A stretch of DNA of 64,000 bases. Source: Neoechinorhynchus agilis (Eukaryota > Animalia > Acanthocephala). The notes under the pieces were generated by a model. The model had not been told where the DNA came from. It did not search any database and saw only the letters and a program-made list of their open reading frames with translations. The translations under genes and the position numbers were made by a program. The stretch spans positions 186,001-250,000 of the forward strand of contig CM121341.1 in NCBI GenBank assembly GCA_051530055.1. The letters are read 5' to 3'. Shown piece by piece: positions 1-64,000 of this stretch (positions within the stretch are counted from its first letter, which is position 1; every line of letters starts with the position of its first letter).

Positions 1-3000
1 CTTAATCTGGTCTACCTTAACGCGCTGATTCCAAATCTGTATCAAGATTTGCAATAGCTGTAATGGTTCATGAGTTATGCGTTGTTCAATTTTGAGACAA
101 ACTACATTGATTATTGATATTAAAACGTCAATAAATTTAAGATATAATTAACTTTTCTACATCTTCTTTTGACGCTGAATTCACCTGCAATCACTGTTTG
201 ATGTGGCTTTTTAAATTTTTACACTTAGTTTAAGGATTGAAGTTCATAAAAGACACCTGAATTAAATCTGTAGTACTCGTAAGTTGTTAGGAAATGATAA
301 AACATTTTAAGCATATCCAATCCGCTGATTTCAATTGTGTTATTTAATTTTAATGAATCTTGCAAATTTTATGATCTTTGACTCTTGTGACTTTTGACCA
401 AATATGATATAACGATTCCCGCTTCGAATATGGCAGTTGTAGTTTAGAAGGTCAGTTGATGTGGTGTATCTTAACGCGCTGATTCCAAATCTGTATCCAG
501 ATTTGCGCTAGCTGTAATGGTTCGTTAGTTATGCGTTGTTCAATTTTGAGACAAACTACCTTGATTATTGATATTAAAACGTCAATAAATTTAAGATATA
601 ATTAACTTTTCTAGATCTACTTTTGACGCTGAATTCGCCTGCAATCACTGTTTGATGTGGCTTTTTAAATTTGTACAATTAGTTTAAGGATTGAAGTTAA
701 TAAAAGACACCTGAATTAAATCTGTAGTACTCGGAAGTTGTTATGAAATGATGAAACATTTTGAGCATATCCAATGCGCTGATTTCAATTGTGTTATCTA
801 ATTTTAATGAATCTTGCAAATTTTGTGATCTTTGACTCTTGTGACTTTTGACCAAATATGATAATGCGATTCCCGCATCGAATATTGCAGTTTTATTTTA
901 GAAAGCCAGTTGATGTTGTCATTCTTAACGCGCTTATTCCAAATCTGTATCAAGATTTTCGCTAGCTGTAATGGTTCGTGAGTTATGCGTTGTTCAATTT
1001 TGAGACAAACTACCCTGATTATTGATATTAAAACGTCAATAAATTTGAGATATAATCAACTTTTCTTTATCTACTTTTGACGCTGAATTCACCTGCAATC
1101 ACTGTTTGATGTGGCTTTTTGAATTTGTACACTTAGTTTAAGGATTGAAGTTCATAAAAGACACCTGAATTAAATCTGTAATACTCGTAAGTTGTTAGGA
1201 AATGATAAAACATTTTGAGCATATCAAATTCGCTGATTTCAATTGTGTTATCTAATTTTAATGAATCTTGCAAATTTAGTGATCTTTGACTCTTGTGACT
1301 TTTGACCAAATATGATAATGCGATTCCCGCTTCGAATATTGCAGTTATAGTGTAGGAAGTCATTTGGTCTGGTCTATCTTAACGCGCTGATTCCAAATCT
1401 GTATCAAGATTTACGCTAGCTGTAATAATTCGTGAGTTATGCGTTGTTCAATTTTGAGACAAACTACCTTGATTATTGATATTAAAACGTCAATAAATTT
1501 AAGATATAATTAACTTTTCTAGATCTACTTTTGACGCTGAATTCACCTGCAATCACTGTTTGATGTTGCTTTTCAAATTTTTACACTTAGTTTAAGGATT
1601 GAAGTTCATAAAAGACACCTTAATTAAATCTGCAGTACTCGTAAGTTGTTAGGAAATGATAAAACATTTTGAGCATATCAAATTCGCTGATTTCAATTGT
1701 GTTATCTAATTTTAATGAATCTTGCAAATTTAATGATCTTTGACTCTTGTGACTTTTGACCAAATATGATAATGCGATTCCCGCTTCGAATATTGCAGTT
1801 GTAGTTTAGAAAGTCAGTTGATGTGGTCCACCTTAACGCGCTGATTCCAAATCTGTATCAAGATTTGCGCTAGCTGTAATAATTCGTGAGTTATGCGTTG
1901 TTCAATTTTGAGACAAACTACCTTGATTATTGATATTAAAACGTCAATAAATTTAAGATATAATTAACTTTTCTAGATATCCTTTTGACGCTTAATTCAC
2001 CTGCAATCACTGTTTGATGTGGCTTTTTAAATTTTTACACTTAGTTTAAGGATTGAAGTTCATAAAAGACACCTGAATTAAATCTGTAGTACTCGTAAGT
2101 TGTTAGGAAATGATAAAACATTTTGAGCATATCAAATGCGCTGATTTCAATTGTGTTATCTAATTTTAATGAATCTTGCAAATTTAGTGATCTTTGACTC
2201 TTGTGACTTTTGACCAAATATGATAATACGATTCCCGCTTCGAATATTGCAGTTGTAGTTTAGAAAGTCAGTTGATGTTGTCCACCTTAACGCGCTGATT
2301 CCAAATCTGTATCCAGATTTTCGCTAGCTGTAATGGTTCGTGAGTTATGCGTTGTTCAATTTTGAGACAAACTACCTTGATTATTGATATTAAAACGTCA
2401 ATAAATTTAAGATATAATTAACTTTTCTAGATATCCTTTTGACGCTGAATTCACCTGCAATAACTGTTTTATGTGGCTTTTTAAATTTTTATACTTAGTT
2501 TAAGGATTGAAGTTCATAAAAGACACCTGAATTAAATCTGTAGTACTCGTAAGTTGTTAGGAAATGATAAAACATTTTGAGCATATCCAATGCGCTTATT
2601 TCAATTGTGTTATCTAATTTTAATGAATCTTGCAAATTTAGTGATCTTTGACTCTTGCTACTTTTTACCAAATATGATAATGCGATTCCCGCTTCGAATA
2701 TTGCAGTTGTAGTTTAGAAAGTAAGTTAGTCTGGTCTATCCTAATGCGCTGATTCCAAATCTGTATCCAGATTTGCGCTAGCTGTATTGGTTCGTTAGTA
2801 ATGCGTTGTTCAATTTTGAGACAAACTACCTTGATTATTGATATTAAAACGTCAACAAATTTAAGATAAAATTAACTTTTCTAGATCTACTTTTGACGCT
2901 GAATTCACCTGCAATCACTGTTTGATGTGGCTTTTGAAATTTTTACACTTAGTTTAAGGATTGGAGTTCATAAAAGACACCTGAATTAAATCTGTACTAC

Positions 3001-6000
3001 TCTTAAGTTGTTAGGAAATGATAAAACATTTTGAGCATATCCAATGCGCTGATTTCAATTGTGTTATCTAATTTTAATGAATCTTGCAAATTTAGTGATC
3101 TTTGACTCTTGTGACTTTTGACCAAATATGATAATGCGATTCCCGCATCGAATATTGCAGTTGTATTTTAGAAAGCCAGTTGATGTTGTCATTCTTAACG
3201 CGCTTATTCCAAATCTGTATCCAGATTTGCGCTAGCTGTAATGGTTCGTGAGTTATGCTTTGTACAATTTTGAGACAAACTACCTTGATTATTGATATTA
3301 AAACGTCAATAAATTTAAGATGTAATTAACTTTTCTAGATCTACTTTTGGCGCTGAATTCACCTGCAAGCACTGTTTGATGTGGCTTTTTTAATTTGTAC
3401 ACTTAGTTTAAGGATTGAAGTTCATAAAAGACACCTGAATTAAATCTGTAGTACTCGTAAGTTGTTATGAAATGATAAAACATTTTGAGCATATCCAGTC
3501 CGCTGATTTAAATTGTGTTATTTAATTTTAATGAATCTTGCAAATTTTATGATCTTTGACTCTTGTGACTTTTGACCAAATATGATATCACGATTCCCGC
3601 TTCGAATATTGCAGTTGTATTTTAGAAACTTAGTTGATGTGGTGTATCTTAACGCGCTGATTCCAAATCTGTATCCAGATTTGCGCTAGCTTTAATGGTT
3701 CGTGAGTTATGCTTTGTTCAATTTTGAGACAAACTACCTTGATTATTGATATTAAAACGTCAATAAATTTAAGATATAATTAACTTTTCTAGATCTACTT
3801 TTGACGCTGAATTCACCTGCAATCACTGTTTGATGTGGCTTTTGAAATTTTTACACTTAGTTTCAGGATTGAAGTTCATAAAAGACACCTGAATTAAATC
3901 TGTAGTACTCTTAAGTTTTTATGAAATGATAAAAAATTTTGAGCATATCAAATTCGCTGATATCAATTGTATTATCTAATTTTAATAAATCTTGCAAATT
4001 TAGTCATCTTTGACTCTTGTGACTTTTGACCAAATATGATAATGCGATTCCCGCTTCGAATATTGCAGTTGTAGTTTAGATAGTCATATAGTCTGGTCTA
4101 TCTTAACGCGCTGATTCCAAATCTGTATCAAGATTTTCAATAGCTGTAATGGTTCGTGAGTTATGCGTTGTTCAACTTTGAGACAAACTGCCTTGATTAT
4201 TGATATTAAAACGTCAATAAATTTAAGATATAATTAACTTTTCTAGATCTACTTTTGACGCTGAATGCACCTGCAGTCAATGTTTGATGTGGCTTTTTAA
4301 ATTTTTACACTTAGTTTAAGGATTGAAGTTCATAAAAGACACCTGAATTAAATCTGTAGTACTCTTAAGTTGTTAGGAAATGATAAAACATTTTGAGCAT
4401 ATCCAATCCGCTGATTTCAATTGTGTTATTTAATTTTAATGAATCTTGCAAATTTTACGATCTTTGACTCTTGTGACTTTTGACCAAATATGATATCACG
4501 ATTCCCGCTTCGAATATTGCAGTTGTATTTTAGAAACTTAGTTGATGTGGTGTATTTTAACGCGCTGATTCCAAATCTGTATCCAGATTTGCGCTAGCTT
4601 TAATGGTTGGTGAGTTATGCTTTGTTCAATTTTGAGACAAACTACCTTGATTATTGATATTAAAACGTCAATAAATTTAAGATATAATCAACTTTTCTAG
4701 ATCTACTTTTGATGCTAAATTCACCTGCAAGCACTGTTTGATGTGGCCTTTTAAATTTGTACACTTAGTATTAGGATTGAAGTTCATAAAAGACACCTGA
4801 ATTAAATCTGTAGTACTCGTAAGTTGTTATGAAATGATAAAACATTTTGAGCATATCCAGTCCGCTGATTTCAATTGTGTTATCTAATTTTAATGAATCT
4901 TGCAAATTTAGTGATCTTTGACTCTTGTGACTTTATACCAAATATGATAATGCGATTCCCGCATCGAATATTGCAGTTGTATTTTAGAAACTCAGTTGAT
5001 GTGGTTAGTCTTAACGCGCTGATTCCAAATCTGTATCCAGATTTGCGCTAGCTGTAATGGTTCGTGAGTTATGCTTTGTACAATTTTGAGATAAACTACC
5101 TTGATTATTGATATTAAAACGTCAATAAATTAAAGATATAATTAACTTTTCTAGATCTACTTTTGACGCTGAATTCACCTGCGAGCACTGTTTGATGTGG
5201 CTTTTTTTATTTGTACACTTAGTTTAAGGATTGAAGTTCATAAAAGACACCTGAATTAAATCTGTAGTACTCGTAAGTTGTTATGAAATGGTAAAAATTT
5301 TTGAGCATATCCAGTCCGCTGATTTCAATTGTGTTATCTAATTTTAATGAATCTTGCAAATTTAGATATCTTTGACTCTTGTGACTTTTGACCAAATATG
5401 ATAATGCGATTCCCGCTTCGAATATTGAAGTTGTAGTTTAGATAGTCACTTAGTCTGGTCTATCTTAACGCGCTGATTCCAAATCTGTATCAAGATTTTC
5501 AATAGCTGTAATGTTTCGTGAGTTATACGTTGTTCAATTTTTAGACAAACTACCTTGATTATTGATATTAAAACGTCAATAAATTTAAGATAAAATTAGC
5601 TTTTCTAGATATCCTTTTGACGCTGAATTCACCTGCAATAACTGTTTTATGTGGCTTTTTAAATTTTTATACTTAGTTTAAGGATTGAAGTTCATAAAAG
5701 ACACCTGAATTAAATCTGTAGTACTCGTAAGTTGTTAGGAAATGATAATAATTTTGAGCATATATAATGTGCTGATTTCAATTGTGTTACCTAATTTTAA
5801 TAAATCTTGCTAATTTAGTGATCTTTGACTCTTGTGACTTTTGACCAAACATGATAATGCGATTCCGCTTCGAATATTGCAGTTGTAGTTTAGCAAGTTA
5901 TTTAGTCTGGTCAACCTTAACGCGCTGATTCCAAATCTGTATCCAGATTTTCAATAGCTGGAATAATTCTTGAGTTATGCGCTGTTCAATTTTGAGAAAA

Positions 6001-9000
6001 ACTACCTTGAATATTGATATTAAAATGTTAATAAATTTAAGATAAAATTAACTTTTCTAGATATCCAGTTGACGCTCAATTCACCTGCAATCACTGTTTG
6101 ATGTGGCTTTTTAAATTTTTATACTTAGTTTAAGGATTGAAGTTCATAAAAGACACCTGAATTAAATCTGTAGTACTCGTAAGTTGTTAGGAAATGATAA
6201 TAATTTTGAGCATATATAATGTGCTGATTTCAATTGTGTTACCTAATTTTAATAAATCTTGCTAATTTAGTGATCTTTGACTCTTGTGACTTTTGACCAA
6301 ATATGATAATGCGATTCCCGCTTCGAATATTGCAGTTGTAGTTTAGAAAGTCAGTTAGTCTGGTCTATCTTAACGCGCTGATTCCAAATCTGTATCCAGA
6401 TTTGCGCTAGCTGTAATGGTTCGTGAGTTATGCGTTGTTCAATTTTGAGACAAACTACCTTGATTATTGATATTAAAACGTCAATAAATTTAAGATAAAA
6501 TTAACTTTTCTAGATATCCAGTTGACGCTCAATTCACCTGCAATCACTGTTTGATGTGGCTTTTAAAATTTTTATACTTAGTTTAAGGATTGAAGTTCAT
6601 AAAAGACACCTGAATTAAATCTGTAGTACTCGTAAGTTGTTAGGAAATGATAAAAATTTTGAGCATATCTAATGCGCTGATTTCAATTGTGTTATCTAAT
6701 TTTAATGAATCTTGCAAATTTAGTGATCTTTGACTCTTGTGACTTTTGACCAAATATGATAATGCGATTCCCGCTTCGAATATTGCAGTTGTAGTTTAGA
6801 AAGTAAGTTAGTCTGGTCTATCCTAATGCGCTGATTCCAAATCTGTATCCAGATTTGCGCTAGCTGTATTGGTTCGTTAGTAATGCGTTGTTCAATTTTG
6901 AGACAAACTACCTTGATTATTGATATTAAAACGTCAACAAATTTAAGATAAAATTAACTTTTCTAGATATCCTTTTGACGCTCAATTCACCTGCAATCAC
7001 TGTTTGATGTGGCTTTCTAAATTTGTACACTTAGTTTAAGGATTGAAGTTCATAAAAGACACCTGAATTAAATCTGTAGTACTCGTAAGTTGTTAGGAAA
7101 TGATAAAACATTTTGAGCATATCTAATGCGCTGATTTCAATTGTGTTATCTAATTTTAATGAATCTTGCAAATTTAGTGATCTTTGACTCTTGTGACTTT
7201 TGACCAAATATGATAATGCGATTCCCGCTTCGAATATTGCAGTTGTAGTTTAGAAAGTCATTTAGTCTTGTCTACCTTAACGCGCTGATTCCAAATCTGT
7301 ATCCAGATTTGCAATAGCTGTAATGGTTCGTGAGTTATGCGTTGTTCAATTTTGAGACAAACTACCTTGATTATTGATATTAAAACGTCAATAAATTTAA
7401 GATATAATTAACTTTTCTAGATCTACTTTTGACGCTGAATTCACCTGCAATCACTGTTCGATGTGGCTTTATAAATTTTTACACTTAGTTTAAGGATTGA
7501 AGTTCATAAAAGACACCTGAATTAAATCTGTAGTACTCGTAAGTTGTTAGGAAATGATAAAACATTTTGAGCATATCTAATGCGCTGATTTCAATTGTGT
7601 TATCTAATTTTAATGAATCTTGCAAATTTAGTGATCTTTGACTCTTGTGACTTTTGACCAAATATGATAATGCGATTCCCGCTTCGAATATTGCAGTTGT
7701 GGTTTAGAAAGTCAGTTATTCTGGTCTACCTTAACGCGCTGATTCCAAATCTGTATCCAGATTTGCGATAGCTGTAATGGTTCTTGAGTTATGCGTTGTT
7801 CAATTTTGAGACAAACTACCTTGATTATTGATATTAAAACGTCAATAAATTTAAGATATAATTAACTTTTCTAGATCTACTTTTGACGCTGAATTCACCT
7901 GCAATCACTGTTTGATGTGGCTTTTTAAATTTGTACACTTAGTTTAAGGATTGAAGTTCATAAAAGACACCTGAATTAAATCTGTAGTACTCGTAAGTTG
8001 TTAGGAAATGATAAAACATTTTGAGCATATCTAATCCGCTGATTTCAATTGTGTTATCTAATTTTAATGAATCTTGCAAATTTTGTGATCTTTGACTCTT
8101 GTGACTTTTGACCAAATATGATAATGCCTTTCCCGCTTAGAATATTGCAGTTGTAGTTTAAAATGTAAGTTAGTCTAGTCGATCTTAACGCGCTGATTCC
8201 AAATCTGTATCCGGATTTGCGCTAGCTGTGATGGTTCGTGAGTTATGCGTTGTTCAATTTTGAGACAAACTACCTTGATTATTGATATTAAAACGTCAAT
8301 AAATTTAAGATATAATTAACTTTTCTAGATCTACTTTTGACGCTGAATTCACCTGCAGTCACTGTTTGATGTGAATTTTTAATCTTGTACACTTAGTTTA
8401 AGGATTGAAGTTCATAAAAGACACCTGAATTAAATCTGTAGTACTCGTAAGTTGTTAGTAAATGATAAAACATACTGAGCATATCTAATGCGCCGATTTC
8501 AATTGTGTTATCTAATTTTAATGAATCTTGCAAGTTTAGTGATCTTTGACTCTTGTGACTTTTGACCAAATATGATAATGCGATTCCCGCTTCGAATATT
8601 GCAGTTGTAGTTTAGAAAGTAAGTTATTCTGGTCTATCTTAACGCGCTGATTCACAATCTGTATCCAGATTTGCAATAGCTGTAATGGTTCGTGAGTTAT
8701 ACGTTGTTCAATTTTGAGACAAACTACCTTGATTATTATATAAAAACGTCAATAAATTTAAGATATAATTAACTTTTCTAGATCTACTTTTGACGCTGAA
8801 TTCACCTGCAATCACTGTATGATGTGGCTTTTCAAATTTTTACACCTAGTTTAAGGATTGAAATTCATAAAAGACACCTGAATTAAATCTGTAGTACTCG
8901 TAAGTTGTTAGGAAATGATAAAACATTTTGAGCATATCTAATGCGCTGATTTCAATTGTGTTACCTAATTTTAATGAATCTTGCAAATTTAGTGATCTTT

Positions 9001-12000
9001 GACTCTTGTGACTTTTGACCAAAAATGATAATGCGATTCCCGCTTCGAATATTGCAGTTGTAGTATAGAAAGTCAATTAGTCCGGTCTATCTTAAGGCGC
9101 TGATTCCAAATCTGTATCCAGATTTGCGATAGCTGTAATAATTCTTCTGAATTCACCTGCAATCTTTGTTTGATGTGGCTTTTTAAATTTGTACACTTAG
9201 TTTAAGGATTGAAGTTCATAAAAGACACCTGAATTAAATCTGTAGTACTCGTAAGTTGTTAGGAAATGATAAAACATTTTGAGCATATCTAATTTTCGGA
9301 TTTCAATTGTGTTACGTAATTTTAATGAATCTTGCAAATTTAGTGATCTTTGACTCTTGTGACTTTTGACCAAATATGATAATGCGATTTCCGCTTCGAA
9401 TATGGCAGTTGTAGTTTAGAAAGTCATTTAGTCTGGTCTACCTTAACGCGCTGATTCCAAATCTGTATCCAGATTTGCAATAGCTGTAATGGTTCGTTAG
9501 TTATGCGTTGATCAATTTTTAGACAAACTACCTTGATTATTGATATTAAAACGTCAATAAATTTAAGATATAATTAACTTTTCTAGATCTACTTTTGACG
9601 CTGAATTCACCTGTTATAACTGTTTGATGTGGCTTTTTAAATTTTTACACTTAGTTTAAGGATTGAAGTTCATAAAAGACACCTGAATTAAATCTGTAGT
9701 ACTCGTAAGTTGTTAGGAAATGATAAAACATTTTGAGCATATCTAATGCGCTGATTTCAATTGTGTTATCTAATTTTAATGAATCTTGCAAATTTAGTGA
9801 TCTTTGACTCTTGTGACTTTTGACCAAATATGATAATGCGATTCCCGCTTCGAATATTGCAGTTGTAGTTTAGAATGTAAGTTAATCTAGTCCATCTTAA
9901 CGCGCTGATTCCAAATCTGTATCCGGATATGCGATAGCTGTAGTGGTTCGTGAGTTATGCGTTGTTCAATTTTGAGACAAACTACCTTGATTATTATATA
10001 AAAACGTCAATAAATTTAAGATATAATTAACTTTTCTTGATCTACTTTTGACGCTGAATTCACCTGCAGTCACTGTTTGATGTGAATTTTTAATCTTGTA
10101 CACTTAGTTTAAGGATTGAAATTCATAAAAGACACCTGAATTAAATCTGTAGTTCTCGTAAGTTGTTAGGAAATGATAAAACATTTTGAGCATATCTAAT
10201 GCGCTGATTTCAATTGTGTTACCTAATTTTAATGAATCTTGCAAATTTAGTGATCTTTGACTCTTGTGACTTTTGACCAAAAATGATAATGCGATTCCCG
10301 CTTCGAATATTGCAGTTGTAGTTTAGAAAGTCAATTAGTCCGGTCTATCTTAAGGCGCTGATTCCAAATCTGTATCCAGATTTGCGATAGCTGTAATAAT
10401 TCTTCTGAATTCACCTGCAATCACTTTTGATGTGGCTTTTTAAATTTGTACACTTTGTTTAAGGATTGAAGTTCAAAAAAGATACCATAATTAAATCTGT
10501 AGTACTCGTAAGTTGTTAGGAAATGATAAAACATTTTGAGCATATCTAATGCGCTGATTTCAATTGTGTTACCTAATTTTAATGAATCTTGCAAATTTAG
10601 TGATATTTGATTCTTGTGACTTTTGACCAAATATGATAATGCGATTCCCGCTTCGAATATTTAAGTTGTAGTTTAGAAAGTCCGTTAATCTTGTCTACCT
10701 TAACGCGCTGATTTTAAATCTCCATCCAGATTTGCGATAGCTGTAATCGTTCGTGAGTTATGCGTTGTTCAATTTTGAGACAAACTACCTTGATTATTGA
10801 TATTAAAACGCCAATAAATTTAAGATATAATAAACTTTTCTAGATCTACTTTTGACGCTGAATTCACCTGCAATCCCTTTTGATGTGACTTTTTAAATTT
10901 GTACACTTTGCTTAAGGATTGAAGTTCAAAAAAGATACCATAATTTAATCTGTAGTACTCGTAAGTTGTTAGGAAATGATAAAACATTTTGAGCATATCC
11001 AATGCGCTGATTTCAATTGTGTTATCTAATTTTAATGAATCTTGCAAATTTAGTGATCTTTGACTCTTGTGACTTTTGACCAAATATGATAATGCGATTC
11101 CCGCTTCGAATATTGCAGTTGTAGTTTAGAAGGTCAGTCCGTCTGGTCTACCTTAACGCGCTGATTCCAAATCTATATCCAGATTTGCGCTAGCTGTAAT
11201 TGTTCGTGAGTTATGCGCTTTTCAATTTTGAGACAAACTACCTTGAATATTGATATTAAAGCGTTAATAAATTTAAGATGTAATTAACTTTTCTAGATCT
11301 ACTTTTGACGCTGAATTCACCTGCAATCACTGTTTGATGTGGCATTTTAAATTTTTATACTTAGTTTAAGGATTGAAGTTCATAAAAGACACCTGAATTA
11401 AATCTGTAGTACTCGTAAGTTGTTAGGAAATGATAAAACATTTTGAGCATATCCAATGCGCTTATTTCAATTGTGTTATCTAATTTTAATGAATCTTGCC
11501 AATTTAGTGATCTTTGACTCTTGTTACTTTTGACCAAATATGATAATGCCTTTCCCGCTTAGAATGTTGCAGTTGTAGTTTAAAATGTAAGTTAGTCTAG
11601 TCGATCTTAACGCGCTGATTCCAAATCTGTATCCGGATTTGCGCTAGCTGTAATGGTTCGTGAGTTATGCGTTGTTCAATTTTGAGACAAACTACCTTGA
11701 TTATTGATATTAAAACGTCAATAAATTTAAGATATAATAACTTTTCTAGATCTACTTTTGACGCTGAATTCACCTGCAATCACGTTTGATGTGGCTTTTT
11801 AAATTTTACACTTAGTTTAAGGATTGAAGTTCAAAAAGACACCTAATTAAATCTGTAGTACTCGTAAGTTGTTAGGAAATGATAAAACATTTTGAGCATA
11901 TCTAATGCGCTGATTTCAATTGTGTTATCTAATTTTAATGAATCTTGCAAATTTAGTGATCTTTACTCTTGTACTTTTGACCAAATATGATAATGCTTCC

Positions 12001-15000
12001 CGCTTGAATATTGCAGTTGTAGTTTAAAAGTTATCTAGTCATCTTAACGCGCTGATTCCAAATCTGTATCCGGATTTGCGCTAGCTGTGGTGGTTCGTGA
12101 GTTATGCGTTGTTCAATTTTGAGACAAACTACCTTGATTATTGATATCAAAGCGTCAATAAATTTAAGATATAATAAACTTTTCTAGATCTACTTTTGAC
12201 GCTGAATTCACCTGCAGTCACTGTTTGATGTGAATTTTTAATCTTGTACACTTAGTTTAAGGATTGAAGTTCATAAAAGACACCTGAATTAAATCTGTAG
12301 TACTCGTAAGTTGTTAGTAAATGATAAAACATACTGAGCATATCTAATGTCCGATTTCAATTGTGTTATCTAATTTTAATGAATCTTGCAAGTTTAGTGA
12401 TCTTTGACTCTTGTGACTTTTGACCAAATATGATAATGCGATTCCCGCTTCGAATATTGCAGTTGTAGTTTAGAATGTAAGTTAATCTGGTCTATCTTAA
12501 CGCGCTGATTCAAAATCTGTATCCAGATTTGCAATAGCTGTAATGGTTCGTGAGTTATGCGTTGTTCAATTTTGAGACAAACTACCTTGATTATTGATAT
12601 TAAAACGTCAATAAATTTAAGATATAATTAACTTTTCTAGATCTACTTTTGACGCTGAATTCACCTGCAATCACTGTTTGATGTGACTTTTTAAATTTTT
12701 ACACTTAGTTTAAGGATTGAAGTTCATAAAAGACACCTGAATTAAATCTGTAGTACTCGTAAGTTGTTAGGAAATGATAAAACATTTTGAGCATATCCAA
12801 TGCGCTGATTTCAATTGTGTTATCTAATTTTAATGAATCTTGCAAATTTAGTGATCTTTGACTCTTGTGACTTTTGACCAAATATGATAATGCGATTCCC
12901 GCTTCGAATATTGCAGTTGTAGTTTAGAAAGTCAGTCCGTCTGGTCTACCTTAACGCGCTGATTCCAAATCTGTATCCAGATTTGCGCTAGCTGTAATTG
13001 TTCGTGAGTTATGCGTTTTTCAATTTTGAGACAAACTACCTTGATTATTGATATTAAAGCGTTAATAAATTTAAGATATAATTAACTTTTCTAGATCTAC
13101 TTTTGACGCTGAATTCACCTGCAATCACTGTTTGATGTGGCATTTTAAATTTTTATACTTAGTTTAAGGATTGAAGTTCAAAAAAGACACCTGAATTAAA
13201 TCTGTAGTACTCGTAAGTTGTTAGGAAATGATAAAACATTTTGAGCATATCCAATGCGCTTATTTTAATTGTGTTATCTAATTTTAATGAATCTTGCCAA
13301 TTTAGTGATCTTTGACTCTTGTTACTTTTGACCAAATATGATAATGCCTTTCCCGCTTAGAATGTTGCAGTTGTAGTTTAAAATGTAAGTTAGTCTAGTC
13401 GATCTTAACGCGCTGATTCCAAATCTGTATCCGGATTTGCGCTAGCTGTGGTGGTTCGTGAGTTATGCGTTGTTCAATTTTGAGACAAACTACCTTGATT
13501 ATTGATATCAAAGCGTCAATAAATTTAAGATATAATAAACTTTTCTAGATCTACTTTTGACGCTGAATTCACCTGCAGTCACTGTTTGATGTGAATTTTT
13601 AATCTTGTACACTTAGTTTAAGGATTGAAGTTCATAAAAGACACCTGAATTAAATCTGTAGTACTCGTAAGTTGTTAGTAAATGATAAAACATACTGAGC
13701 ATATCTAATGTCCGATTTCAATTGTGTTATCTAATTTTAATGAATCTTGCAAGTTTAGTGATCTTTGACTCTTGTGACTTTTGACCAAATATGATAATGC
13801 GATTCCCGCTTCGAATATTGCAGTTGTAGTTTAGAATGTAAGTTATTCTGGTCTATCTTAACGCGCTGATTCACAATCTGTATCCAGATTTGCAATAGCT
13901 GTAATGGTTCGTGAGTTATACGTTGTTCAATTTTGAGACAAACTACCTTGATTATTATATAAAAACGTCAATAAATTTAAGATATAATTAACTTTTCTAG
14001 ATCTACTTTTGACGCTGAATTCACCTGCAATCACTGTTTGATGTGGCTTTTTAAATTTTTACACTTAGTTTAAGGATTGAAGTTCATAAAAGACACCTGA
14101 ATTAAATCTGTAGTACTCGTAAGTTGTTAGGAAATGATAAAACATTTTGAGCATATCTAATGCGCTGATTTCAATTGTGTTATCTAATTTTAATGAATCT
14201 TGCAAATTTAGTGATCTTTGACTCTTGTGACTTTTGACCAAATATGATAATGCGATTCCCGCTTCGAATATTGCAGTTGTAGTTTAGAAAGTCAGATAGT
14301 CCGGTCTATCTTAAGGCGCTGATTCCAAATCTGTATCCAGATTTGCGATAGCTGTAATGATTCTTCTGAATTCACCTGCAATCACTTTTGATGTGGCTTT
14401 TTAAATTTGTACACTTTGTTTAAGGATTGAAGTTCAAAAAAGACACCATAATTAAATCTGTAGTACTCGTAAGTTGTTAGGAAATGATAAAACATTTTGA
14501 GCATATCTAATGCGCTGATTTCAATTGTGTTATCTAATTTTAATGAATCTTGCAAATTTAGTGATATTTGACTCTTGTGACTTTTGACCAAATATGATAA
14601 TGCGATTCCCGCTTCGAATATTTAAGTTGTAGTTTAGAAAGTCAGTTAATCTGGTCTACCTTAACGCGCTGATTCTAAATCTCCATCCAGATTTGCGATA
14701 GCTGTAATGGTTCGTGAGTTATGCGTTGTTCAATTTTGAGACAAACTACCTTGATTATTGATATTAAAACGCCAATAAATTTAAGATATAATAAACTTTT
14801 CTAGATCTACTTTTGACGCTGAATTCACCTGCAATCCCTTTTGATGTGACTTTTTAAATTTGTACACTTTGCTTAAGGATTGAAGTTCAAAAAAGATACC
14901 ATAATTAAATCTGTAGTACTCGTAAGTTGTTAGGAAATGATAAAACATTTTGAGCATATCCAATGCGCTGATTTCAATTGTGTTATCTAATTTTAATGAA

Positions 15001-18000
15001 TCTTGCAAATTTAGTGATCTTTGACTCTTGTGACTTTTGACCAAACATGATAATGCGATTCCGCTTCGAATATTGCAGTTGTAGTTTAGCAAGTGATTTA
15101 GTCTGGTCAACCTTAACGCGCTGATTCCAAATCTGTATCCAGATTTTCAATAGCTGGAATAATTCTTGAGTTATGCGCTGTTCAATTTTGAGAAAAACTA
15201 CCTTGAATATTGATATTAAAATGTTAATAAATTTAAGATAAAATTAACTTTTCTAGATATCCAGTTGACGCTCAATTCACCTGCAATCACTGTTTGATGT
15301 GGCTTTTTAAATTTTTATACTTAGTTTAAGGATTGAAGTTCATAAAAGACACCTGAATTAAATCTGTAGTACTCGTAAGTTGTTAGGAAATGATAATAAT
15401 TTTGAGCATATATAATGTGCTGATTTCAATTGTGTTACCTAATTTTAATAAATCTTGCTAATTTAGTGATCTTTGACTCTTGTGACTTTTGACCAAATAT
15501 GATAATGCGATTCCCGCTTCGAATATTTCAGTTGTAGTTTAGAAAGTCAGTTATTCTGGTCTACCTTAACGCGCTGATTCCAAATCTATATCCAGATTTG
15601 CGCTAGCTGTAATTGTTCGTGAGTTATGCGTTGTTCAATTTTGAGACAAACTACCTTGATTATTGATATTAAAACGTAAATAAATTTAAGATAGAATTAA
15701 CTTTTCTAGATATCCAGTTGACGCTCAATTCACCTGCAATAACTGTTTTATGTGGCTTTTTAAATTTTTATACTTAGTTTAAGGATTGAAGTTCATAAAA
15801 GACACCTGAATTAAATCTGTAGTACTCGTAAGTTGTTAGGAAATGATAAAACATTTTGAGCATATCCAATGCGCTTATTTCAATTGTGTTATCTAATTTT
15901 AATGAATCTTGCAAATTTAGTGATCTTTGACTCTTGCTACTTTTTACCAAATATGATAATGCGATTCCCGCTTCGAATATTGCAGTTGTAGTTTAGAAAG
16001 TAAGTTAGTCTGGTCTATCCTAATGCGCTATTCCAAATCTGTATCCAGACTAGCTAAAAAAAACAAATTCAAAAAGAACCAATTAAATCTGTAGTACTCG
16101 TAAGTTGTTAGGAAATGATAAAACATTTTGAGCATATCAATGCGCTGATTTCAATTGTGTTACTAATTTTAATGAATCTTGCAAATTTAGTGATCTTTGA
16201 CTCTTGTGACTTTTGACCAAATATGATAATGCGATTCCCGCTTCGAATATTGCAGTTGTAGTTTAGAAAGTAAGTTAGTCTGGTCTATCCTAATGCGCTG
16301 ATTCCAAATCTGTATCCAGATTTGCGCTAGCTGTATTGGTTCGTTAGTAATGCGTTGTTCAATTTTGAGACAAACTACCTTGATTATTGATATTAAAACG
16401 TCAACAAATTTAAGATAAAATTAACTTTTCTAGATATCCTTTTGACGCTCAATTCACCTGCGATCACTGTTTGATGTGGCTTTCTAAATTTGTACACTTA
16501 GTTTAGGGATTGAAGTTCATAAAAGACACCTGAATTAAATCTGTTGTACTCGTAAGTTGTTAGGAAATGATAAAACATTTTGAGCATATCTAATGCGCTG
16601 ATTTAAATTGTGTTATCTAATTTTAATGAATCTTGCAAATTTAGTGATCTTTGACTCTTGTGACTTTTGACCAAATATGATAATACGATTCCCGCATCGA
16701 ATATTGCAGTTGTTGTTTGAAAGGTAAGTTAGCCTGGTCTATCTTAATGCGCTGATTCCTAATCTGTACCCAGATTTGCGATAGCTGTAATAATTCTTGA
16801 GTTATGCGCTGTTCAATTTTTAGACAAACTACCTTGAATATTTATACTAAAACGTCAATAAATTTAAGATAAAATTAACTTTTCTAGATATCCAGTTGAC
16901 GATCAATTAACCTGCAATTACTGTTTTATGTGGCTTTTAACATTTGTACATTTAGTTTAAGGATTGAAGTTCATAAAAGAGACCTGAATTAAATCTGTAG
17001 TACTCGTAAGTTGTTAGGAAATGATAAAACATTTTGAGCATATCTAATGTGCTGATTTCAATTGTGTTACCTAATTTTAATGAATCTTGCTAATTTAGTG
17101 ATCTTTGACTCTTGTGACTTTTGACCAAATATGATAATGCGATTCCCGCTTCGAATATTGCAGTTGTAGTTTAGAAAGTCATTTAGTCATGTCTACCTTA
17201 ACGCGCTGATTCCAAATCGCTATCCAGATTTGCAATAGCTGTAATGGTTCGTGAGTTATGCGTTGATCAATTTTGAGACAAACTACCTTGATTATTGATA
17301 TTAAAACGTCAATAAATTTAAGATATAATTAACTTTTCTAGATCTACTTTTGACGCTGAATTCACCTGCAATCACTGTTCGATGTGGCTTTATTAATTTT
17401 TACACTTAGTTTAAGGATTGAAGTTCCTAAAAGACACCTGAATTAAATCTGTAGTACTCGTAAGTTGTTGGGAAATGATAAAACATTTTGAGCATATCTA
17501 ATGCGCTGATTTCAATTGTGTTATCTAATTTCAATGAATCTTGCAAATTTAGTGATCTTTAACTCTTGTGACTTTTGACCAAATATGATAATGCGATTCC
17601 CGCTTCGAATATCTCAGTTATGGTTTAGAAAGTCAGTCATTCTGGTCTACCTTTACGCGCTGATTCAAAATCTGTATCCAGATTTGCGATGGCTGTAATA
17701 ATTCTTGAGTTATGCGCTGTTCAATTTTGAGACAAACTACCTTGATGATTGATATTAAAACGTCAATAAATTTAAGATATAATTAACTTTTCTAGATCTA
17801 CTTTTGACGCTGAATTCACCTGCAATTACTGTTTGATGTGGCTTTTAAAATTTGTACACTTAGTTTAAGGATTGAAGTTCATAAAAGACACCTGAATTAA
17901 ATCTGTAGTACTCGTAAGTTGTTAGGAAATGATAAAACATTTTGAGCATATCTAATTTTCTGATTTCAATTGTGTTACCTAATTTTAATGAATCTTGCAA

Positions 18001-21000
18001 ATTTAGTGATCTTTGACTCTTGTTACTTTTGACCAAATATGATAATGCCTTTCCCGCTTAGAATATTGCAGTTGTAGTTTAAAATGTAAGTTAGTCTAGT
18101 CGATCTTAACGCGCTGATTCCAAATCTGTATCCGGATTTGCGCTAGCTGTGGTGGTTCGTGAGTTATGCGTTGTTCAATTTTGAGACAAACTACCTTGAT
18201 TATTATATAAAAACGTCAATAAATTTAAGATATAATTAACTTTTCTAGATCTACTTTTGACGCTGAATTCACCTGCAATCACTGTTTGATGTGGCTTTTT
18301 AAATTTGTACACTTAGTTTAAGGATTGAAATTCATAAAAGACACCTGAATTAAATCTGTAGTACTCGTAAGTTGTTAGGAAATGATAAAACATTTTGAGC
18401 ATATCTAATGCGCTGATTTCAATTGTGTTACCTAATTTTAATGAATCTTGCAAATTTAGTGATCTTTGACTCTTGTGACTTTTGACCAAAAATGATAATG
18501 CGATTCCCGCTTCGAATATTGCAGTTGTAGTTTAGAAAGTCAATTAGTCCGGTCTATCTTAAGGCGCTGATTCCAAATCTGTATCCAGATTTGCGATAGC
18601 TGTAATAATTCTTCTGAATTCACCTGCAATCACTTTTGATGTGGCTTTTTAAATTTGTACACTTAGTTTAAGGATTGAAGTTCAAAAAAGATACCATAAT
18701 TAAATCTGTAGTACTCGTAAGTTGTTAGGAAATGATAAAACATTTTGAGCATATCTAATGCGCTGATTTCAATTGTGTTATCTAATTTCAATGAATCTTG
18801 CAAATTTAGTGATCTTTAACTCTTGTGACTTTTGACCAAATATGATAATGCGATTCCCGCTTCGAATATCTCAGTTATGGTTTAGAAAGTCAGTCATTCT
18901 GGTCTACCTTTACGCGCTGATTCAAAATCTGTATCCAGATTTGCGATAGCTGTAATAATTCTTGAGTTATGCGCTGTTCAATTTTGAGACAAACTACCTT
19001 GAATATTTATACTAAAACGTCAATAAATTTAAGATAAAATTAACTTTTCTAGATATCCAGTTGACGATCAATTAACCTGCAATTACTGTTTTATGTGGCT
19101 TTTAACATTTGTACATTTAGTTTAAGGATTGAAGTTCATAAAAGACACCTGAATTAAATCTGTAGTACTCGTAAGTTGTTAGGAAATGATAAAACATTTT
19201 GAGCATATCTAATGCGCTGATTTCAATTGTGTTACCTAATTTTAATGAATCTTGCAAATTTAGTGATCTTTGACTCTTGTGACTTTTGACCAAATATGAT
19301 AATGCGATTCCCGCTTCGAATATTGCAGTTGTAGTTTAGAAAGTCAATTAGTCCGGTCTACCTTAACGCGCTGATTCCAAATCTGTATCCAGATTTGCAA
19401 TAGCTGTAATGGTTCGTGAGTTATGCGTTGTTCAATTTTGAGACAAACTACCTTGATTATTGATATAAACGTCAATAAATTTAAGATATAATAAACTTTT
19501 CTAGATCTACTTTTGACGCTGAATTCACCTGCAGTCACTGTTTGATGTGAATTTTTAATCTTGTACACTTAGTTTAAGGATTGAAGTTCATAAAAGACAC
19601 CTGAATTAAATCTGTAGTACTCGTAAGTTGTTAGTAAATGATAAAACATACTGAGCATATCTAATGTCCGATTTCAATTGTGTTATCTAATTTTAATGAA
19701 TCTTGCAAATTTAGTGATCTTTGACTCTTGTGACTTTTGACCAAATATGATAATGCGATTCCCGCTTCGAATATTGCAGTTGTAGTTTAGAAAGTAAGTT
19801 ATTCTGGTCTATCTTAACGCGCTGATTCACAATCTGTATCCAGATTTGCAATAGCTGTAATGGTTCGTGAGTTATACGTTGTTCAATTTTGAGACAAACT
19901 ACCTTGATTATTATATAAAAACGTCAATAAATTTAAGATATAATTAACTTTTCTAGATCTACTTTTGACGCTGAATTCACCTGCAATCACTTTTGATGTG
20001 ACTTTTTAAATTTGTACACTTTGCTTAAGGATTGAAGTTCAAAAAAGATACCATAATTAAATCTGTAGTACTCGTAAGTTGTTAGGAAATGATAAAACAT
20101 TTTGAGCATATCCAATGCGCTGATTTCAATTGTGTTATCTAATTTTAATGAATCTTGCAAATTTAGTGATCTTTGACTCTTGTGACTTTTGACCAAATAT
20201 GATAATGCGATTCCCGCTTCGAATATTGCAGTTGTAGTTTAGAAAGTCAGTCCGTCTGGTCTACCTTAACGCGCTGATTCCAAATCTATATCCAGATTTG
20301 CGCTAGCTGTAATTGTTCGTGAGTTATGCGCTTTTCAATTTTGAGACAAACTACCTTGAATATTGATATTAAAGCGTTAATAAATTTAAGATATAATTAA
20401 CTTTTCTAGATCTACTTTTGACGCTGAATTCACCTGCAATCACTGTTTGATGTGGCATTTTAAATTTTTATACTTAGTTTAAGGATTGAAGTTCATAAAA
20501 GACACCTGAATTAAATCTGTAGTACTCGTAAGTTGTTAGGAAATGATAAAACATTTTGAGCATATCCAATGCGCTTATTTCAATTGTGTTATCTAATTTT
20601 AATGAATCTTGCAAATTAGTGATCTTTGACTCTTGTGACTTTTGACCAAATATGATAATGCTTCCCGAATATGTGTTGTAGTTTAAAAGTAGTCTAGTCG
20701 ACCGCGCTGATTCCAAATCTGTATCCAGATTTGCGCTAGCTGTATGGTTCGTGAGTTAGCGTTGTTCATTTTGAGACAAACTACCTGATTATTGATATAA
20801 AGTCAATAAATTTAAGATATAATAACTTTCTAGATCTACTTTTGACGCTGAATTCACCTGCAATCACTGTTTGATGTGGCTTTTTAATTTGTACACTTAG
20901 TTTAAGGATTGAAGTTCATAAAAGACACCTGAATTAAATCTGTAGTACTCGTAAGTTGTTAGGAAATGATAAAACATTTTGAGCATATCCAATGCGCTTA

Positions 21001-24000
21001 TTTCAATTGTGTTATCTAATTTTAATGAATCTTGCAAATTTAGTGATCTTTGACTCTTGTTACTTTTGACCAAATATGATAATGCCTTTCCCGCTTAGAA
21101 TATTGCAGTTGTAGTTTAAAATGTAAGTTAGTCTAGTCGATCTTAACGCGCTGATTCCAAATCTGTATCCGGATTTGCGCTAGCTGTGATGGTTCGTGAG
21201 TTATGCGTTGTTCAATTTTGAGACAAACTACCTTGATTATTGATATCAAAGCGTCAATAAATTTAAGATATAATAAACTTTTCTAGATCTACTTTTGACG
21301 CTGAATTCACCTGCAATCACTGTTTGATGTGAATTTTTAATCTTGTACACTTAGTTTAAGGATTGAAGTTCATAAAAGACACCTGAATTAAATCTGTAGT
21401 ACTCGTAAGTTGTTAGTAAATGATAAAACATATTGAGCATATCTAATGTCCGATTTCAATTGTGTTATCTAATTTTAATGAATCTTGCAAGTTTAGTGAT
21501 CTTTGACTCTTGTGACTTTTGACCAAATATGATAATGCGATTCCCGCTTCGAATATTGCAGTTGTAGTTTAGAATGTAAGTTAGTCTGGTCTATCTTAAC
21601 GCGCTGATTCAAAATCTGTATCCAGATTTGCAATAGCTGTAATGGTTCGTGAGTTATACGTTGTTCAATTTTGAGACAAACTACCTTGATTATTATATAA
21701 AAACGTCAATAAATTTAAGATATAATTAACTTTTCTAGATCTACTTTTGACGCTGAATTCACCTGCAATCACTGTTTGATGTGGCTTTTTAAATTTTTAC
21801 ACTTAGTTTAAGGATTGAAATTCATAAAAGACACCTGAATTAAATCTGTAGTACTCGTAAGTTGTTAGGAAATGATAAAACATTTTGAGCATATCTAATG
21901 CGCTGATTTCAATTGTGTTACCTAATTTTAATGAATCTTGCAAATTTAGTGATCTTTGACTCTTGTGACTTTTGACCAAAAATGATAATGCGATTCCCGC
22001 TTCGAATATTGCAGTTGTAGTTTAGAAAGTCAATTAGTCCGGTCTATCTTAAGGCGCTGATTCCAAATCTGTATCCAGATTTGCGATAGCTGTAATAATT
22101 CTTCTGAATTCACCTGCAATCACTTTTGATGTGGCTTTTTAAATTTGTACACTTTGTTTAAGGATTGAAGTTCAAAAAAGATACCATAATTAAATCTGTA
22201 GTACTCGTAAGTTGTTAGGAAATGATAAAACATTTTGAGCATATCTAATGCGCTGATTTCAATTGTGTTACCTAATTTTAATGAATCTTGCAAATTTAGT
22301 GATATTTGATTCTTGTGACTTTTGACCAAATATGATAATGCGATTCCCGCTTCGAATATTTAAGTTGTAGTTTAGAAAGTCCGTTAATCTGGTCTACCTT
22401 AACGCGCTGATTTTAAATCTCCATCCAGATTTGCGATAGCTGTAATCGTTCGTGAGTTATGCGTTGTTCAATTTTGAGACAAACTACCTTGATTATTGAT
22501 ATTAAAACGCCAATAAATTTAAGATATAATAAACTTTTCTAGATCTACTTTTGACGCTGAATTCACCTGCAATCCCTTTTGATGTGACTTTTTAAATTTG
22601 TACACTTTGCTTAAGGATTGAAGTTCAAAAAAGATACCATAATTTAATCTGTAGTACTCGTAAGTTGTTAGGAAATGATAAAACATTTTGAGCATATCCA
22701 ATGCGCTGATTTCAATTGTGTTATCTAATTTTAATGAATCTTGCAAATTTAGTGATCTTTGACTCTTGTGACTTTTGACCAAATATGATAATGCGATTCC
22801 CGCTTCGAATATTGCAGTTGTAGTTTAGAAGGTCAGTCCGTCTGGTCTACCTTAACGCGCTGATTCCAAATCTATATCCAGATTTGCGCTAGCTGTAATT
22901 GTTCGTGAGTTATGCGCTTTTCAATTTTGAGACAAACTACCTTGAATATTGATATTAAAGCGTTAATAAATTTAAGATGTAATTAACTTTTCTAGATCTA
23001 CTTTTGACGCTGAATTCACCTGCAATCACTGTTTGATGTGGCATTTTAAATTTTTATACTTAGTTTAAGGATTGAAGTTCATAAAAGACACCTGAATTAA
23101 ATCTGTAGTACTCGTAAGTTGTTAGGAAATGATAAAACATTTTGAGCATATCCAATGCGCTTATTTTAATTGTGTTATCTAATTTTAATGAATCTTGCCA
23201 ATTTAGTGATCTTTGACTCTTGTTACTTTTGACCAAATATGATAATGCCTTTCCCGCTTAGAATGTTGCAGTTGTAGTTTAAAATGTAAGTTAGTCTAGT
23301 CGATCTTAACGCGCTGATTCCAAATCTGTATCCGGATTTGCGCTAGCTGTGGTGGTTCGTGAGTTATGCGTTGTTCAATTTTGAGACAAACTACCTTGAT
23401 TATTGATATCAAAGCGTCAATAAATTTAAGATATAATAAACTTTTCTAGATCTACTTTTGACGCTGAATTCACCTGCAATCACTGTTTGATGTGAATTTT
23501 TAATTTGTACACTTAGTTTAAGGATTGAAGTTCATAAAAGACACCTGAATTAAATCTGTAGTACTCGTAAGTTGTTAGGAAATGATAAAACATTTTGAGC
23601 ATATCTAATGTCCGATTTCAATTGTGTTATCTAATTTTAATGAATCTTGCAAATTTAGTGATCTTTGACTCTTGTGACTTTTGACCAAATATGATAATGC
23701 GATTCCCGCTTCGAATATTGCAGTTGTAGTTTAGAATGTAAGTTAGTCTGGTCTATCTTAACGCGCTGATTCCAAATCTGTATCCAGATTTGCAATAGCT
23801 GTAATGGTTCGTGAGTTATGCGTTGTTCAATTTTGAGACAAACTACCTTGATTATTATATTAAAACGTCAATAAATTTAAGATATAATTAACTTTTCTAG
23901 ATCTACTTTTGACGCTGAATTCACCTGCAGTCACTGTTTGATGTGAATTTTTAATCTTGTACACTTAGTTTAAGGATTGAAGTTCATAAAAGACACCTGA

Positions 24001-27000
24001 ATTAAATCTGTAGTACTCGTAAGTTGTTAGGAAATGATAAAACATTTTGAGCATATCCAATGCGCTGATTTCAATTGTGTTATCTAATTTTAATGAATCT
24101 TGCCAATTTAGTGATCTTTGACTCTTGTTACTTTTGACCAAATATGATAATGCCTTTCCCGCTTAGAATATTGCAGTTGTAGTTTAAAATGTAAGTTAGT
24201 CTAGTCGATCTTAACGCGCTGATTCCAAATCTGTATCCGGATTTGCGCTAGCTGTGGTGGTTCGTGAGTTATGCGTTGTTCAATTTTGAGACAAACTACC
24301 TTGATTATTGATATCAAAGCGTCAATAAATTTAAGATATAATTAACTTTTCTAGATCTACTTTTGACGCTGAATTCACCTGCAGTCACTGTTTGATGTGA
24401 ATTTTTAATCTTGTACACTTAGTTTAAGGATTGAAGTTCATAAAAGACACCTGAATTAAATCTGTAGTACTCGTAAGTTGTTAGTAAATGATAAAACATA
24501 CTGAGCATATCTAATGTCCGATTTCAATTGTGTTATCTAATTTTAATGAATCTTGCAAGTTTAGTGATCTTTGACTCTTGTGACTTTTGACCAAATATGA
24601 TAATGCGATTCCCGCTTCGAATATTGCAGTTGTAGTTTAGAATGTAAGTTATTCTGGTCTATCTTAACGCGCTGATTCACAATCTGTATCCAGATTTGCA
24701 ATAGCTGTAATGGTTCGTGAGTTATACGTTGTTCAATTTTGAGACAAACTACCTTGATTATTATATAAAAACGTCAATAAATTTAAGATATAATTAACTT
24801 TTCTAGATCTACTTTTGACGCTGAATTCACCTGCAATCACTGTATGATGTGGCTTTTCAAATTTTTACACCTAGTTTAAGGATTGAAATTCATAAAAGAC
24901 ACCTGAATTAAATCTGTAGTACTCGTAAGTTGTTAGGAAATGATAAAACATTTTGAGCATATCTAATGCGCTGATTTCAATTGTGTTACCTAATTTTAAT
25001 GAATCTTGCAAATTTAGTGATCTTTGACTCTTGTGACTTTTGACCAAAAATGATAATGCGATTCCCGCTTCGAATATTGCAGTTGTAGTTTAGAAAGTCA
25101 CATAGTCCGGTCTATCTTAAGGCGCTGATTCCAAATCTGTATCCAGATTTGCGATAGCTGTAATGATTCTTCTGAATTCACCTGCAATCACTTTTGATGT
25201 GGCTTTTTAAATTTGTACACTTTGTTTAAGGATTGAAGTTCAAAAAAGATACCATAATTAAATCTGTAGTACTCGTAATTTGTTAGGAAATGATAAAACA
25301 TTTTGAGCATATCTAATGCGCTGATTTCAATTGTGTTACCTAATTTTAATGAATCTTGCAAATTTAGTGATATTTGACTCTTGTGACTTTTGACCAAATA
25401 TGATAATGCGATTCCCGCTTCGAATATTTAAGTTGTAGTTTAGAAAGTCCGTTAATCTGGTCTACCTTCACGCGCTGATTTTAAATCTCCATCCAGATTT
25501 GCGATAGCTGTAATCGTTCGTGAGTTATGCGTTGTTCAATTTTGAGACAAACTACCTTGATTATTGATATTAAAACGCCAATAAATTTAAGATATAATAA
25601 ACTTTTCTAGATCTACTTTTGACGCTGAATTCACCTGCAATCCCTTTTGATGTGACTTTTTAAATTTGTACACTTTGCTTAAGGATTGAAGTTCAAAAAA
25701 GATACCATAATTTAATCTGTAGTACTCGTAAGTTGTTAGGAAATGATAAAACATTTTGAGCATATCCAATGCGCTGATTTCAATTGTGTTATCTAATTTT
25801 AATGAATCTTGCAAATTTAGTGATCTTTGACTCTTGTGACTTTTGACCAAACATGATAATGCGATTCCGCTTCGAATATTGCAGTTGTTGTTTAGCAAGT
25901 GATTTAGTCTGGTCAACCTTAACGCGCTGATTCCAAATCTGTATCCAGATTTTCAATAGCTGGAATAATTCTTGAGTTATGCGCTGTTCAATTTTGAGAA
26001 AAACTACCTTGAATATTGATATTAAAATTTTAATAAATTTAAGATAAAATTAACTTTTCTAGATATCCAGTTGACGCTCAATTCACCTGCAATCACTGTT
26101 TGATGTGGCTTTTTAAATTTTTATACTTAGTTTAAGGATTGAAGTTCATAAAAGACACCTGAATTAAATCTGTAGTACTCGTAAGTTGTTAGGAAATGAT
26201 AATAATTTTGAGCATATATAATGTGCTGATTTCAATTGTGTTACCTAATTTTAATAAATCTTGCTAATTTAGTGATCTTTGACTCTTGTGACTTTTGACC
26301 AAATATGATCTAGCGATTCCTGCTTCGAATATTTCAGTTGTAGTTTAGACAGTCAGTTATTCTGGTCTACCTTAACGCGCTGATTCCAAATCTATATCCA
26401 GATTTGCGCTAGCTGTAATTGTTCGTGAGTTATGCGTTGTTCAATTTTGAGACAAACTACCTTGATTATTGATATTAAAACGTAAATAAATTTAAGATAG
26501 AATTAACTTTTTTAGATATCCAGTTGACGCTCAATTCACCTGCAATAACTGTTTTATGTGGCTTTTTAAATTTTTATACTTAGTTTAAGGATTGAAGTTC
26601 ATAAAAGACACCTGAATTAAATCTGTAGTACTCGTAAGTTGTTAGGAAATGATAAAACATTTTGAGCATATCCAATGCGCTTATTTCAATTGTTTTATCT
26701 AATTTTAATGAATCTTGCAAATTTAGTGATCTTTGACTCTTGCTACTTTTTACCAAATATGATAATGCGATTCCCGCTTCGAATATTGCAGTTGTAGTTT
26801 AGAAAGTAAGTTAGTCTGGTCTATCCTAATGCGCTGATTCCAAATCTGTATCCAGATTTGCGCTAGCTGTATTGGTTCGTTAGTAATGCGTTGTTCAATT
26901 TTGAGACAAACTACCTTGATTATTGATATTAAAACGTCAACAAATTTAAGATAAAATTAACTTTTCTAGATATCCTTTTGACGCTCAATTCACCTGCGAT

Positions 27001-30000
27001 CACTGTTTGATGTGGCTTTCTAAATTTGTACACTTAGTTTAAGGATTGAAGTTCATAAAAGACACCTGAATTAAATCTGTAGTACTCGTAAGTTGTTAGG
27101 AAATGATAAAACATTTTGAGCATATCTAATGCGCTGATTTCAATTGTGTTATCTAATTTTAATGAATCTTGCAAATTTAGTGATCTTTGACTCTTGTGAC
27201 TTTTGACCAAATATGATAATACGATTCCCGCTTCGAATATTGCAGTTGTAGTTTAGAAAGTCATTTAGTCATGTCTACCTTAACGCGCTGATTCCAAATC
27301 GTTATCCAGATTTGCAATAGCTGTAATGGTTCGTGAGTTATGCGTTGATCAATTTTGAGACAAACTACCTTGATTATTGATATTAAAACGTCAATAAATT
27401 TAAGATATAATTAACTTTTCTAGATCTACTTTTGACGCTGAATTCACCTGCAATCACTGTACGATGTGGCTTTATTAATTTTTACACTTAGTTTAAGGAT
27501 TGAAGTTCCTAAAAGACACCTGAATTAAATCTGTAGTACTCGTAAGTTGTTGGGAAATGATAAAACATTTTGAGCATATCTAATGCGCTGATTTCAATTG
27601 TGTTATCTAATTTTAATGAATCTGCTGAATTCACCTGCAATTACTGTTTGATGTGGCTTTTAAAATTTGTACACTTAGTTTAAGGATTGAAGTTCATAAA
27701 AGACACCTGAATTAAATCTGTAGTACTCGTAAGTTGTTAGGAAATGATAAAACATTTTGAGCATATCTAATTTTCTGATTTCAATTGTGTTACCTAATTT
27801 TAATGAATCTTGCAAATTTAGTGATCTTTGACTCTTGTGACTTTTGACCAAATATTATAATGTGATTCCCGCTTCAAATATGGCAGTTGTAGTTTAGAAA
27901 GTAATTTATTCTGGTCGACCTTAACGCGCTGATTCCAAATCTGTATCCAGATTTGCAATAGCTGCAATGGTTCGTCAGTTATGCGTTGATCAATTTTGAG
28001 ACAAACTACCTTGATTATTGATATTAAAACGTCAATAAATTTAAGATATAATTAACTTTTCTAGATCTACTTTTGACGCTGTTTTCACCTGCAATAACAG
28101 TTTGATGTGGCTTTTTAAATTTGTACACTTAGTTTAAGGATTGAAGTTCATAAAAGACACCTGAATTAAATCTGTAGTACTCGTAAGTTGTTAGGAAATG
28201 ATAAAACATTTTGAGCATATCTAATTTTCTGATTTCAATTGTGTTATCTAATTTTAATGAATCTTGCAAATTTTGTGATCTTTGACTCTTGTGACTTTTG
28301 ACCAAATATGATAATGCGATTCCCGCTTCGAATATGGCAGTTGTAGTTTAGAAAGTCATTTAGTCTGGTCTACCTTAACGCGCTGATTCCAAATCTGTAT
28401 CCAGATTTGCAATAGCTGTAATGGTTCGTTAGTTATGCGTTGTTCAATTTTGAGACAAACTACCATGATTATTATATAAAAACGTCAATAAATTTAAGAT
28501 ATAATTAACTTTTCTTATCTACTTTTGACGCTGAATTCACCTGCAATCACTGTATGATGTGGCTTTTCAAATTTTTACACCTAGTTTAAGGATTGAAATT
28601 CATAAAAGACACCTGAATTAAATCTGTAGTTCTCGTAAGTTGTTAGGAAATGATAAAACATTTTGAGCATATCTAATGCGCTGATTTCAATTGTGTTACC
28701 TAATTTTAATGAATCTTGCAAATTTAGTGATCTTTGACTCTTGTGACTTTTGACCAAAAATGATAATGCGATTCTTGCTTCGAATATTGCAGTTGTAGTT
28801 TAGAAAGTCAATTAGTCCGGTCTATCTTAAGGCGCTGATTCCAAATCTGTATCCAGATTTGCAATAGCTGTAATGGTTCGTGAGTTATACGTTGTTCAAT
28901 TTTGAGACAAACTACCTTGATTATTATATAAAAACGTCAATAAATTTAAGATATAATTAACTTTTCTTGATCTACTTTTGACGCTGAATTCACCTGCAAT
29001 CACTGTATGATGTGGCTTTTCAAATTTTTACACCTAGTTTAAGGATTGAAATTCATAAAAGACACCTGAATTAAATCTGTAGTACTCGTAAGTTGTTAGG
29101 AAATGATAAAACATTTTGAGCATATCTAATGCGCTGATTTCAATTGTGTTACCTAATTTTAATGAATCTTGCAAATTTAGTGATCTTTGACTCTTGTGAC
29201 TTTTGACCAAAAATGATAATGCGATTCCCGCTTCGAATATTGCAGTTGTAGTTTAGAAAGTCAATTAGTCCGGTCTATCTTAAGGCGCTGATTCCAAATC
29301 TGTATCCAGATTTGCGATAGCTGTAATAATTCTTCTGAATTCACCTGCAATCACTTTTGATGTGGCTTTTTAAATTTGTACACTTTGTTTAAGGATTGAA
29401 GTTCAAAAAAGATACCATAATTAAATCTGTAGTACTCGTAAGTTGTTAGGAAATGATAAAACATTTTGAGCATATCTAATGCGCTGATTTCAATTGTGTT
29501 ACCTAATTTTAATGAATCTTGCAAATTTAGTGATATTTGATTCTTGTGACTTTTGACCAAATATGATAATGCGATTCCCGCTTCGAATATTTAAGTTGTA
29601 GTTTAGAAAGTCCGTTAATCTGGTCTACCTTAACGCGCTGATTTTAAATCTCCATCCAGATTTGCGATAGCTGTAATCGTTCGTGAGTTATGCGTTGTTC
29701 AATTTTGAGACAAACTACCTTGATTATTGATATTAAAACGCCAATAAATTTAAGATATAATAAACTTTTCTAGATCTACTTTTGACGCTGAATTCACCTG
29801 CAATCCCTTTTGATGTGACTTTTTAAATTTGTACACTTTGCTTAAGGATTGAAGTTCAAAAAAGATACCATAATTTAATCTGTAGTACTCGTAAGTTGTT
29901 AGGAAATGATAAAAAATTTTGAGCATATCCAATGCGCTGATTTCAATTGTGTTATCTAATTTTAATGAATCTTGCAAATTTAGTGATCTTTGACTCTTGT

Positions 30001-33000
30001 GACTTTTGACCAAATATGATAATGCGATTCCCGCTTCGAATATTGCAGTTGTAGTTTAGAAGGTCAGTCCGTCTGGTCTACCTTAACGCGCTGATTCAAA
30101 ATCTATATCCAGATTTGCGCTAGCTGTAATTGTTCGTGAGTTATGCGCTTTTCAATTTTGAGACAAACTACCTTGAATATTGATATTAAAGCGTTAATAA
30201 ATTTAAGATGTAATTAACTTTTCTAGATCTACTTTTGACGCTGAATTCACCTGCAATCACTGTTTGATGTGGCCTTTTAAATTTTTATACTTAGTTTAAG
30301 GATTGAAGTTCATAAAAGACACCTGAATTAAATCTGTAGTACTCGTAAGTTGTTAGGAAATGATAAAACATTTTGAGCATATCCAATGCGCTTATTTCAA
30401 TTGTGTTATCTAATTTTAATGAATCTTGCAAATTTAGTGATCTTTGACTCTTGCTACTTTTTACCAAATATGATAATGCGATTCCCGCTTCGAATATTGC
30501 AGTTGTAGTTTAGAAAGTCAGTTAGTCTGGTCTATCCTAATGCGCTGATTCCAAATCTGTATCCAGATTTGCGCTAGCTGTATTGGTTCGTTAGTAATGC
30601 GTTGTTCAATTTTGGGACAAACTACCTTGATTATTGATATTAAAACGTCAACAAATTTAAGATAAAATTAACTTTTCTAGATATCCTTTTGACGCTCAAT
30701 TCACCTGCAATCACTGTTTGATGTGGCTTTCTAAATTTGTACACTTAGTTTAAGGATTGAAGTTCATAAAAGACACCTGAATTAAATCTGTTGTACTCGT
30801 AAGTTGTTAGGAAATGATAAAACATTTTGAGCATATCTAATGCGCTGATTTCAATTGTGTTATCTAATTTCAATGAATCTTGCAAATTTAGTTATCTTTG
30901 ACTCTTGTGACTTTTGACCAAATATGATAATACGATTCCCGCATCGAATATTGCAGTTGTTGTTTTATAAGTAAGTTAGCCTGGTCTATCTTAATGCGCT
31001 GATTCCTAATCTGTACCCAGATTTGCGATAGCTGTAATAATTCTTGAGTTATGCGCTGTTCAATTTTTAGACAAACTACCTTGAATATTTATACTAAAAC
31101 GTCAATAAATTTAAGATAAAATTAACTTTTCTAGATATCCAGTTGACGATCAATTCACCTGCAATCACGGTTTGATGTGGCTTTTTAAAGTTTTACACTT
31201 AGTTTAAGGATTGAAGTTCATAAAAGACACCTGAATTAAATCTGTAGTATTCGTAAGTTGTTAGGAAATGATAAAACATTTTGAGCATATCTCATGCGCT
31301 GATTTCAATTGTGTTATCTAATTCTAATGAATCTTGCAAATTTAGTTATCTTTGACTCTTGCACCTTTTTACCAAATATGATAATGCGATTCCCGCTTCG
31401 AATATTGTAGTTGTAGTTTAGAAAGTCATTTAGTCATGTCTACCTTAACGCGCTGATTCCAAATCGTTATCCAGATTTGCAATAGCTGTAATGGTTCGTG
31501 AGTTATGCGTTGATCAATTTTGAGACAAACTACCTTGATTATTGATATTAAAACGTCAATAAATTAAAGATATAATTAACTTTTCTAGATCTACTGTTGA
31601 CGCTGAATTAACCTGCAATAACAGTTTGATGTGGCTTTTTAAATTTTTACACTTAGTTTAAGGATTGAAGTTCATAAAAGACACCTGAATTAAATCTGTA
31701 GTACTCGTAAGTTGTTAGGAAATGATAAAACATTTTGAGCATATCTAATGCGCTGATCTCAATTGTGTTATCTAATTTTAATGAATCTTGCAAATTTTGT
31801 GATCTTTGACTCTTGTTACTTTTGACCAAATATGATAATGCCTTTCCCGCTTAGAATATTGCAGTTGTAGTTTATCATGTAAGTTAGTCTAGTCGATCTT
31901 AACGCGCCGATTCCAAATCTGTATCCGAATTTGCGCTAGCTGTGGTGGTTCGTGAGTTATGCGTTGTTCAATTTTGGGACAAACTACCTTGATTATTGAT
32001 ATCAAAGCGTCAATAAATTTAAGATATAATAAACTTTTCTAGATCTACTTTTGACGCTGAATTCACCAGCAGTCACTGTTTGATGTGAATTTTTAATCTT
32101 GTACACTTAGTTTAAGGATTGAAGTTCATAAAAGACACCTGAATTAAATATGTAGTACTCGTAAGTTGTTAGTAAATGATAAAACATACTGAGCATATCT
32201 AATGCGCCGATTTCAATTGTGTTATCTAATTTTAATGAATCTTGCAAGTTTAGTGATCTTTGACTCTTGTGACTTTTGACCAAATATGATAATGCGATTC
32301 CCGCTTCGAATATTGCAGTTGTAGTTTAGAAAGTAAGTTATTCTGGTCTATCTTAACGCGCTGATTCACAATCTGTATCCAGATTTGCGATAGCTGTAAT
32401 GGTTCGTGAGTTATACGTTGTTCAATTTTGAGACAAACTACCTTGATTATTATATAAAAACGTCAATAAATTTAAGATATAATTAACTTTTCTAGATCTA
32501 CTTTTGACGCTGAATTCACCTGCAATCACTGTATGATGTGGCTTTTCAAATTTTTACACCTAGTTTAAGGATTGAAATTCATAAAAGACACCTGAATTAA
32601 ATCTGTAGTACTCGTAAGTTGTTAGGAAATGATAAAACATTTTGAGCATATCTAATGCGCTGATTTCAATTGTGTTACCTAATTTTAATGAATCTTGCAA
32701 ATTTAGTGATCTTTGACTCTTGTGACTTTTGACCAAAAATGATAATGCGATTCCCGCTTCGAATATTGCAGTTGTAGTATAGAAAGTCAATTAGTCCGGT
32801 CTATCTTAAGGCGCTGATTCCAAATCTGTATCCAGATTTACGATAGCTGTAATAATTCTTCTGAATTCACCTGGTATCTTTGTTTGATGTGGCTTTTTAA
32901 ATTTGTACACTTAGTTTAAGGATTGAAGTTCATAAAAGACACCTGAATTAAATCTGTAGTTCTCGTAAGTTGTTAGGAAATGATAAAACATTTTGAGAAT

Positions 33001-36000
33001 ATCTAATTTTCGGATTTCAATTGTGTTACGTAATTTTAATGAATCTTGCAAATTTAGTGATCTTTGACTCTTGTGACTTTTGACCAAATATGATAATGCG
33101 ATTTCCGCTTCGAATATGGCAGTTGTAGTTTAGAAAGTCATTTAGTCTGGTCTACCTTAACGCGCTGATTCCAAATCTGTATCCAGATTTGCAATAGCTG
33201 TAATGGTTCGTTAGTTATGCGTTGATCAATTTTTAGACAAACTACCTTGATTATTGATATTAAAACGTCAATAAATTTAAGATATAATTAACTTTTCTAG
33301 ATCTACTTTTGACGCTGAATTCACCTGCTATAACTGTTTGATGTGGCTTTTTAAATTTTTACACTTAGTTTAAGGATTGAAGTTCATAAAAGACACCTGA
33401 ATTAAATCTGTAGTACTCGTAAGTTGTTAGGAAATGATAAAACATTTTGAGCATATCTAATGCGCTGATTTCAATTGTGTTATCTAATTTTAATGAATCT
33501 TGCAAATTTTGTGATCTTTGACTCTTGTTACTTTTGACCAAATATGATAATGCGATTCCCGCTTCGAATATTGCAGTTGTAGTTTTAAATGTAAGTTAGT
33601 CTAGTCGATCTTAACGCGCTGATTCCAAATCTGTATCCGGATTTGCGCTAGCTGTGGTGGTTCGTGAGTTATGCGTTGTTCAATTTTGAGACAAACTACC
33701 TTGATTATTGATATCAAAGCGTCAATAAATTTAAGATATAATAAACTTTTCTAGATCTACTTTTGACGCTGAATTCACCTGCAGTCACTGTTTGATGTGA
33801 ATTTTTAATCTTGTACACTTAGTTTAAGGATTGAAGTTCATAAAAGACACCTGAATTAAATCTGTAGTACTCGTAAGTTGTTAGTAAATGATAAAACATA
33901 CTGAGCATATCTAATGCGCCGATTTCAATTGTGTTATCTAATTTTAATGAATCTTGCAAGTTTAGTGATCTTTGACTCTTGTGACTTTTGACCAAATATG
34001 ATAATGCGATTCCCGCTTCGAATATTGCAGTTGTAGTTTAGAATGTAAGTTATTCTGGTCTATCTTAACGCGCTGATTCACAATCTGTATCCAGATTTGC
34101 AATAGCTGTAATGGTTCGTGAGTTATACGTTGTTCAATTTTGAGACAAACTACCTTGATTATTATATAAAAACGTCAATAAATTTAAGATATAATTAACT
34201 TTTCTAGATCTACTTTTGACGCTGAATTCACCTGCAATCACTGTATGATGTGGCTTTTCAAATTTTTACACCTAGTTTAAGGATTGAAATTCATAAAAGA
34301 CACCTGAATTAAATCTGTAGTACTCGTAAGTTGTTAGGAAATGATAAAACATTTTGAGCATATCTAATGCGCTGATTTCAATTGTGTTACCTAATTTTAA
34401 TGAATCTTGCAAATTTAGTGATCTTTGACTCTTGTGACTTTTGACCAAAAATGATAATGCGATTCCCGCTTCGAATATTGCAGTTGTAGTTTAGAAAGTC
34501 AATTAGTCCGGTCTATCTTAAGGCGCTGATTCCAAATCTGTATCCAGATTTGCGATAGCTGTAATAATTCTTCTGAATTCACCTGCAATCACTTTTGATG
34601 TGGCTTTTTAAATTTGTACACTTAGTTTAAGGATTGAAGTTCATAAAAGACACCAGAATTAAATCTGTAGTACTCGTAAGTTGTTAGGAAATGATAAAAC
34701 ATTTTGAGCATATCTAATGCGCTGATTTCAATTGTGTTACCTAATTTTAATGAATCTTGCAAATTTAGTGATATTTGATTCTTGTGACTTTTGACCAAAT
34801 ATGATAATGCGATTCCCGCTTCGAATATTTAAGTTGTAGTTTAGAAAGTCCGTTAATCTGGTCTACCTTAACGCGCTGATTTTAAATCTCCATCCAGATT
34901 TGCGATAGCTGTAATCGTTCGTGAGTTATGCGTTGTTCAATTTTGAGACAAACTACATTGATTATTGATATTAAAACGCCAATAAATTTAAGATATAATA
35001 AACTTTTCTAGATCCACTTTTGACGCTGAATTCACCTGCAATCCCTTTTGATGTGACTTTTTAAATTTGTACACTTTGCTTAAGGATTGAAGTTCAAAAA
35101 AGATACCATAATTTAATCTGTAGTACTCGTAAGTTGTTAGGAAATGATAAAACATTTTGAGCATATCGAATGCGCTGATTTCAATTGTGTTATCTAATTT
35201 TAATGAATCTTGCAAATTTAGTGATCTTTGACTCTTGTGACTTTTGACCAAATATGATAATGCGATTCCCGCTTCGAATATTGCAGTTGTAGTTTAGAAG
35301 GTCAGTCCGTCTGGTCTACCTTAACGCGCTGATTCCAAATCTGTATCCAGATTTGCGATAGCTGTAATAATTCGTGAGTTATGCGCTTTTCAATTTTGAG
35401 ACAAACTACCTTGAATATTGATATTAAAACGTTAATAAATTTAAGATGTAATTAACTTTTCTAGATCAATTTTGACGCTGAATTCACCTGCAATCACTGT
35501 TTGATGTGGCATTTTAAATTTTTACACTTAGTTTAAGGATTGAAGTTCATAAAAGACACCTGAATTAAATCTGTAGTACTCGTAAGTTGTTAGGAAATGA
35601 TAAAACATTTTGAGCATATCTAATGCGCTGATTTCAATTGTGTTACCTAATTTTAATGAATCTTGCAAATTTAGTGATCTTTGACTCTTGTGACTTTTGA
35701 CCAAATATGATAATGCGATTCCCGCTTCGAATATTGCAGTTGTAGTTTAGAAAGTCAGTTAGTCTGGTCTACCTTAACGCGCTGATTCCAAATCTGTATC
35801 CAGATTTGCAATAGCTGTAATGGTTCGTGAGTTATGCGTTGTTCAATTTTGAGACAAACTACCTTGATTATTGATATTAAAACGTCAATAAATTTAAGAT
35901 ATAATTAACTTTTCTAGATCTACTTTTGACGCTGAATTCACCTGCAATCACTGTTTGATGTGGCTTTTTGAAATTTTACACTTAGTTTAAGGATTGAAGT

Positions 36001-39000
36001 TCATAAAAGACACCTGAATTAAATCTGTAGTACTCGTAAGTTGTTAGGAAATGATAAAACATTTTGAGCATATCTAATGCGCTGATTTCAATTGTGTTAC
36101 CTAATTTCAATGAATCTTGCAAATTTAGTGATCTTTGACTCTTGTGACTTTTGACCAAATATGATAATGCGATTCCCGCTTCGAATATTGCAGTTGTAGT
36201 TTAGAAAGTAAGTTAGTCTGGTCTATTTTAACGCGCTGATTCCAAATCTGTAACCAGATTTGCGATAGCTTTAATAATTCTTGAGTTATGCGCTGTTCAA
36301 TTTTGAGACAAACTACCTTGAATATTGATATTAAAACGTCAATAAATTTAAGATAAAATTAACTTTTCTAGATATCCAGTTGACGCTCAATTCACCTGCA
36401 ATCACTGTTTGATGTGGCTTTTTAAATTTTTACACTTAGTTTAAGGATTGAAGTTCATAAAAGACACCTGAATTAAATCTGTTGTACTCGTAAGTTGTTA
36501 GGAAATGATAAAACATTTTGAGCATATCTAATGCGCTGATTTCAATTGTGTTACCTAATTTTAATGAATCATGAAAATTTAGTGATCTTCGACTCTTGTG
36601 ACTTTTGACCAAATATGATAATGCGATTCCCGCTTCGAATATTGCAGCTGTAGTTTAGAAAGTAAGTTAGTCTGGTTTATCTTAAAGCGCTGATTCACAA
36701 TCTGTATCCAGATTTTCGATTGCTGTAAAAATTCTTTAATTATGCGCTGTTCAATTTTGAGACAAACCACCTTGCATATTGATATTAAAACGTTAATAAA
36801 TTTAAGATAAAATTAACTTTTCTAGATATCCAGTTGACGCTCAATTCACCTGCAATCACTGTTTGATGTAGCTTTTTAAATTTGTACACTTAGTTTAAGG
36901 ATTGAAGTTCATAAAAGACACCTGAATTACATCTGTCGCACTCGTAAGTTGTTAGGAAATGATAAAACATTTTGAGCATATCTAATGTGCTGATTTCAAT
37001 TGTGTTACCTAATTTTAATGAATCTCGCAAATTTAGTGATCTTTGACTCTTGTGACTTTTGACCAAATATGATAATGCGATTTCCGCTTCGAATATTGCA
37101 GTTGTAGTTAAGAAGGTCAGTCAGTCTGGTCTAGCTTAACGCGCTGATTCCAAATCTGTATCCAGATTTGCAATAGCTGTAATGGTTCGTGAGTTATGCG
37201 TTGTTCAATTTTGAGACAAACTACCTTGATTATTGATATTAAAACGTCAATAAATTTTAGATATAATTAACTTTTCTAGATATACAGTTGACGCTCAATT
37301 ACCCTGTAATCACTGTTTGATGTGGCTTTTTAAATTTTTACACCTAGTTTAAGGATTGAAGTTCATAAAAGACACCTGAATTAAATCTGTAGTACTCGTA
37401 AGTTGTTAGGAAATGATAAAACATTTTGAGCATATCTAATGCGCTGATTTCAATTGTATTACCTAATTTTAGTGAATCTTGCAAATTTAGTGATCTTTGA
37501 CTCTTGTGACTTTTGACCAAATAAGATAATGCGATTCCCGCTTCGAATATTGCAGTTGTTGTTTTGAAAGTCAGTTAGTCTGGTCTATCTTAAGGCGCTG
37601 ATTCCAAATCTGTATCCAGATTTGCGATAGCTGTAATAATTCTTCTGAATTCACCTGCAATCACTGTTTGATGTGGCTTTTTAAATTTGTACACTTAGTT
37701 TAAGGATTGAAGTTCATAAAAGACACCTGAATTAAATCTGTAGTACTCGTAAGTTGTTAGGAAATGATAAAACATTTTGAGCATATCTAATGCGCTGATT
37801 TCAATTGTGTTACCTAATTTTAATGAATCTTGCAAATTTAGTGATCTTTGACTCTTGTGACTTTTGACCAAATATGATAATGCGATTCCCGCTTCGAATA
37901 TTGCAGTTGTTGTTTAGAAAGTCAGTTAGTCTGGTCTATCTTAAGGCGCTGATTCCAAATCTGTATCCAGATTTGCGATAGCTGTAATAATTCTTCTGAA
38001 TTCACGTGCAATCACTGTTTGATGTGGGTTTTTAAATTTGTACACTTAGTTTAAGGATTGAAGTTCATAAAAGACACCTGAATTAAATCTGTAGTACTCG
38101 TAAGTTGTTAGGAAATGATAAAACATTTTGAGCATATCTAATGTGCTGATTTCAATTGTGTTACCTAATTTTAATGAATCTTGCAAATTTAGTGATCTTT
38201 GACTTTTGTGACTTTTGACCAAATATGATAATGCGTTTCCCGCTTCGAATATTGCAGTTGTCGTTTAGCAAGTAAGTTAGTCTGGTCTATCTTAACGCGC
38301 TGATTCACAATCTGTATCCAGATTTGCAATAGCTGTAATGGTTCGTGAGTTATACGTTGTTCAATTTTGAGACAAACTACCTTGATTATTGAGATTAAAA
38401 CGTTAATAAATTTAAGATATAATTAACTTTTCTAGATATACAGTTTACGCTCAATTCACCTGCAATCACTGTTTGATGTGGCTTTTTAAATTTTTACACT
38501 TAGTTTAAGGATTGAAGTTCATAAAAGACACCTGAATTAAATATATAGTACTCGTAAGTTGTTAGGAAATGATAAAACATTTTGAGCATATCTAATGCGC
38601 TGATTTCAATTGTGTTACCTAATTTTAATGAATCTTGCAAATTTAGTGATCTTTGACTCTTGAGACTTTTGACCAAATATGATAATGCGATTCCCACTTC
38701 GAATATTGCAGTTGTAGTTTAGAAAGTACGTTAGTCCGGTCTATCTTAACGCGCTGATTCACAATCTGTATCCAGATTTGCAATAGCTGCAATGGTTCGT
38801 GAGTTATACGTTGTTCAATTTTGAGACAAACTTCCTTGATTATTGATATGAAAACGTCAATAAATTTAAGATAAAATTAACTTTTCTAGATCTACTTTTG
38901 ACGCTGAATTCACCTGCGATCACTGTTTGATGTGGATTTTTAAATTTGTACACTTAGTTTAAGGATTGAAGTTCATAAAAGACACCTGAATTAAATCTGT

Positions 39001-42000
39001 AGTACTCGTAAGTTGTTAGGAAATGATAAAACATTTTGAGCATATCTAATGTGCTGATTTTAATTGTGTTACCTAATTTTAATGAATCTCGCAAATTTAG
39101 TGATCTTTGACTCTTGTGACTTTTGACCAAATATGATAATGCGATTCCCGCTTCGAATATTGCAGTTGCAGTTTAGAAGGTCAGTCAGTCTGGTCTACCT
39201 TAACGCGCTGATTCCAAATCTGTATCAAGATTTGCGATAGCTGTAATAATTCTTTAATTATGCGCTGTTCAATTTGAGACAAACTACCTTAATATTGATA
39301 TTAAAACGTTAATAAATTTAAGATAAAATTAACTTTTCTAGATATCCAGTTGACGCTCAATTCACCTGCAATAACTGTTTGATTGGGCTTTTTAAATTTT
39401 TACACTTAGTTTAAGGATTGAAGTTCATAAAAGACACCTGAATTAAATCTGTAGTACTCGTAAGTTGTTAGGAAATGATAAAACATTTTGAGCATATCTA
39501 ATGCGCAGATTTCAATTGTGTTACCTAATTTTAATGAATCTTGCAAATTTAGTGATCTTTGACTCTTGTGACTTTTGACCAAATATGATAATGCGATTCC
39601 CGCTTCGAATATTGCAGTTGTAGTTTAGAAAGTTAGTTGGAATGGTCTATCTTAACGCGCTGATTCACAATCTGTATCCAGATTTGCAATAGCTGTAATG
39701 ATTCGTGAGTTATACGTTGTTCATTTTTTAGACAACCTACATTGATTATTGATATAAAAACGTCAATAAATTTAAGATATAATTAACTTTTCTAGATCTA
39801 CTTTTGACGCTTAATTCACCTGCAATCACTTTTGATGTGGCTTTTTAAATTTGTACACTTTGTTTAAGGATTGAAGTTCAAAAAAGATACCATAATTAAA
39901 TCTGTAGTACTCGCAAGTTGTTAGGAAATGATAAAACATTTTGAGCATATCTAATGCGCTGATTTCAATTGTGTTACCTGATTTTAATGAATCTTGCAAA
40001 TTTAGTGATGTTTGACTCTTGTGACTTTTGACAAAATATGATAATGCCTTTCCCGCTTAGAATATTGCAGTTGTAGTATAGAATGTAAGTTACTCTGGTT
40101 TATCTTAAGGCGCTGATTCGAAATCTTTATGAAGATTTGCGATAGCTTTAATGGTTCGTGAGTTAGGCGTTGTTAAATTTTGAGACAAACTACCTTGATT
40201 ATTGATATTAAAACGTCAATAAATTTAAGATAAAATTAACCTTTCTAGATATACTTTTGACGCCCAATTCACCTGCAATCACTGTCTGATGTGGATTTTT
40301 AAATTTTTACACTTAGTTTAAGGATTGAAGTTCATAAAGGACATCTGAATTTAATCTGTAGTACTCGTAAGTTGTTAGTAAATGATAAAATATTTTGAGC
40401 ATATCTAATGCGCTGATTTCAATTGTGTTATCTAATTTTAATGAATCTTGCAAACTTAGTGATGTTTGACTCTTGTGACTTTTGACAAAATATGATAATG
40501 CCTTTCCCGCTTAGAATATTGCTGTTGTAGTATAGAATGTAAGTTACTCTGGTTTATCTTAAGGCGCTGATTCCAAATCTCGATCCAGATTTGCGATAGC
40601 TTTAATGTTTCGTGAGTTATGCGTTGTTCAATTTTGAGACAAACTACCTTGATTATTGATATTAAAACGTCAATTAATTTAAGATAAAAGTAACCTTTCT
40701 AGATATACTTTTTACGCTTAATTCACCTGCAATCACTGTCTGATGTGGCTTTTTAAATTTTTACACTTAGTTTAAGGATTGAAGTTCATAAAAGACACCT
40801 GAATTCAATCTGTAGTACTCGTAAGTTGTTAGTAAATGATAAAACATTTTGAGCATATCTAATACGCTGATTTCAATTGTGTTATCTAATTTTAATGAAT
40901 CTTGCAAATTTAGATATCTTTGACTCTTGTGACTTTTGACCAAATATGATAATGCGATTCCCGCTTCGAATATTGCAGTTGTAGTTTAGAGAGTCAGTTA
41001 ATCTCGTCTATCCTAACGCGCTGATTCCAAATCTCCATCCAGATTTGCGATAGCTTTAATGATTCGTGAGTCATGCGTTGTTCAATTTTGAGACAAACTA
41101 CCTTGATTATTGATATTAAAACGTCAATAAATTTAAGATAAAATTAACTTTTCTGGATCTACTTTTGACGCTGAATTCACCTGCAATCACTGTTATATGT
41201 GACTTTTTAAATTTGTACACTTAGCTTAAGGATTGGAGTTCATAAAATACACCTGAATTAAATCTGTAGTACTCGTAAGTTGTTAGTAAATGATAAAACA
41301 TTTTGAGCATATCTATAGCGCTGATTTCAATTGTGTTATCTAATTTTAATGAATCTTGCAAATTTAGTGATCTTTGACTCTTGTGACTTTTTACCAAATA
41401 TGATAATGCGATTCCCGCTTCGAATATTGCAGTTGTAGTATAGAATGTAAGTTAGTCTGGTTTATCTTAAGGCGCTGATTCCAAATCTGTATCCAGATTT
41501 GCGCTAGCTGTAATTGTTCTGAGTTATGCGTTGTTCAATTTTGAGACCAACTACCTTGATTATTGGAATAATAACATCAATCAGTTTAAGATCAAATTTA
41601 CTTTTCTAGATCTACTTTTGACGCTGAATTCACCTGCAATAACTGTTAGATGTGGCTTTATAATCTTGTACACTAAGTTTAAGGATTGAGGTTCACAAAA
41701 GACACCTGAATTAAATCTGTAGTACTCGTAAGTTGTTAGTAAATGATAAAACATTTTGAGCATATCCAATGCGCTGATTTCAATTGTGTTATCTAATTTT
41801 AATGAATCTTGCAAATTTAGTGATCTTTGACTCTTGTGACTTTTGACCAAATATGATAATGCGATTCCCGCTTCGAATATTGCAGTTGTAGTTTAGAAAG
41901 TCAGTTAATCTGGTCTATCTTAACGCGCTGATTCCAAATCTGTATCCAGATTTGCGCTAGCTGTAATGGTTCGTGAGTTATGCGTTGTTCAATTTTGAGA

Positions 42001-42824
42001 CAAACAACCTTGATTATTGATATTAAAACGTCAATAAATTTAAGATATAATTAACTTTTCTAGATCTACTTTTGACGCCGAATTCACCTGCAATAACTGT
42101 TTGATGTGGCTTGTTAAATTTGTACACTTAGTTTAAGGATTGAAGTTCATAAAAGACACCTGAATTAAATCTGTAGTACTCGTAAGTTATTAGGAAATGA
42201 TAAAACATTTTGAGCATATCCAATGCGCTGATTTCAATTGTGTAATCTAATTTTAATGAATCTTGCAAATTTAGTGATCTTTGACTCTTGTGACTTTTGA
42301 CCAAATATGATAATGCGATTTCCGATTCAGATATTGCAGCTGTAGTTTAGGATTTAAGGTAATTTAGTACATCTTAACGCGCTGATTCTAAATCTGTATC
42401 CGGATTTGCGATAGCTGTTATGGTTCTTGAGTTATTTGTTGTTACATTTTGAGACCAACTACCTTGATTATTGATATTAAAACATCAATCAGTTTAAGAT
42501 CAAATTAACTTTTCTAGATCTACTTTTGACGCTGAATTCACCTGCAACAACGGTTTGATGTTGCTTGTTAAATTTTGACACTCAGTTTTAGGATTGAAGT
42601 TCATAAAAGACACCTCAGTTAAATCTGTTGTGCTCGAAAGTTGTTACGAAATGAAAATTTTTTTGAGCATATCTAATGCGCTGATTTCAATGGTGTCATC
42701 TGATTATAATGAATCTTGCAAATTTAGTGATCTTTAACTCTTGTGAATATTGGCAAAATGTGACAATGCGAATGTTACAGCTGTAGTCTATTGAATCAGG
42801 TAATTTAGTGCATCTTAACGCGCT
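1..42824. repeat. Tandem satellite array, 454-bp monomer (about 95 copies, open at the left window edge)
   Basis: The landmark TAACGCG recurs at 18, 472, 926 and 1380 (period 454) and continues to 42824. Most monomers carry a GAATTC site and many a TCTAGATCT site. Monomers differ by scattered substitutions and become more divergent from about 39000 onward. Confidence 0.99.
9093..9443. repeat. 351-bp satellite variant (103-bp deletion); first of 11 copies
   Basis: The junction ...TAAT(A/G)ATTCTT|CTGAATTCAC... occurs near 9146, 10404, 14367, 18615, 22104, 25172, 29336, 32860, 34572, 37644 and 37995. Landmark spacing from 9093 to 9444 is 351. Confidence 0.93.
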
Positions 42825-44815
42825 CTTCGCCATTAAAATTGTTTTGTTCTCCAACCATAAGTTCGGAGGATGTCCTGTTTGCATTATTGAGTTGAAGAGT
42901 ATGGTCAAACCAACGTAGTGCGCTTCGAGTGCCTTGACGCTCCTGAGTGATATTTTGTCCGGTCCAAGTGCATTTCCAGGTTCAATTCCTCGGATGGCGT
43001 TTTCAATTTCTTCTTTTGTTATAACGGGCACATTTTGAAGTAAAATTGGATCGTCAGGAGAGTTGTCCTCTATTAAATACGACTGGTTATCGCCTTCGAA
43101 GAGAGCGCCGTAATGCTTTATCGCCGTCGATGGATTAATATTCGGCATTGATAATCTCGCATCTTTAAAAATTTCGTTTGCAAGACGTGCAGTATCATTG
43201 AAATATAGGGCGCGGTTACGCTGCCTCTCATTATTCTTCGATTGCCGTTTATTCAGTGCGCGCATTCGAACGCATTGGTATAGACCGGATTCATCAATCC
43301 AAATATTGAATGACGATTTCGCAATTGTTCCTGAACGAATCCTTTGAGGAGGATCAATATTTGGGCCATTGATTACAAAATCGCATTCATATGCTGAAGC
43401 GGCTTTATAAAATTAAATGTTGCGAGAGCACTTGACAATTCTTCAATGCCTCAATCGCAGCCTCAATTGTAATGTTAGCATCCTGTAATCTTTCGCAAAG
43501 GATCTCGAATGTTTCAAGTTTCGCCCCGATTTCTTCAAGAAGACGAATTTGTATTTTTCAGTATAGGGATGGGTTGCCAAAAACATGAAAGGCCGCTGCA
43601 TATAATGCAATTGTTGGTGATTTCCTCAGTTTTATAATTCGAAGCCCCAATTCTTTGGCTTTTGAAATCGTTTTTGATTCGAATGTATTTGTCTTTCCAC
43701 ACCTCAAATAGTTGCTATATCTTGCTTCAAATTCATCAACAAATTCTCTATCAATTGATCCTGATTGATTTCGCATTATTTCTTGTTCCTTTTCTATTTA
43801 GTTTCTATACCGAGGGTGCATCCTATCATTTACTGGGGAGCTAAGTAAGAACTCGAAGAATTCCTCCGAAGTAAAATTGCTTTGCTAGGCACCCTTAGAG
43901 ATCCACAGGGTCCATTTTCATTCTCTGATTGTAATGAGGTAGATATAATGTCCGCTGTCGCAAGCTTAATAGGCAGAGTTGGGGAAGCTCATAAGTTGAG
44001 GTAGGTATCGCGGCTGAAGTTTTTCTGGAAAATGAGGTACAGAACGTGTGTCGGGAGCACGAGCTTCAATATCATTTTCTCTTCCGCAAATCTTTGTCAA
44101 CGATGGTTGCCCAAGTTGAAGTATACACGATGCGTCTGATAATCGTTTGCGACATGGAATGTCAGCAACTTTGCATTGCATCTTTTGGTCCTCTTCTGTA
44201 GGGGTAATAACAGACTCATTGTTCACAGCAGGAATTTCGGCAGTCTTAAACCTTTTCAAACAATTTTTTTGCACTGACTAAAGTGATTGCGCGCACATAT
44301 AAAGGAGAACGAGCGATGATTTTGACAATTATGGCAGCGAAATTCGATTTCCGTGCAGTCGTGATCGTCCTTAGGTGCTCAATGACGAAATTATACTGTC
44401 CTAGTATAACAATTTTCAGTGGACACGCAGGCAAGAAACTGGGCCTCCAGCACCAAAGTATTCAACAGTTACCGAACTTTTCTTTTCGTGGTCGCTTTTG
44501 TATCGATTTTTGTCATAAGCGCGCCTTGTGTTGTCTGGGAATCGTTCCTGACACCTTTTGAGATGAGGCCCCATTGATCATACCTCCGGGCATTCATACA
44601 CACGGCAGATTGGACAAATCCACATAGTAACATTGTGCTTATGAACGGTGGCCTGGTGTTCATTGAAGAGTTTAACACTCGATTTGCCAACCGCCATAAG
44701 ATCACAATCCCCACATTTCAATCCATACTCTTGAGAAATGGGGTATATCATTTTGTGGTCGTCTTTCACACCATCAGTCGCTTGTACTGTACCCGAGACG
44801 ATAGCTCTTGAGGTT
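42825..44815 (-). mobile_element. R2-like element D, degenerate 5' half (zinc fingers to pre-RT region), frameshifted
   Basis: Fragments match element A by eye: YPISQEYGLKCGDC...H...H...WICPIC, ACPLKIVILGQYNFVIEHL, RNQSGSIDREFVDEFEARYSNYL, LGLRIIKL, RNRALYFNDTARLAN, GPDKISLR, WLENKTILMAK. It stops before the RT core, at the satellite junction. Confidence 0.9.
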
Positions 44816-45004
44816 TGTTGAGCTTCAGCCAGCTGTTGAGACCGCTGTTGGATTGTGTGGTCATTATGTTGACGTGCATCTGAAGCGGATTGTGGTGATA
44901 TCTAACAATTCTTTGGCGCCTTCATATCCGCCGTTTGATCCGCACTTCGCGACCTTGCACTTTTGTACAATAAAAACTCTAAGGTTTCTATATTATTCTC
45001 AACA
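44816..45004 (+). mobile_element. Probable 5' LTR (189 bp) of a Ty3/Gypsy element
   Basis: Perfect 7-bp terminal inverted repeat TGTTGAG...CTCAACA, AATAAA near the 3' end, and a gag ATG 33 bp downstream. Confidence 0.7.
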
Positions 45005-45037
45005 ATTTATTGTGCAAAAAGCCACCTTTCGTCAATA

Positions 45038-45772
45038 ATGGCAGAAAACTCTCCAACGTCATACACCTCGTCGAGAACAGATGATTCCTCGGGGATCTTC
45101 AAGGAAACGTTTCGACCGGAACGGTTTGACATCTTGCCACATGAATCCGGATCAGAAAAACATTACAAGTTGTGGAAACGAAACTTCCAGTTCCTCTCTA
45201 ATCAACCTTCCAATAAACAAATTGAAAAACTGGAACTACTGTTTCTGTCTGTTGGCAGTATCGTCTATGAACTACTTGAGGATAGCAAATCGTATGATGA
45301 AGCTATGAACACTCTGGAAAAGTTGTATGAGCGAAAGCCAAACAAAATCCTGGCTCGACATCTATTGACGATGCGTAATCAAAACGACGACGAGGATATC
45401 GACTCATTCATACAAGCCTTGCGCTTGTTGGCCCGAGATTGCGTATTCGAAAATGTATCAAATGAACAATATCGCAACGATGCGATAAGGGATGCGTTTA
45501 TATCCGGATTAGAATCCGACTCGATCCGTCAACGTTTGTTAAAAAATGAAGATCTGGATTTCGATAGAGCTCTTCAACTCGCAAAATTCCTACAAATCTC
45601 TTACGAAGAACTAGAGCAATACAACCGTCGTTCCGAAGTGTCGATCAATGCTGTGCCTTCCGAAACTGATTGCTATTTCAGAAATATTGAGGAGGAAGAG
45701 ATGAGCGCTGCTCTCAATCGCCGGGCAAGTTCTCCCAAGAGAAAATGTTTCTTCTGTGGGGGTGGAATGTAG
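45038..45772 (+). pseudogene. Ty3/Gypsy gag-like ORF, truncated within the CCHC knuckle
   Basis: RPERFD...YKLWKRNF, ARHLLTMRNQNDDEDIDSFIQALRLLARDC, IRDAFISGL...IRQRLL and a terminal KCFFCG are typical gag features. Confidence 0.85.
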
Positions 45773-46062
45773 AGTAGCTTCGTTCTCATTCGCAATGTAA
45801 TGAATTCGCTCCTTTACACCCGATTGCTTCTCCCTGTCACCTTCTTCTATCACTGGCATCCTGGAAAATATGTGAGCGTAAAAGTTCCTTTTACCAGGAA
45901 CATCTTCGATCTCACTCTCATAACATGACAATGCTAGGGCCCAACGAACAAGGAGTGAATTTTCTACAATGGACAGAACTCGATATCGACCGAAAATAAA
46001 CTGCAAGGGTTTGTGGACCGTGAACATAGTAAAATGATTTCCATGAAGATAATCATGAAGAC
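45773..46062 (-). pseudogene. Inverted Gypsy RNase H C-terminal fragment
   Basis: The minus strand reads RLHDYLHGNHFTMFTVHKPLQFIFG...RWALALSCYESEIEDVPGKRNFYAHIFSRMP, matching the Gypsy RNase H pattern YLxGxxFxxxTDHKPL...RWxxxL...PGKxN..AD.LSR. Confidence 0.85.
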
Positions 46063-46411
46063 GTAACTATGACTTTCTCTATTGTAAAGGCATTTTGGAC
46101 ATAGACGAACCAAGGAATCAAGAAAGCTCATGCTAATCACTTAAGGCTCAGGGAGATTGGAAATGCTGTTCAATTAGGTCTGAAAGATGAGGCAGAAGAC
46201 CTGGAAAACACGATTCCCATGTGGAACAGCGAAAAGAAAAGGGAGAAACAGAGGGGCCGAAGAAGTTAGTGAGCAGAATGAACCCTTAGATCAGAAGGTG
46301 GAACATAATGAAAATGAATTGACGGATCGGAAGGACGATATGGATTTCCGACCAAGACGAAGCACGCGAGTACGATCGAAACCCGTTAGACCGCACGATG
46401 TCCTCCTTTAA
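46061..46411 (+). pseudogene. Gypsy integrase C-terminal tail, degenerate
   Basis: TNQGIKKAHANHLRLR and a terminal PRRSTRVRSKPVR, followed by a polypurine tract. Confidence 0.7.
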
Positions 46412-46582
46412 AAAAGAAGGGGAACGAATGTAGTGGACATCCTATAGTGCACAATGGACTAATCAATAATGTGGGTTTAAACAACGAACTGAGTGTGTGT
46501 TGCAGATATGAAGGGGGCGTTGATTAGCGAATAAAACAAGTTGGTTTCAATCATGACAGTTAGTTTCCGCACAATATCAACA
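46410..46582 (+). mobile_element. Polypurine tract (46410-46424) and 3' LTR (46429-46582, 154 bp)
   Basis: AAAAAAGAAGGGGAA is followed by TGTAGTGG...AATAAA...ATCAACA. The 3' end of the LTR is inferred from the ACA terminus. Confidence 0.7.
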
Positions 46583-47269
46583 TTTAGGAGAATCGAGTTG
46601 GGGGTAGTATTGGTGCCAGTGGCACCGAGAAGCGAATCTCAGAGCAGTTGAATGCAGAGGACCATCGGGAACATAAATAATCTCGAACGTGTATAGAGGC
46701 TTTCAACGTAGCGATTTAATTAGGTTGGCCTGATTTCAAAGAGTTTAAAAGAAACTCGAAACTGTCCATAGGTTCAATGCTGAATTTTTTAACAGTTTTT
46801 TATGCAACACCTAAGAATGCAAATAAAATAGCTGTTAATTCAAAAAAATCGATCATAAAGATTACATGACCACTTTTCGCAGATTAATTTTTTAGCTTAA
46901 AAATGACGACAAAAATTAAAACCCGCGCCAAATCATTACACTGGCCGTGAATTCTTCTGTTTTTTCGCACCTTCGAAAACGCCGTCAGCTTTCTATCGCT
47001 ACATTCGTGTTCGTCACATCGCTCTTTTTTGTTCTCCGGCGAATCGGGCTGCTTTGGAGCTGGTGGTAGATTTGTACCAAGTGCAGATGTTTCAGCGGAT
47101 CGATGTAAGTAATTTTTCTCGAAATTATTGGCAGCGTTGTTTTTCCCATTTTCTTCTTAAAAATGTACTGCTTTATAGCTATAGCCGCCGAGTGCTTTAA
47201 ATCAAACCTTTGCTTGAATAAAGTTTTGTAGTGACTATTGAATACCAGCTGCCAATCGCTACAGAATCG

Positions 47270-50200
47270 GCAAATTTAGTTTATATTTTTATTTCTTTAT
47301 TATTTCAATCTGGTTTTGTTAGTTGGTCGATATTCCTCTGTTGTTTTTTAACTTGTAGATTGTTTTTAACAATCGTAGAGAACAAGTTCACCCCATGAAG
47401 TGGTTCTGTAATTGCATTGGTTTCTGTGCTGCCGTTATTGGCGTGGTTAACGTGATCTATTCCGATAAACTGAACACACGTAGTCTTTTTAGTAGTACCG
47501 TCAAGTTCCTTCCTCGTGTTCCGACTACCAATCTGATTGTCTTAACATCGTGTTTTTTGAAATCGTATTGAGTTGCAATTTTTTCAGCGATAACTTTGTA
47601 TTTTGTTTCTTTTTCCGACATAATATTCTCGGTTGTCTTTTGTCGTCTCAGTGCACCGTAAAATCTATGATGTTTCCCTTTTTCCCGCGATCTAAGAATA
47701 TAATATCCGGTTTTTGGAGGTGACATTAGTTGTCGTAGATACGGTTTTCGGTAAGAACCCATCTAAAGTGTCCTTGGACTGCATCATGACGCTCTATCAT
47801 TTTCGTTGTATTTTTCGAGCATTGGTAGAGCACATGAATTTGGATCTCTGCTTGTGCAGTGCAGTTTCTGCAATTCTTACTTCGAGCATTGTTCATCCAA
47901 GACAGATTTGATGCTACCTCTAACAGTTGATACCGCATTGTGTAATTGTGATGGTTGTGTGGCCGGTATCGAAAAGTTAGCGCCGGATGATTGAAATGCC
48001 ATCCGTGAACGCGTCCATTCCTAGGTATTGAGTTGATGCGTTTTCCCACATTTTCTTGAGGTATTCTATATAGATGTTTCTCATGTTTTTCATTGAGGAT
48101 CCAGCGGTGCTGGTAAAATATTCCCCGAGATTTTTGTAAAGACGATGGTCCTCGTCGAGGTTTTGATACATCATTCCGTATCTTGTGTTCAACAGCATTT
48201 GCCTTCTCCGTGATGGTCGTGGCCCCGACGAACGCCGCCTCATATTTGAGGTTTCGTACAGCGGCCTCCATATCACGTGTAAATGAACCATTTTTATCAG
48301 TTGGTACGAACGAATTGTAATTGCGATATTTGTCACGTTTATCTCTCTTATCCACTCGGATGTGCTCAGTTTCACCAACAGTATTCTTTGCCCTACTCAT
48401 ATAAGCCAAGAAGGCCGTACCTAAGTCAACTGGACTGTTGGGCAACGACTCTAAATCAAGGTCGTCATTGTAAGTTGTCATGACTGGCAGATCATCAAGA
48501 TGGGATAATGCCTGAAACTCCTCTTCGATTTTCTCTATCATGGTCAAACTGGAATCAATTTTGAGCTGGGCTACCCTAGACTTTTCCAGAATTCCGAGTA
48601 ATATAGGATCACGAGGACGTTTGATTAACGATTCTCGTGTAGACTCGACTTGCCTCTGATTCTGGGAGAGGATCTCTTTAAACTCAATCCTTTTCTTAGC
48701 CAATATTTTACTGACTGTCGAGCGAAATTTAGCTCGTATTTGCGTGTGATTAGAACTGCGTATGAGATCAGTAGGGGAAGCACCAAAAATTTGAGTAACG
48801 ACAGAAAGTTGATCTTGTTGTGTCAAAGTACTTTCGGATAAATCCGTAGAGCCAGAATTGACATCTTTAGGAGGCAAGACCACAACGGGATCACCTTCAA
48901 TCTTCTTTTCAGTAAGAGGGGATGGGAGCGAAGGCCCAATTATCGATTCAACAAGATGAGGAAGAATAGTGGCTATAACCGCCCTAGCCCTAGAGAGCAA
49001 TCTTCTAGTAACCATTGATATGCGGGCTTGGCGGGTAGTGAGAGCCTCAAATGTAGGGCAGAAAACACCCAAGCCAGTAATGAGACCACCAGCCATCAAT
49101 TCTTCTTCCGAAAGGAGTTTAAGCTTAAAGAGTTGAGCGGCAACGAGAACACGTATGAGGAGGAGGGTCGAGGTGTTGCGCTTAATTTTAATCGTGTGAT
49201 TGGATTTAGTTCCATCAAACACTTCACGAACGGACAGTTCATCGTCCATGTCAAGATCTGCGAATGTCCGATGAAAAAGATGATGAGCCCAACCATGAAT
49301 GTTCTGGAATGAAGAGGCAGATTGCCCTATCCTTTTACCACAGTCAATGCATGTCTTACGAGCTACGACATACAAATCATAATAATCACTAGGACTAAGA
49401 AGAGTTTCAGGACTGAAATGTTGCTCGTATTTGCTTATTTCACTCGATTTCAAGATACAGGGGCGAGCTATATCTTTATAGAAAGCGAGGAATGCGTCAA
49501 GGAAAGCTCTCCTTTCAATGAAGGGCGTATCCGTAGGCAATACAGCCATTTCAAAACCACCCTGTCTAAAAGCTAGTCCTCGAAGAGAAGAGTCGGCTCC
49601 GTATACATCGTCAGGGTGACAAGAGAATACAGTGAGGGCGAACTCAACCATACTCTTCTGCGAACCCGTAATCAGACGATAGATACTTAAAGCCTTCAAA
49701 TTAGATGAATCTCCGGTAGATGGTGGCACAACGGCCTCTGGTAAAGAAGACCCGGCAACAGAGGTCGACGACAATGGGATGGTTGCCTCAACGTTAGAAG
49801 TCGAAGGTGGCGGAGCAGAAGCTATTTGACAAGGCTCTACACCAACATGCGAAATCTGAACGGGTTTAGCGAATTGCGGCTCACGCACGGTGGTGGTCTC
49901 CACCGTATACGTCGCCTCAAGAGAAATATTCGACTCGCGCTGGGCAGTGGTCTCTGCCTTTGGCGCCGTCTGGGCCGCGGGTGTCTCATCTATCACATTT
50001 ACACGATTGGCGTTAGCAACGTCCACTGACACACCTCGCGCGCCCCTCAACCCGTATATAGCGTTAAATCGTGCAACGAGTTGGTCTCTTGACATATATG
50101 GTGTACCTCGAAGATTGGCGGTAGGATTGTCTTCGAGAATATACCCAGTAGGTTGGCGCACCTTCGGGGCCTTGGGGGTCAAAGGTTCTCCCAATGGTTG

Positions 50201-53200
50201 CGCAGAAGCACTCACACGACTAATATCTACAGCTTTATCACCCTTGGGCAAGATGGAAATGACAGACCTCACATTCCGAACGGGAGAGAGAGGTACGTTA
50301 TATACCGGAGTGTATCCGTATAGAGAACGACCCTGCACCTGCTCGTACGGAATATAAGTTCCCTCACTTATCATCTTTTCCAACATGCGAGCATGAGTTA
50401 AGTTTGAATCACGATGTTGCATGGAGAAGAGTTGGTTCTTACCGAATGCTTTATCGACAAAAAACTCAGTCCTCGTTTGCTTCTCCACTGCTCGTCAATA
50501 CGTGTCAAGTTAGTAGACGATATGTCCCAGGATGCTTCGAGCTCAGCAATCAGGGCCTGAGTTTGCGTAAGTTGGGCACGCTCCGTAGCAGCAGAAAGAG
50601 ACCTCAGAAGGTCTAAACCCTCCTCCAATGTAATTTCCTTCAATGGAGTGCCCCCGTGGTATTTTACTGGATCCCTTTCCATGATGGCCTTTAGCTTTAT
50701 GCCGTTTACCCTTAATTTAGATTCACGGTCCACCATGAGCTTAGAGCTTTTGTAACTATGATGATATGTCAGACACTTATCAGGGCTCAAGAAAAGCTTG
50801 CATTCTTTGAGCTTACTTTGAAGAGTGTCTATCATTGCTTGGAGGTCCGGATAATTGTCAGCTAATAATAGTACGTCATCTGCATATACCAAATGCGACA
50901 GGCGATGGTCTTTCTTTAGCTGGCATCCCGTATCGAGTTTTCGGACGTCATGCAGTGCCTCGTCTACGCACAGCGCGAACAGCAAAGGAGAGAGGGGGTC
51001 CCCTTGCTTTACTCCTCTCAAGAAATTAATGGGATCTGAGGGTCTGGCGTTAGACATACGGATCCTCGTAGTACTTCCACGGTATGTGCTCATGACGTAT
51101 CTTTGCCGATACGCAAGACATCCCTTTCTACGAAGTGCTTCCTCTACAGCAGCGTGCGAAACGGTGTCAAAAGCACTCTTGATGTCAAAAACAGCTACTG
51201 CGAGAGGTTGCTTGTTTGCCCGCTTTTCTCTTACTACACTACGGAGAGTGAGAAGATTGGCCATACATGCCGATCGGTCAAACGCCGTTTGTCCTTCGTC
51301 CAGAGAGCATACTCTACGAAGCCGTTGCAGAATAATGCGGTGCAGGACGCGCATTAAAACGGAGGAGATCGTAATTGATCTCTAGGTCGACTGAGTTGGT
51401 AGCTTCTCCGGTGACGCACTTGATTTGGGCAACAGAATTGTTTTTGACTCACTCCATGATTGTGGATGGCCTCCATGTTGCATGACGAAGTTGAAAAGCA
51501 ACGTCGTGCCCAGAAGTAGCGGATCGAATGTGCGAACATCACGAACCGTTATCTTATCCGGACCCGGTGCGCTTGAAGCTTTGATGCTTTTAAGGGCATC
51601 TTCAACCTCCACCGTTGTGATTACCGGCCACCGCATTTCGAGCGACTGCTGTTGATATGCAACAGTACTTTCCAGCAGACGCTCAGTCCAATGCTCCCTT
51701 CGTATAAAGGACGATAATGATCAACTGTTTCTTGATGACTCAGTTGACACTCTTCGCTCAGTATTTTTATACACTTCGGCTGCCAACTTTGAAGTGTTTG
51801 CGTAGTAAAGAGTTCGATTTCGTCTCCCCTTGAGCATACCGTCCTGGAACCTCGTAATTCGGCGACACCTAACACACGGGTAGGTGCCCGATTCGTTCGT
51901 CCACACGTTGTACGCGTGAGTTCCGATTCCGGGGCAAAAGATTCGACGCACTTGTCGTTCATAAGGCGAGCGTCAGAGACGCTTTGCGCAACTTGCGCAT
52001 AGTACTCTGTCTTGAACCTCCATTGTTATTTTCGTCACTACGTTTTTCTGCAATGAATAATTGCCCATCACGTGGTAGGCAATAGCACAGAGAGCCTGCC
52101 TCGGACCTTTCCTCAACTTGATTTTAAAACCAAGCTGTCGCGCCTGGGAAACTTCCGGCACCCCAACACTACGGCCACACCGAAGACACTGTGCATATTG
52201 CGTAACAGCAGCGTCAATAGTCTCCATTAATGGATCCGTCCGATCGACGGGGGATTTCTCTCTCCGTCTCAAGGAAACCCTTGTATCTTGGATGAAAGTT
52301 TTTCTTGTTCAGCACATCCAGTACGCTCTCATATGCCTCGACCACTGTAAAAACAGATGGCTCGACTTTACAGTCTGCCTCTGCTGTTTCCCCTTCCCAC
52401 TGGCGTAACGACTGTGTCATATGAAGAACACGGCAATTCCTTGCCACCTACAATGGTAGGAACGGACAGAAGATAGGCTTCCTTCTGTTAGGACTTCAAA
52501 TATCCCCGGGGGTTCGCGCTCCTCGCTAGCCAGCTCGATGACCGATTGTTCGATTGATGGATCCATTATTTAGTTTCTTTCCTTTAAAGTCACGGATACA
52601 GCCACCTTGCTCTCGACGCCTGCAGGCGTTCATATGACTACGCATTGACACATAGTTTTCTGACTTATATGTCGAACACGCCGGGCACTGAAACCACACT
52701 CAGGTTGCTCCGTGTTCGAACATAAGATGTTCTTTCAATACTTTTGTCCGGTTACTTCAGTGGAACGTGGCATTACATTCTCGGCATTTCACTGGTCCCT
52801 CTGGTTCTGTGCTTTCTATCATCAAGCCACCTTTGCCTACTAAAAGGGCTACCTTTTCGACTGTATCGTCATCATACAACGCTTTTGCCTTTGCATGATG
52901 CTTTTTCGAGCACGTTTTGTAATGTTGGTCAATAGAGCCTATCGCCCCTTTTTGCAAGCCCGCATATCCATCTCACCGCCTGTTTGTAAGATGGAGACAT
53001 GTGTTGGATTGTCAACTTCACTTTTGATTTTCCCGTATGTACAACTCTAGGATCGCATATTGGACATTTTATTGATTCTTGAAGAACACGATGGTACTAA
53101 AGGTACACACTTGTAAGCTGTTGATCACTCTGTAATTGTTGATGAGCGTCATCTGAAACGAGGAGCACCAAGTCCCCGGCGGAAGGGGGTGTACCAAATT

Positions 53201-53250
53201 GCTTTTCATCAATATTTAGGTTACTTGGAGAAGTCATAGTTACGTGCGCC
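47270..53250 (-). mobile_element. R2-like element C, near full length, decayed, interrupted by a 2.2-kb insert
   Basis: It starts with a 28S-like leader and ATG at 53237. It has zinc-finger remnants (KCPIC, KCREC), HPRYKGFLETE, GPDKIT, RT motifs VKQGDPLSP and YADD (ORF 50398-51354), then after the insert LDEDHRLYK, CRNC...H...C, KETKY and VVGTRG. The ORF remnant ends near 47388. The 3' end is approximate. Confidence 0.9.
48214..50430 (-). CDS. Unidentified 739-codon stop-free ORF inserted in element C
   Basis: This is the N-terminal ~80% of track ORF 47726-50488. The first ATG in the insert is at 50422. It has an S/T/P-rich linker, a CIDC-x14-H-x3-H motif and a coiled-coil-like stretch. It shows no resemblance to the R2 proteins and has no stop of its own. 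Confidence 0.8.
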
Positions 53251-53259
53251 GTTTACTCG

Positions 53260-53669
53260 TTATAAAAACAGTCATCAATTTAAAAATTAAAACACGTAAT
53301 CATGCAGTATCTTCGGATTTTTCGAAAATAACAAAAGGAAAACAGAAATCGACTGAATTGCTTAAGTGCTGCTTCAGGTTTTCGTTGTTTATATCGAAAA
53401 CCAGTTGCGATTGTTAAAAAATCAAGAGAGTATTGGTTTTGATATTGATTATTATTACCTTTGTTCGGCTTTATAGTATTAGTTACTTTCCTTCATGGTT
53501 TGCTATGTCGCTCGATGAAAAAATGGAAGGTTTGTAGGCTTCCCCTGGCTGCTGCATTGGCCATGTAGATTGCTGTTTGCCGGTTTAGGCCAAATTTTGC
53601 TAAGCGGTTGAGAAAGGTTGTTGAGAAAGATCGTCGTGACCCGATACGAATTCCAACTGTAGACCTGAA
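53260..53669 (-). mobile_element. 5'-truncated tail of a fifth R2-like family (X): last 58 codons plus 3' UTR
   Basis: Hand translation gives FRSTVGIRIGSRRSFSTTFLNRLAKFGLNRQTAIYMANAAARGSLQTFHFFIERHSKP* (stop 53493-53495). It aligns with the C-termini of A (TIGLAVGSRGTYTPELLRRL...TAVNMAKTAA) and B. Not in the ORF track. Confidence 0.85.
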
Positions 53670-53887
53670 TCACTGAATAAGTAAAGAAACAATGATGGTA
53701 GTGGTATTTCACCGACGCGGCCTCCCTCCTATTCTACGCCCATCATGTTTCTTCACAGAGACTGACTAGAGTCAAGCTCAACAGGGTCCTCTTTCCCCGC
53801 CGTTACTCTCCAAGCCCGTTCCCCTTGGCTGTGGTTTCGCTAGGCTGCAGACAGGGACAGTAGGAATCTCAATAATCCATTCATGCA

Positions 53888-53919
<32 letters not shown>
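53670..53919 (-). rRNA. 28S rRNA fragment (250 nt) starting exactly at the R2 insertion site
   Basis: TAGCCAAATGCCTCGTCATCTAATTAGTGACG...GACCCTGTTGAGCTTGACTCTAG...GGTGAAATACCACTAC...TTACTTATTCAGTGA. Confidence 0.96.
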
Positions 53920-56900
53920 GAGCTACATTTATTCAAAGAAAAAAAATTACAAGCTTCTCGTAATCGACATCATTTTATTATTATTAGTTCCGGTTGTTAA
54001 TTATTGCTCAACTTATTTGTCTTCTCTATTATATTTTGTTGAAGGATAGTTAGCTGTCCTTCCTTATCTTGGTATTTTCAATTTTTGAGCATAAATCGTC
54101 TTCCGCAGAAGGCGTGAAAGACGCGAATGGACTGTTCCGCCGCCGTCCTTGCCATGTTGATAGCAGTCTTTGTCCCTAGAGAGAGTATACGAAGGCGGTT
54201 TAAAAGTTCCGCACTAAATGTTCCTCTTGATCCTACTGCAATGCCTATGGTCGAGACTTTATGTTGAGGAACTTTATACTTTTCAGCGACACTTGATATA
54301 ATCGACCTATATTTTTCTTCCTTGTGAGTCATTACTTCATCGGCACGTTTTAAACTAGTTTCATAATAAACGGCAACGTCTAGAATGTATACCTTGTCGG
54401 TGTCCCGCTGACGAAGGATAAGGTCAGGTTTATATAGTTGTCCTTCACTGTCGTGGAACTTGTTTTCACTTGAGACGTCAAACTGTGTACCATATTTGTT
54501 TTTAATAGCCCAAATTAATCGTCCCTGAACTTTATCGTGGCGCCAGGTCATAGGAATCGATGATGCATCGCACGCGTTGAGTACATGTGCACACATCTCT
54601 GCCGTTGCTGTGCAGTGCCTGCATCCTTTTGTGCGCTGTTTATCCATCCGACTTAAAACGGTGCCCACTTCCAATAGTTGTAAACGCAGCTTCACTTGCT
54701 CAACATAGGAACTGTGGTATCCCTGTCTGTATCTAAACGTAATCAAACTTCGGTCGAATTTACCACCGGCGAAGCACTCAATACCCGTTCCTTGGGTTGT
54801 CGTAGCCTTCCAATGTTTTAGGCAGTCCTCAGCAAAGCTGTCATGACAGATCAGTTCCCTACGTTCCTCATTTTTACGTATATCGATGCTTATACTGTTT
54901 GAGCCCATGTCAAGTGATTTGAGCTCTTTTTCCATATCTACTTGATTTCCGTACTTATTTAAAACTGCTCGAATTGCTTTAATTCTGGCATTCCTAATTT
55001 CATGAGCTATGGAACGAAATCCCAAACCGCCTTTCGATAAAGGCAAATAGAATGCCCCGTCATTTACGTAGCGAGGTAGGTCTAGCAATTTTTTAATTCT
55101 TGAGCGCCATTGCTCGTCTATGCGAGCAAGGCTAGTAGCAGAGACATCCCAAGCAGCGTTCAACCTACCCAGTAAGCGAGGAACCCCATAATCATTAAGC
55201 AAATGAGCTGCTTGCGTCCTAGTGAGCTGAGCAGTTTTTACCTGTGCGAAAAGCCTATTCAATTCGAAGAGCGCTTCTTCTAGTGTAGTATCTTTCCACG
55301 GCGTTCCCCCGGGGTACCTAATGGGATCGCCTTCCAACACGGCAGCTTATTTAACGCCCCCAATGCTTACCTCTGATTTATAATCGACGACCAATGTGCC
55401 GCGTTTGAAGGTTTGTCGATAGGTAACGCACTTTTCTGGGCATAGCATAAGTTGCATCTTGCTCAACGTTTCTTGTAATACATCGATCATTCTTTGCAGG
55501 TTCGGGTAGTCGTCAGCAACCAGAAGAATGTCGTCCGCATATACCAGATGAGATATACGAACGTCCGTTTTTAGTTTAACTCCAAGGTTAAGTTGTCTGA
55601 CTTTCTGTAATGCTTCGTCCAGAACTAAAGCGAAAACAAAAGGAGAGAGCGGGTCTCCCTGCCTAACTCCTCTTCGAAAACTTATGGGTTCGCTTGGTTT
55701 GCAGTTATTCATTCGTATTCTTGTTCGACTCGAACTGTATGACTTCAAAATATATCTATGTAAGTATCGAGGGCATCCTTTTGAGCGAAGAGCCGCGTCA
55801 ATATCGTGGTGCGAGACGGTATCGAACGCGCTCTTGATATCTAATATGGCCACTGCCGCAGGTTCCTTAGCGTTCCTTTTTTCTCTTAGCAAGCACTTGA
55901 GGACAAGGAGGTTGGCCATACAGGCTGATGGGTCAAAAGCTGTTTGGCCCTCATCGATGTTGCACGTTGCCCGGATCCTCTTCAAAATAATACGGTGAAA
56001 TATCCGCATTAGAATAGAAGATATGGTAATTGGACGCCACCCATCTTGTGTGCGTAGCTTTCCGGGAGGAGCACTTGGTTTAGGAATCAAAATTGTTTTC
56101 GACTCCAACCATGATTTAGGAGCCTCGCCGCATTGTAGCACATAATTGAATAGAAGGTTCATCCCAATGAGAAGAGGGTCGAAAGTCCGTATGTCTCTAA
56201 TACTTATTCTGTCGGGACCTTGTGCGCTAGAAGCTTTGATACAATCGAGTGCCTCCTTTACCTCATCGACGGAGACGAGTGGAAATGGGTCTACTCCTGG
56301 ATACCTATCTGTCATGCACGAACTTCCATGCGACGTGTCAAGTGAAGTACCACCTTCAAATAGGTTGCGATAGTGCGAAACTGTATCTTGGAACTCCAAT
56401 GGACAATTAACCCTGTCAGCACTTTTAAAGACTTCATTTGCCAGCTTCGACGTATTGGAGAAGTAAAGTGCTCTGTTTCGTCTTTTGTCAAGCTCTCGAT
56501 TATGGGCCTTTGTCAGACCTCGGCAGCGAGTGCATGGATAGATACTGCCTTCGTCGGCCCAGACACAAAAGACGTTCGCCCCAGTTCCCGGACAGAGGAT
56601 ACGACGCACTTTGTGATCATCCGGACTGTAGACCAACCAATCGCAAGAGTACGCAGATGCGGCAGCAAACAAAGCGAAAATTGGAGAGATTACTCTGCCC
56701 AAGAGAAAACCGTTCAGATGGTCTTCTAGGGAAATGTTGGCGTCTGGAACATTATTAGCTATCAAACGATAGTATCCTATATTACTGTTAATCTCACTGA
56801 CCAATTTTTCAGAGACTTTCTTCCATCGTGCTGGGTTTCGGTAGACATGGTACGCGATCGCGCAAAGCGATTGTGTTGCACCTCTTCTCAATTTGATTAT

Positions 56901-58692
56901 TCTAAGGCCGGCTTGTCTGGCTTTCGAGACTTCGGGACTCACCTTACTGCGTCCGCATCTTAGGTAATCTTCATACCGTGTAGCAGCCATCTCGACAAAG
57001 CCTTTATCGATCGGTCCTTCTGAATGGCGTAAGACGTTGCGCTCCGTTTCCAGATAGAACCTATATCGGGGGTGAAGGCCATTCTTTTTAAGAGACTTCA
57101 CGACGCCCTCATAAGCCTCTTCGATACTAAATTGTGATTCATTTCTCTCTCCATGTTCAATTAGTGTATCGCCTGTCGAAAAACTGGACGCCAAAGAATC
57201 GGGACGTCGCACCCAAGGAGTCGACAACTCTTCACTGTTTTCAAGCCAAATGTGCGCTGCAGACGCGACAGAATCGAAAAGCCGACTCGAGATATTCCAC
57301 GACTCGTGTGGCGAAGTGGAAGTAGGACCTTGCAGCACCTCTACGAACTCACGAAGGTGACCTGCAGACGGCACAAAGCCGACCGGCGGGCAGGACAGCT
57401 CAAGGCTCCCCACACCCTGCTCAGCAGCATCGCGCGCATGTGTACTGGGGTCGCGACCGTCAGACAAATGAGTCCCGTCCCCGGAATAAATGTGTTTTTT
57501 CCGTGCTGGGGAGGCTTGCACTACGAGAGACAACGGCATCCTCTTCGGGGGCATAAATATCCGGTCTTTCCGCGTGCTCACTGACACAGTAAGTGGTCCT
57601 ATCGCAAAATAAACCGTCTTTCCTTTCTTGGGCTTCACTTGTTGTTACCCCAGTGTCCGCGTCTTTTACCTTAACTCGCTTAAAGCACTGTGAATAATGC
57701 GCTCTGGCGGAGTAAATCGAAGCAGTGGAGTGGGTGTTACAGAGGGCGCAAATATACGTGATACTCTTCGCCAAATGGCATACTCTAAGGTGGTTTTCCA
57801 GAGAATTGTACTGCCCACGACCCAAAATTTTTTCATCGCAGCTCGGGCAGACGGCTGGTGAAGTTCCCCTGCGTAGGTAATTGCGGCCTCATTGAGCACT
57901 GGAAAGGTTTTGTTACCCTCCTCAATTTTTCTCAAGATCTCTCTATATGCAGAGACATTAAGAATCTTGCATTGGCGAGTATGCGCTCCAACTCTTCCTG
58001 GGGCTGCGCTCCGAAAATTGTTGCAGATTTTACACACCCATGAGATTGGCCCTCGCGCATGACTTTCTTTCATATGCTCAAGAAAGAGACTGTGCCTCGT
58101 TCTGCCCATAGCCTGAAAATTGCACAGAATACATTCTAAGTTATTTTCGGCCGTGATCGGATAACCAACTTCGATCATCGAGAGAGCAGGAGTCTCGCGG
58201 TCTATTGAGGAACTCATAAGAACTGGATAAAAGCTTAAAATAAAATAAAACTGTTATTAATTATCTAAAATCTACGAGAAATTCCTATCGGAGACCCTAT
58301 TAAATTGATAAAATACGTAAATAAAATTTCTAAATCACGTCACAGAAACACGGAAGAAGCGTCGAAAAAAACTGCGTCTCGCTGAAAGACGAAGCAAATC
58401 TCGCGGACTTAAAAAACGTGTTTAGGGGTGTCAATAACCCCCAGGAGCGACTTTAAATTAAAAATAAAGATAACTTTTGGGAGCGTGAATTGGCACGGGT
58501 TAAAAGGGCTGTGCTCTGCGAACGACGTAGACAGAAGAGCTCAGACCCCGTCGAGTTAGATAACCACGTGACGCTCTATCAAAAGCACTTCAATTACTTG
58601 TCGCTTAAGATTTTAAGTCCGGCGAAGATCTTTTTAAAATTTGAAAGCGGCAGATGTTGATATCTTTTGATGATAGATGGAAGTTACGTGCA
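53920..58692 (-). mobile_element. R2-like element B, full length, frameshifted
   Basis: ORF pieces 57666-58217, 57460-57825, 55347-57638 and 54078-55340 contain four zinc fingers, RQGDPLSP, YADD, CRHC...HVLNAC and KPDL...LDVAV...KEEKY. The 3' end abuts TAGCC. About 470 nt of putative 5' UTR precede the ATG at 58217. Frame breaks lie near 57865, 57630 and 55345. Confidence 0.93.
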
Positions 58693-58707
58693 ATGCTGTT
58701 TTTTTTC

Positions 58708-58858
58708 AAAAATGGAAGGTTTGTAGGCTTCCCCTGGCTGCTGCATTGGCCATGTAGATTGCTGTTTGCCGGTTTAGGCCAAATTTTGCTAAGCGGTTGA
58801 GAAAGGTTGTTGAGAAAGATCGTCGTGACCCGATACGAATTCCAACTGTAGACCTGAA
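58708..58858 (-). mobile_element. Second copy of the family X tail, also truncated at its 3' end
   Basis: Identical by eye to about 53519-53669, with the same junction to 28S. Confidence 0.85.
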
Positions 58859-59075
58859 TCACTGAATAAGTAAAGAAACAATGATGGTAGTGGTATTTCA
58901 CCGACGCGGCCTCCCTCCTATTCTACGCCCATCATGTTTCTTCACAGAGACTGACTAGAGTCAAGCTCAACAGGGTCCTCTTTCCCCGCCGTTACTCTCC
59001 AAGCCCGTTCCTTTGGCTGTGGTTTCGCTAGGCTGCAGACAGGGACAGTAGGAATCTCAATAATCCATTCATGCA

Positions 59076-59107
<32 letters not shown>
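58859..59107 (-). rRNA. 28S rRNA fragment (249 nt) starting exactly at the R2 insertion site
   Basis: Same sequence as 53670-53919 except GTTCCTTTGG versus GTTCCCCTTGG on the plus strand. Confidence 0.96.
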
Positions 59108-59251
59108 GAGTCGTATTTATTAGACGATTTCAAACAAATAATTTACACATTCTTTTCAATCATTGGCTTGGGTTGGTTTCTTTGGTTTTCTTGCTTTTTT
59201 TGTTGCTCGTAGTTTCTTTTCTTTTTTTTTCCAATTGTAACTGTTGATCGG

Positions 59252-62200
59252 CTAACGCAGTGACCAAGTGTGGCCCATAAAGTTGTTAAAAACTTGGATT
59301 GATTTATCGGCTGCTGTTTTGGCCATATTTACCGCAGTCTTTTCCGATAGGTTGAACACGCGTAATCGTCTTAGTAATTCGGGCGTGTATGTGCCTCGGC
59401 TTCCAACTGCCAATCCGATTGTTATTACGTCATGCTGTTTTAGATTGTACAGGGTTGCCACTTGCTCCGAGATAGGTTTATATTTAGCTTCTTTTTCTGC
59501 CATAATATTTTCGCCTCGGTCTCTTGTAGTCTCATAGTAGACCGCAAAATCAATGATGGTTGCTTTCTTTTGTTGTCGATCAATGAGGAGGAGATCTGGT
59601 TTATATAGTTGCCCTTGTTTATCATGTATACGGTTCTCGGTGTGAATCTCCCACCGAGAGCCCCATCGCTTCTGTAGAGCCCATGTGAAGCGTCCTTGGA
59701 CCGCATCATGACGCTCTACCATTTTGGTTGTGCTTTTCGGGCATAGATTCAGGACATGCAGTTGTGTCTCGGCTGGTGCCGTACAGTGCCTGCACATCTT
59801 ACTTCTGGCTTGGTCCATCCTTGAAAGATTTGTTGCGACCTCCAGCAGTTGATACCTCATTTTTACCCGCATTGTGTAATTGTGGTGGTTGTCCTGACGG
59901 TATCGAAAGTTTAGCTCGGAATGATCAAAAAGTCCTCCTGTGAACGAGTTTATTCCCAGAGATTGAGTAGATGCGTCTTGCCACTTTTTTTCCAGATATT
60001 TTGCATAAATATTCTTCAGGTTCTCGACTGTGAAATCGACCAATGACCCAGCGATGCTTATAAAATATTCTTCGAGATTTTTATAAAAACGTTGATCTTC
60101 GTCCAACTCACAATAATGTGATTTTGCTGCGATGTAAGTCTTCACTCTTGAACTCATAACAGAGTGTTTAATGGACGAAAAACCAAGACCTCCCTTGCAT
60201 AGTGGTAGGAATAATACCCCATCGTTTAAAAAATGGGGCAGAAATAAAAGCTTCTTTAGTTTTGTCCTCCAGAGCTGTTCAATCTTGTTTAAGGAGGTTG
60301 GCGAAATGTCGTGTGCCGCTTGTAATCTTGAGACGAGGCGCGGGAGTCCATAATCATTTATCAAGTGAGCTGCTTGTGTCGGACTTAGGCCAGCCGCCTT
60401 TGTTTCCTCGAAAAGTCTTAATAGTTCCGCCGACATTTCTTCTATATTGGTGGGCTTCCATGGTGTACCGCCCAGATATTTAATGGGATCTCCGTCTATT
60501 ATTGTGTTTAGTTTCGCTTCCCCAATGTAAGCAGTTGGCTCTCTCTCGACGACCAGTTTGTTATAAACATACCGTTGGTTGTAAGTTCTGCATTTGTCAG
60601 GCGATAGTTTTAGTCCCTTCTTAGAAAGTCTTTTATTCATGGCGTCAATCATTCGCTGCAGGTCCGTCATGTTGTCCGCAAGTAGGAGAATGTCGTCCGC
60701 ATACACTAGCTGGCTTAAGCGGCCGCTTCTGGTTGAGCACCCCAACCCTAGTTCGTCGACCTGTCGCAGGACATCGTCAATGCAGAGGGCAAAAACGAAA
60801 GGCGAAAGTGGGTCTCCCTGTTTCACGCCGCGATGAAACTTAATTAAGTCCGATGGTCTTGAACTAGGGAGGTGGAGCCGGGTGTATGAAGTACTGAACA
60901 CCTCCATCAGATACCGCCGCATGTATATTGGGCAGTTGTGCGCAACTAGTGCATGGTGTATTGTGTCATGGCTTACCGAGTCGAAGGCAGATTTGATGTC
61001 GAGAACTGCCAATGCGATTTGCTTCCTATCCGATCTCTTCTTTTTCAGCAAATCCCTCAATATGAGGAGATTTGAATTGCACGCTGCGCTGTCAAACGCC
61101 GTCTGGCTATCATGCAAACTGCAGCATTGTCTTAATCTTTCCAGGATAACCCGATGCACAATGCGGAGTAGAATGGATGATATTGTGATCGGTCTCCAGC
61201 CGGACATTGAATTCAAAGATTCATTATTCATCCCATTTTTCGGAAGCAAAATGGTCTTGTTTTGTAGCCAGGACCTTGGAGGAGAGCCCACTTGCATGAC
61301 GGAATTGACCAAGATTGTGAGCCCAACAAGGTGCTTGTCGAAAGCACGAATTTCCCGAAGTGTGATCTTATCGGGACCGACGGAACTGTTTGACTTTATG
61401 GCACGAATCGCAGCTTGTAATTCCTCCACGGTTACAGCTGGCCATAATTCCTCCAGCGCAAATGATTCACGCGAACCGGAGTCGGCAGACATACGAGTCG
61501 TGACCTGGAAATCTTCGAGCAGTGACCGTAAGTGTTTAACACATTCCTGTTGCGGTATAGAAGGCTGGCGGTTTTCATCCGATTTAAATATCAAGTTAGC
61601 AAGTCGACTTGTGTTGTTGAAATATAGGGCGCGGTATCGTCTTTTAACAAGATCATTTGACTGTTTCGAGTTCAGGCCTCGAGAACGCTCGCAGGGATAA
61701 GTTCCAGAATCGTCGATCCAGACGTTAAATGATGAAATGGAGACCGTTCGAGATCGGATTCGAATTGGGGCATCATCGTTTGTTGTATAAACTACAAAAT
61801 CACATTGATAAGCAGTCGCTGCGGCCCAAAGAATGAAATGAACTGACAGTTCGTTGTCCCTTTTAAGAGCATCAAGAATGTCATTTAATGATAGATTTGC
61901 GTCCGGTAGCATTTTGACTACATGCTCAAAATATTGGCGTTCACGAAATACAGAGTCCAAAATGCGATCCTTAACTCTCCTCCATTGTGTAGGGTTCCTG
62001 TGAACGTGAAAGGCGACGGTCGCTAGTGCCATTGTTGAGTTTTGTTTCAGCTTAACAATTTTGAGGCCGAGACTGCGCGCGCGGGACATTGCTGGGCATT
62101 CGAGAGATCTTTGCCGCCCGATTTTTAGGTACAATTGATATCGCTCGTTCATTGAATCGATAAATTCCTGATTAATTGGACCGGTTTGATTGCGTAGAAC

Positions 62201-63403
62201 GTCAGATTCATTGCTCAGAAAAAAGCGGTACCGTGGATGAATATCCGGTCGTTGAAGATAATTAAGAACAAATTCATGTCCTTCCTGTGCTGTAAACACA
62301 CATGCCCCAATATGGGGTGTAGGCACCTGATGCAGGTTAACACGATCACTCGGTTTACAAATTCTTGAGGTAGATGATTGAGTTGAGGTAGTAATAGAAT
62401 TCGAGGCAGTTCTTTGTGGTGTGATTTTAATATTTGATGGACCGTTATTGCGTTGAGCGTCATTGTAAACAGGATTAGTAACAGTCACCTCCTGCAGAAC
62501 ACAACCATTCGAATCGTCGCCCGTTCGGCGTGTCTTCTTAGGCGAGTGTTGTGAAATGTTATCTCCTTGATCTGGTAGCCCTGATAGTCGTTTCCGAGAG
62601 ATTATGTTGAGCGCTTCTGAGGTGTAGCGGTTTGAATTGAGGCAATTTTCTGATTCCTCCGGTTTGTACGAAGATTTTAAGTCCCTATCTTTGGAAACAG
62701 ACTTACAGTGTGTAACGTGGGAACGAATAGCTGGAAGTGCATCGTATTGAACAGCGCACGCTAGGCATTGAAAGGCTGTCGAATTTGATCTGTGGACGTT
62801 CTCCAAATGGCTGACAAGAGTGTTATAACGTCCTTTTCCCACGAGCGAAAGTTCGCATGCCGGACAAGCAGCTGGATCGTCCTCTCCTGATTTGTATAAA
62901 ATGATTGCGGTTGGTGCCGGATTGACATTAGCATGAGGATTCACAGAACTTAAAACCATGTTTCTAAATATTTCAGGTTGGATTGCTTTGCATCGTCGGA
63001 AATGTAGTCCAACACTCCGAGATTCGCGATGCTCAAAACTGTCACAAATGGGACACACCCAAATCACCTCCGCGTATTCATGGGCCCCATGGAGGTGTGC
63101 GAGTAGCAGCTTGAACTTTGACTGTCCAACGCATCCGAGACTACATACCGGGCAAAGAAGCATGTTGGTTTGATCGATTGGATAGCGAATTCTTATTGTT
63201 TTGTCTGCTGGATTATTGTTACTCGGTCTTTGGCCACACTTGGTTTGCTGTTGTTTGCTCATTCGATGATGTTGCTGTTGCTGTTGGTCTGAACGATGAG
63301 CGTCATCTAAAGATGAGCGCTTAGCAACCGATGGACGCGGGGCCACTAATGACTCCGAATATTCGTCGATGATTTTCTGGGTAGATTTTTGCGAGGAAGT
63401 CAT
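59252..63403 (-). CDS. R2-type protein: zinc fingers, Myb-like, OTU-like, reverse transcriptase, CCHC knuckle, PD-(D/E)xK endonuclease
   Basis: Uninterrupted ORF. The track starts at a GTG (63415); the first ATG is at 63403. Motifs: GPDKIT, WRPITI, LDIKSAFDSVSH, GVKQGDPLSP, YADD (60692-60703), KYLG, CRHC...HVLNLC, KPDL...IDFAV...KEAKY. Confidence 0.97.
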   Translation of the reverse strand: MTSSQKSTQKIIDEYSESLVAPRPSVAKRSSLDDAHRSDQQQQQHHRMSKQQQTKCGQRPSNNNPADKTIRIRYPIDQTNMLLCPVCSLGCVGQSKFKLLLAHLHGAHEYAEVIWVCPICDSFEHRESRSVGLHFRRCKAIQPEIFRNMVLSSVNPHANVNPAPTAIILYKSGEDDPAACPACELSLVGKGRYNTLVSHLENVHRSNSTAFQCLACAVQYDALPAIRSHVTHCKSVSKDRDLKSSYKPEESENCLNSNRYTSEALNIISRKRLSGLPDQGDNISQHSPKKTRRTGDDSNGCVLQEVTVTNPVYNDAQRNNGPSNIKITPQRTASNSITTSTQSSTSRICKPSDRVNLHQVPTPHIGACVFTAQEGHEFVLNYLQRPDIHPRYRFFLSNESDVLRNQTGPINQEFIDSMNERYQLYLKIGRQRSLECPAMSRARSLGLKIVKLKQNSTMALATVAFHVHRNPTQWRRVKDRILDSVFRERQYFEHVVKMLPDANLSLNDILDALKRDNELSVHFILWAAATAYQCDFVVYTTNDDAPIRIRSRTVSISSFNVWIDDSGTYPCERSRGLNSKQSNDLVKRRYRALYFNNTSRLANLIFKSDENRQPSIPQQECVKHLRSLLEDFQVTTRMSADSGSRESFALEELWPAVTVEELQAAIRAIKSNSSVGPDKITLREIRAFDKHLVGLTILVNSVMQVGSPPRSWLQNKTILLPKNGMNNESLNSMSGWRPITISSILLRIVHRVILERLRQCCSLHDSQTAFDSAACNSNLLILRDLLKKKRSDRKQIALAVLDIKSAFDSVSHDTIHHALVAHNCPIYMRRYLMEVFSTSYTRLHLPSSRPSDLIKFHRGVKQGDPLSPFVFALCIDDVLRQVDELGLGCSTRSGRLSQLVYADDILLLADNMTDLQRMIDAMNKRLSKKGLKLSPDKCRTYNQRYVYNKLVVEREPTAYIGEAKLNTIIDGDPIKYLGGTPWKPTNIEEMSAELLRLFEETKAAGLSPTQAAHLINDYGLPRLVSRLQAAHDISPTSLNKIEQLWRTKLKKLLFLPHFLNDGVLFLPLCKGGLGFSSIKHSVMSSRVKTYIAAKSHYCELDEDQRFYKNLEEYFISIAGSLVDFTVENLKNIYAKYLEKKWQDASTQSLGINSFTGGLFDHSELNFRYRQDNHHNYTMRVKMRYQLLEVATNLSRMDQARSKMCRHCTAPAETQLHVLNLCPKSTTKMVERHDAVQGRFTWALQKRWGSRWEIHTENRIHDKQGQLYKPDLLLIDRQQKKATIIDFAVYYETTRDRGENIMAEKEAKYKPISEQVATLYNLKQHDVITIGLAVGSRGTYTPELLRRLRVFNLSEKTAVNMAKTAADKSIQVFNNFMGHTWSLR

Positions 63404-63416
63404 AGTTACGTCCACC
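63314..63416 (-). ncRNA. Candidate HDV-like self-cleaving ribozyme overlapping the start of the element A ORF
   Basis: GGTGGAC (63416-63410) can pair with GTCCATC (63336-63330), which is followed by GG, TT and GCTAA. This order matches P1, P1.1 and J4/2 of R2 ribozymes. The P3/L3 segment is shorter than canonical. Confidence 0.45.
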
Positions 63417-63450
63417 GTTTACCCGCGCTTAAATTAATTTCTTCACTTTA

Positions 63451-63481
<31 letters not shown>

Positions 63482-64000: not shown

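What the first reader, a model, noticed from the sequence alone, without database searches (positions are those of the whole stretch)
61691..62071. Apparent catalytically dead OTU-like domain between the DNA-binding region and RT, in all four families
Seen: A reads LGLKIVKLKQNSTMALATVAFHVHRNPTQWRRVKDRILDSVFRERQYF...LNDILDALKRD...ILWAAATAYQCDFVVY...IRI...FNVWIDDSGTY. The equivalent block is in B (about 56530-56915), C (about 51880-52130, partly deleted) and D (about 43280-43650). Established: OTU proteases follow LGLxIxxIxGDGNCLFRAVAxxL...VRxxxxxY...YLxxMxxxxxW...ELxAxxxxYxxxIxVY...IxLxYxxxxHY. The spacing and hydrophobic pattern fit, but the catalytic Cys position is Ala or Ser and the His is Thr, Ile or Leu. 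Canonical R2 proteins have only zinc fingers and Myb here. Inference: a pseudo-deubiquitinase retained for binding ubiquitin, RNA or protein, defining an unusual R2 lineage. This rests on alignment by eye.
Basis: inference. Interest (0 to 1): 0.8.

Follow-up and report, generated by a model that had tools for sequence, protein, structure and literature searches.

The report
Dead OTU domain inside R2 retrotransposons
The R2 jumping genes in the ribosomal DNA of a thorny-headed worm carry a deubiquitinase-like (OTU) domain that has lost all its catalytic residues, an R2 protein architecture that I did not find described in the papers I could search.

Summary
The quoted residues are aa 449-573 of an intact 1387-aa R2 protein (copy A, minus strand 63415..59255). 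Equivalent blocks sit at the stated coordinates in copies B, C (partly deleted) and D (broken).

A search of 1.84 billion proteins found 20 relatives. All are R2-type proteins, and all named ones come from the acanthocephalans Neoechinorhynchus agilis (the likely source of the window) and Pomphorhynchus laevis.

With an 18-sequence alignment, AlphaFold2 gives a confident domain (pLDDT 92, pTM 0.85). Foldseek against the PDB returns only OTU domains in its top 50; the best is OTUD3 (E 7e-8, TM 0.76/0.79). Profile-profile comparison with an OTUD5 alignment gives 91-92% probability (P about 1e-6); 100 column shuffles reach at most 1.4%.

The His position is Thr, Ile, Leu or Cys, and the Asp position is Asn, Gly, Ser or Cys. 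No conserved His exists anywhere in the domain.

The domain is basic (pI 9.2-9.8, against 6.5 for OTUD5). It lies where canonical R2 proteins have ZnF1, Myb and a disordered spacer, and I could not recognise ZnF1 or Myb here.

What the domain binds is untested. This is a new variant of a known kind.

The parts
59108..63401 (-). R2 element copy A, essentially full length, inserted at the canonical R2 site of 28S rDNA
   Evidence: The 3' junction reads ...aaatacgactc|TAGCCAAATGCCTCGTCATC at 59107. The 5' junction reads GTAACTATGACT|tcctcgc at about 63400. 28S rRNA lies upstream.
59252..63415 (-). Intact ORF of copy A, 1387 aa (R2 protein: zinc fingers, helical block, OTU-like domain, RT, zinc knuckle, restriction-like endonuclease)
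   Evidence: ORF list. Pfam RVT_1 at aa 725-982, E 1e-35. PDB R2 proteins 9nl2, 9nl3 and 9dou match at E about 1e-78 from aa 591 to the C terminus.
62705..63157 (-). Two CCHH+CCHC zinc-finger pairs (aa 87-144 and aa 184-237), of the ZnF3:ZnF2 type of lineage-A R2
   Evidence: Sequence. Weak alignment of aa 180-299 to the zinc fingers of 9nl2.
62072..62296 (-). Conserved 75-aa helical block (aa 374-448; FTxEE..HPRYR..RYxxYL) of unknown fold, just before the OTU-like domain
   Evidence: Conserved across the family. Predicted helical at low confidence. No Myb or R2 match in Pfam or the PDB.
61682..62071 (-). Catalytically dead OTU-fold domain of copy A (aa 449-578). This is the finding; the modelled construct was aa 443-588 (61652-62089).
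   Evidence: AF2 pLDDT 92, pTM 0.85. Foldseek: OTUD3 E 7e-8, TM 0.76/0.79, and all top 50 hits are OTU. hhalign 91-92%.
62030..62032 (-). Codon of Met462, at the position of the OTU catalytic cysteine (the OTUD5 Cys in DGACLFRA)
   Evidence: The same register comes from the HMM alignment to OTUD5 and from hhalign. It is the N terminus of helix 20-30 of the model. Family table.
61700..61702 (-). Codon of Thr572, at the position of the OTU catalytic histidine (start of the last beta strand, GTYPC versus IHYNS of OTUD5)
   Evidence: Strand 129-135 of the model. OTUD5 C-terminal sequence. Family table. This assignment rests on motif and secondary-structure register; hhalign did not extend this far.
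61586..61645 (-). Start of the RT N-terminal extension (NTE -1 helix, KRRYRALYFNNTSRLANLIF, from aa 591), where similarity to solved R2 proteins begins
   Evidence: phmmer alignment to 9nl2 residue 292 onward.
56538..56912 (-). OTU-like block of copy B (frame intact through the block; Gln at the Cys position, Ile at the His position)
   Evidence: The N. agilis protein P0003 differs from copy B at only a few residues.
51880..52134 (-). OTU-like block of copy C, degenerate: about 39 aa of the middle deleted, one in-frame stop, and a frameshift upstream
43278..43650 (-). OTU-like block of copy D, degenerate: two stops and one frameshift; Ile at the Cys position, Leu at the His position

Best explanation
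The block is a real, folded, about 130-residue OTU-type (ovarian-tumour deubiquitinase) domain. It is homologous to cellular OTUD-type proteases and built into the single protein of a lineage of 28S-specific R2 retrotransposons of acanthocephalan worms (probability it is an OTU-fold homologue: about 0.95).

It cannot work as a cysteine protease. The nucleophile, the general-base His and the third residue are replaced in every family member, mostly by hydrophobic residues that fill the former active site, and no alternative conserved Cys/His pair exists (about 0.9).

It is kept by selection as a non-catalytic module in the N-terminal arm of the protein, immediately before the RNA-binding NTE -1 helix. 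That is the place where canonical R2 proteins have ZnF1, Myb and a disordered spacer.

My preferred mechanism is inferred, at about 0.4. The domain has been repurposed as a basic docking surface that contacts nucleic acid (the upstream 28S target DNA or the element's own RNA) and/or the RT core. Together with the preceding helical block, it would position the ZnF3:2 fingers in the target-primed reverse transcription complex, substituting for the missing ZnF1-Myb-spacer. Its origin is most simply the capture of a host OTUD-like gene fragment by an ancestral R2.
For: - Fold: AF2 on 18 sequences gives pLDDT 92 and pTM 0.85; all five models score 90-92. Foldseek against the PDB gives 37 hits at E<=1e-3, and the top 50 are all OTU domains: OTUD3 E 6.8e-8, TM 0.76/0.79, rmsd 2.7 over 137 columns, then OTUD5 and OTUD1. 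Even the poor 4-sequence model (pLDDT 58) had OTU domains as its top 11 hits.
- Homology: the family HMM's best PDB hit is OTUD5, E 0.023 over 100 residues. hhalign against an OTUD5-family alignment gives 91-92%, P 7.5e-7 to 1.1e-6, score 41-42. One hundred column shuffles give mean score 10.8, sd 2.2, maximum probability 1.4%. One member touches Pfam OTU at E 0.054.
- Dead site: both alignments place Met462 on the OTUD5 catalytic Cys and Asn459 on the Asp. Across 14 members the Cys position is L, M, I or Q. Across 14 members the His position is I, L, T or C. The only invariant Cys is in the 'PC' motif, three residues after the His position. No column has His in more than 50% of members.
- Selection: the domain is conserved down to 18-26% identity in full-length intact ORFs (A 1387 aa, P0011 1177 aa, P0012 1492 aa) from at least two named acanthocephalan species plus unnamed assemblies. 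The adjacent linker is unalignable between copies.
- Placement and charge: similarity to solved R2 proteins begins at aa 591, about 13 residues after the domain. The spacer there in canonical lineage-A R2 is 30-80 aa, variable and unresolved (PMC12180492). No ZnF1 or Myb was detected. Eleven members span 137 residues or more of the domain; ten of them have pI 9.2-9.8 and net charge +5 to +11 (P0013: pI 8.3, net +2), against pI 6.5 for the OTUD5 domain.
- The elements still sit exactly at the R2 site.
Against: - Nothing here measures binding of anything. The nucleic-acid or docking role rests only on position, charge and the apparent absence of ZnF1/Myb.
- The helical block before the domain could be a very diverged Myb, in which case nothing needs replacing.
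- Three fragmentary members (P0005, P0015, P0017) are not basic.
- The His-position assignment rests on motif and secondary-structure register, not on a printed structural alignment.
- Pfam's OTU model does not reach its threshold on any member.
- Only copy A in the window is intact. Activity of the lineage is inferred from intact ORFs, not shown.
Confidence: 0.55

Rival explanations
1. A ubiquitin- or ubiquitin-like-binding pseudo-deubiquitinase. The dead OTU keeps its S1 ubiquitin-binding surface. It would tether the R2 ribonucleoprotein to ubiquitinated nucleolar chromatin or host factors, or shield ubiquitin chains to evade host control.
For: The fold is that of ubiquitin- and ISG15-binding OTU domains, and many top hits are ubiquitin complexes. 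Catalytically inactive DUB folds that still bind ubiquitin are an established class (own knowledge). The helix corresponding to OTU 'EMQAMAEMY' is among the best conserved parts (AA..Y).
Against: The active-site cleft that holds the ubiquitin tail is filled with Leu/Met and Ile/Leu. Ubiquitin-binding surface residues could not be assessed. The strongly basic charge differs from OTUD5. No R2 biology so far involves ubiquitin recognition.
Confidence: 0.25
2. A functionless relic. An OTU domain was captured once, lost its activity and is drifting; it persists only because deleting it would disturb folding of the neighbouring parts.
For: All catalytic residues are gone. Copy C has lost about 39 aa of it.
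Against: Copy C is a dead copy with stops and frameshifts anyway. The fold-determining pattern is kept at 18-26% identity across species and in intact full-length ORFs, and new family-specific motifs (NP, AA..Y, PC) are 80-100% conserved. The neighbouring linker is free to diverge beyond alignment.
Confidence: 0.1
3. Still an active protease or hydrolase using non-canonical residues, for example the invariant Cys575.
For: One Cys is invariant in 14 of 14 members.
Against: That Cys lies three residues after the His position in the last beta strand, so by strand alternation it should point away from the cleft (inference). No His is conserved in more than 50% of members anywhere in the domain. 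The canonical nucleophile position is hydrophobic.
Confidence: 0.03
4. There is no OTU domain: the block is the ordinary variable R2 spacer, and the resemblance is chance or a modelling artefact.
For: Pfam gives no significant OTU hit. The 4-sequence profile found nothing in the PDB.
Against: Three independent lines agree in the same register: the confident AF2 model with Foldseek hits, HMM to OTUD5, and hhalign with its shuffle control. Canonical spacers are short, variable and disordered (PMC12180492).
Confidence: 0.02

Closest known systems
OTU-family deubiquitinases of the OTUD subgroup (human OTUD3, OTUD5/DUBA, OTUD1; Pfam PF02338, MEROPS C85)
   Same: Same alpha/beta fold with the same order of elements: strand, Cys-helix, helical lobe, four-stranded sheet. 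TM 0.63-0.79. Detectable profile similarity in the Cys-loop helix (xLxFRxVA) and the 'E.QA.AE.Y' helix.
   Different: Cys, His and Asp/Asn are all replaced. There is an extra conserved 'DAN.S' loop insertion and a 'NP' motif. The domain is basic rather than near-neutral. It is embedded in a retrotransposon polyprotein. It does not reach Pfam's threshold.
Lineage-A (A-clade) R2 retrotransposon proteins with solved structures (turtle PlaMe, zebra finch TaGu; PDB 9nl2, 9nl3, 9dou)
   Same: Same insertion site in 28S. Same core from NTE -1 through RT, thumb, zinc knuckle and restriction-like endonuclease (E about 1e-78). ZnF3:ZnF2-type CCHH+CCHC fingers at the N terminus.
   Different: Canonical proteins have ZnF1, Myb and a 30-80 aa unresolved spacer before the NTE motifs (PMC12180492). 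Here those are not recognisable. Instead there is a low-complexity linker, a 75-aa helical block and the dead OTU domain, and the ZnF3:2 pair is duplicated in several members.
Pseudo-deubiquitinases (catalytically inactive DUB folds used as scaffolds or ubiquitin binders)
   Same: A DUB fold retained without catalytic residues and conserved.
   Different: Known examples are host proteins in ubiquitin-system complexes (own knowledge). This one is part of a mobile-element reverse transcriptase, and ubiquitin binding is untested.
OTU or other cysteine-protease domains carried by other transposable elements (Ginger1 DNA transposons and Helentrons with OTU; NeSL/Utopia non-LTR elements with a Ulp1-type protease)
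   Same: Precedent for mobile elements capturing ubiquitin- or SUMO-system protease domains (PMC2836005, PMC4067079, PMC4640811).
   Different: None of these is R2: Ginger1 and Helentrons are DNA transposons, and NeSL/Utopia carry a different protease type (PMC2836005, PMC4067079, PMC4640811). That their protease domains are presumed active is from memory. Here the domain is dead. No paper in the searchable library reports an OTU domain in R2 or in another non-LTR element.

Membership tests
OTU deubiquitinase family (PF02338 / MEROPS C85) | OTU alpha/beta fold | tested here: met
   AF2 pLDDT 92. Foldseek top 50 are all OTU; OTUD3 E 6.8e-8, TM 0.76/0.79.
OTU deubiquitinase family (PF02338 / MEROPS C85) | Sequence match to the family model at the curated threshold | tested here: not met
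   No Pfam OTU hit for A or the four window copies at E<=10. One of 18 members reaches E 0.054. Remote homology shows only at profile level (hhalign 91-92%; OTUD5 E 0.023).
OTU deubiquitinase family (PF02338 / MEROPS C85) | Catalytic cysteine at the N terminus of the first long helix | tested here: not met
   Met462 in A. L, M, I or Q in all 14 members that cover the site.
OTU deubiquitinase family (PF02338 / MEROPS C85) | Catalytic histidine at the start of the last strand | tested here: not met
   Thr572 in A. I, L, T or C in all 14 members that cover it. No His column above 50% anywhere. The register is inferred from motif and secondary structure.
OTU deubiquitinase family (PF02338 / MEROPS C85) | Acidic or amide third residue three positions before the Cys | tested here: not met
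   Asn459 in A, but G, S or C in the other members.
OTU deubiquitinase family (PF02338 / MEROPS C85) | Isopeptidase activity on ubiquitin or ubiquitin-like conjugates | not testable with these tools
   Needs a Ub-AMC, di-ubiquitin or activity-probe assay.
Pseudo-deubiquitinase | DUB fold conserved while the catalytic residues are absent | tested here: met
Pseudo-deubiquitinase | Binds ubiquitin or acts as a scaffold in a complex | not testable with these tools
   No binding data. No model coordinates were available for surface analysis.
R2 non-LTR retrotransposon (lineage A) | Insertion at the conserved R2 site of 28S rDNA | tested here: met
   3' junctions |TAGCCAAATGCCTCGTCATC at 59107 and 53919. 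5' junction of A in GTAACTATGACT. Relative P0011 also abuts the site.
R2 non-LTR retrotransposon (lineage A) | Single ORF with RT, CCHC zinc knuckle and restriction-like endonuclease, closest to A-clade proteins | tested here: met
   RVT_1 E 1e-35. 9nl2, 9nl3 and 9dou at E about 1e-78, against R2Bm at 1e-35, with alignment through the C-terminal domain.
R2 non-LTR retrotransposon (lineage A) | N-terminal ZnF3, ZnF2 and ZnF1 followed by a Myb domain | tested here: inconclusive
   CCHH+CCHC pairs are present. No intact ZnF1 and no Myb were detected by Pfam or by PDB profile search. A very diverged Myb in aa 374-448 is not excluded.

The most novel reading that the evidence does not exclude
In this acanthocephalan R2 lineage the universal ZnF1-Myb DNA-recognition module has been replaced by a captured host deubiquitinase domain. 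That domain lost its chemistry and, with the helical block in front of it, became the nucleic-acid-binding or docking module that keeps the element targeted to the same 28S site. This would be an OTU fold repurposed for nucleic-acid or RNP recognition, and a natural example of swapping the targeting arm of an R2 protein.
Probability: 0.3. Interest if true: 0.8.

Novelty: new variant of a known kind. Interest (0 to 1): 0.66.

Why it matters
R2 proteins are the main model for site-specific target-primed reverse transcription, and they are being engineered for gene insertion. Their N-terminal arm is thought to consist only of zinc fingers, a Myb domain and a floppy spacer.

This lineage still lands precisely in the R2 site, yet it carries a well-folded, conserved, catalytically dead OTU domain there and has no recognisable ZnF1 or Myb. 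That shows the arm tolerates, and perhaps exploits, a completely different module. It offers a natural experiment on how target or RNA recognition can be rebuilt.

It also adds a retrotransposon-borne case to the pseudo-deubiquitinases. It extends R2 surveys to Acanthocephala, a phylum not mentioned in the two large R2 surveys I checked (PMC5035012, PMC13188248).

Tried and rejected
- Word-indexed protein searches, with the A segment and with the 18-sequence alignment, returned nothing. The relatives were found only by the exhaustive HMMER search.
- Pfam on A, on the four window copies and on 18 members gave no significant OTU hit.
- The PDB profile search with only four sequences gave no hits.
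- The first AF2 run, with four sequences and the helical block included, was poor (pLDDT 58). It was used only as a hint.
- P0021 from the exhaustive search is a repeat protein with many weak partial matches. I rejected it as spurious.
- A search for a Myb or ZnF1 equivalent in aa 240-448 found nothing convincing by Pfam or PDB profile. The phmmer alignment of 'ENCLNSNRYTSEALNIISRKRLSG' to ZnF1 of 9nl2 has low posterior support and lacks the zinc ligands.
- Rfam found no rRNA on the flanks of L001-L003. The R2 site next to P0011 was found by eye.
- I could not identify the organisms behind GCA_028748465.1, GCA_028748445.1 or SRR34340284 from the literature.
- The idea that the block is the ordinary lineage-A spacer or NTE -2 was rejected because of its confident globular OTU fold.
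- The third fold-search job and a BFVD comparison were not used, as they would add nothing.
Full report
**Context.** The right-hand third of the window (about 42.8-64 kb) is 28S ribosomal DNA read on the minus strand. Rfam finds eukaryotic LSU rRNA at 63293-64000, 58769-58958 and 53580-53769. The rDNA carries four diverged R2 non-LTR retrotransposon copies in the same orientation (tblastn of copy A against the window):
- Copy A has an intact ORF of 1387 aa (63415..59252).
- Copy B spans about 58190..54084.
- Copy C spans about 52354..47373 and is broken.
- Copy D spans 44754..42816; it is the 5' part only, with stops.

Copies A and B end exactly at the canonical R2 site (|TAGCCAAATGCCTCGTCATC at 59107 and 53919). 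The 5' junction of A lies in GTAACTATGACT. The rest of the window (1-42771) is a 454-bp satellite.

Copy A has Pfam RVT_1 at aa 725-982 (E 1e-35). Its best matches are the solved lineage-A R2 proteins 9nl2, 9nl3 and 9dou (E about 1e-78), against 1e-35 for the D-clade Bombyx protein. Similarity starts at aa 591, the NTE -1 helix, and runs through the endonuclease.

**The observation.** The quoted peptide is present verbatim as aa 449-573 of copy A (62071..61697). A, B and D align over the block without gaps at 36-45% identity. The low-complexity stretch before it (about aa 257-372) gives no alignment at all between copies. The block therefore behaves as a constrained protein domain, not a free linker.

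**Relatives.** Two word-indexed searches found nothing. An exhaustive HMMER search of 1.84 billion representative proteins with the four-copy profile found 21 hits. One of them, P0021, is a spurious repeat protein. The other 20 are all R2-type proteins or fragments in which the block sits just before the KRRNRALYF.NTS.L helix.
- All named hits are 'hypothetical proteins' of the acanthocephalans Neoechinorhynchus agilis and Pomphorhynchus laevis.
- P0003 differs from window copy B at only a few residues, so the window is very probably N. agilis.
- Two full-length intact relatives come from unnamed sources. P0011 (1177 aa) comes from two NCBI assemblies. P0012 (1492 aa) comes from a Logan run.
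- P0011 ends next to 'tagcgaaatgcctcgtcatctaattagtgac', the R2 site.

**Is it an OTU domain?** Sequence-to-profile methods alone are not enough. Pfam gives no OTU hit for A or the window copies at E<=10, and only one of 18 members touches PF02338 at E 0.054. Three other lines agree.
1. Structure. AlphaFold2 on aa 443-588 with the 18-sequence alignment gives a confident globular model (pLDDT 92, pTM 0.85; all five models 90-92). The order of elements is strand, helix, four further helices, then a four-stranded sheet. Foldseek against the PDB gives 37 hits at E<=1e-3, and the top 50 are all OTU domains. The best are OTUD3 (E 6.8e-8, TM 0.76/0.79, rmsd 2.7 A over 137 columns), OTUD5/DUBA (TM 0.75) and OTUD1. 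Even the earlier poor model (4 sequences, pLDDT 58) had OTU domains as its top 11 hits, at non-significant E-values.
2. Profile against sequence. The 18-sequence HMM's best hit among all PDB sequences is OTUD5 (E 0.023, 100 aligned residues).
3. Profile against profile. hhalign against an OTUD5-family alignment, built from sequences returned, gives 91-92% probability, P 7.5e-7 to 1.1e-6 and score 41-42 over 89-93 columns. One hundred column-shuffled versions of the query give mean score 10.8, sd 2.2, maximum 17.4 and maximum probability 1.4%. The reversed alignment gives 0.1%.

All three use the same register: GLKIVKLKQNSTMALATVAFHVHRN on [25 protein letters not shown].

**Catalytic residues.**
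- Cys position. In that register the OTUD5 catalytic Cys (in DGACLFRA) falls on Met462 of copy A, at the N terminus of model helix 20-30. The preceding Asp falls on Asn459. Across the family the Cys position is Leu (9 members), Met (3, besides A), Ile (D) or Gln (B). The Asp position is Gly, Ser, Cys or Asn.
- His position. The catalytic His of OTUs opens the last strand (IRVSYHRNIHYNSV in OTUD5). The corresponding strand here is FNVWIDDSGTYPCE (model strands 119-126 and 129-135). That puts Thr572 at the His position in A, and Ile, Leu, Thr or Cys at that position across the family. This last assignment rests on motif and secondary-structure register, because hhalign did not extend that far.
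- No alternative dyad. No alignment column has His in more than half of the members. The only invariant Cys is Cys575 in the 'PC' motif, three residues past the His position, which by strand alternation should face away from the cleft (the orientation is inference).

A Cys/His protease mechanism is therefore very unlikely in any member.

**What is conserved instead.** The best conserved positions are the first strand (LGL.I..L), an Asn-Pro after the first helix, Ala-Ala..Tyr in the helix that corresponds to OTU 'QAMAEMY', and Pro-Cys in the last strand. A 'DAN.S' loop, an insertion relative to OTUD5, is well kept in the N. agilis-type members and looser in the distant ones. Eleven members span 137 residues or more of the domain. 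Ten of them have pI 9.2-9.8 and net charge +5 to +11; P0013 has pI 8.3 and net +2. The OTUD5 domain has pI 6.5.

**Architecture of the lineage.** The order in the protein is:
- one or two CCHH+CCHC finger pairs of the ZnF3:ZnF2 type (duplicated in A, P0002 and P0012; single in P0011);
- an unalignable low-complexity linker;
- a conserved 75-aa helical block (A aa 374-448);
- the dead OTU domain (aa 449-578);
- about 13 residues, then NTE -1, RT, zinc knuckle and endonuclease.

I could not recognise ZnF1 or Myb by Pfam, by phmmer against solved R2 proteins, or by a profile of the helical block against the PDB, which contains R2 proteins with Myb. A very diverged Myb in the helical block is not excluded.

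In canonical lineage-A R2 proteins, ZnF1 and Myb bind the upstream target DNA. The following spacer is 30-80 aa, variable and unresolved by cryo-EM (PMC12180492). Two broad R2 surveys (PMC5035012, PMC13188248) do not mention Acanthocephala, and neither mentions an OTU or other protease-derived domain in R2. Full-text searches found OTU domains only in other transposon classes, namely Ginger1 and Helentrons, and a Ulp1-type protease in NeSL/Utopia.

**Interpretation.** Shown here: a folded OTU-type domain, remotely homologous to OTUD proteases, is an integral and conserved part of the R2 protein in at least two acanthocephalan species, and it lacks the catalytic triad in every member. Inferred: it is kept for a non-catalytic role.

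I favour (about 0.4) a docking or nucleic-acid-binding role that replaces or supplements the ZnF1-Myb-spacer arm. The reasons are its position next to the RNA-binding NTE -1 helix, its acquired basic charge, its hydrophobically filled former active site, and the missing canonical DNA-binding modules in elements that still target the R2 site precisely.

The alternatives are:
- a ubiquitin- or ubiquitin-like-binding pseudo-deubiquitinase (about 0.25), the main rival, which none of my data can exclude;
- a functionless relic (about 0.1);
- a non-canonical active enzyme (about 0.03);
- a chance resemblance (about 0.02), which conflicts with the three concordant lines above.

**Verdict.** This is a new variant of a known kind: an R2 retrotransposon lineage with an unreported accessory pseudo-enzyme domain. 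It is of real interest to the R2 and retrotransposon-engineering field and to those studying pseudo-deubiquitinases. Its function still needs experiments.

Noticed in passing
window 1-42771: A 454-bp AT-rich (about 32% GC) tandem satellite of roughly 94 copies, with occasional 350-bp variants. It directly abuts the broken R2 copy D, so the R2/rDNA remnant array lies at a satellite boundary.
   Followed up: partly
window 53519-53933 and 58708-59121: A 415-bp segment repeated at 98.6% identity. It holds the last ~14 nt of an R2 3' end plus about 400 bp of 28S downstream of the R2 site. Copies B and C begin right after it. Two different R2 families therefore have 5' ends that abut the same 28S position (+~400) rather than the upstream half of the R2 site. 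The array reads [28S]-A-[28S +1..+400]-B-[28S +1..+400]-C. Unexplained.
   Followed up: partly
window 63399-63418 (minus strand): The copy A ORF is open right up to the 5' junction and in frame with 28S. Its first ATG is the ATG inside the 28S sequence GTAACTATGACT. The 28S bases CTCTTAAGG are missing at the junction. There is no room for a 5'UTR, and no ribozyme was found by Rfam. Copy A may be slightly 5'-truncated, or it may be translated from the 28S co-transcript.
   Followed up: partly
window 62705-63157 (A aa 87-237); also P0002, P0012, P0011: The CCHH+CCHC finger pair (ZnF3:ZnF2 type) is tandemly duplicated in A, P0002 and P0012 but single in P0011. No intact ZnF1 and no recognisable Myb follow it.
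   Followed up: partly
window 62072-62296 (A aa 374-448): A conserved 75-aa helical block (FTxEE..HPRYR..RYxxYL) precedes the OTU-like domain in all relatives. Its fold and function are unknown, and it has no Pfam or PDB match. It could be an extension of the OTU domain or a very diverged Myb.
   Followed up: partly
window 58715-58849 and 53514-53660: tblastn of the copy A C terminus (aa 1332-1380) matches a translation of the 28S fragment at 41-42% identity (E about 1e-6). This is probably chance.
   Followed up: no
window 48168-50440 (inside copy C): tblastn similarity of copy C to A is interrupted for about 2.2 kb, although a 920-aa ORF (47726..50488) spans the region. It may be a very diverged stretch or an insertion.
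   Followed up: no

Follow-up and report, generated by a model that had tools for sequence, protein, structure and literature searches.

The 5′ junction of an R2 element with a 28S rRNA gene remnant in Neoechinorhynchus agilis, and a 28S-derived leader that may be carried in the element RNA

The sequence upstream of R2 element A in Neoechinorhynchus agilis (Acanthocephala) is best explained as the 5′ junction of an intact R2 with a 28S rRNA gene remnant, where a short 28S-derived leader is carried in the element RNA, an explanation to which we give an even chance. The element is found in a 64-kb window (the whole stretch of 64,000 nucleotides analyzed, to which all positions refer) of chromosome CM121341.1 (assembly GCA_051530055.1), in which a 454-bp satellite is followed by a pile-up of minus-strand R2-family elements and then by the 28S remnant. 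The rDNA unit of element A adjoins the satellite, amid a graveyard of R2 fragments.

Judged by its sequence organization, element A (63416/63394 to 59108, minus strand) occupies the canonical site as an intact R2. Its body (59108-63393) was delimited by the ORF, a Pfam RVT_1 match within it (1e-35), and its R2 protein relatives, the closest solved structures being the R2 proteins 9nl2, 9nl3, and 9dou (~1e-78), with R2Bm (8gh6) at 1e-35. The single ORF of 1383 codons is open from an ATG within the leader (63403) to a stop at 59254-59252, followed by a 3′ UTR of ~144 nt, and has the domain order of R2, with four N-terminal zinc fingers of alternating CCHH and CCHC type, a reverse transcriptase (RT), and a C-terminal CCHC finger with a restriction-like endonuclease; the zinc fingers and the CRHC and KPDL...IIDF motifs were read directly. 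A protein search with this ORF returned distant matches only (≤25% identity, labelled bacterial) and no N. agilis copy, the bacterial label probably reflecting host contamination. The 3′ junction of A at 59108, like that of element B at 53923, reads ...TTAAGG|TAGCCAAATGCC, the canonical R2 site, and TAGCCAAATGCCTCGTCATCTAATTAGTGAC (Rfam model positions 2280-2310) is found downstream of both. The 28S sequence 3′ of the site (TAGCCAAATGCC..., +0 to about +247) occupies 58860-59107 on the minus strand, as identified from Rfam local matches and the sequence itself. An earlier assignment of 58708-59107 to 28S +0 to +404 was rejected, ~247 nt of this interval being 28S and the remainder the end of an R2-like ORF. 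On the other side of the element, register with 28S is kept as far as -29 at the 5′ junction, and the 28S remnant (about -584 to -29) fills 63417-64000 on the minus strand (Rfam LSU_rRNA_eukarya, 211.7 bits).

Read on the minus strand, the remnant matches the eukaryotic 28S consensus up to ...GCGCGGGTAAAC (63417), after which GGTGGACGTAACTATGACTTCC (63416-63395) stands in place of GGCGGGAGTAACTATGACTCTC, the reference being the universal sequence, which may not be that of the host. This 28S-derived leader (-28 to about -6; GGTGGACGTAACTATGACTTCC(T), 63394-63416, minus strand), defined from the minus-strand read and the Rfam alignment, differs from universal 28S at -26, -23, -22, -9, and -8; it has GGTGGACG where the universal counterpart is GGCGGGAG, and its helix 69 mismatches are also visible in the Rfam alignment. 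An ATG within the leader (63403-63401) is in frame with the R2 ORF of A. The statements that the initial annotation made about the sequence were all correct.

The element also encodes an antisense copy of the leader at 63330-63356 (minus strand), composed of GGAGTCATTAGT (63356-63345), GGCCCC (63344-63339), and GCGTCCATC (63338-63330). As had been reported, GTCCATC begins exactly 80 nt downstream of the leader's initial G and occupies 63336-63330, with GG (63329-63328) and GCTAA (63325-63321) behind it. The 5′ strand of a P1-like helix (GGTGGACGT, 63408-63416, minus strand) pairs with 63338-63330, where GGTGGAC(GT) and (GC)GTCCATC form nine of nine possible pairs (seven Watson-Crick and two GU), and ATGACTTCC (63403-63395) is able to pair with GGAGTCAT (63356-63349). 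In an R2 ribozyme, 6-7 bp of P1 join the nucleotides immediately 3′ of the cleavage site to a strand within the element; such a helix is present in A, and alone it is not beyond chance. Chance levels were taken from a GU-tolerant search for complements within the next 300 nt of Markov-simulated sequences, in which a 7-nt complement of GGTGGAC was found in 40% of simulations (p about 0.4) and one of 9 nt in 13%. Requiring a subsequent GG lowered the frequency to 1.2%, and requiring CNRA within 12 nt as well lowered it to 0.4%, these features having been chosen post hoc. The whole 22-nt leader (-28 to -7) behaves differently from its 7-bp part, forming a duplex of -24.5 kcal/mol with the next 300 nt as compared with -14.7 ± 2.1 kcal/mol for shuffled sequences, none of which (0/300) was as good as A (~4.7 sd). 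The complementarity between leader and antisense copy is thus real as a whole, whereas the 7-bp helix alone is not beyond chance. The minimum free energy (MFE) fold shows the same 9-bp and 11-bp helices and includes a hairpin, GCGCTCATC/GATGACGC (63295-63319, minus strand); the fold energy of the candidate region is unremarkable (z = -1.24).

Four copies of the leader (A–D) are found in the window. Element B (53923-58707, minus strand) is frameshifted and shares 44-49% amino acid identity with A; its leader is degenerate (GCACGTAAC------TTCC, 58691-58679) and its sequence homologous to the 3′ strand of P1 (P1′) is TTCGCCGG (58626-58619). Element C has the leader GAGTAAACGGCGCACGTAACTATGACTTCT (53229-53258, minus strand), in which GGCGCACGTAACTATGACTTCT at 53250-53229 bears out the earlier observation of a different variant, with a P1′-homologous TTCCGCC at 53184-53178. 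Compared over 30 positions, the A and C leaders show four differences, and in both the AUG is in frame. Copy D (ACGTAACTATGACTTT, 46061-46076, plus strand) is an isolated leader without upstream 28S, with no R2 coding similarity downstream and no 28S next to it. The ACG and ACTT changes are common to the four copies. The GGTGGACG of A corresponds to GCACG in B and C, and TATGAC is absent from B, a loss that is incompatible with any working 28S.

None of B, C, and D is preceded by normal 28S. B comes after fragment E1 (58708-58859, minus strand), the tail (last ~50 codons) of another R2-like ORF, which aligns by tblastn with residues 1328-1372 of A and has a 94% match to an R2-like element on chromosome CM121343.1, and C comes after the 3′ UTR of the R2-like element represented by E1 (fragment E2, 53664-53259). 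E1 together with 58860-59110 makes up the upstream copy of a direct repeat flanking B, 58708-59110 and 53519-53922 being 99.5% identical over 404 bp. The leaders beside this nearly identical repeat differ, which supports their inheritance via RNA if, as the argument assumes, the leaders are as old as the repeat. The leader of C was at first taken as proof of transposition, with non-28S sequence upstream of it, a reading weakened by the assignment of that sequence to the E2 3′ UTR; the same DNA has a faint similarity to 28S (p 0.01-0.03), probably owing to its AT-richness. The proposal that the leader is inherited with the element holds in one respect, in that the variants track the element copy and not the local target, and is left qualified in another, the leader having been compared with universal 28S and being possibly native.

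The initial annotation had further proposed that leader and antisense strand drifted together by compensatory change, which the data do not show. Covariation over the four copies equals that of shuffled controls and is not significant, and the universal leader pairs with the antisense stretch of A at -26.3 kcal/mol (also via CCCCGC) as compared with -24.5 kcal/mol for the A variant, so that A does not depend on its own variant. A single clean exchange separates A from C (-26:P1′, U-A versus C-G), with C-G versus C.U at -22. The extended antisense copy is found only in A among the copies, and there is no significant leader duplex in B or C. A MAFFT alignment places TTCCGCC-GG of C and TTCGCC-GG of B at the position homologous to GTCCATC-GG of A, and these P1′ homologues are complementary to 28S GGCGG(G/A), their sequence and location being those predicted for a -28 P1′ strand.

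Part of these results would fit a pairing with no function at all, in which the antisense stretch stems from coding or from an ancient inverted duplication as a by-product, and random decay of a dead rDNA unit accounts for the differences between leaders. The antisense stretch of A lies within probable coding sequence, in the frame that is open from the leader ATG, so that part of its conservation could be protein-driven; the 7-bp helix is expected by chance in 40% of cases, covariation does not exceed the controls, and the unit is situated beside a satellite and among R2 fragments. This explanation is nevertheless very improbable, as the full duplex surpasses 300 of 300 shuffles by ~4.7 sd and in B and C the P1′ homologues are complementary to 28S where this would be expected. 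In addition, the 14-nt block AGATGACGCTCATC within the A hairpin (63308-63295) is identical in element C (53154-53141), while the N-terminal peptides of A and C have no significant similarity. The identity of such blocks, third codon positions included, despite dissimilar peptides points to constraint at the RNA level.

The A leader may simply be local or native 28S sequence. In this alternative, which we regard as possible although doubtful, the variant helix 69 belongs to N. agilis 28S or to an rDNA subfamily at the array edge, A is an ordinary R2 in which nothing has been internalised, its pairing strand is adapted to the host, and B, C, and D are decayed copies. All four leaders have A at -23, C at -22, and ACTT despite 44-59% protein identity, for which a common source is the simplest account, and GGTGGAC pairs acceptably (≥6 bp) with the P1′ homologues of all three lineages. 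Pairing in the rRNA is kept by two of the three P1-strand changes: the A at -23 pairs with, and is compensated by, the U at -9 in helix 69, and at -26 the substituted base still forms a G.U pair with -80; in addition, -24:-8 goes from G.U to G-C. The helix spanning the insertion site has two double compensatory changes relative to the Rfam consensus, and compensated changes are present in other helices of the flanking 28S (both by eye). These features suggest a truly divergent rRNA lineage whose flanks descend from working 28S, and the Acanthocephala are a lineage of fast-evolving rRNA, to which a variant helix 69 could be native. Set against this, helix 69 is, to our knowledge, nearly invariant across eukaryotes, and GGGAGTAACTATGACTCTC is retained in the divergent eukaryote L125, which shares several of the flank changes. 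A C.U mismatch remains at -22:-10 of the stem, the leaders of A and C disagree at -26 and -24 and so cannot both be native, and the B leader has no loop. The upstream flank is itself partly decayed and not a working gene, with uncompensated changes and a degraded universal core near 63520-63560 (Rfam alignment, by eye); the pairs -58:-45 and -80:-26 are kept.

The 64-kb window contains no uninserted helix 69, and database searches were made with patterns from this region. A 24-nt pattern (TAAACGGNGNACGTAACTATGACT) had zero matches in collections of genome and viral contigs, and a 14-mer (ACGTAACTATGACT), a pattern that is too short, gave at least 120 matches in a metagenome collection, none in an rRNA context and all attributable to chance. 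A search with the spurious ORF of 28S from +0 produced nothing from N. agilis; its best match, at 83% identity, belongs to an unrelated, divergent eukaryote in which helix 69 is universal.

The initial annotation had read the leader as the P1 strand of a ribozyme resembling that of hepatitis delta virus (HDV). A complete HDV-like catalytic core cannot be drawn for the 5′ end of A. Candidates for P1.1 and J4/2 are present in GG (63329-63328), TT, and GCTAA (63325-63321), which together span 63321-63329 on the minus strand; the GG could form P1.1 with a C run (63342-63339), as likewise in C, although the short loop makes this pairing geometrically doubtful. Directly 5′ of the 3′ strand of P1, where a P3 of about 3 bp and an L3 of 7-8 nt are expected, the only P3 that can be drawn is GUG/CGC with a 4-nt loop or GC/GC with a 3-nt loop. 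A P2 of at least 5 bp with J4/2 is lacking, the best being 4 bp (AGUG/CGCU) and none appearing in the scans, while CUAA is present (63324-63321). A strict HDV-like descriptor scan of A found nothing and a relaxed scan was equal to shuffled background. The conserved core of R2 ribozymes, CCUCCUCGUGG (PMC5035012), is absent from all 5′ ends at ≤2 mismatches, as is CCTCCTCGTGG. Rfam ribozyme families had no match at E up to 10 in 52000-64000, including hammerhead, twister, hatchet, and pistol; in terms of the models, a long J1/2 insert could hide a true member. A compact fold using an exact HDV L3 heptamer, UCCUCGC (63397-63391), was rejected, as no P3 or P1.1 is possible and the motif is not kept in C.

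It is unlikely, given these results, that 63416-63290 is an atypical compact HDV-like ribozyme with a short L3 and no P4, which cleaves between C63417 and G63416 and uses the leader as its P1 strand. Such a ribozyme would account for a P1 of 7-9 bp that begins exactly at -28, the commonest R2 cleavage site (PMC3774820), and for the GG right after P1′ and the CUAA (CNRA) 3 nt further on, a combination reached by chance in ~0.4%. In B and C, the corresponding position likewise has GG and a subsequent C-T, and the order P1′-GG-(0-2 nt)-R-C-U is common to A, B, and C. R2 ribozymes without P4, with a mismatched P3, or with odd L3 spacing are known, some of them barely active in vitro, and the ORF of A is intact, so 5′ processing should work. 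The L3 of 3-4 nt, as compared with the 7-8 nt needed, would have to reach the far end of P1 to form P1.1, which is sterically implausible, and the 4-bp P2, the scans at shuffle level, the missing CCUCCUCGUGG, the lack of an Rfam match, and the ordinary fold energy also count against it.

In our preferred explanation, the R2 transcript would include the 22-23 nt that adjoin the element (28S -28 to -6, helix 69 region). The R2 RNA would start within upstream 28S sequence of the co-transcript, a pattern common to most R2 lineages, so that its cDNA would end with the leader. Each insertion would then lay the leader down again, either by annealing to and replacing -28 to -6 of the target or by end joining, and variants would be handed down with each copy of the element. 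In A, the leader and the antisense copy (63356-63330) form a predicted interrupted helix of ~20 bp, and its outer 9 bp occupy the P1 position of the -28-type R2 ribozymes. We infer a transcript 5′ end at -28 that is set or shielded by this helix; it would arise either through an atypical ribozyme or through trimming back to the helix. For R2 elements, both upstream cleavage at -28 and the transmission of junction variants via RNA are established (PMC3774820), and inheritance of this kind had already been proposed by Eickbush et al. 2013 (PMC3774820, Fig. 8). A more far-reaching version seems improbable to us, namely that an R2 lineage of the Acanthocephala gave up the HDV-like core, that a ~20-bp leader/anti-leader helix defines and protects the RNA 5′ end, and that the inherited leader supplies the AUG and overwrites helix 69 of each newly occupied 28S.

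Among known systems, R2 elements with RNA 5′ ends at -28 and an HDV-like ribozyme whose P1 derives from 28S are found in earwig, silkmoths, zebra finch, planaria, and flour beetle A (Eickbush, Burke & Eickbush 2013, PMC3774820). Element A resembles these in its canonical site, its in-register 5′ junction, and an element strand whose complementarity to 28S begins exactly at -28, with GG and CNRA after it, and N. agilis resembles them in having the leader on copies without upstream 28S. It differs in that no P3/L3 core, P2, or CCUCCUCGUGG-like motif was found in A, where self-cleavage is hypothetical, and in the extent of complementarity, which spans the whole leader (~20 bp) as compared with only 7 bp. 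The silkmoth ribozymes without P4 are similar to the model of the initial annotation, where the catalytic C follows P1.1 by three nucleotides and P4 is absent, but A lacks both the long P2 and the canonical 15-nt P1.1/P3/L3 core that they retain.

Internalised copies of 28S sequence have been described in sow bug (24 bp, 1 substitution), horseshoe crab (21 bp, 3 substitutions), and jewel wasp (PMC3774820), and in the sea squirt R2 B/C, where a compensating P1′ change accompanies the copy (PMC3774820, Fig. 8 d/e); the model in that figure expects a P1′ change matching the altered 28S. Like these, the N. agilis leader is a 28S-derived piece with substitutions that travels with the element, following the element copy and not the target in B, C, and D, and its junction variants would propagate through RNA. 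The internalised copies are direct duplications beside an intact target, whereas in A the variant replaces -28 to -6 without duplication; moreover, the universal leader pairs equally well with A, and the substitutions are scored against universal 28S, which may not be the host's.

The release of R2 RNA from the rRNA co-transcript and the sealing of the 5′ junction are the least understood steps of R2 mobility, and in R2-based gene insertion tools the 5′ module strongly affects efficiency and precision (PMC11331408). A useful test case would be provided by an intact R2 in which the entire leader is paired to antisense sequence and no ribozyme core is recognizable, all the more so if the leader is inherited with the element and carries the start codon. 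Should uninserted 28S of N. agilis have the same sequence, the junction would be that of an ordinary upstream-type R2 in a host with an unusual helix 69.

The repeat around B recalls R9 of bdelloid rotifers, a member of the R2 superclade with a 126-bp target site duplication (Gladyshev & Arkhipova 2009, as cited in PMC5035012). The two share a host clade (Syndermata), an R2-family element in 28S, and a direct target repeat, which is 404 bp in the case of B; they differ in that B, like A, ends 3′ at the canonical R2 site and not at that of R9, and in that its repeat includes another R2-like fragment. A target site duplication is the origin that we infer for the 404-bp repeat. Six further loci (L121-L124, L127, and L128) were reached via paralogues of the ORF that is inserted in C, and none of them has 28S or a leader; an R2-like tail is present at L128, and this locus identified fragment E.

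The R2 retrotransposons of the N. agilis window, together with the 28S pieces between them, all lie on the minus strand, beyond a tandem array of a 454-bp satellite (1 to about 42,700) with about 95 copies of the unit, mostly 90–97% alike, and some spacings of 350 bp or roughly double length. A 28S remnant (64000–63417) is followed by R2 element A, down to 59108, then by 28S resuming at the canonical R2 site (59107 to about 58860), the tail end of a different R2-like ORF (fragment E1, down to 58708) and element B, down to 53923. A second copy of the 28S piece with its R2-like tail (53919–53519) precedes E2, the 3′ UTR continuation of the E1-type element (to 53259), and element C, which starts at 53258, ends near 47370 and contains about 2.2 kb of foreign sequence (about 48170–50440, minus). 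This insert has a frame of roughly 700 codons without a stop, continuing into the C-terminal R2 endonuclease region, and the two together are annotated as hypothetical protein ACOME3_000011; the ORF at 47726–50488 is 98% identical to an annotated N. agilis protein, whose locus on chromosome CM121341.1 (assembly GCA_051530055.1) matches the window at 100% identity. Paralogues of ACOME3_000011 occur on several N. agilis contigs (46–82% identity), with no notable Pfam domain in any. A further R2-like 5′ half, G (44754–42816), corresponds to residues 71–725 relative to A, with 31–48% identity across the aligned pieces, and stops at the satellite start. On the plus strand, a 269-codon ORF (44963–45772) ends in CFFCGGG, resembling a Gag zinc knuckle, and with its overlapping antisense ORF suggests an LTR retrotransposon fragment nested among the R2 pieces.

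Element A is an intact R2, its single ORF of 1383 codons encoding four alternating CCHH/CCHC zinc fingers and a reverse transcriptase, with a CCHC motif and a restriction-like endonuclease at the C terminus. Its nearest solved relatives are the R2 proteins 9nl2/9nl3 and R2Tg 9dou (about 1e-78). The 3′ ends of A and B lie exactly at the boundary with TAGCCAAATGCC, the canonical R2 3′ junction. With amino-acid identities of 44–49% (A and B), 46% (A and C) and 59% (B and C), the three elements are deeply diverged lineages. Direct repeats of 404 bp lie on both sides of B (58708–59110 and 53519–53922), each comprising 28S from +0 to about +247 and the final ~50 codons of a different R2-like ORF. 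The repeat has the look of a target site duplication, though a very long one, and recalls R9 of bdelloid rotifers, the sister group, for which a 126-bp duplication is cited (Gladyshev & Arkhipova 2009, cited in PMC5035012); unequal crossing-over is the alternative origin. E1 (58708–58859, minus) and E2 (53259–53664, minus), two 5′-truncated fragments of a fourth R2-like lineage, begin at the same point within 28S, near +247. The E-type fragment has a 94% identical copy near 6.03 Mb of another chromosome, CM121343.1 (locus L128, 5915–6094), inside an R2-like element and with no 28S nearby, and R2-family elements are therefore not confined to rDNA in this genome.

The 28S flank of A follows the universal sequence as far as −29. 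The next 22 nt, GGTGGACGTAACTATGACTTCC, form a leader that differs from universal 28S at −26, −23, −22, −9 and −8; the leader of C reads GGCGCACGTAACTATGACTTCT. In A, GTCCATC (63336–63330, minus; the putative P1′ strand) begins 80 nt downstream, followed by GG, TT and GCTAA, and ATGACTTCC is able to pair with GGAGTCAT. The sequence statements of the initial annotation all hold. The leader also contains an ATG in the helix 69 loop (AACTATGAC; A 63401–63403, C 53235–53237, minus), which shares the R2 reading frame in each of these elements and is lost in B. This frame is open down to 59252 in A and has one TAG before the first zinc finger in C. On the upstream side the TAA of GGGTAAACGG closes it, and translation of the R2 protein may therefore begin at an AUG supplied by rRNA sequence, 13 nt away from an RNA end at −28.

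Inheritance of the leader with the element, as initially proposed, has good indirect support. Four copies share the changes ACG and ACTT, and three of them stand without normal upstream 28S: the B leader (58691–58679) is preceded by the tail of another R2-like ORF, that of C by the E2 3′ UTR, and D, a lone copy (ACGTAACTATGACTTT, 46061–46076, plus), has no 28S or R2 coding similarity on either side and lies on the strand opposite to all R2 elements. The degenerate B leader lacks TATGAC, and a working 28S cannot be without the helix 69 loop. Although the 404-bp repeat copies adjoining the 3′ sides of A and B are 99.5% identical, 4 of 30 positions are different between the A and C leaders. Leader variants track element kinship, the sister lineages B and C having GCACG and A having GGACG, a pattern in line with a published view, in which R2 RNAs that start further upstream, within 28S, take junction variants into new insertions (PMC3774820).

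Alternatively, the variant helix 69 of A could be native to N. agilis 28S. Relative to the Rfam consensus the flank includes compensated changes, with two double changes in the helix spanning the insertion site (by eye, Rfam alignment), the −58:−45 pair is kept, and −26 retains a G·U pair with −80; in helix 69 itself, A at −23 is matched by U at −9 and −24:−8 becomes G-C. Such changes point to an rRNA lineage that has truly diverged, and the variant could therefore be native. However, the helix 69 stem contains a C·U mismatch, the leaders of A and C are not the same, and helix 69 is nearly invariant across eukaryotes. In addition, some changes in the flank are uncompensated and its universal core is degraded near 63520–63560, so that it is not a working gene. 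A native origin is considered rather unlikely, and a leader inherited with the element is preferred.

The 7-bp helix between leader and GTCCATC is by itself not beyond chance, because 40% of simulated sequences had a GU-tolerant complement of the helix strand within 300 nt; this fell to 1.2% with GG added and 0.4% with CNRA, both features having been picked post hoc. The result for the whole leader is stronger. Its pairing with 63356–63330 (minus) gives an interrupted duplex (9 bp plus 11 bp) at −24.5 kcal/mol, compared with −14.7 ± 2.1 for shuffled downstream sequence (as good in 0/300 shuffles), and the minimum-energy fold reproduces its helices. The antisense copy of 28S −28 to −8 encoded by A is therefore genuine. 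A 14-nt block downstream, AGATGACGCTCATC, is identical in A (63295–63308) and C (53141–53154, both minus), third codon positions included, against a protein identity of 46%. It can fold into a 5-bp hairpin (GATGA/TCATC) and is almost the exact complement of A's GCGTCCATC, making it a possible competitor of the leader for that strand.

In a MAFFT alignment, TTCCGCC-GG of C and TTCGCC-GG of B align with GTCCATC-GG of A. Both are complementary to 28S GGCGG(G/A) from −28, as a P1 starting at −28 would require of its 3′ strand, and purine-C-T follows within 0–2 nt of the GG in all three elements. The A strand is paired with its own leader at 9/9 positions, compared with two mismatches in the first seven against the universal sequence, with which the C strand pairs best. 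A formal count across the four copies, each with its own leader, did not set the co-varying P1 helix of the initial annotation apart from shuffled controls: 66.7% of cells were paired versus 65.7% in the controls, and 2 pairs were changed on both sides versus 1.0 ± 0.8. Moreover, the universal leader pairs with the A antisense stretch at −26.3 kcal/mol, as well as A's own leader does, through CCCCGC (63342–63337), which had first been read as an internal loop. A therefore does not need the variant leader and the argument for compensation is weak; one clean exchange separates A from C, at −26 and its partner (U-A in A, C-G in C).

No HDV-like fold could be built for the A leader region. Such a fold requires an L3 of 7–8 nt, because L3 has to reach the far end of P1 for P1.1; immediately 5′ of GTCCATC, the sole P3/L3 candidates are GUG/CGC around a 4-nt loop and GC/GC around a 3-nt loop, and the best P2 is 4 bp. 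The early caution that P3/L3 looked about 6 nt short was correct, and this shortness, judged fatal, would rule out a canonical HDV-like fold. Scanned with a strict descriptor, A, B, C and D gave no match at the leader; with a relaxed one, candidates were as numerous in A as in shuffled sequence, and Rfam gave no ribozyme match at E up to 10. CCUCCUCGUGG, named by Kojima et al. 2016 (PMC5035012) as the segment best conserved among the R2 ribozymes of fly and finch, was absent from all 5′ ends at up to 2 mismatches. The reading of the A helix as a ribozyme is thus not borne out, although the region could conceivably be an atypical catalyst, known R2 ribozymes varying widely (some without P4, one with a 4-bp P1, some with a mismatched P3). 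The heptamer UCCUCGC (63391–63397, minus), which sits precisely where 28S meets R2 in A, is identical to the antigenomic HDV ribozyme's L3 loop. Neither P3 nor P1.1 can be formed around it and C lacks it, and it is probably a coincidence.

An upstream 28S end, substituted 28S copies and P1′ compensation are already published: R2 RNA 5′ ends lie 9–36 nt upstream in 28S with P1 made with rRNA, 28S copies carrying substitutions are known from R2 5′ ends, and a change in the 28S copy is modelled as compensated in P1′ (PMC3774820). Compared with these systems, A lacks a recognisable core, comes from an acanthocephalan host, has its target segment replaced rather than duplicated, and carries a much longer antisense match.
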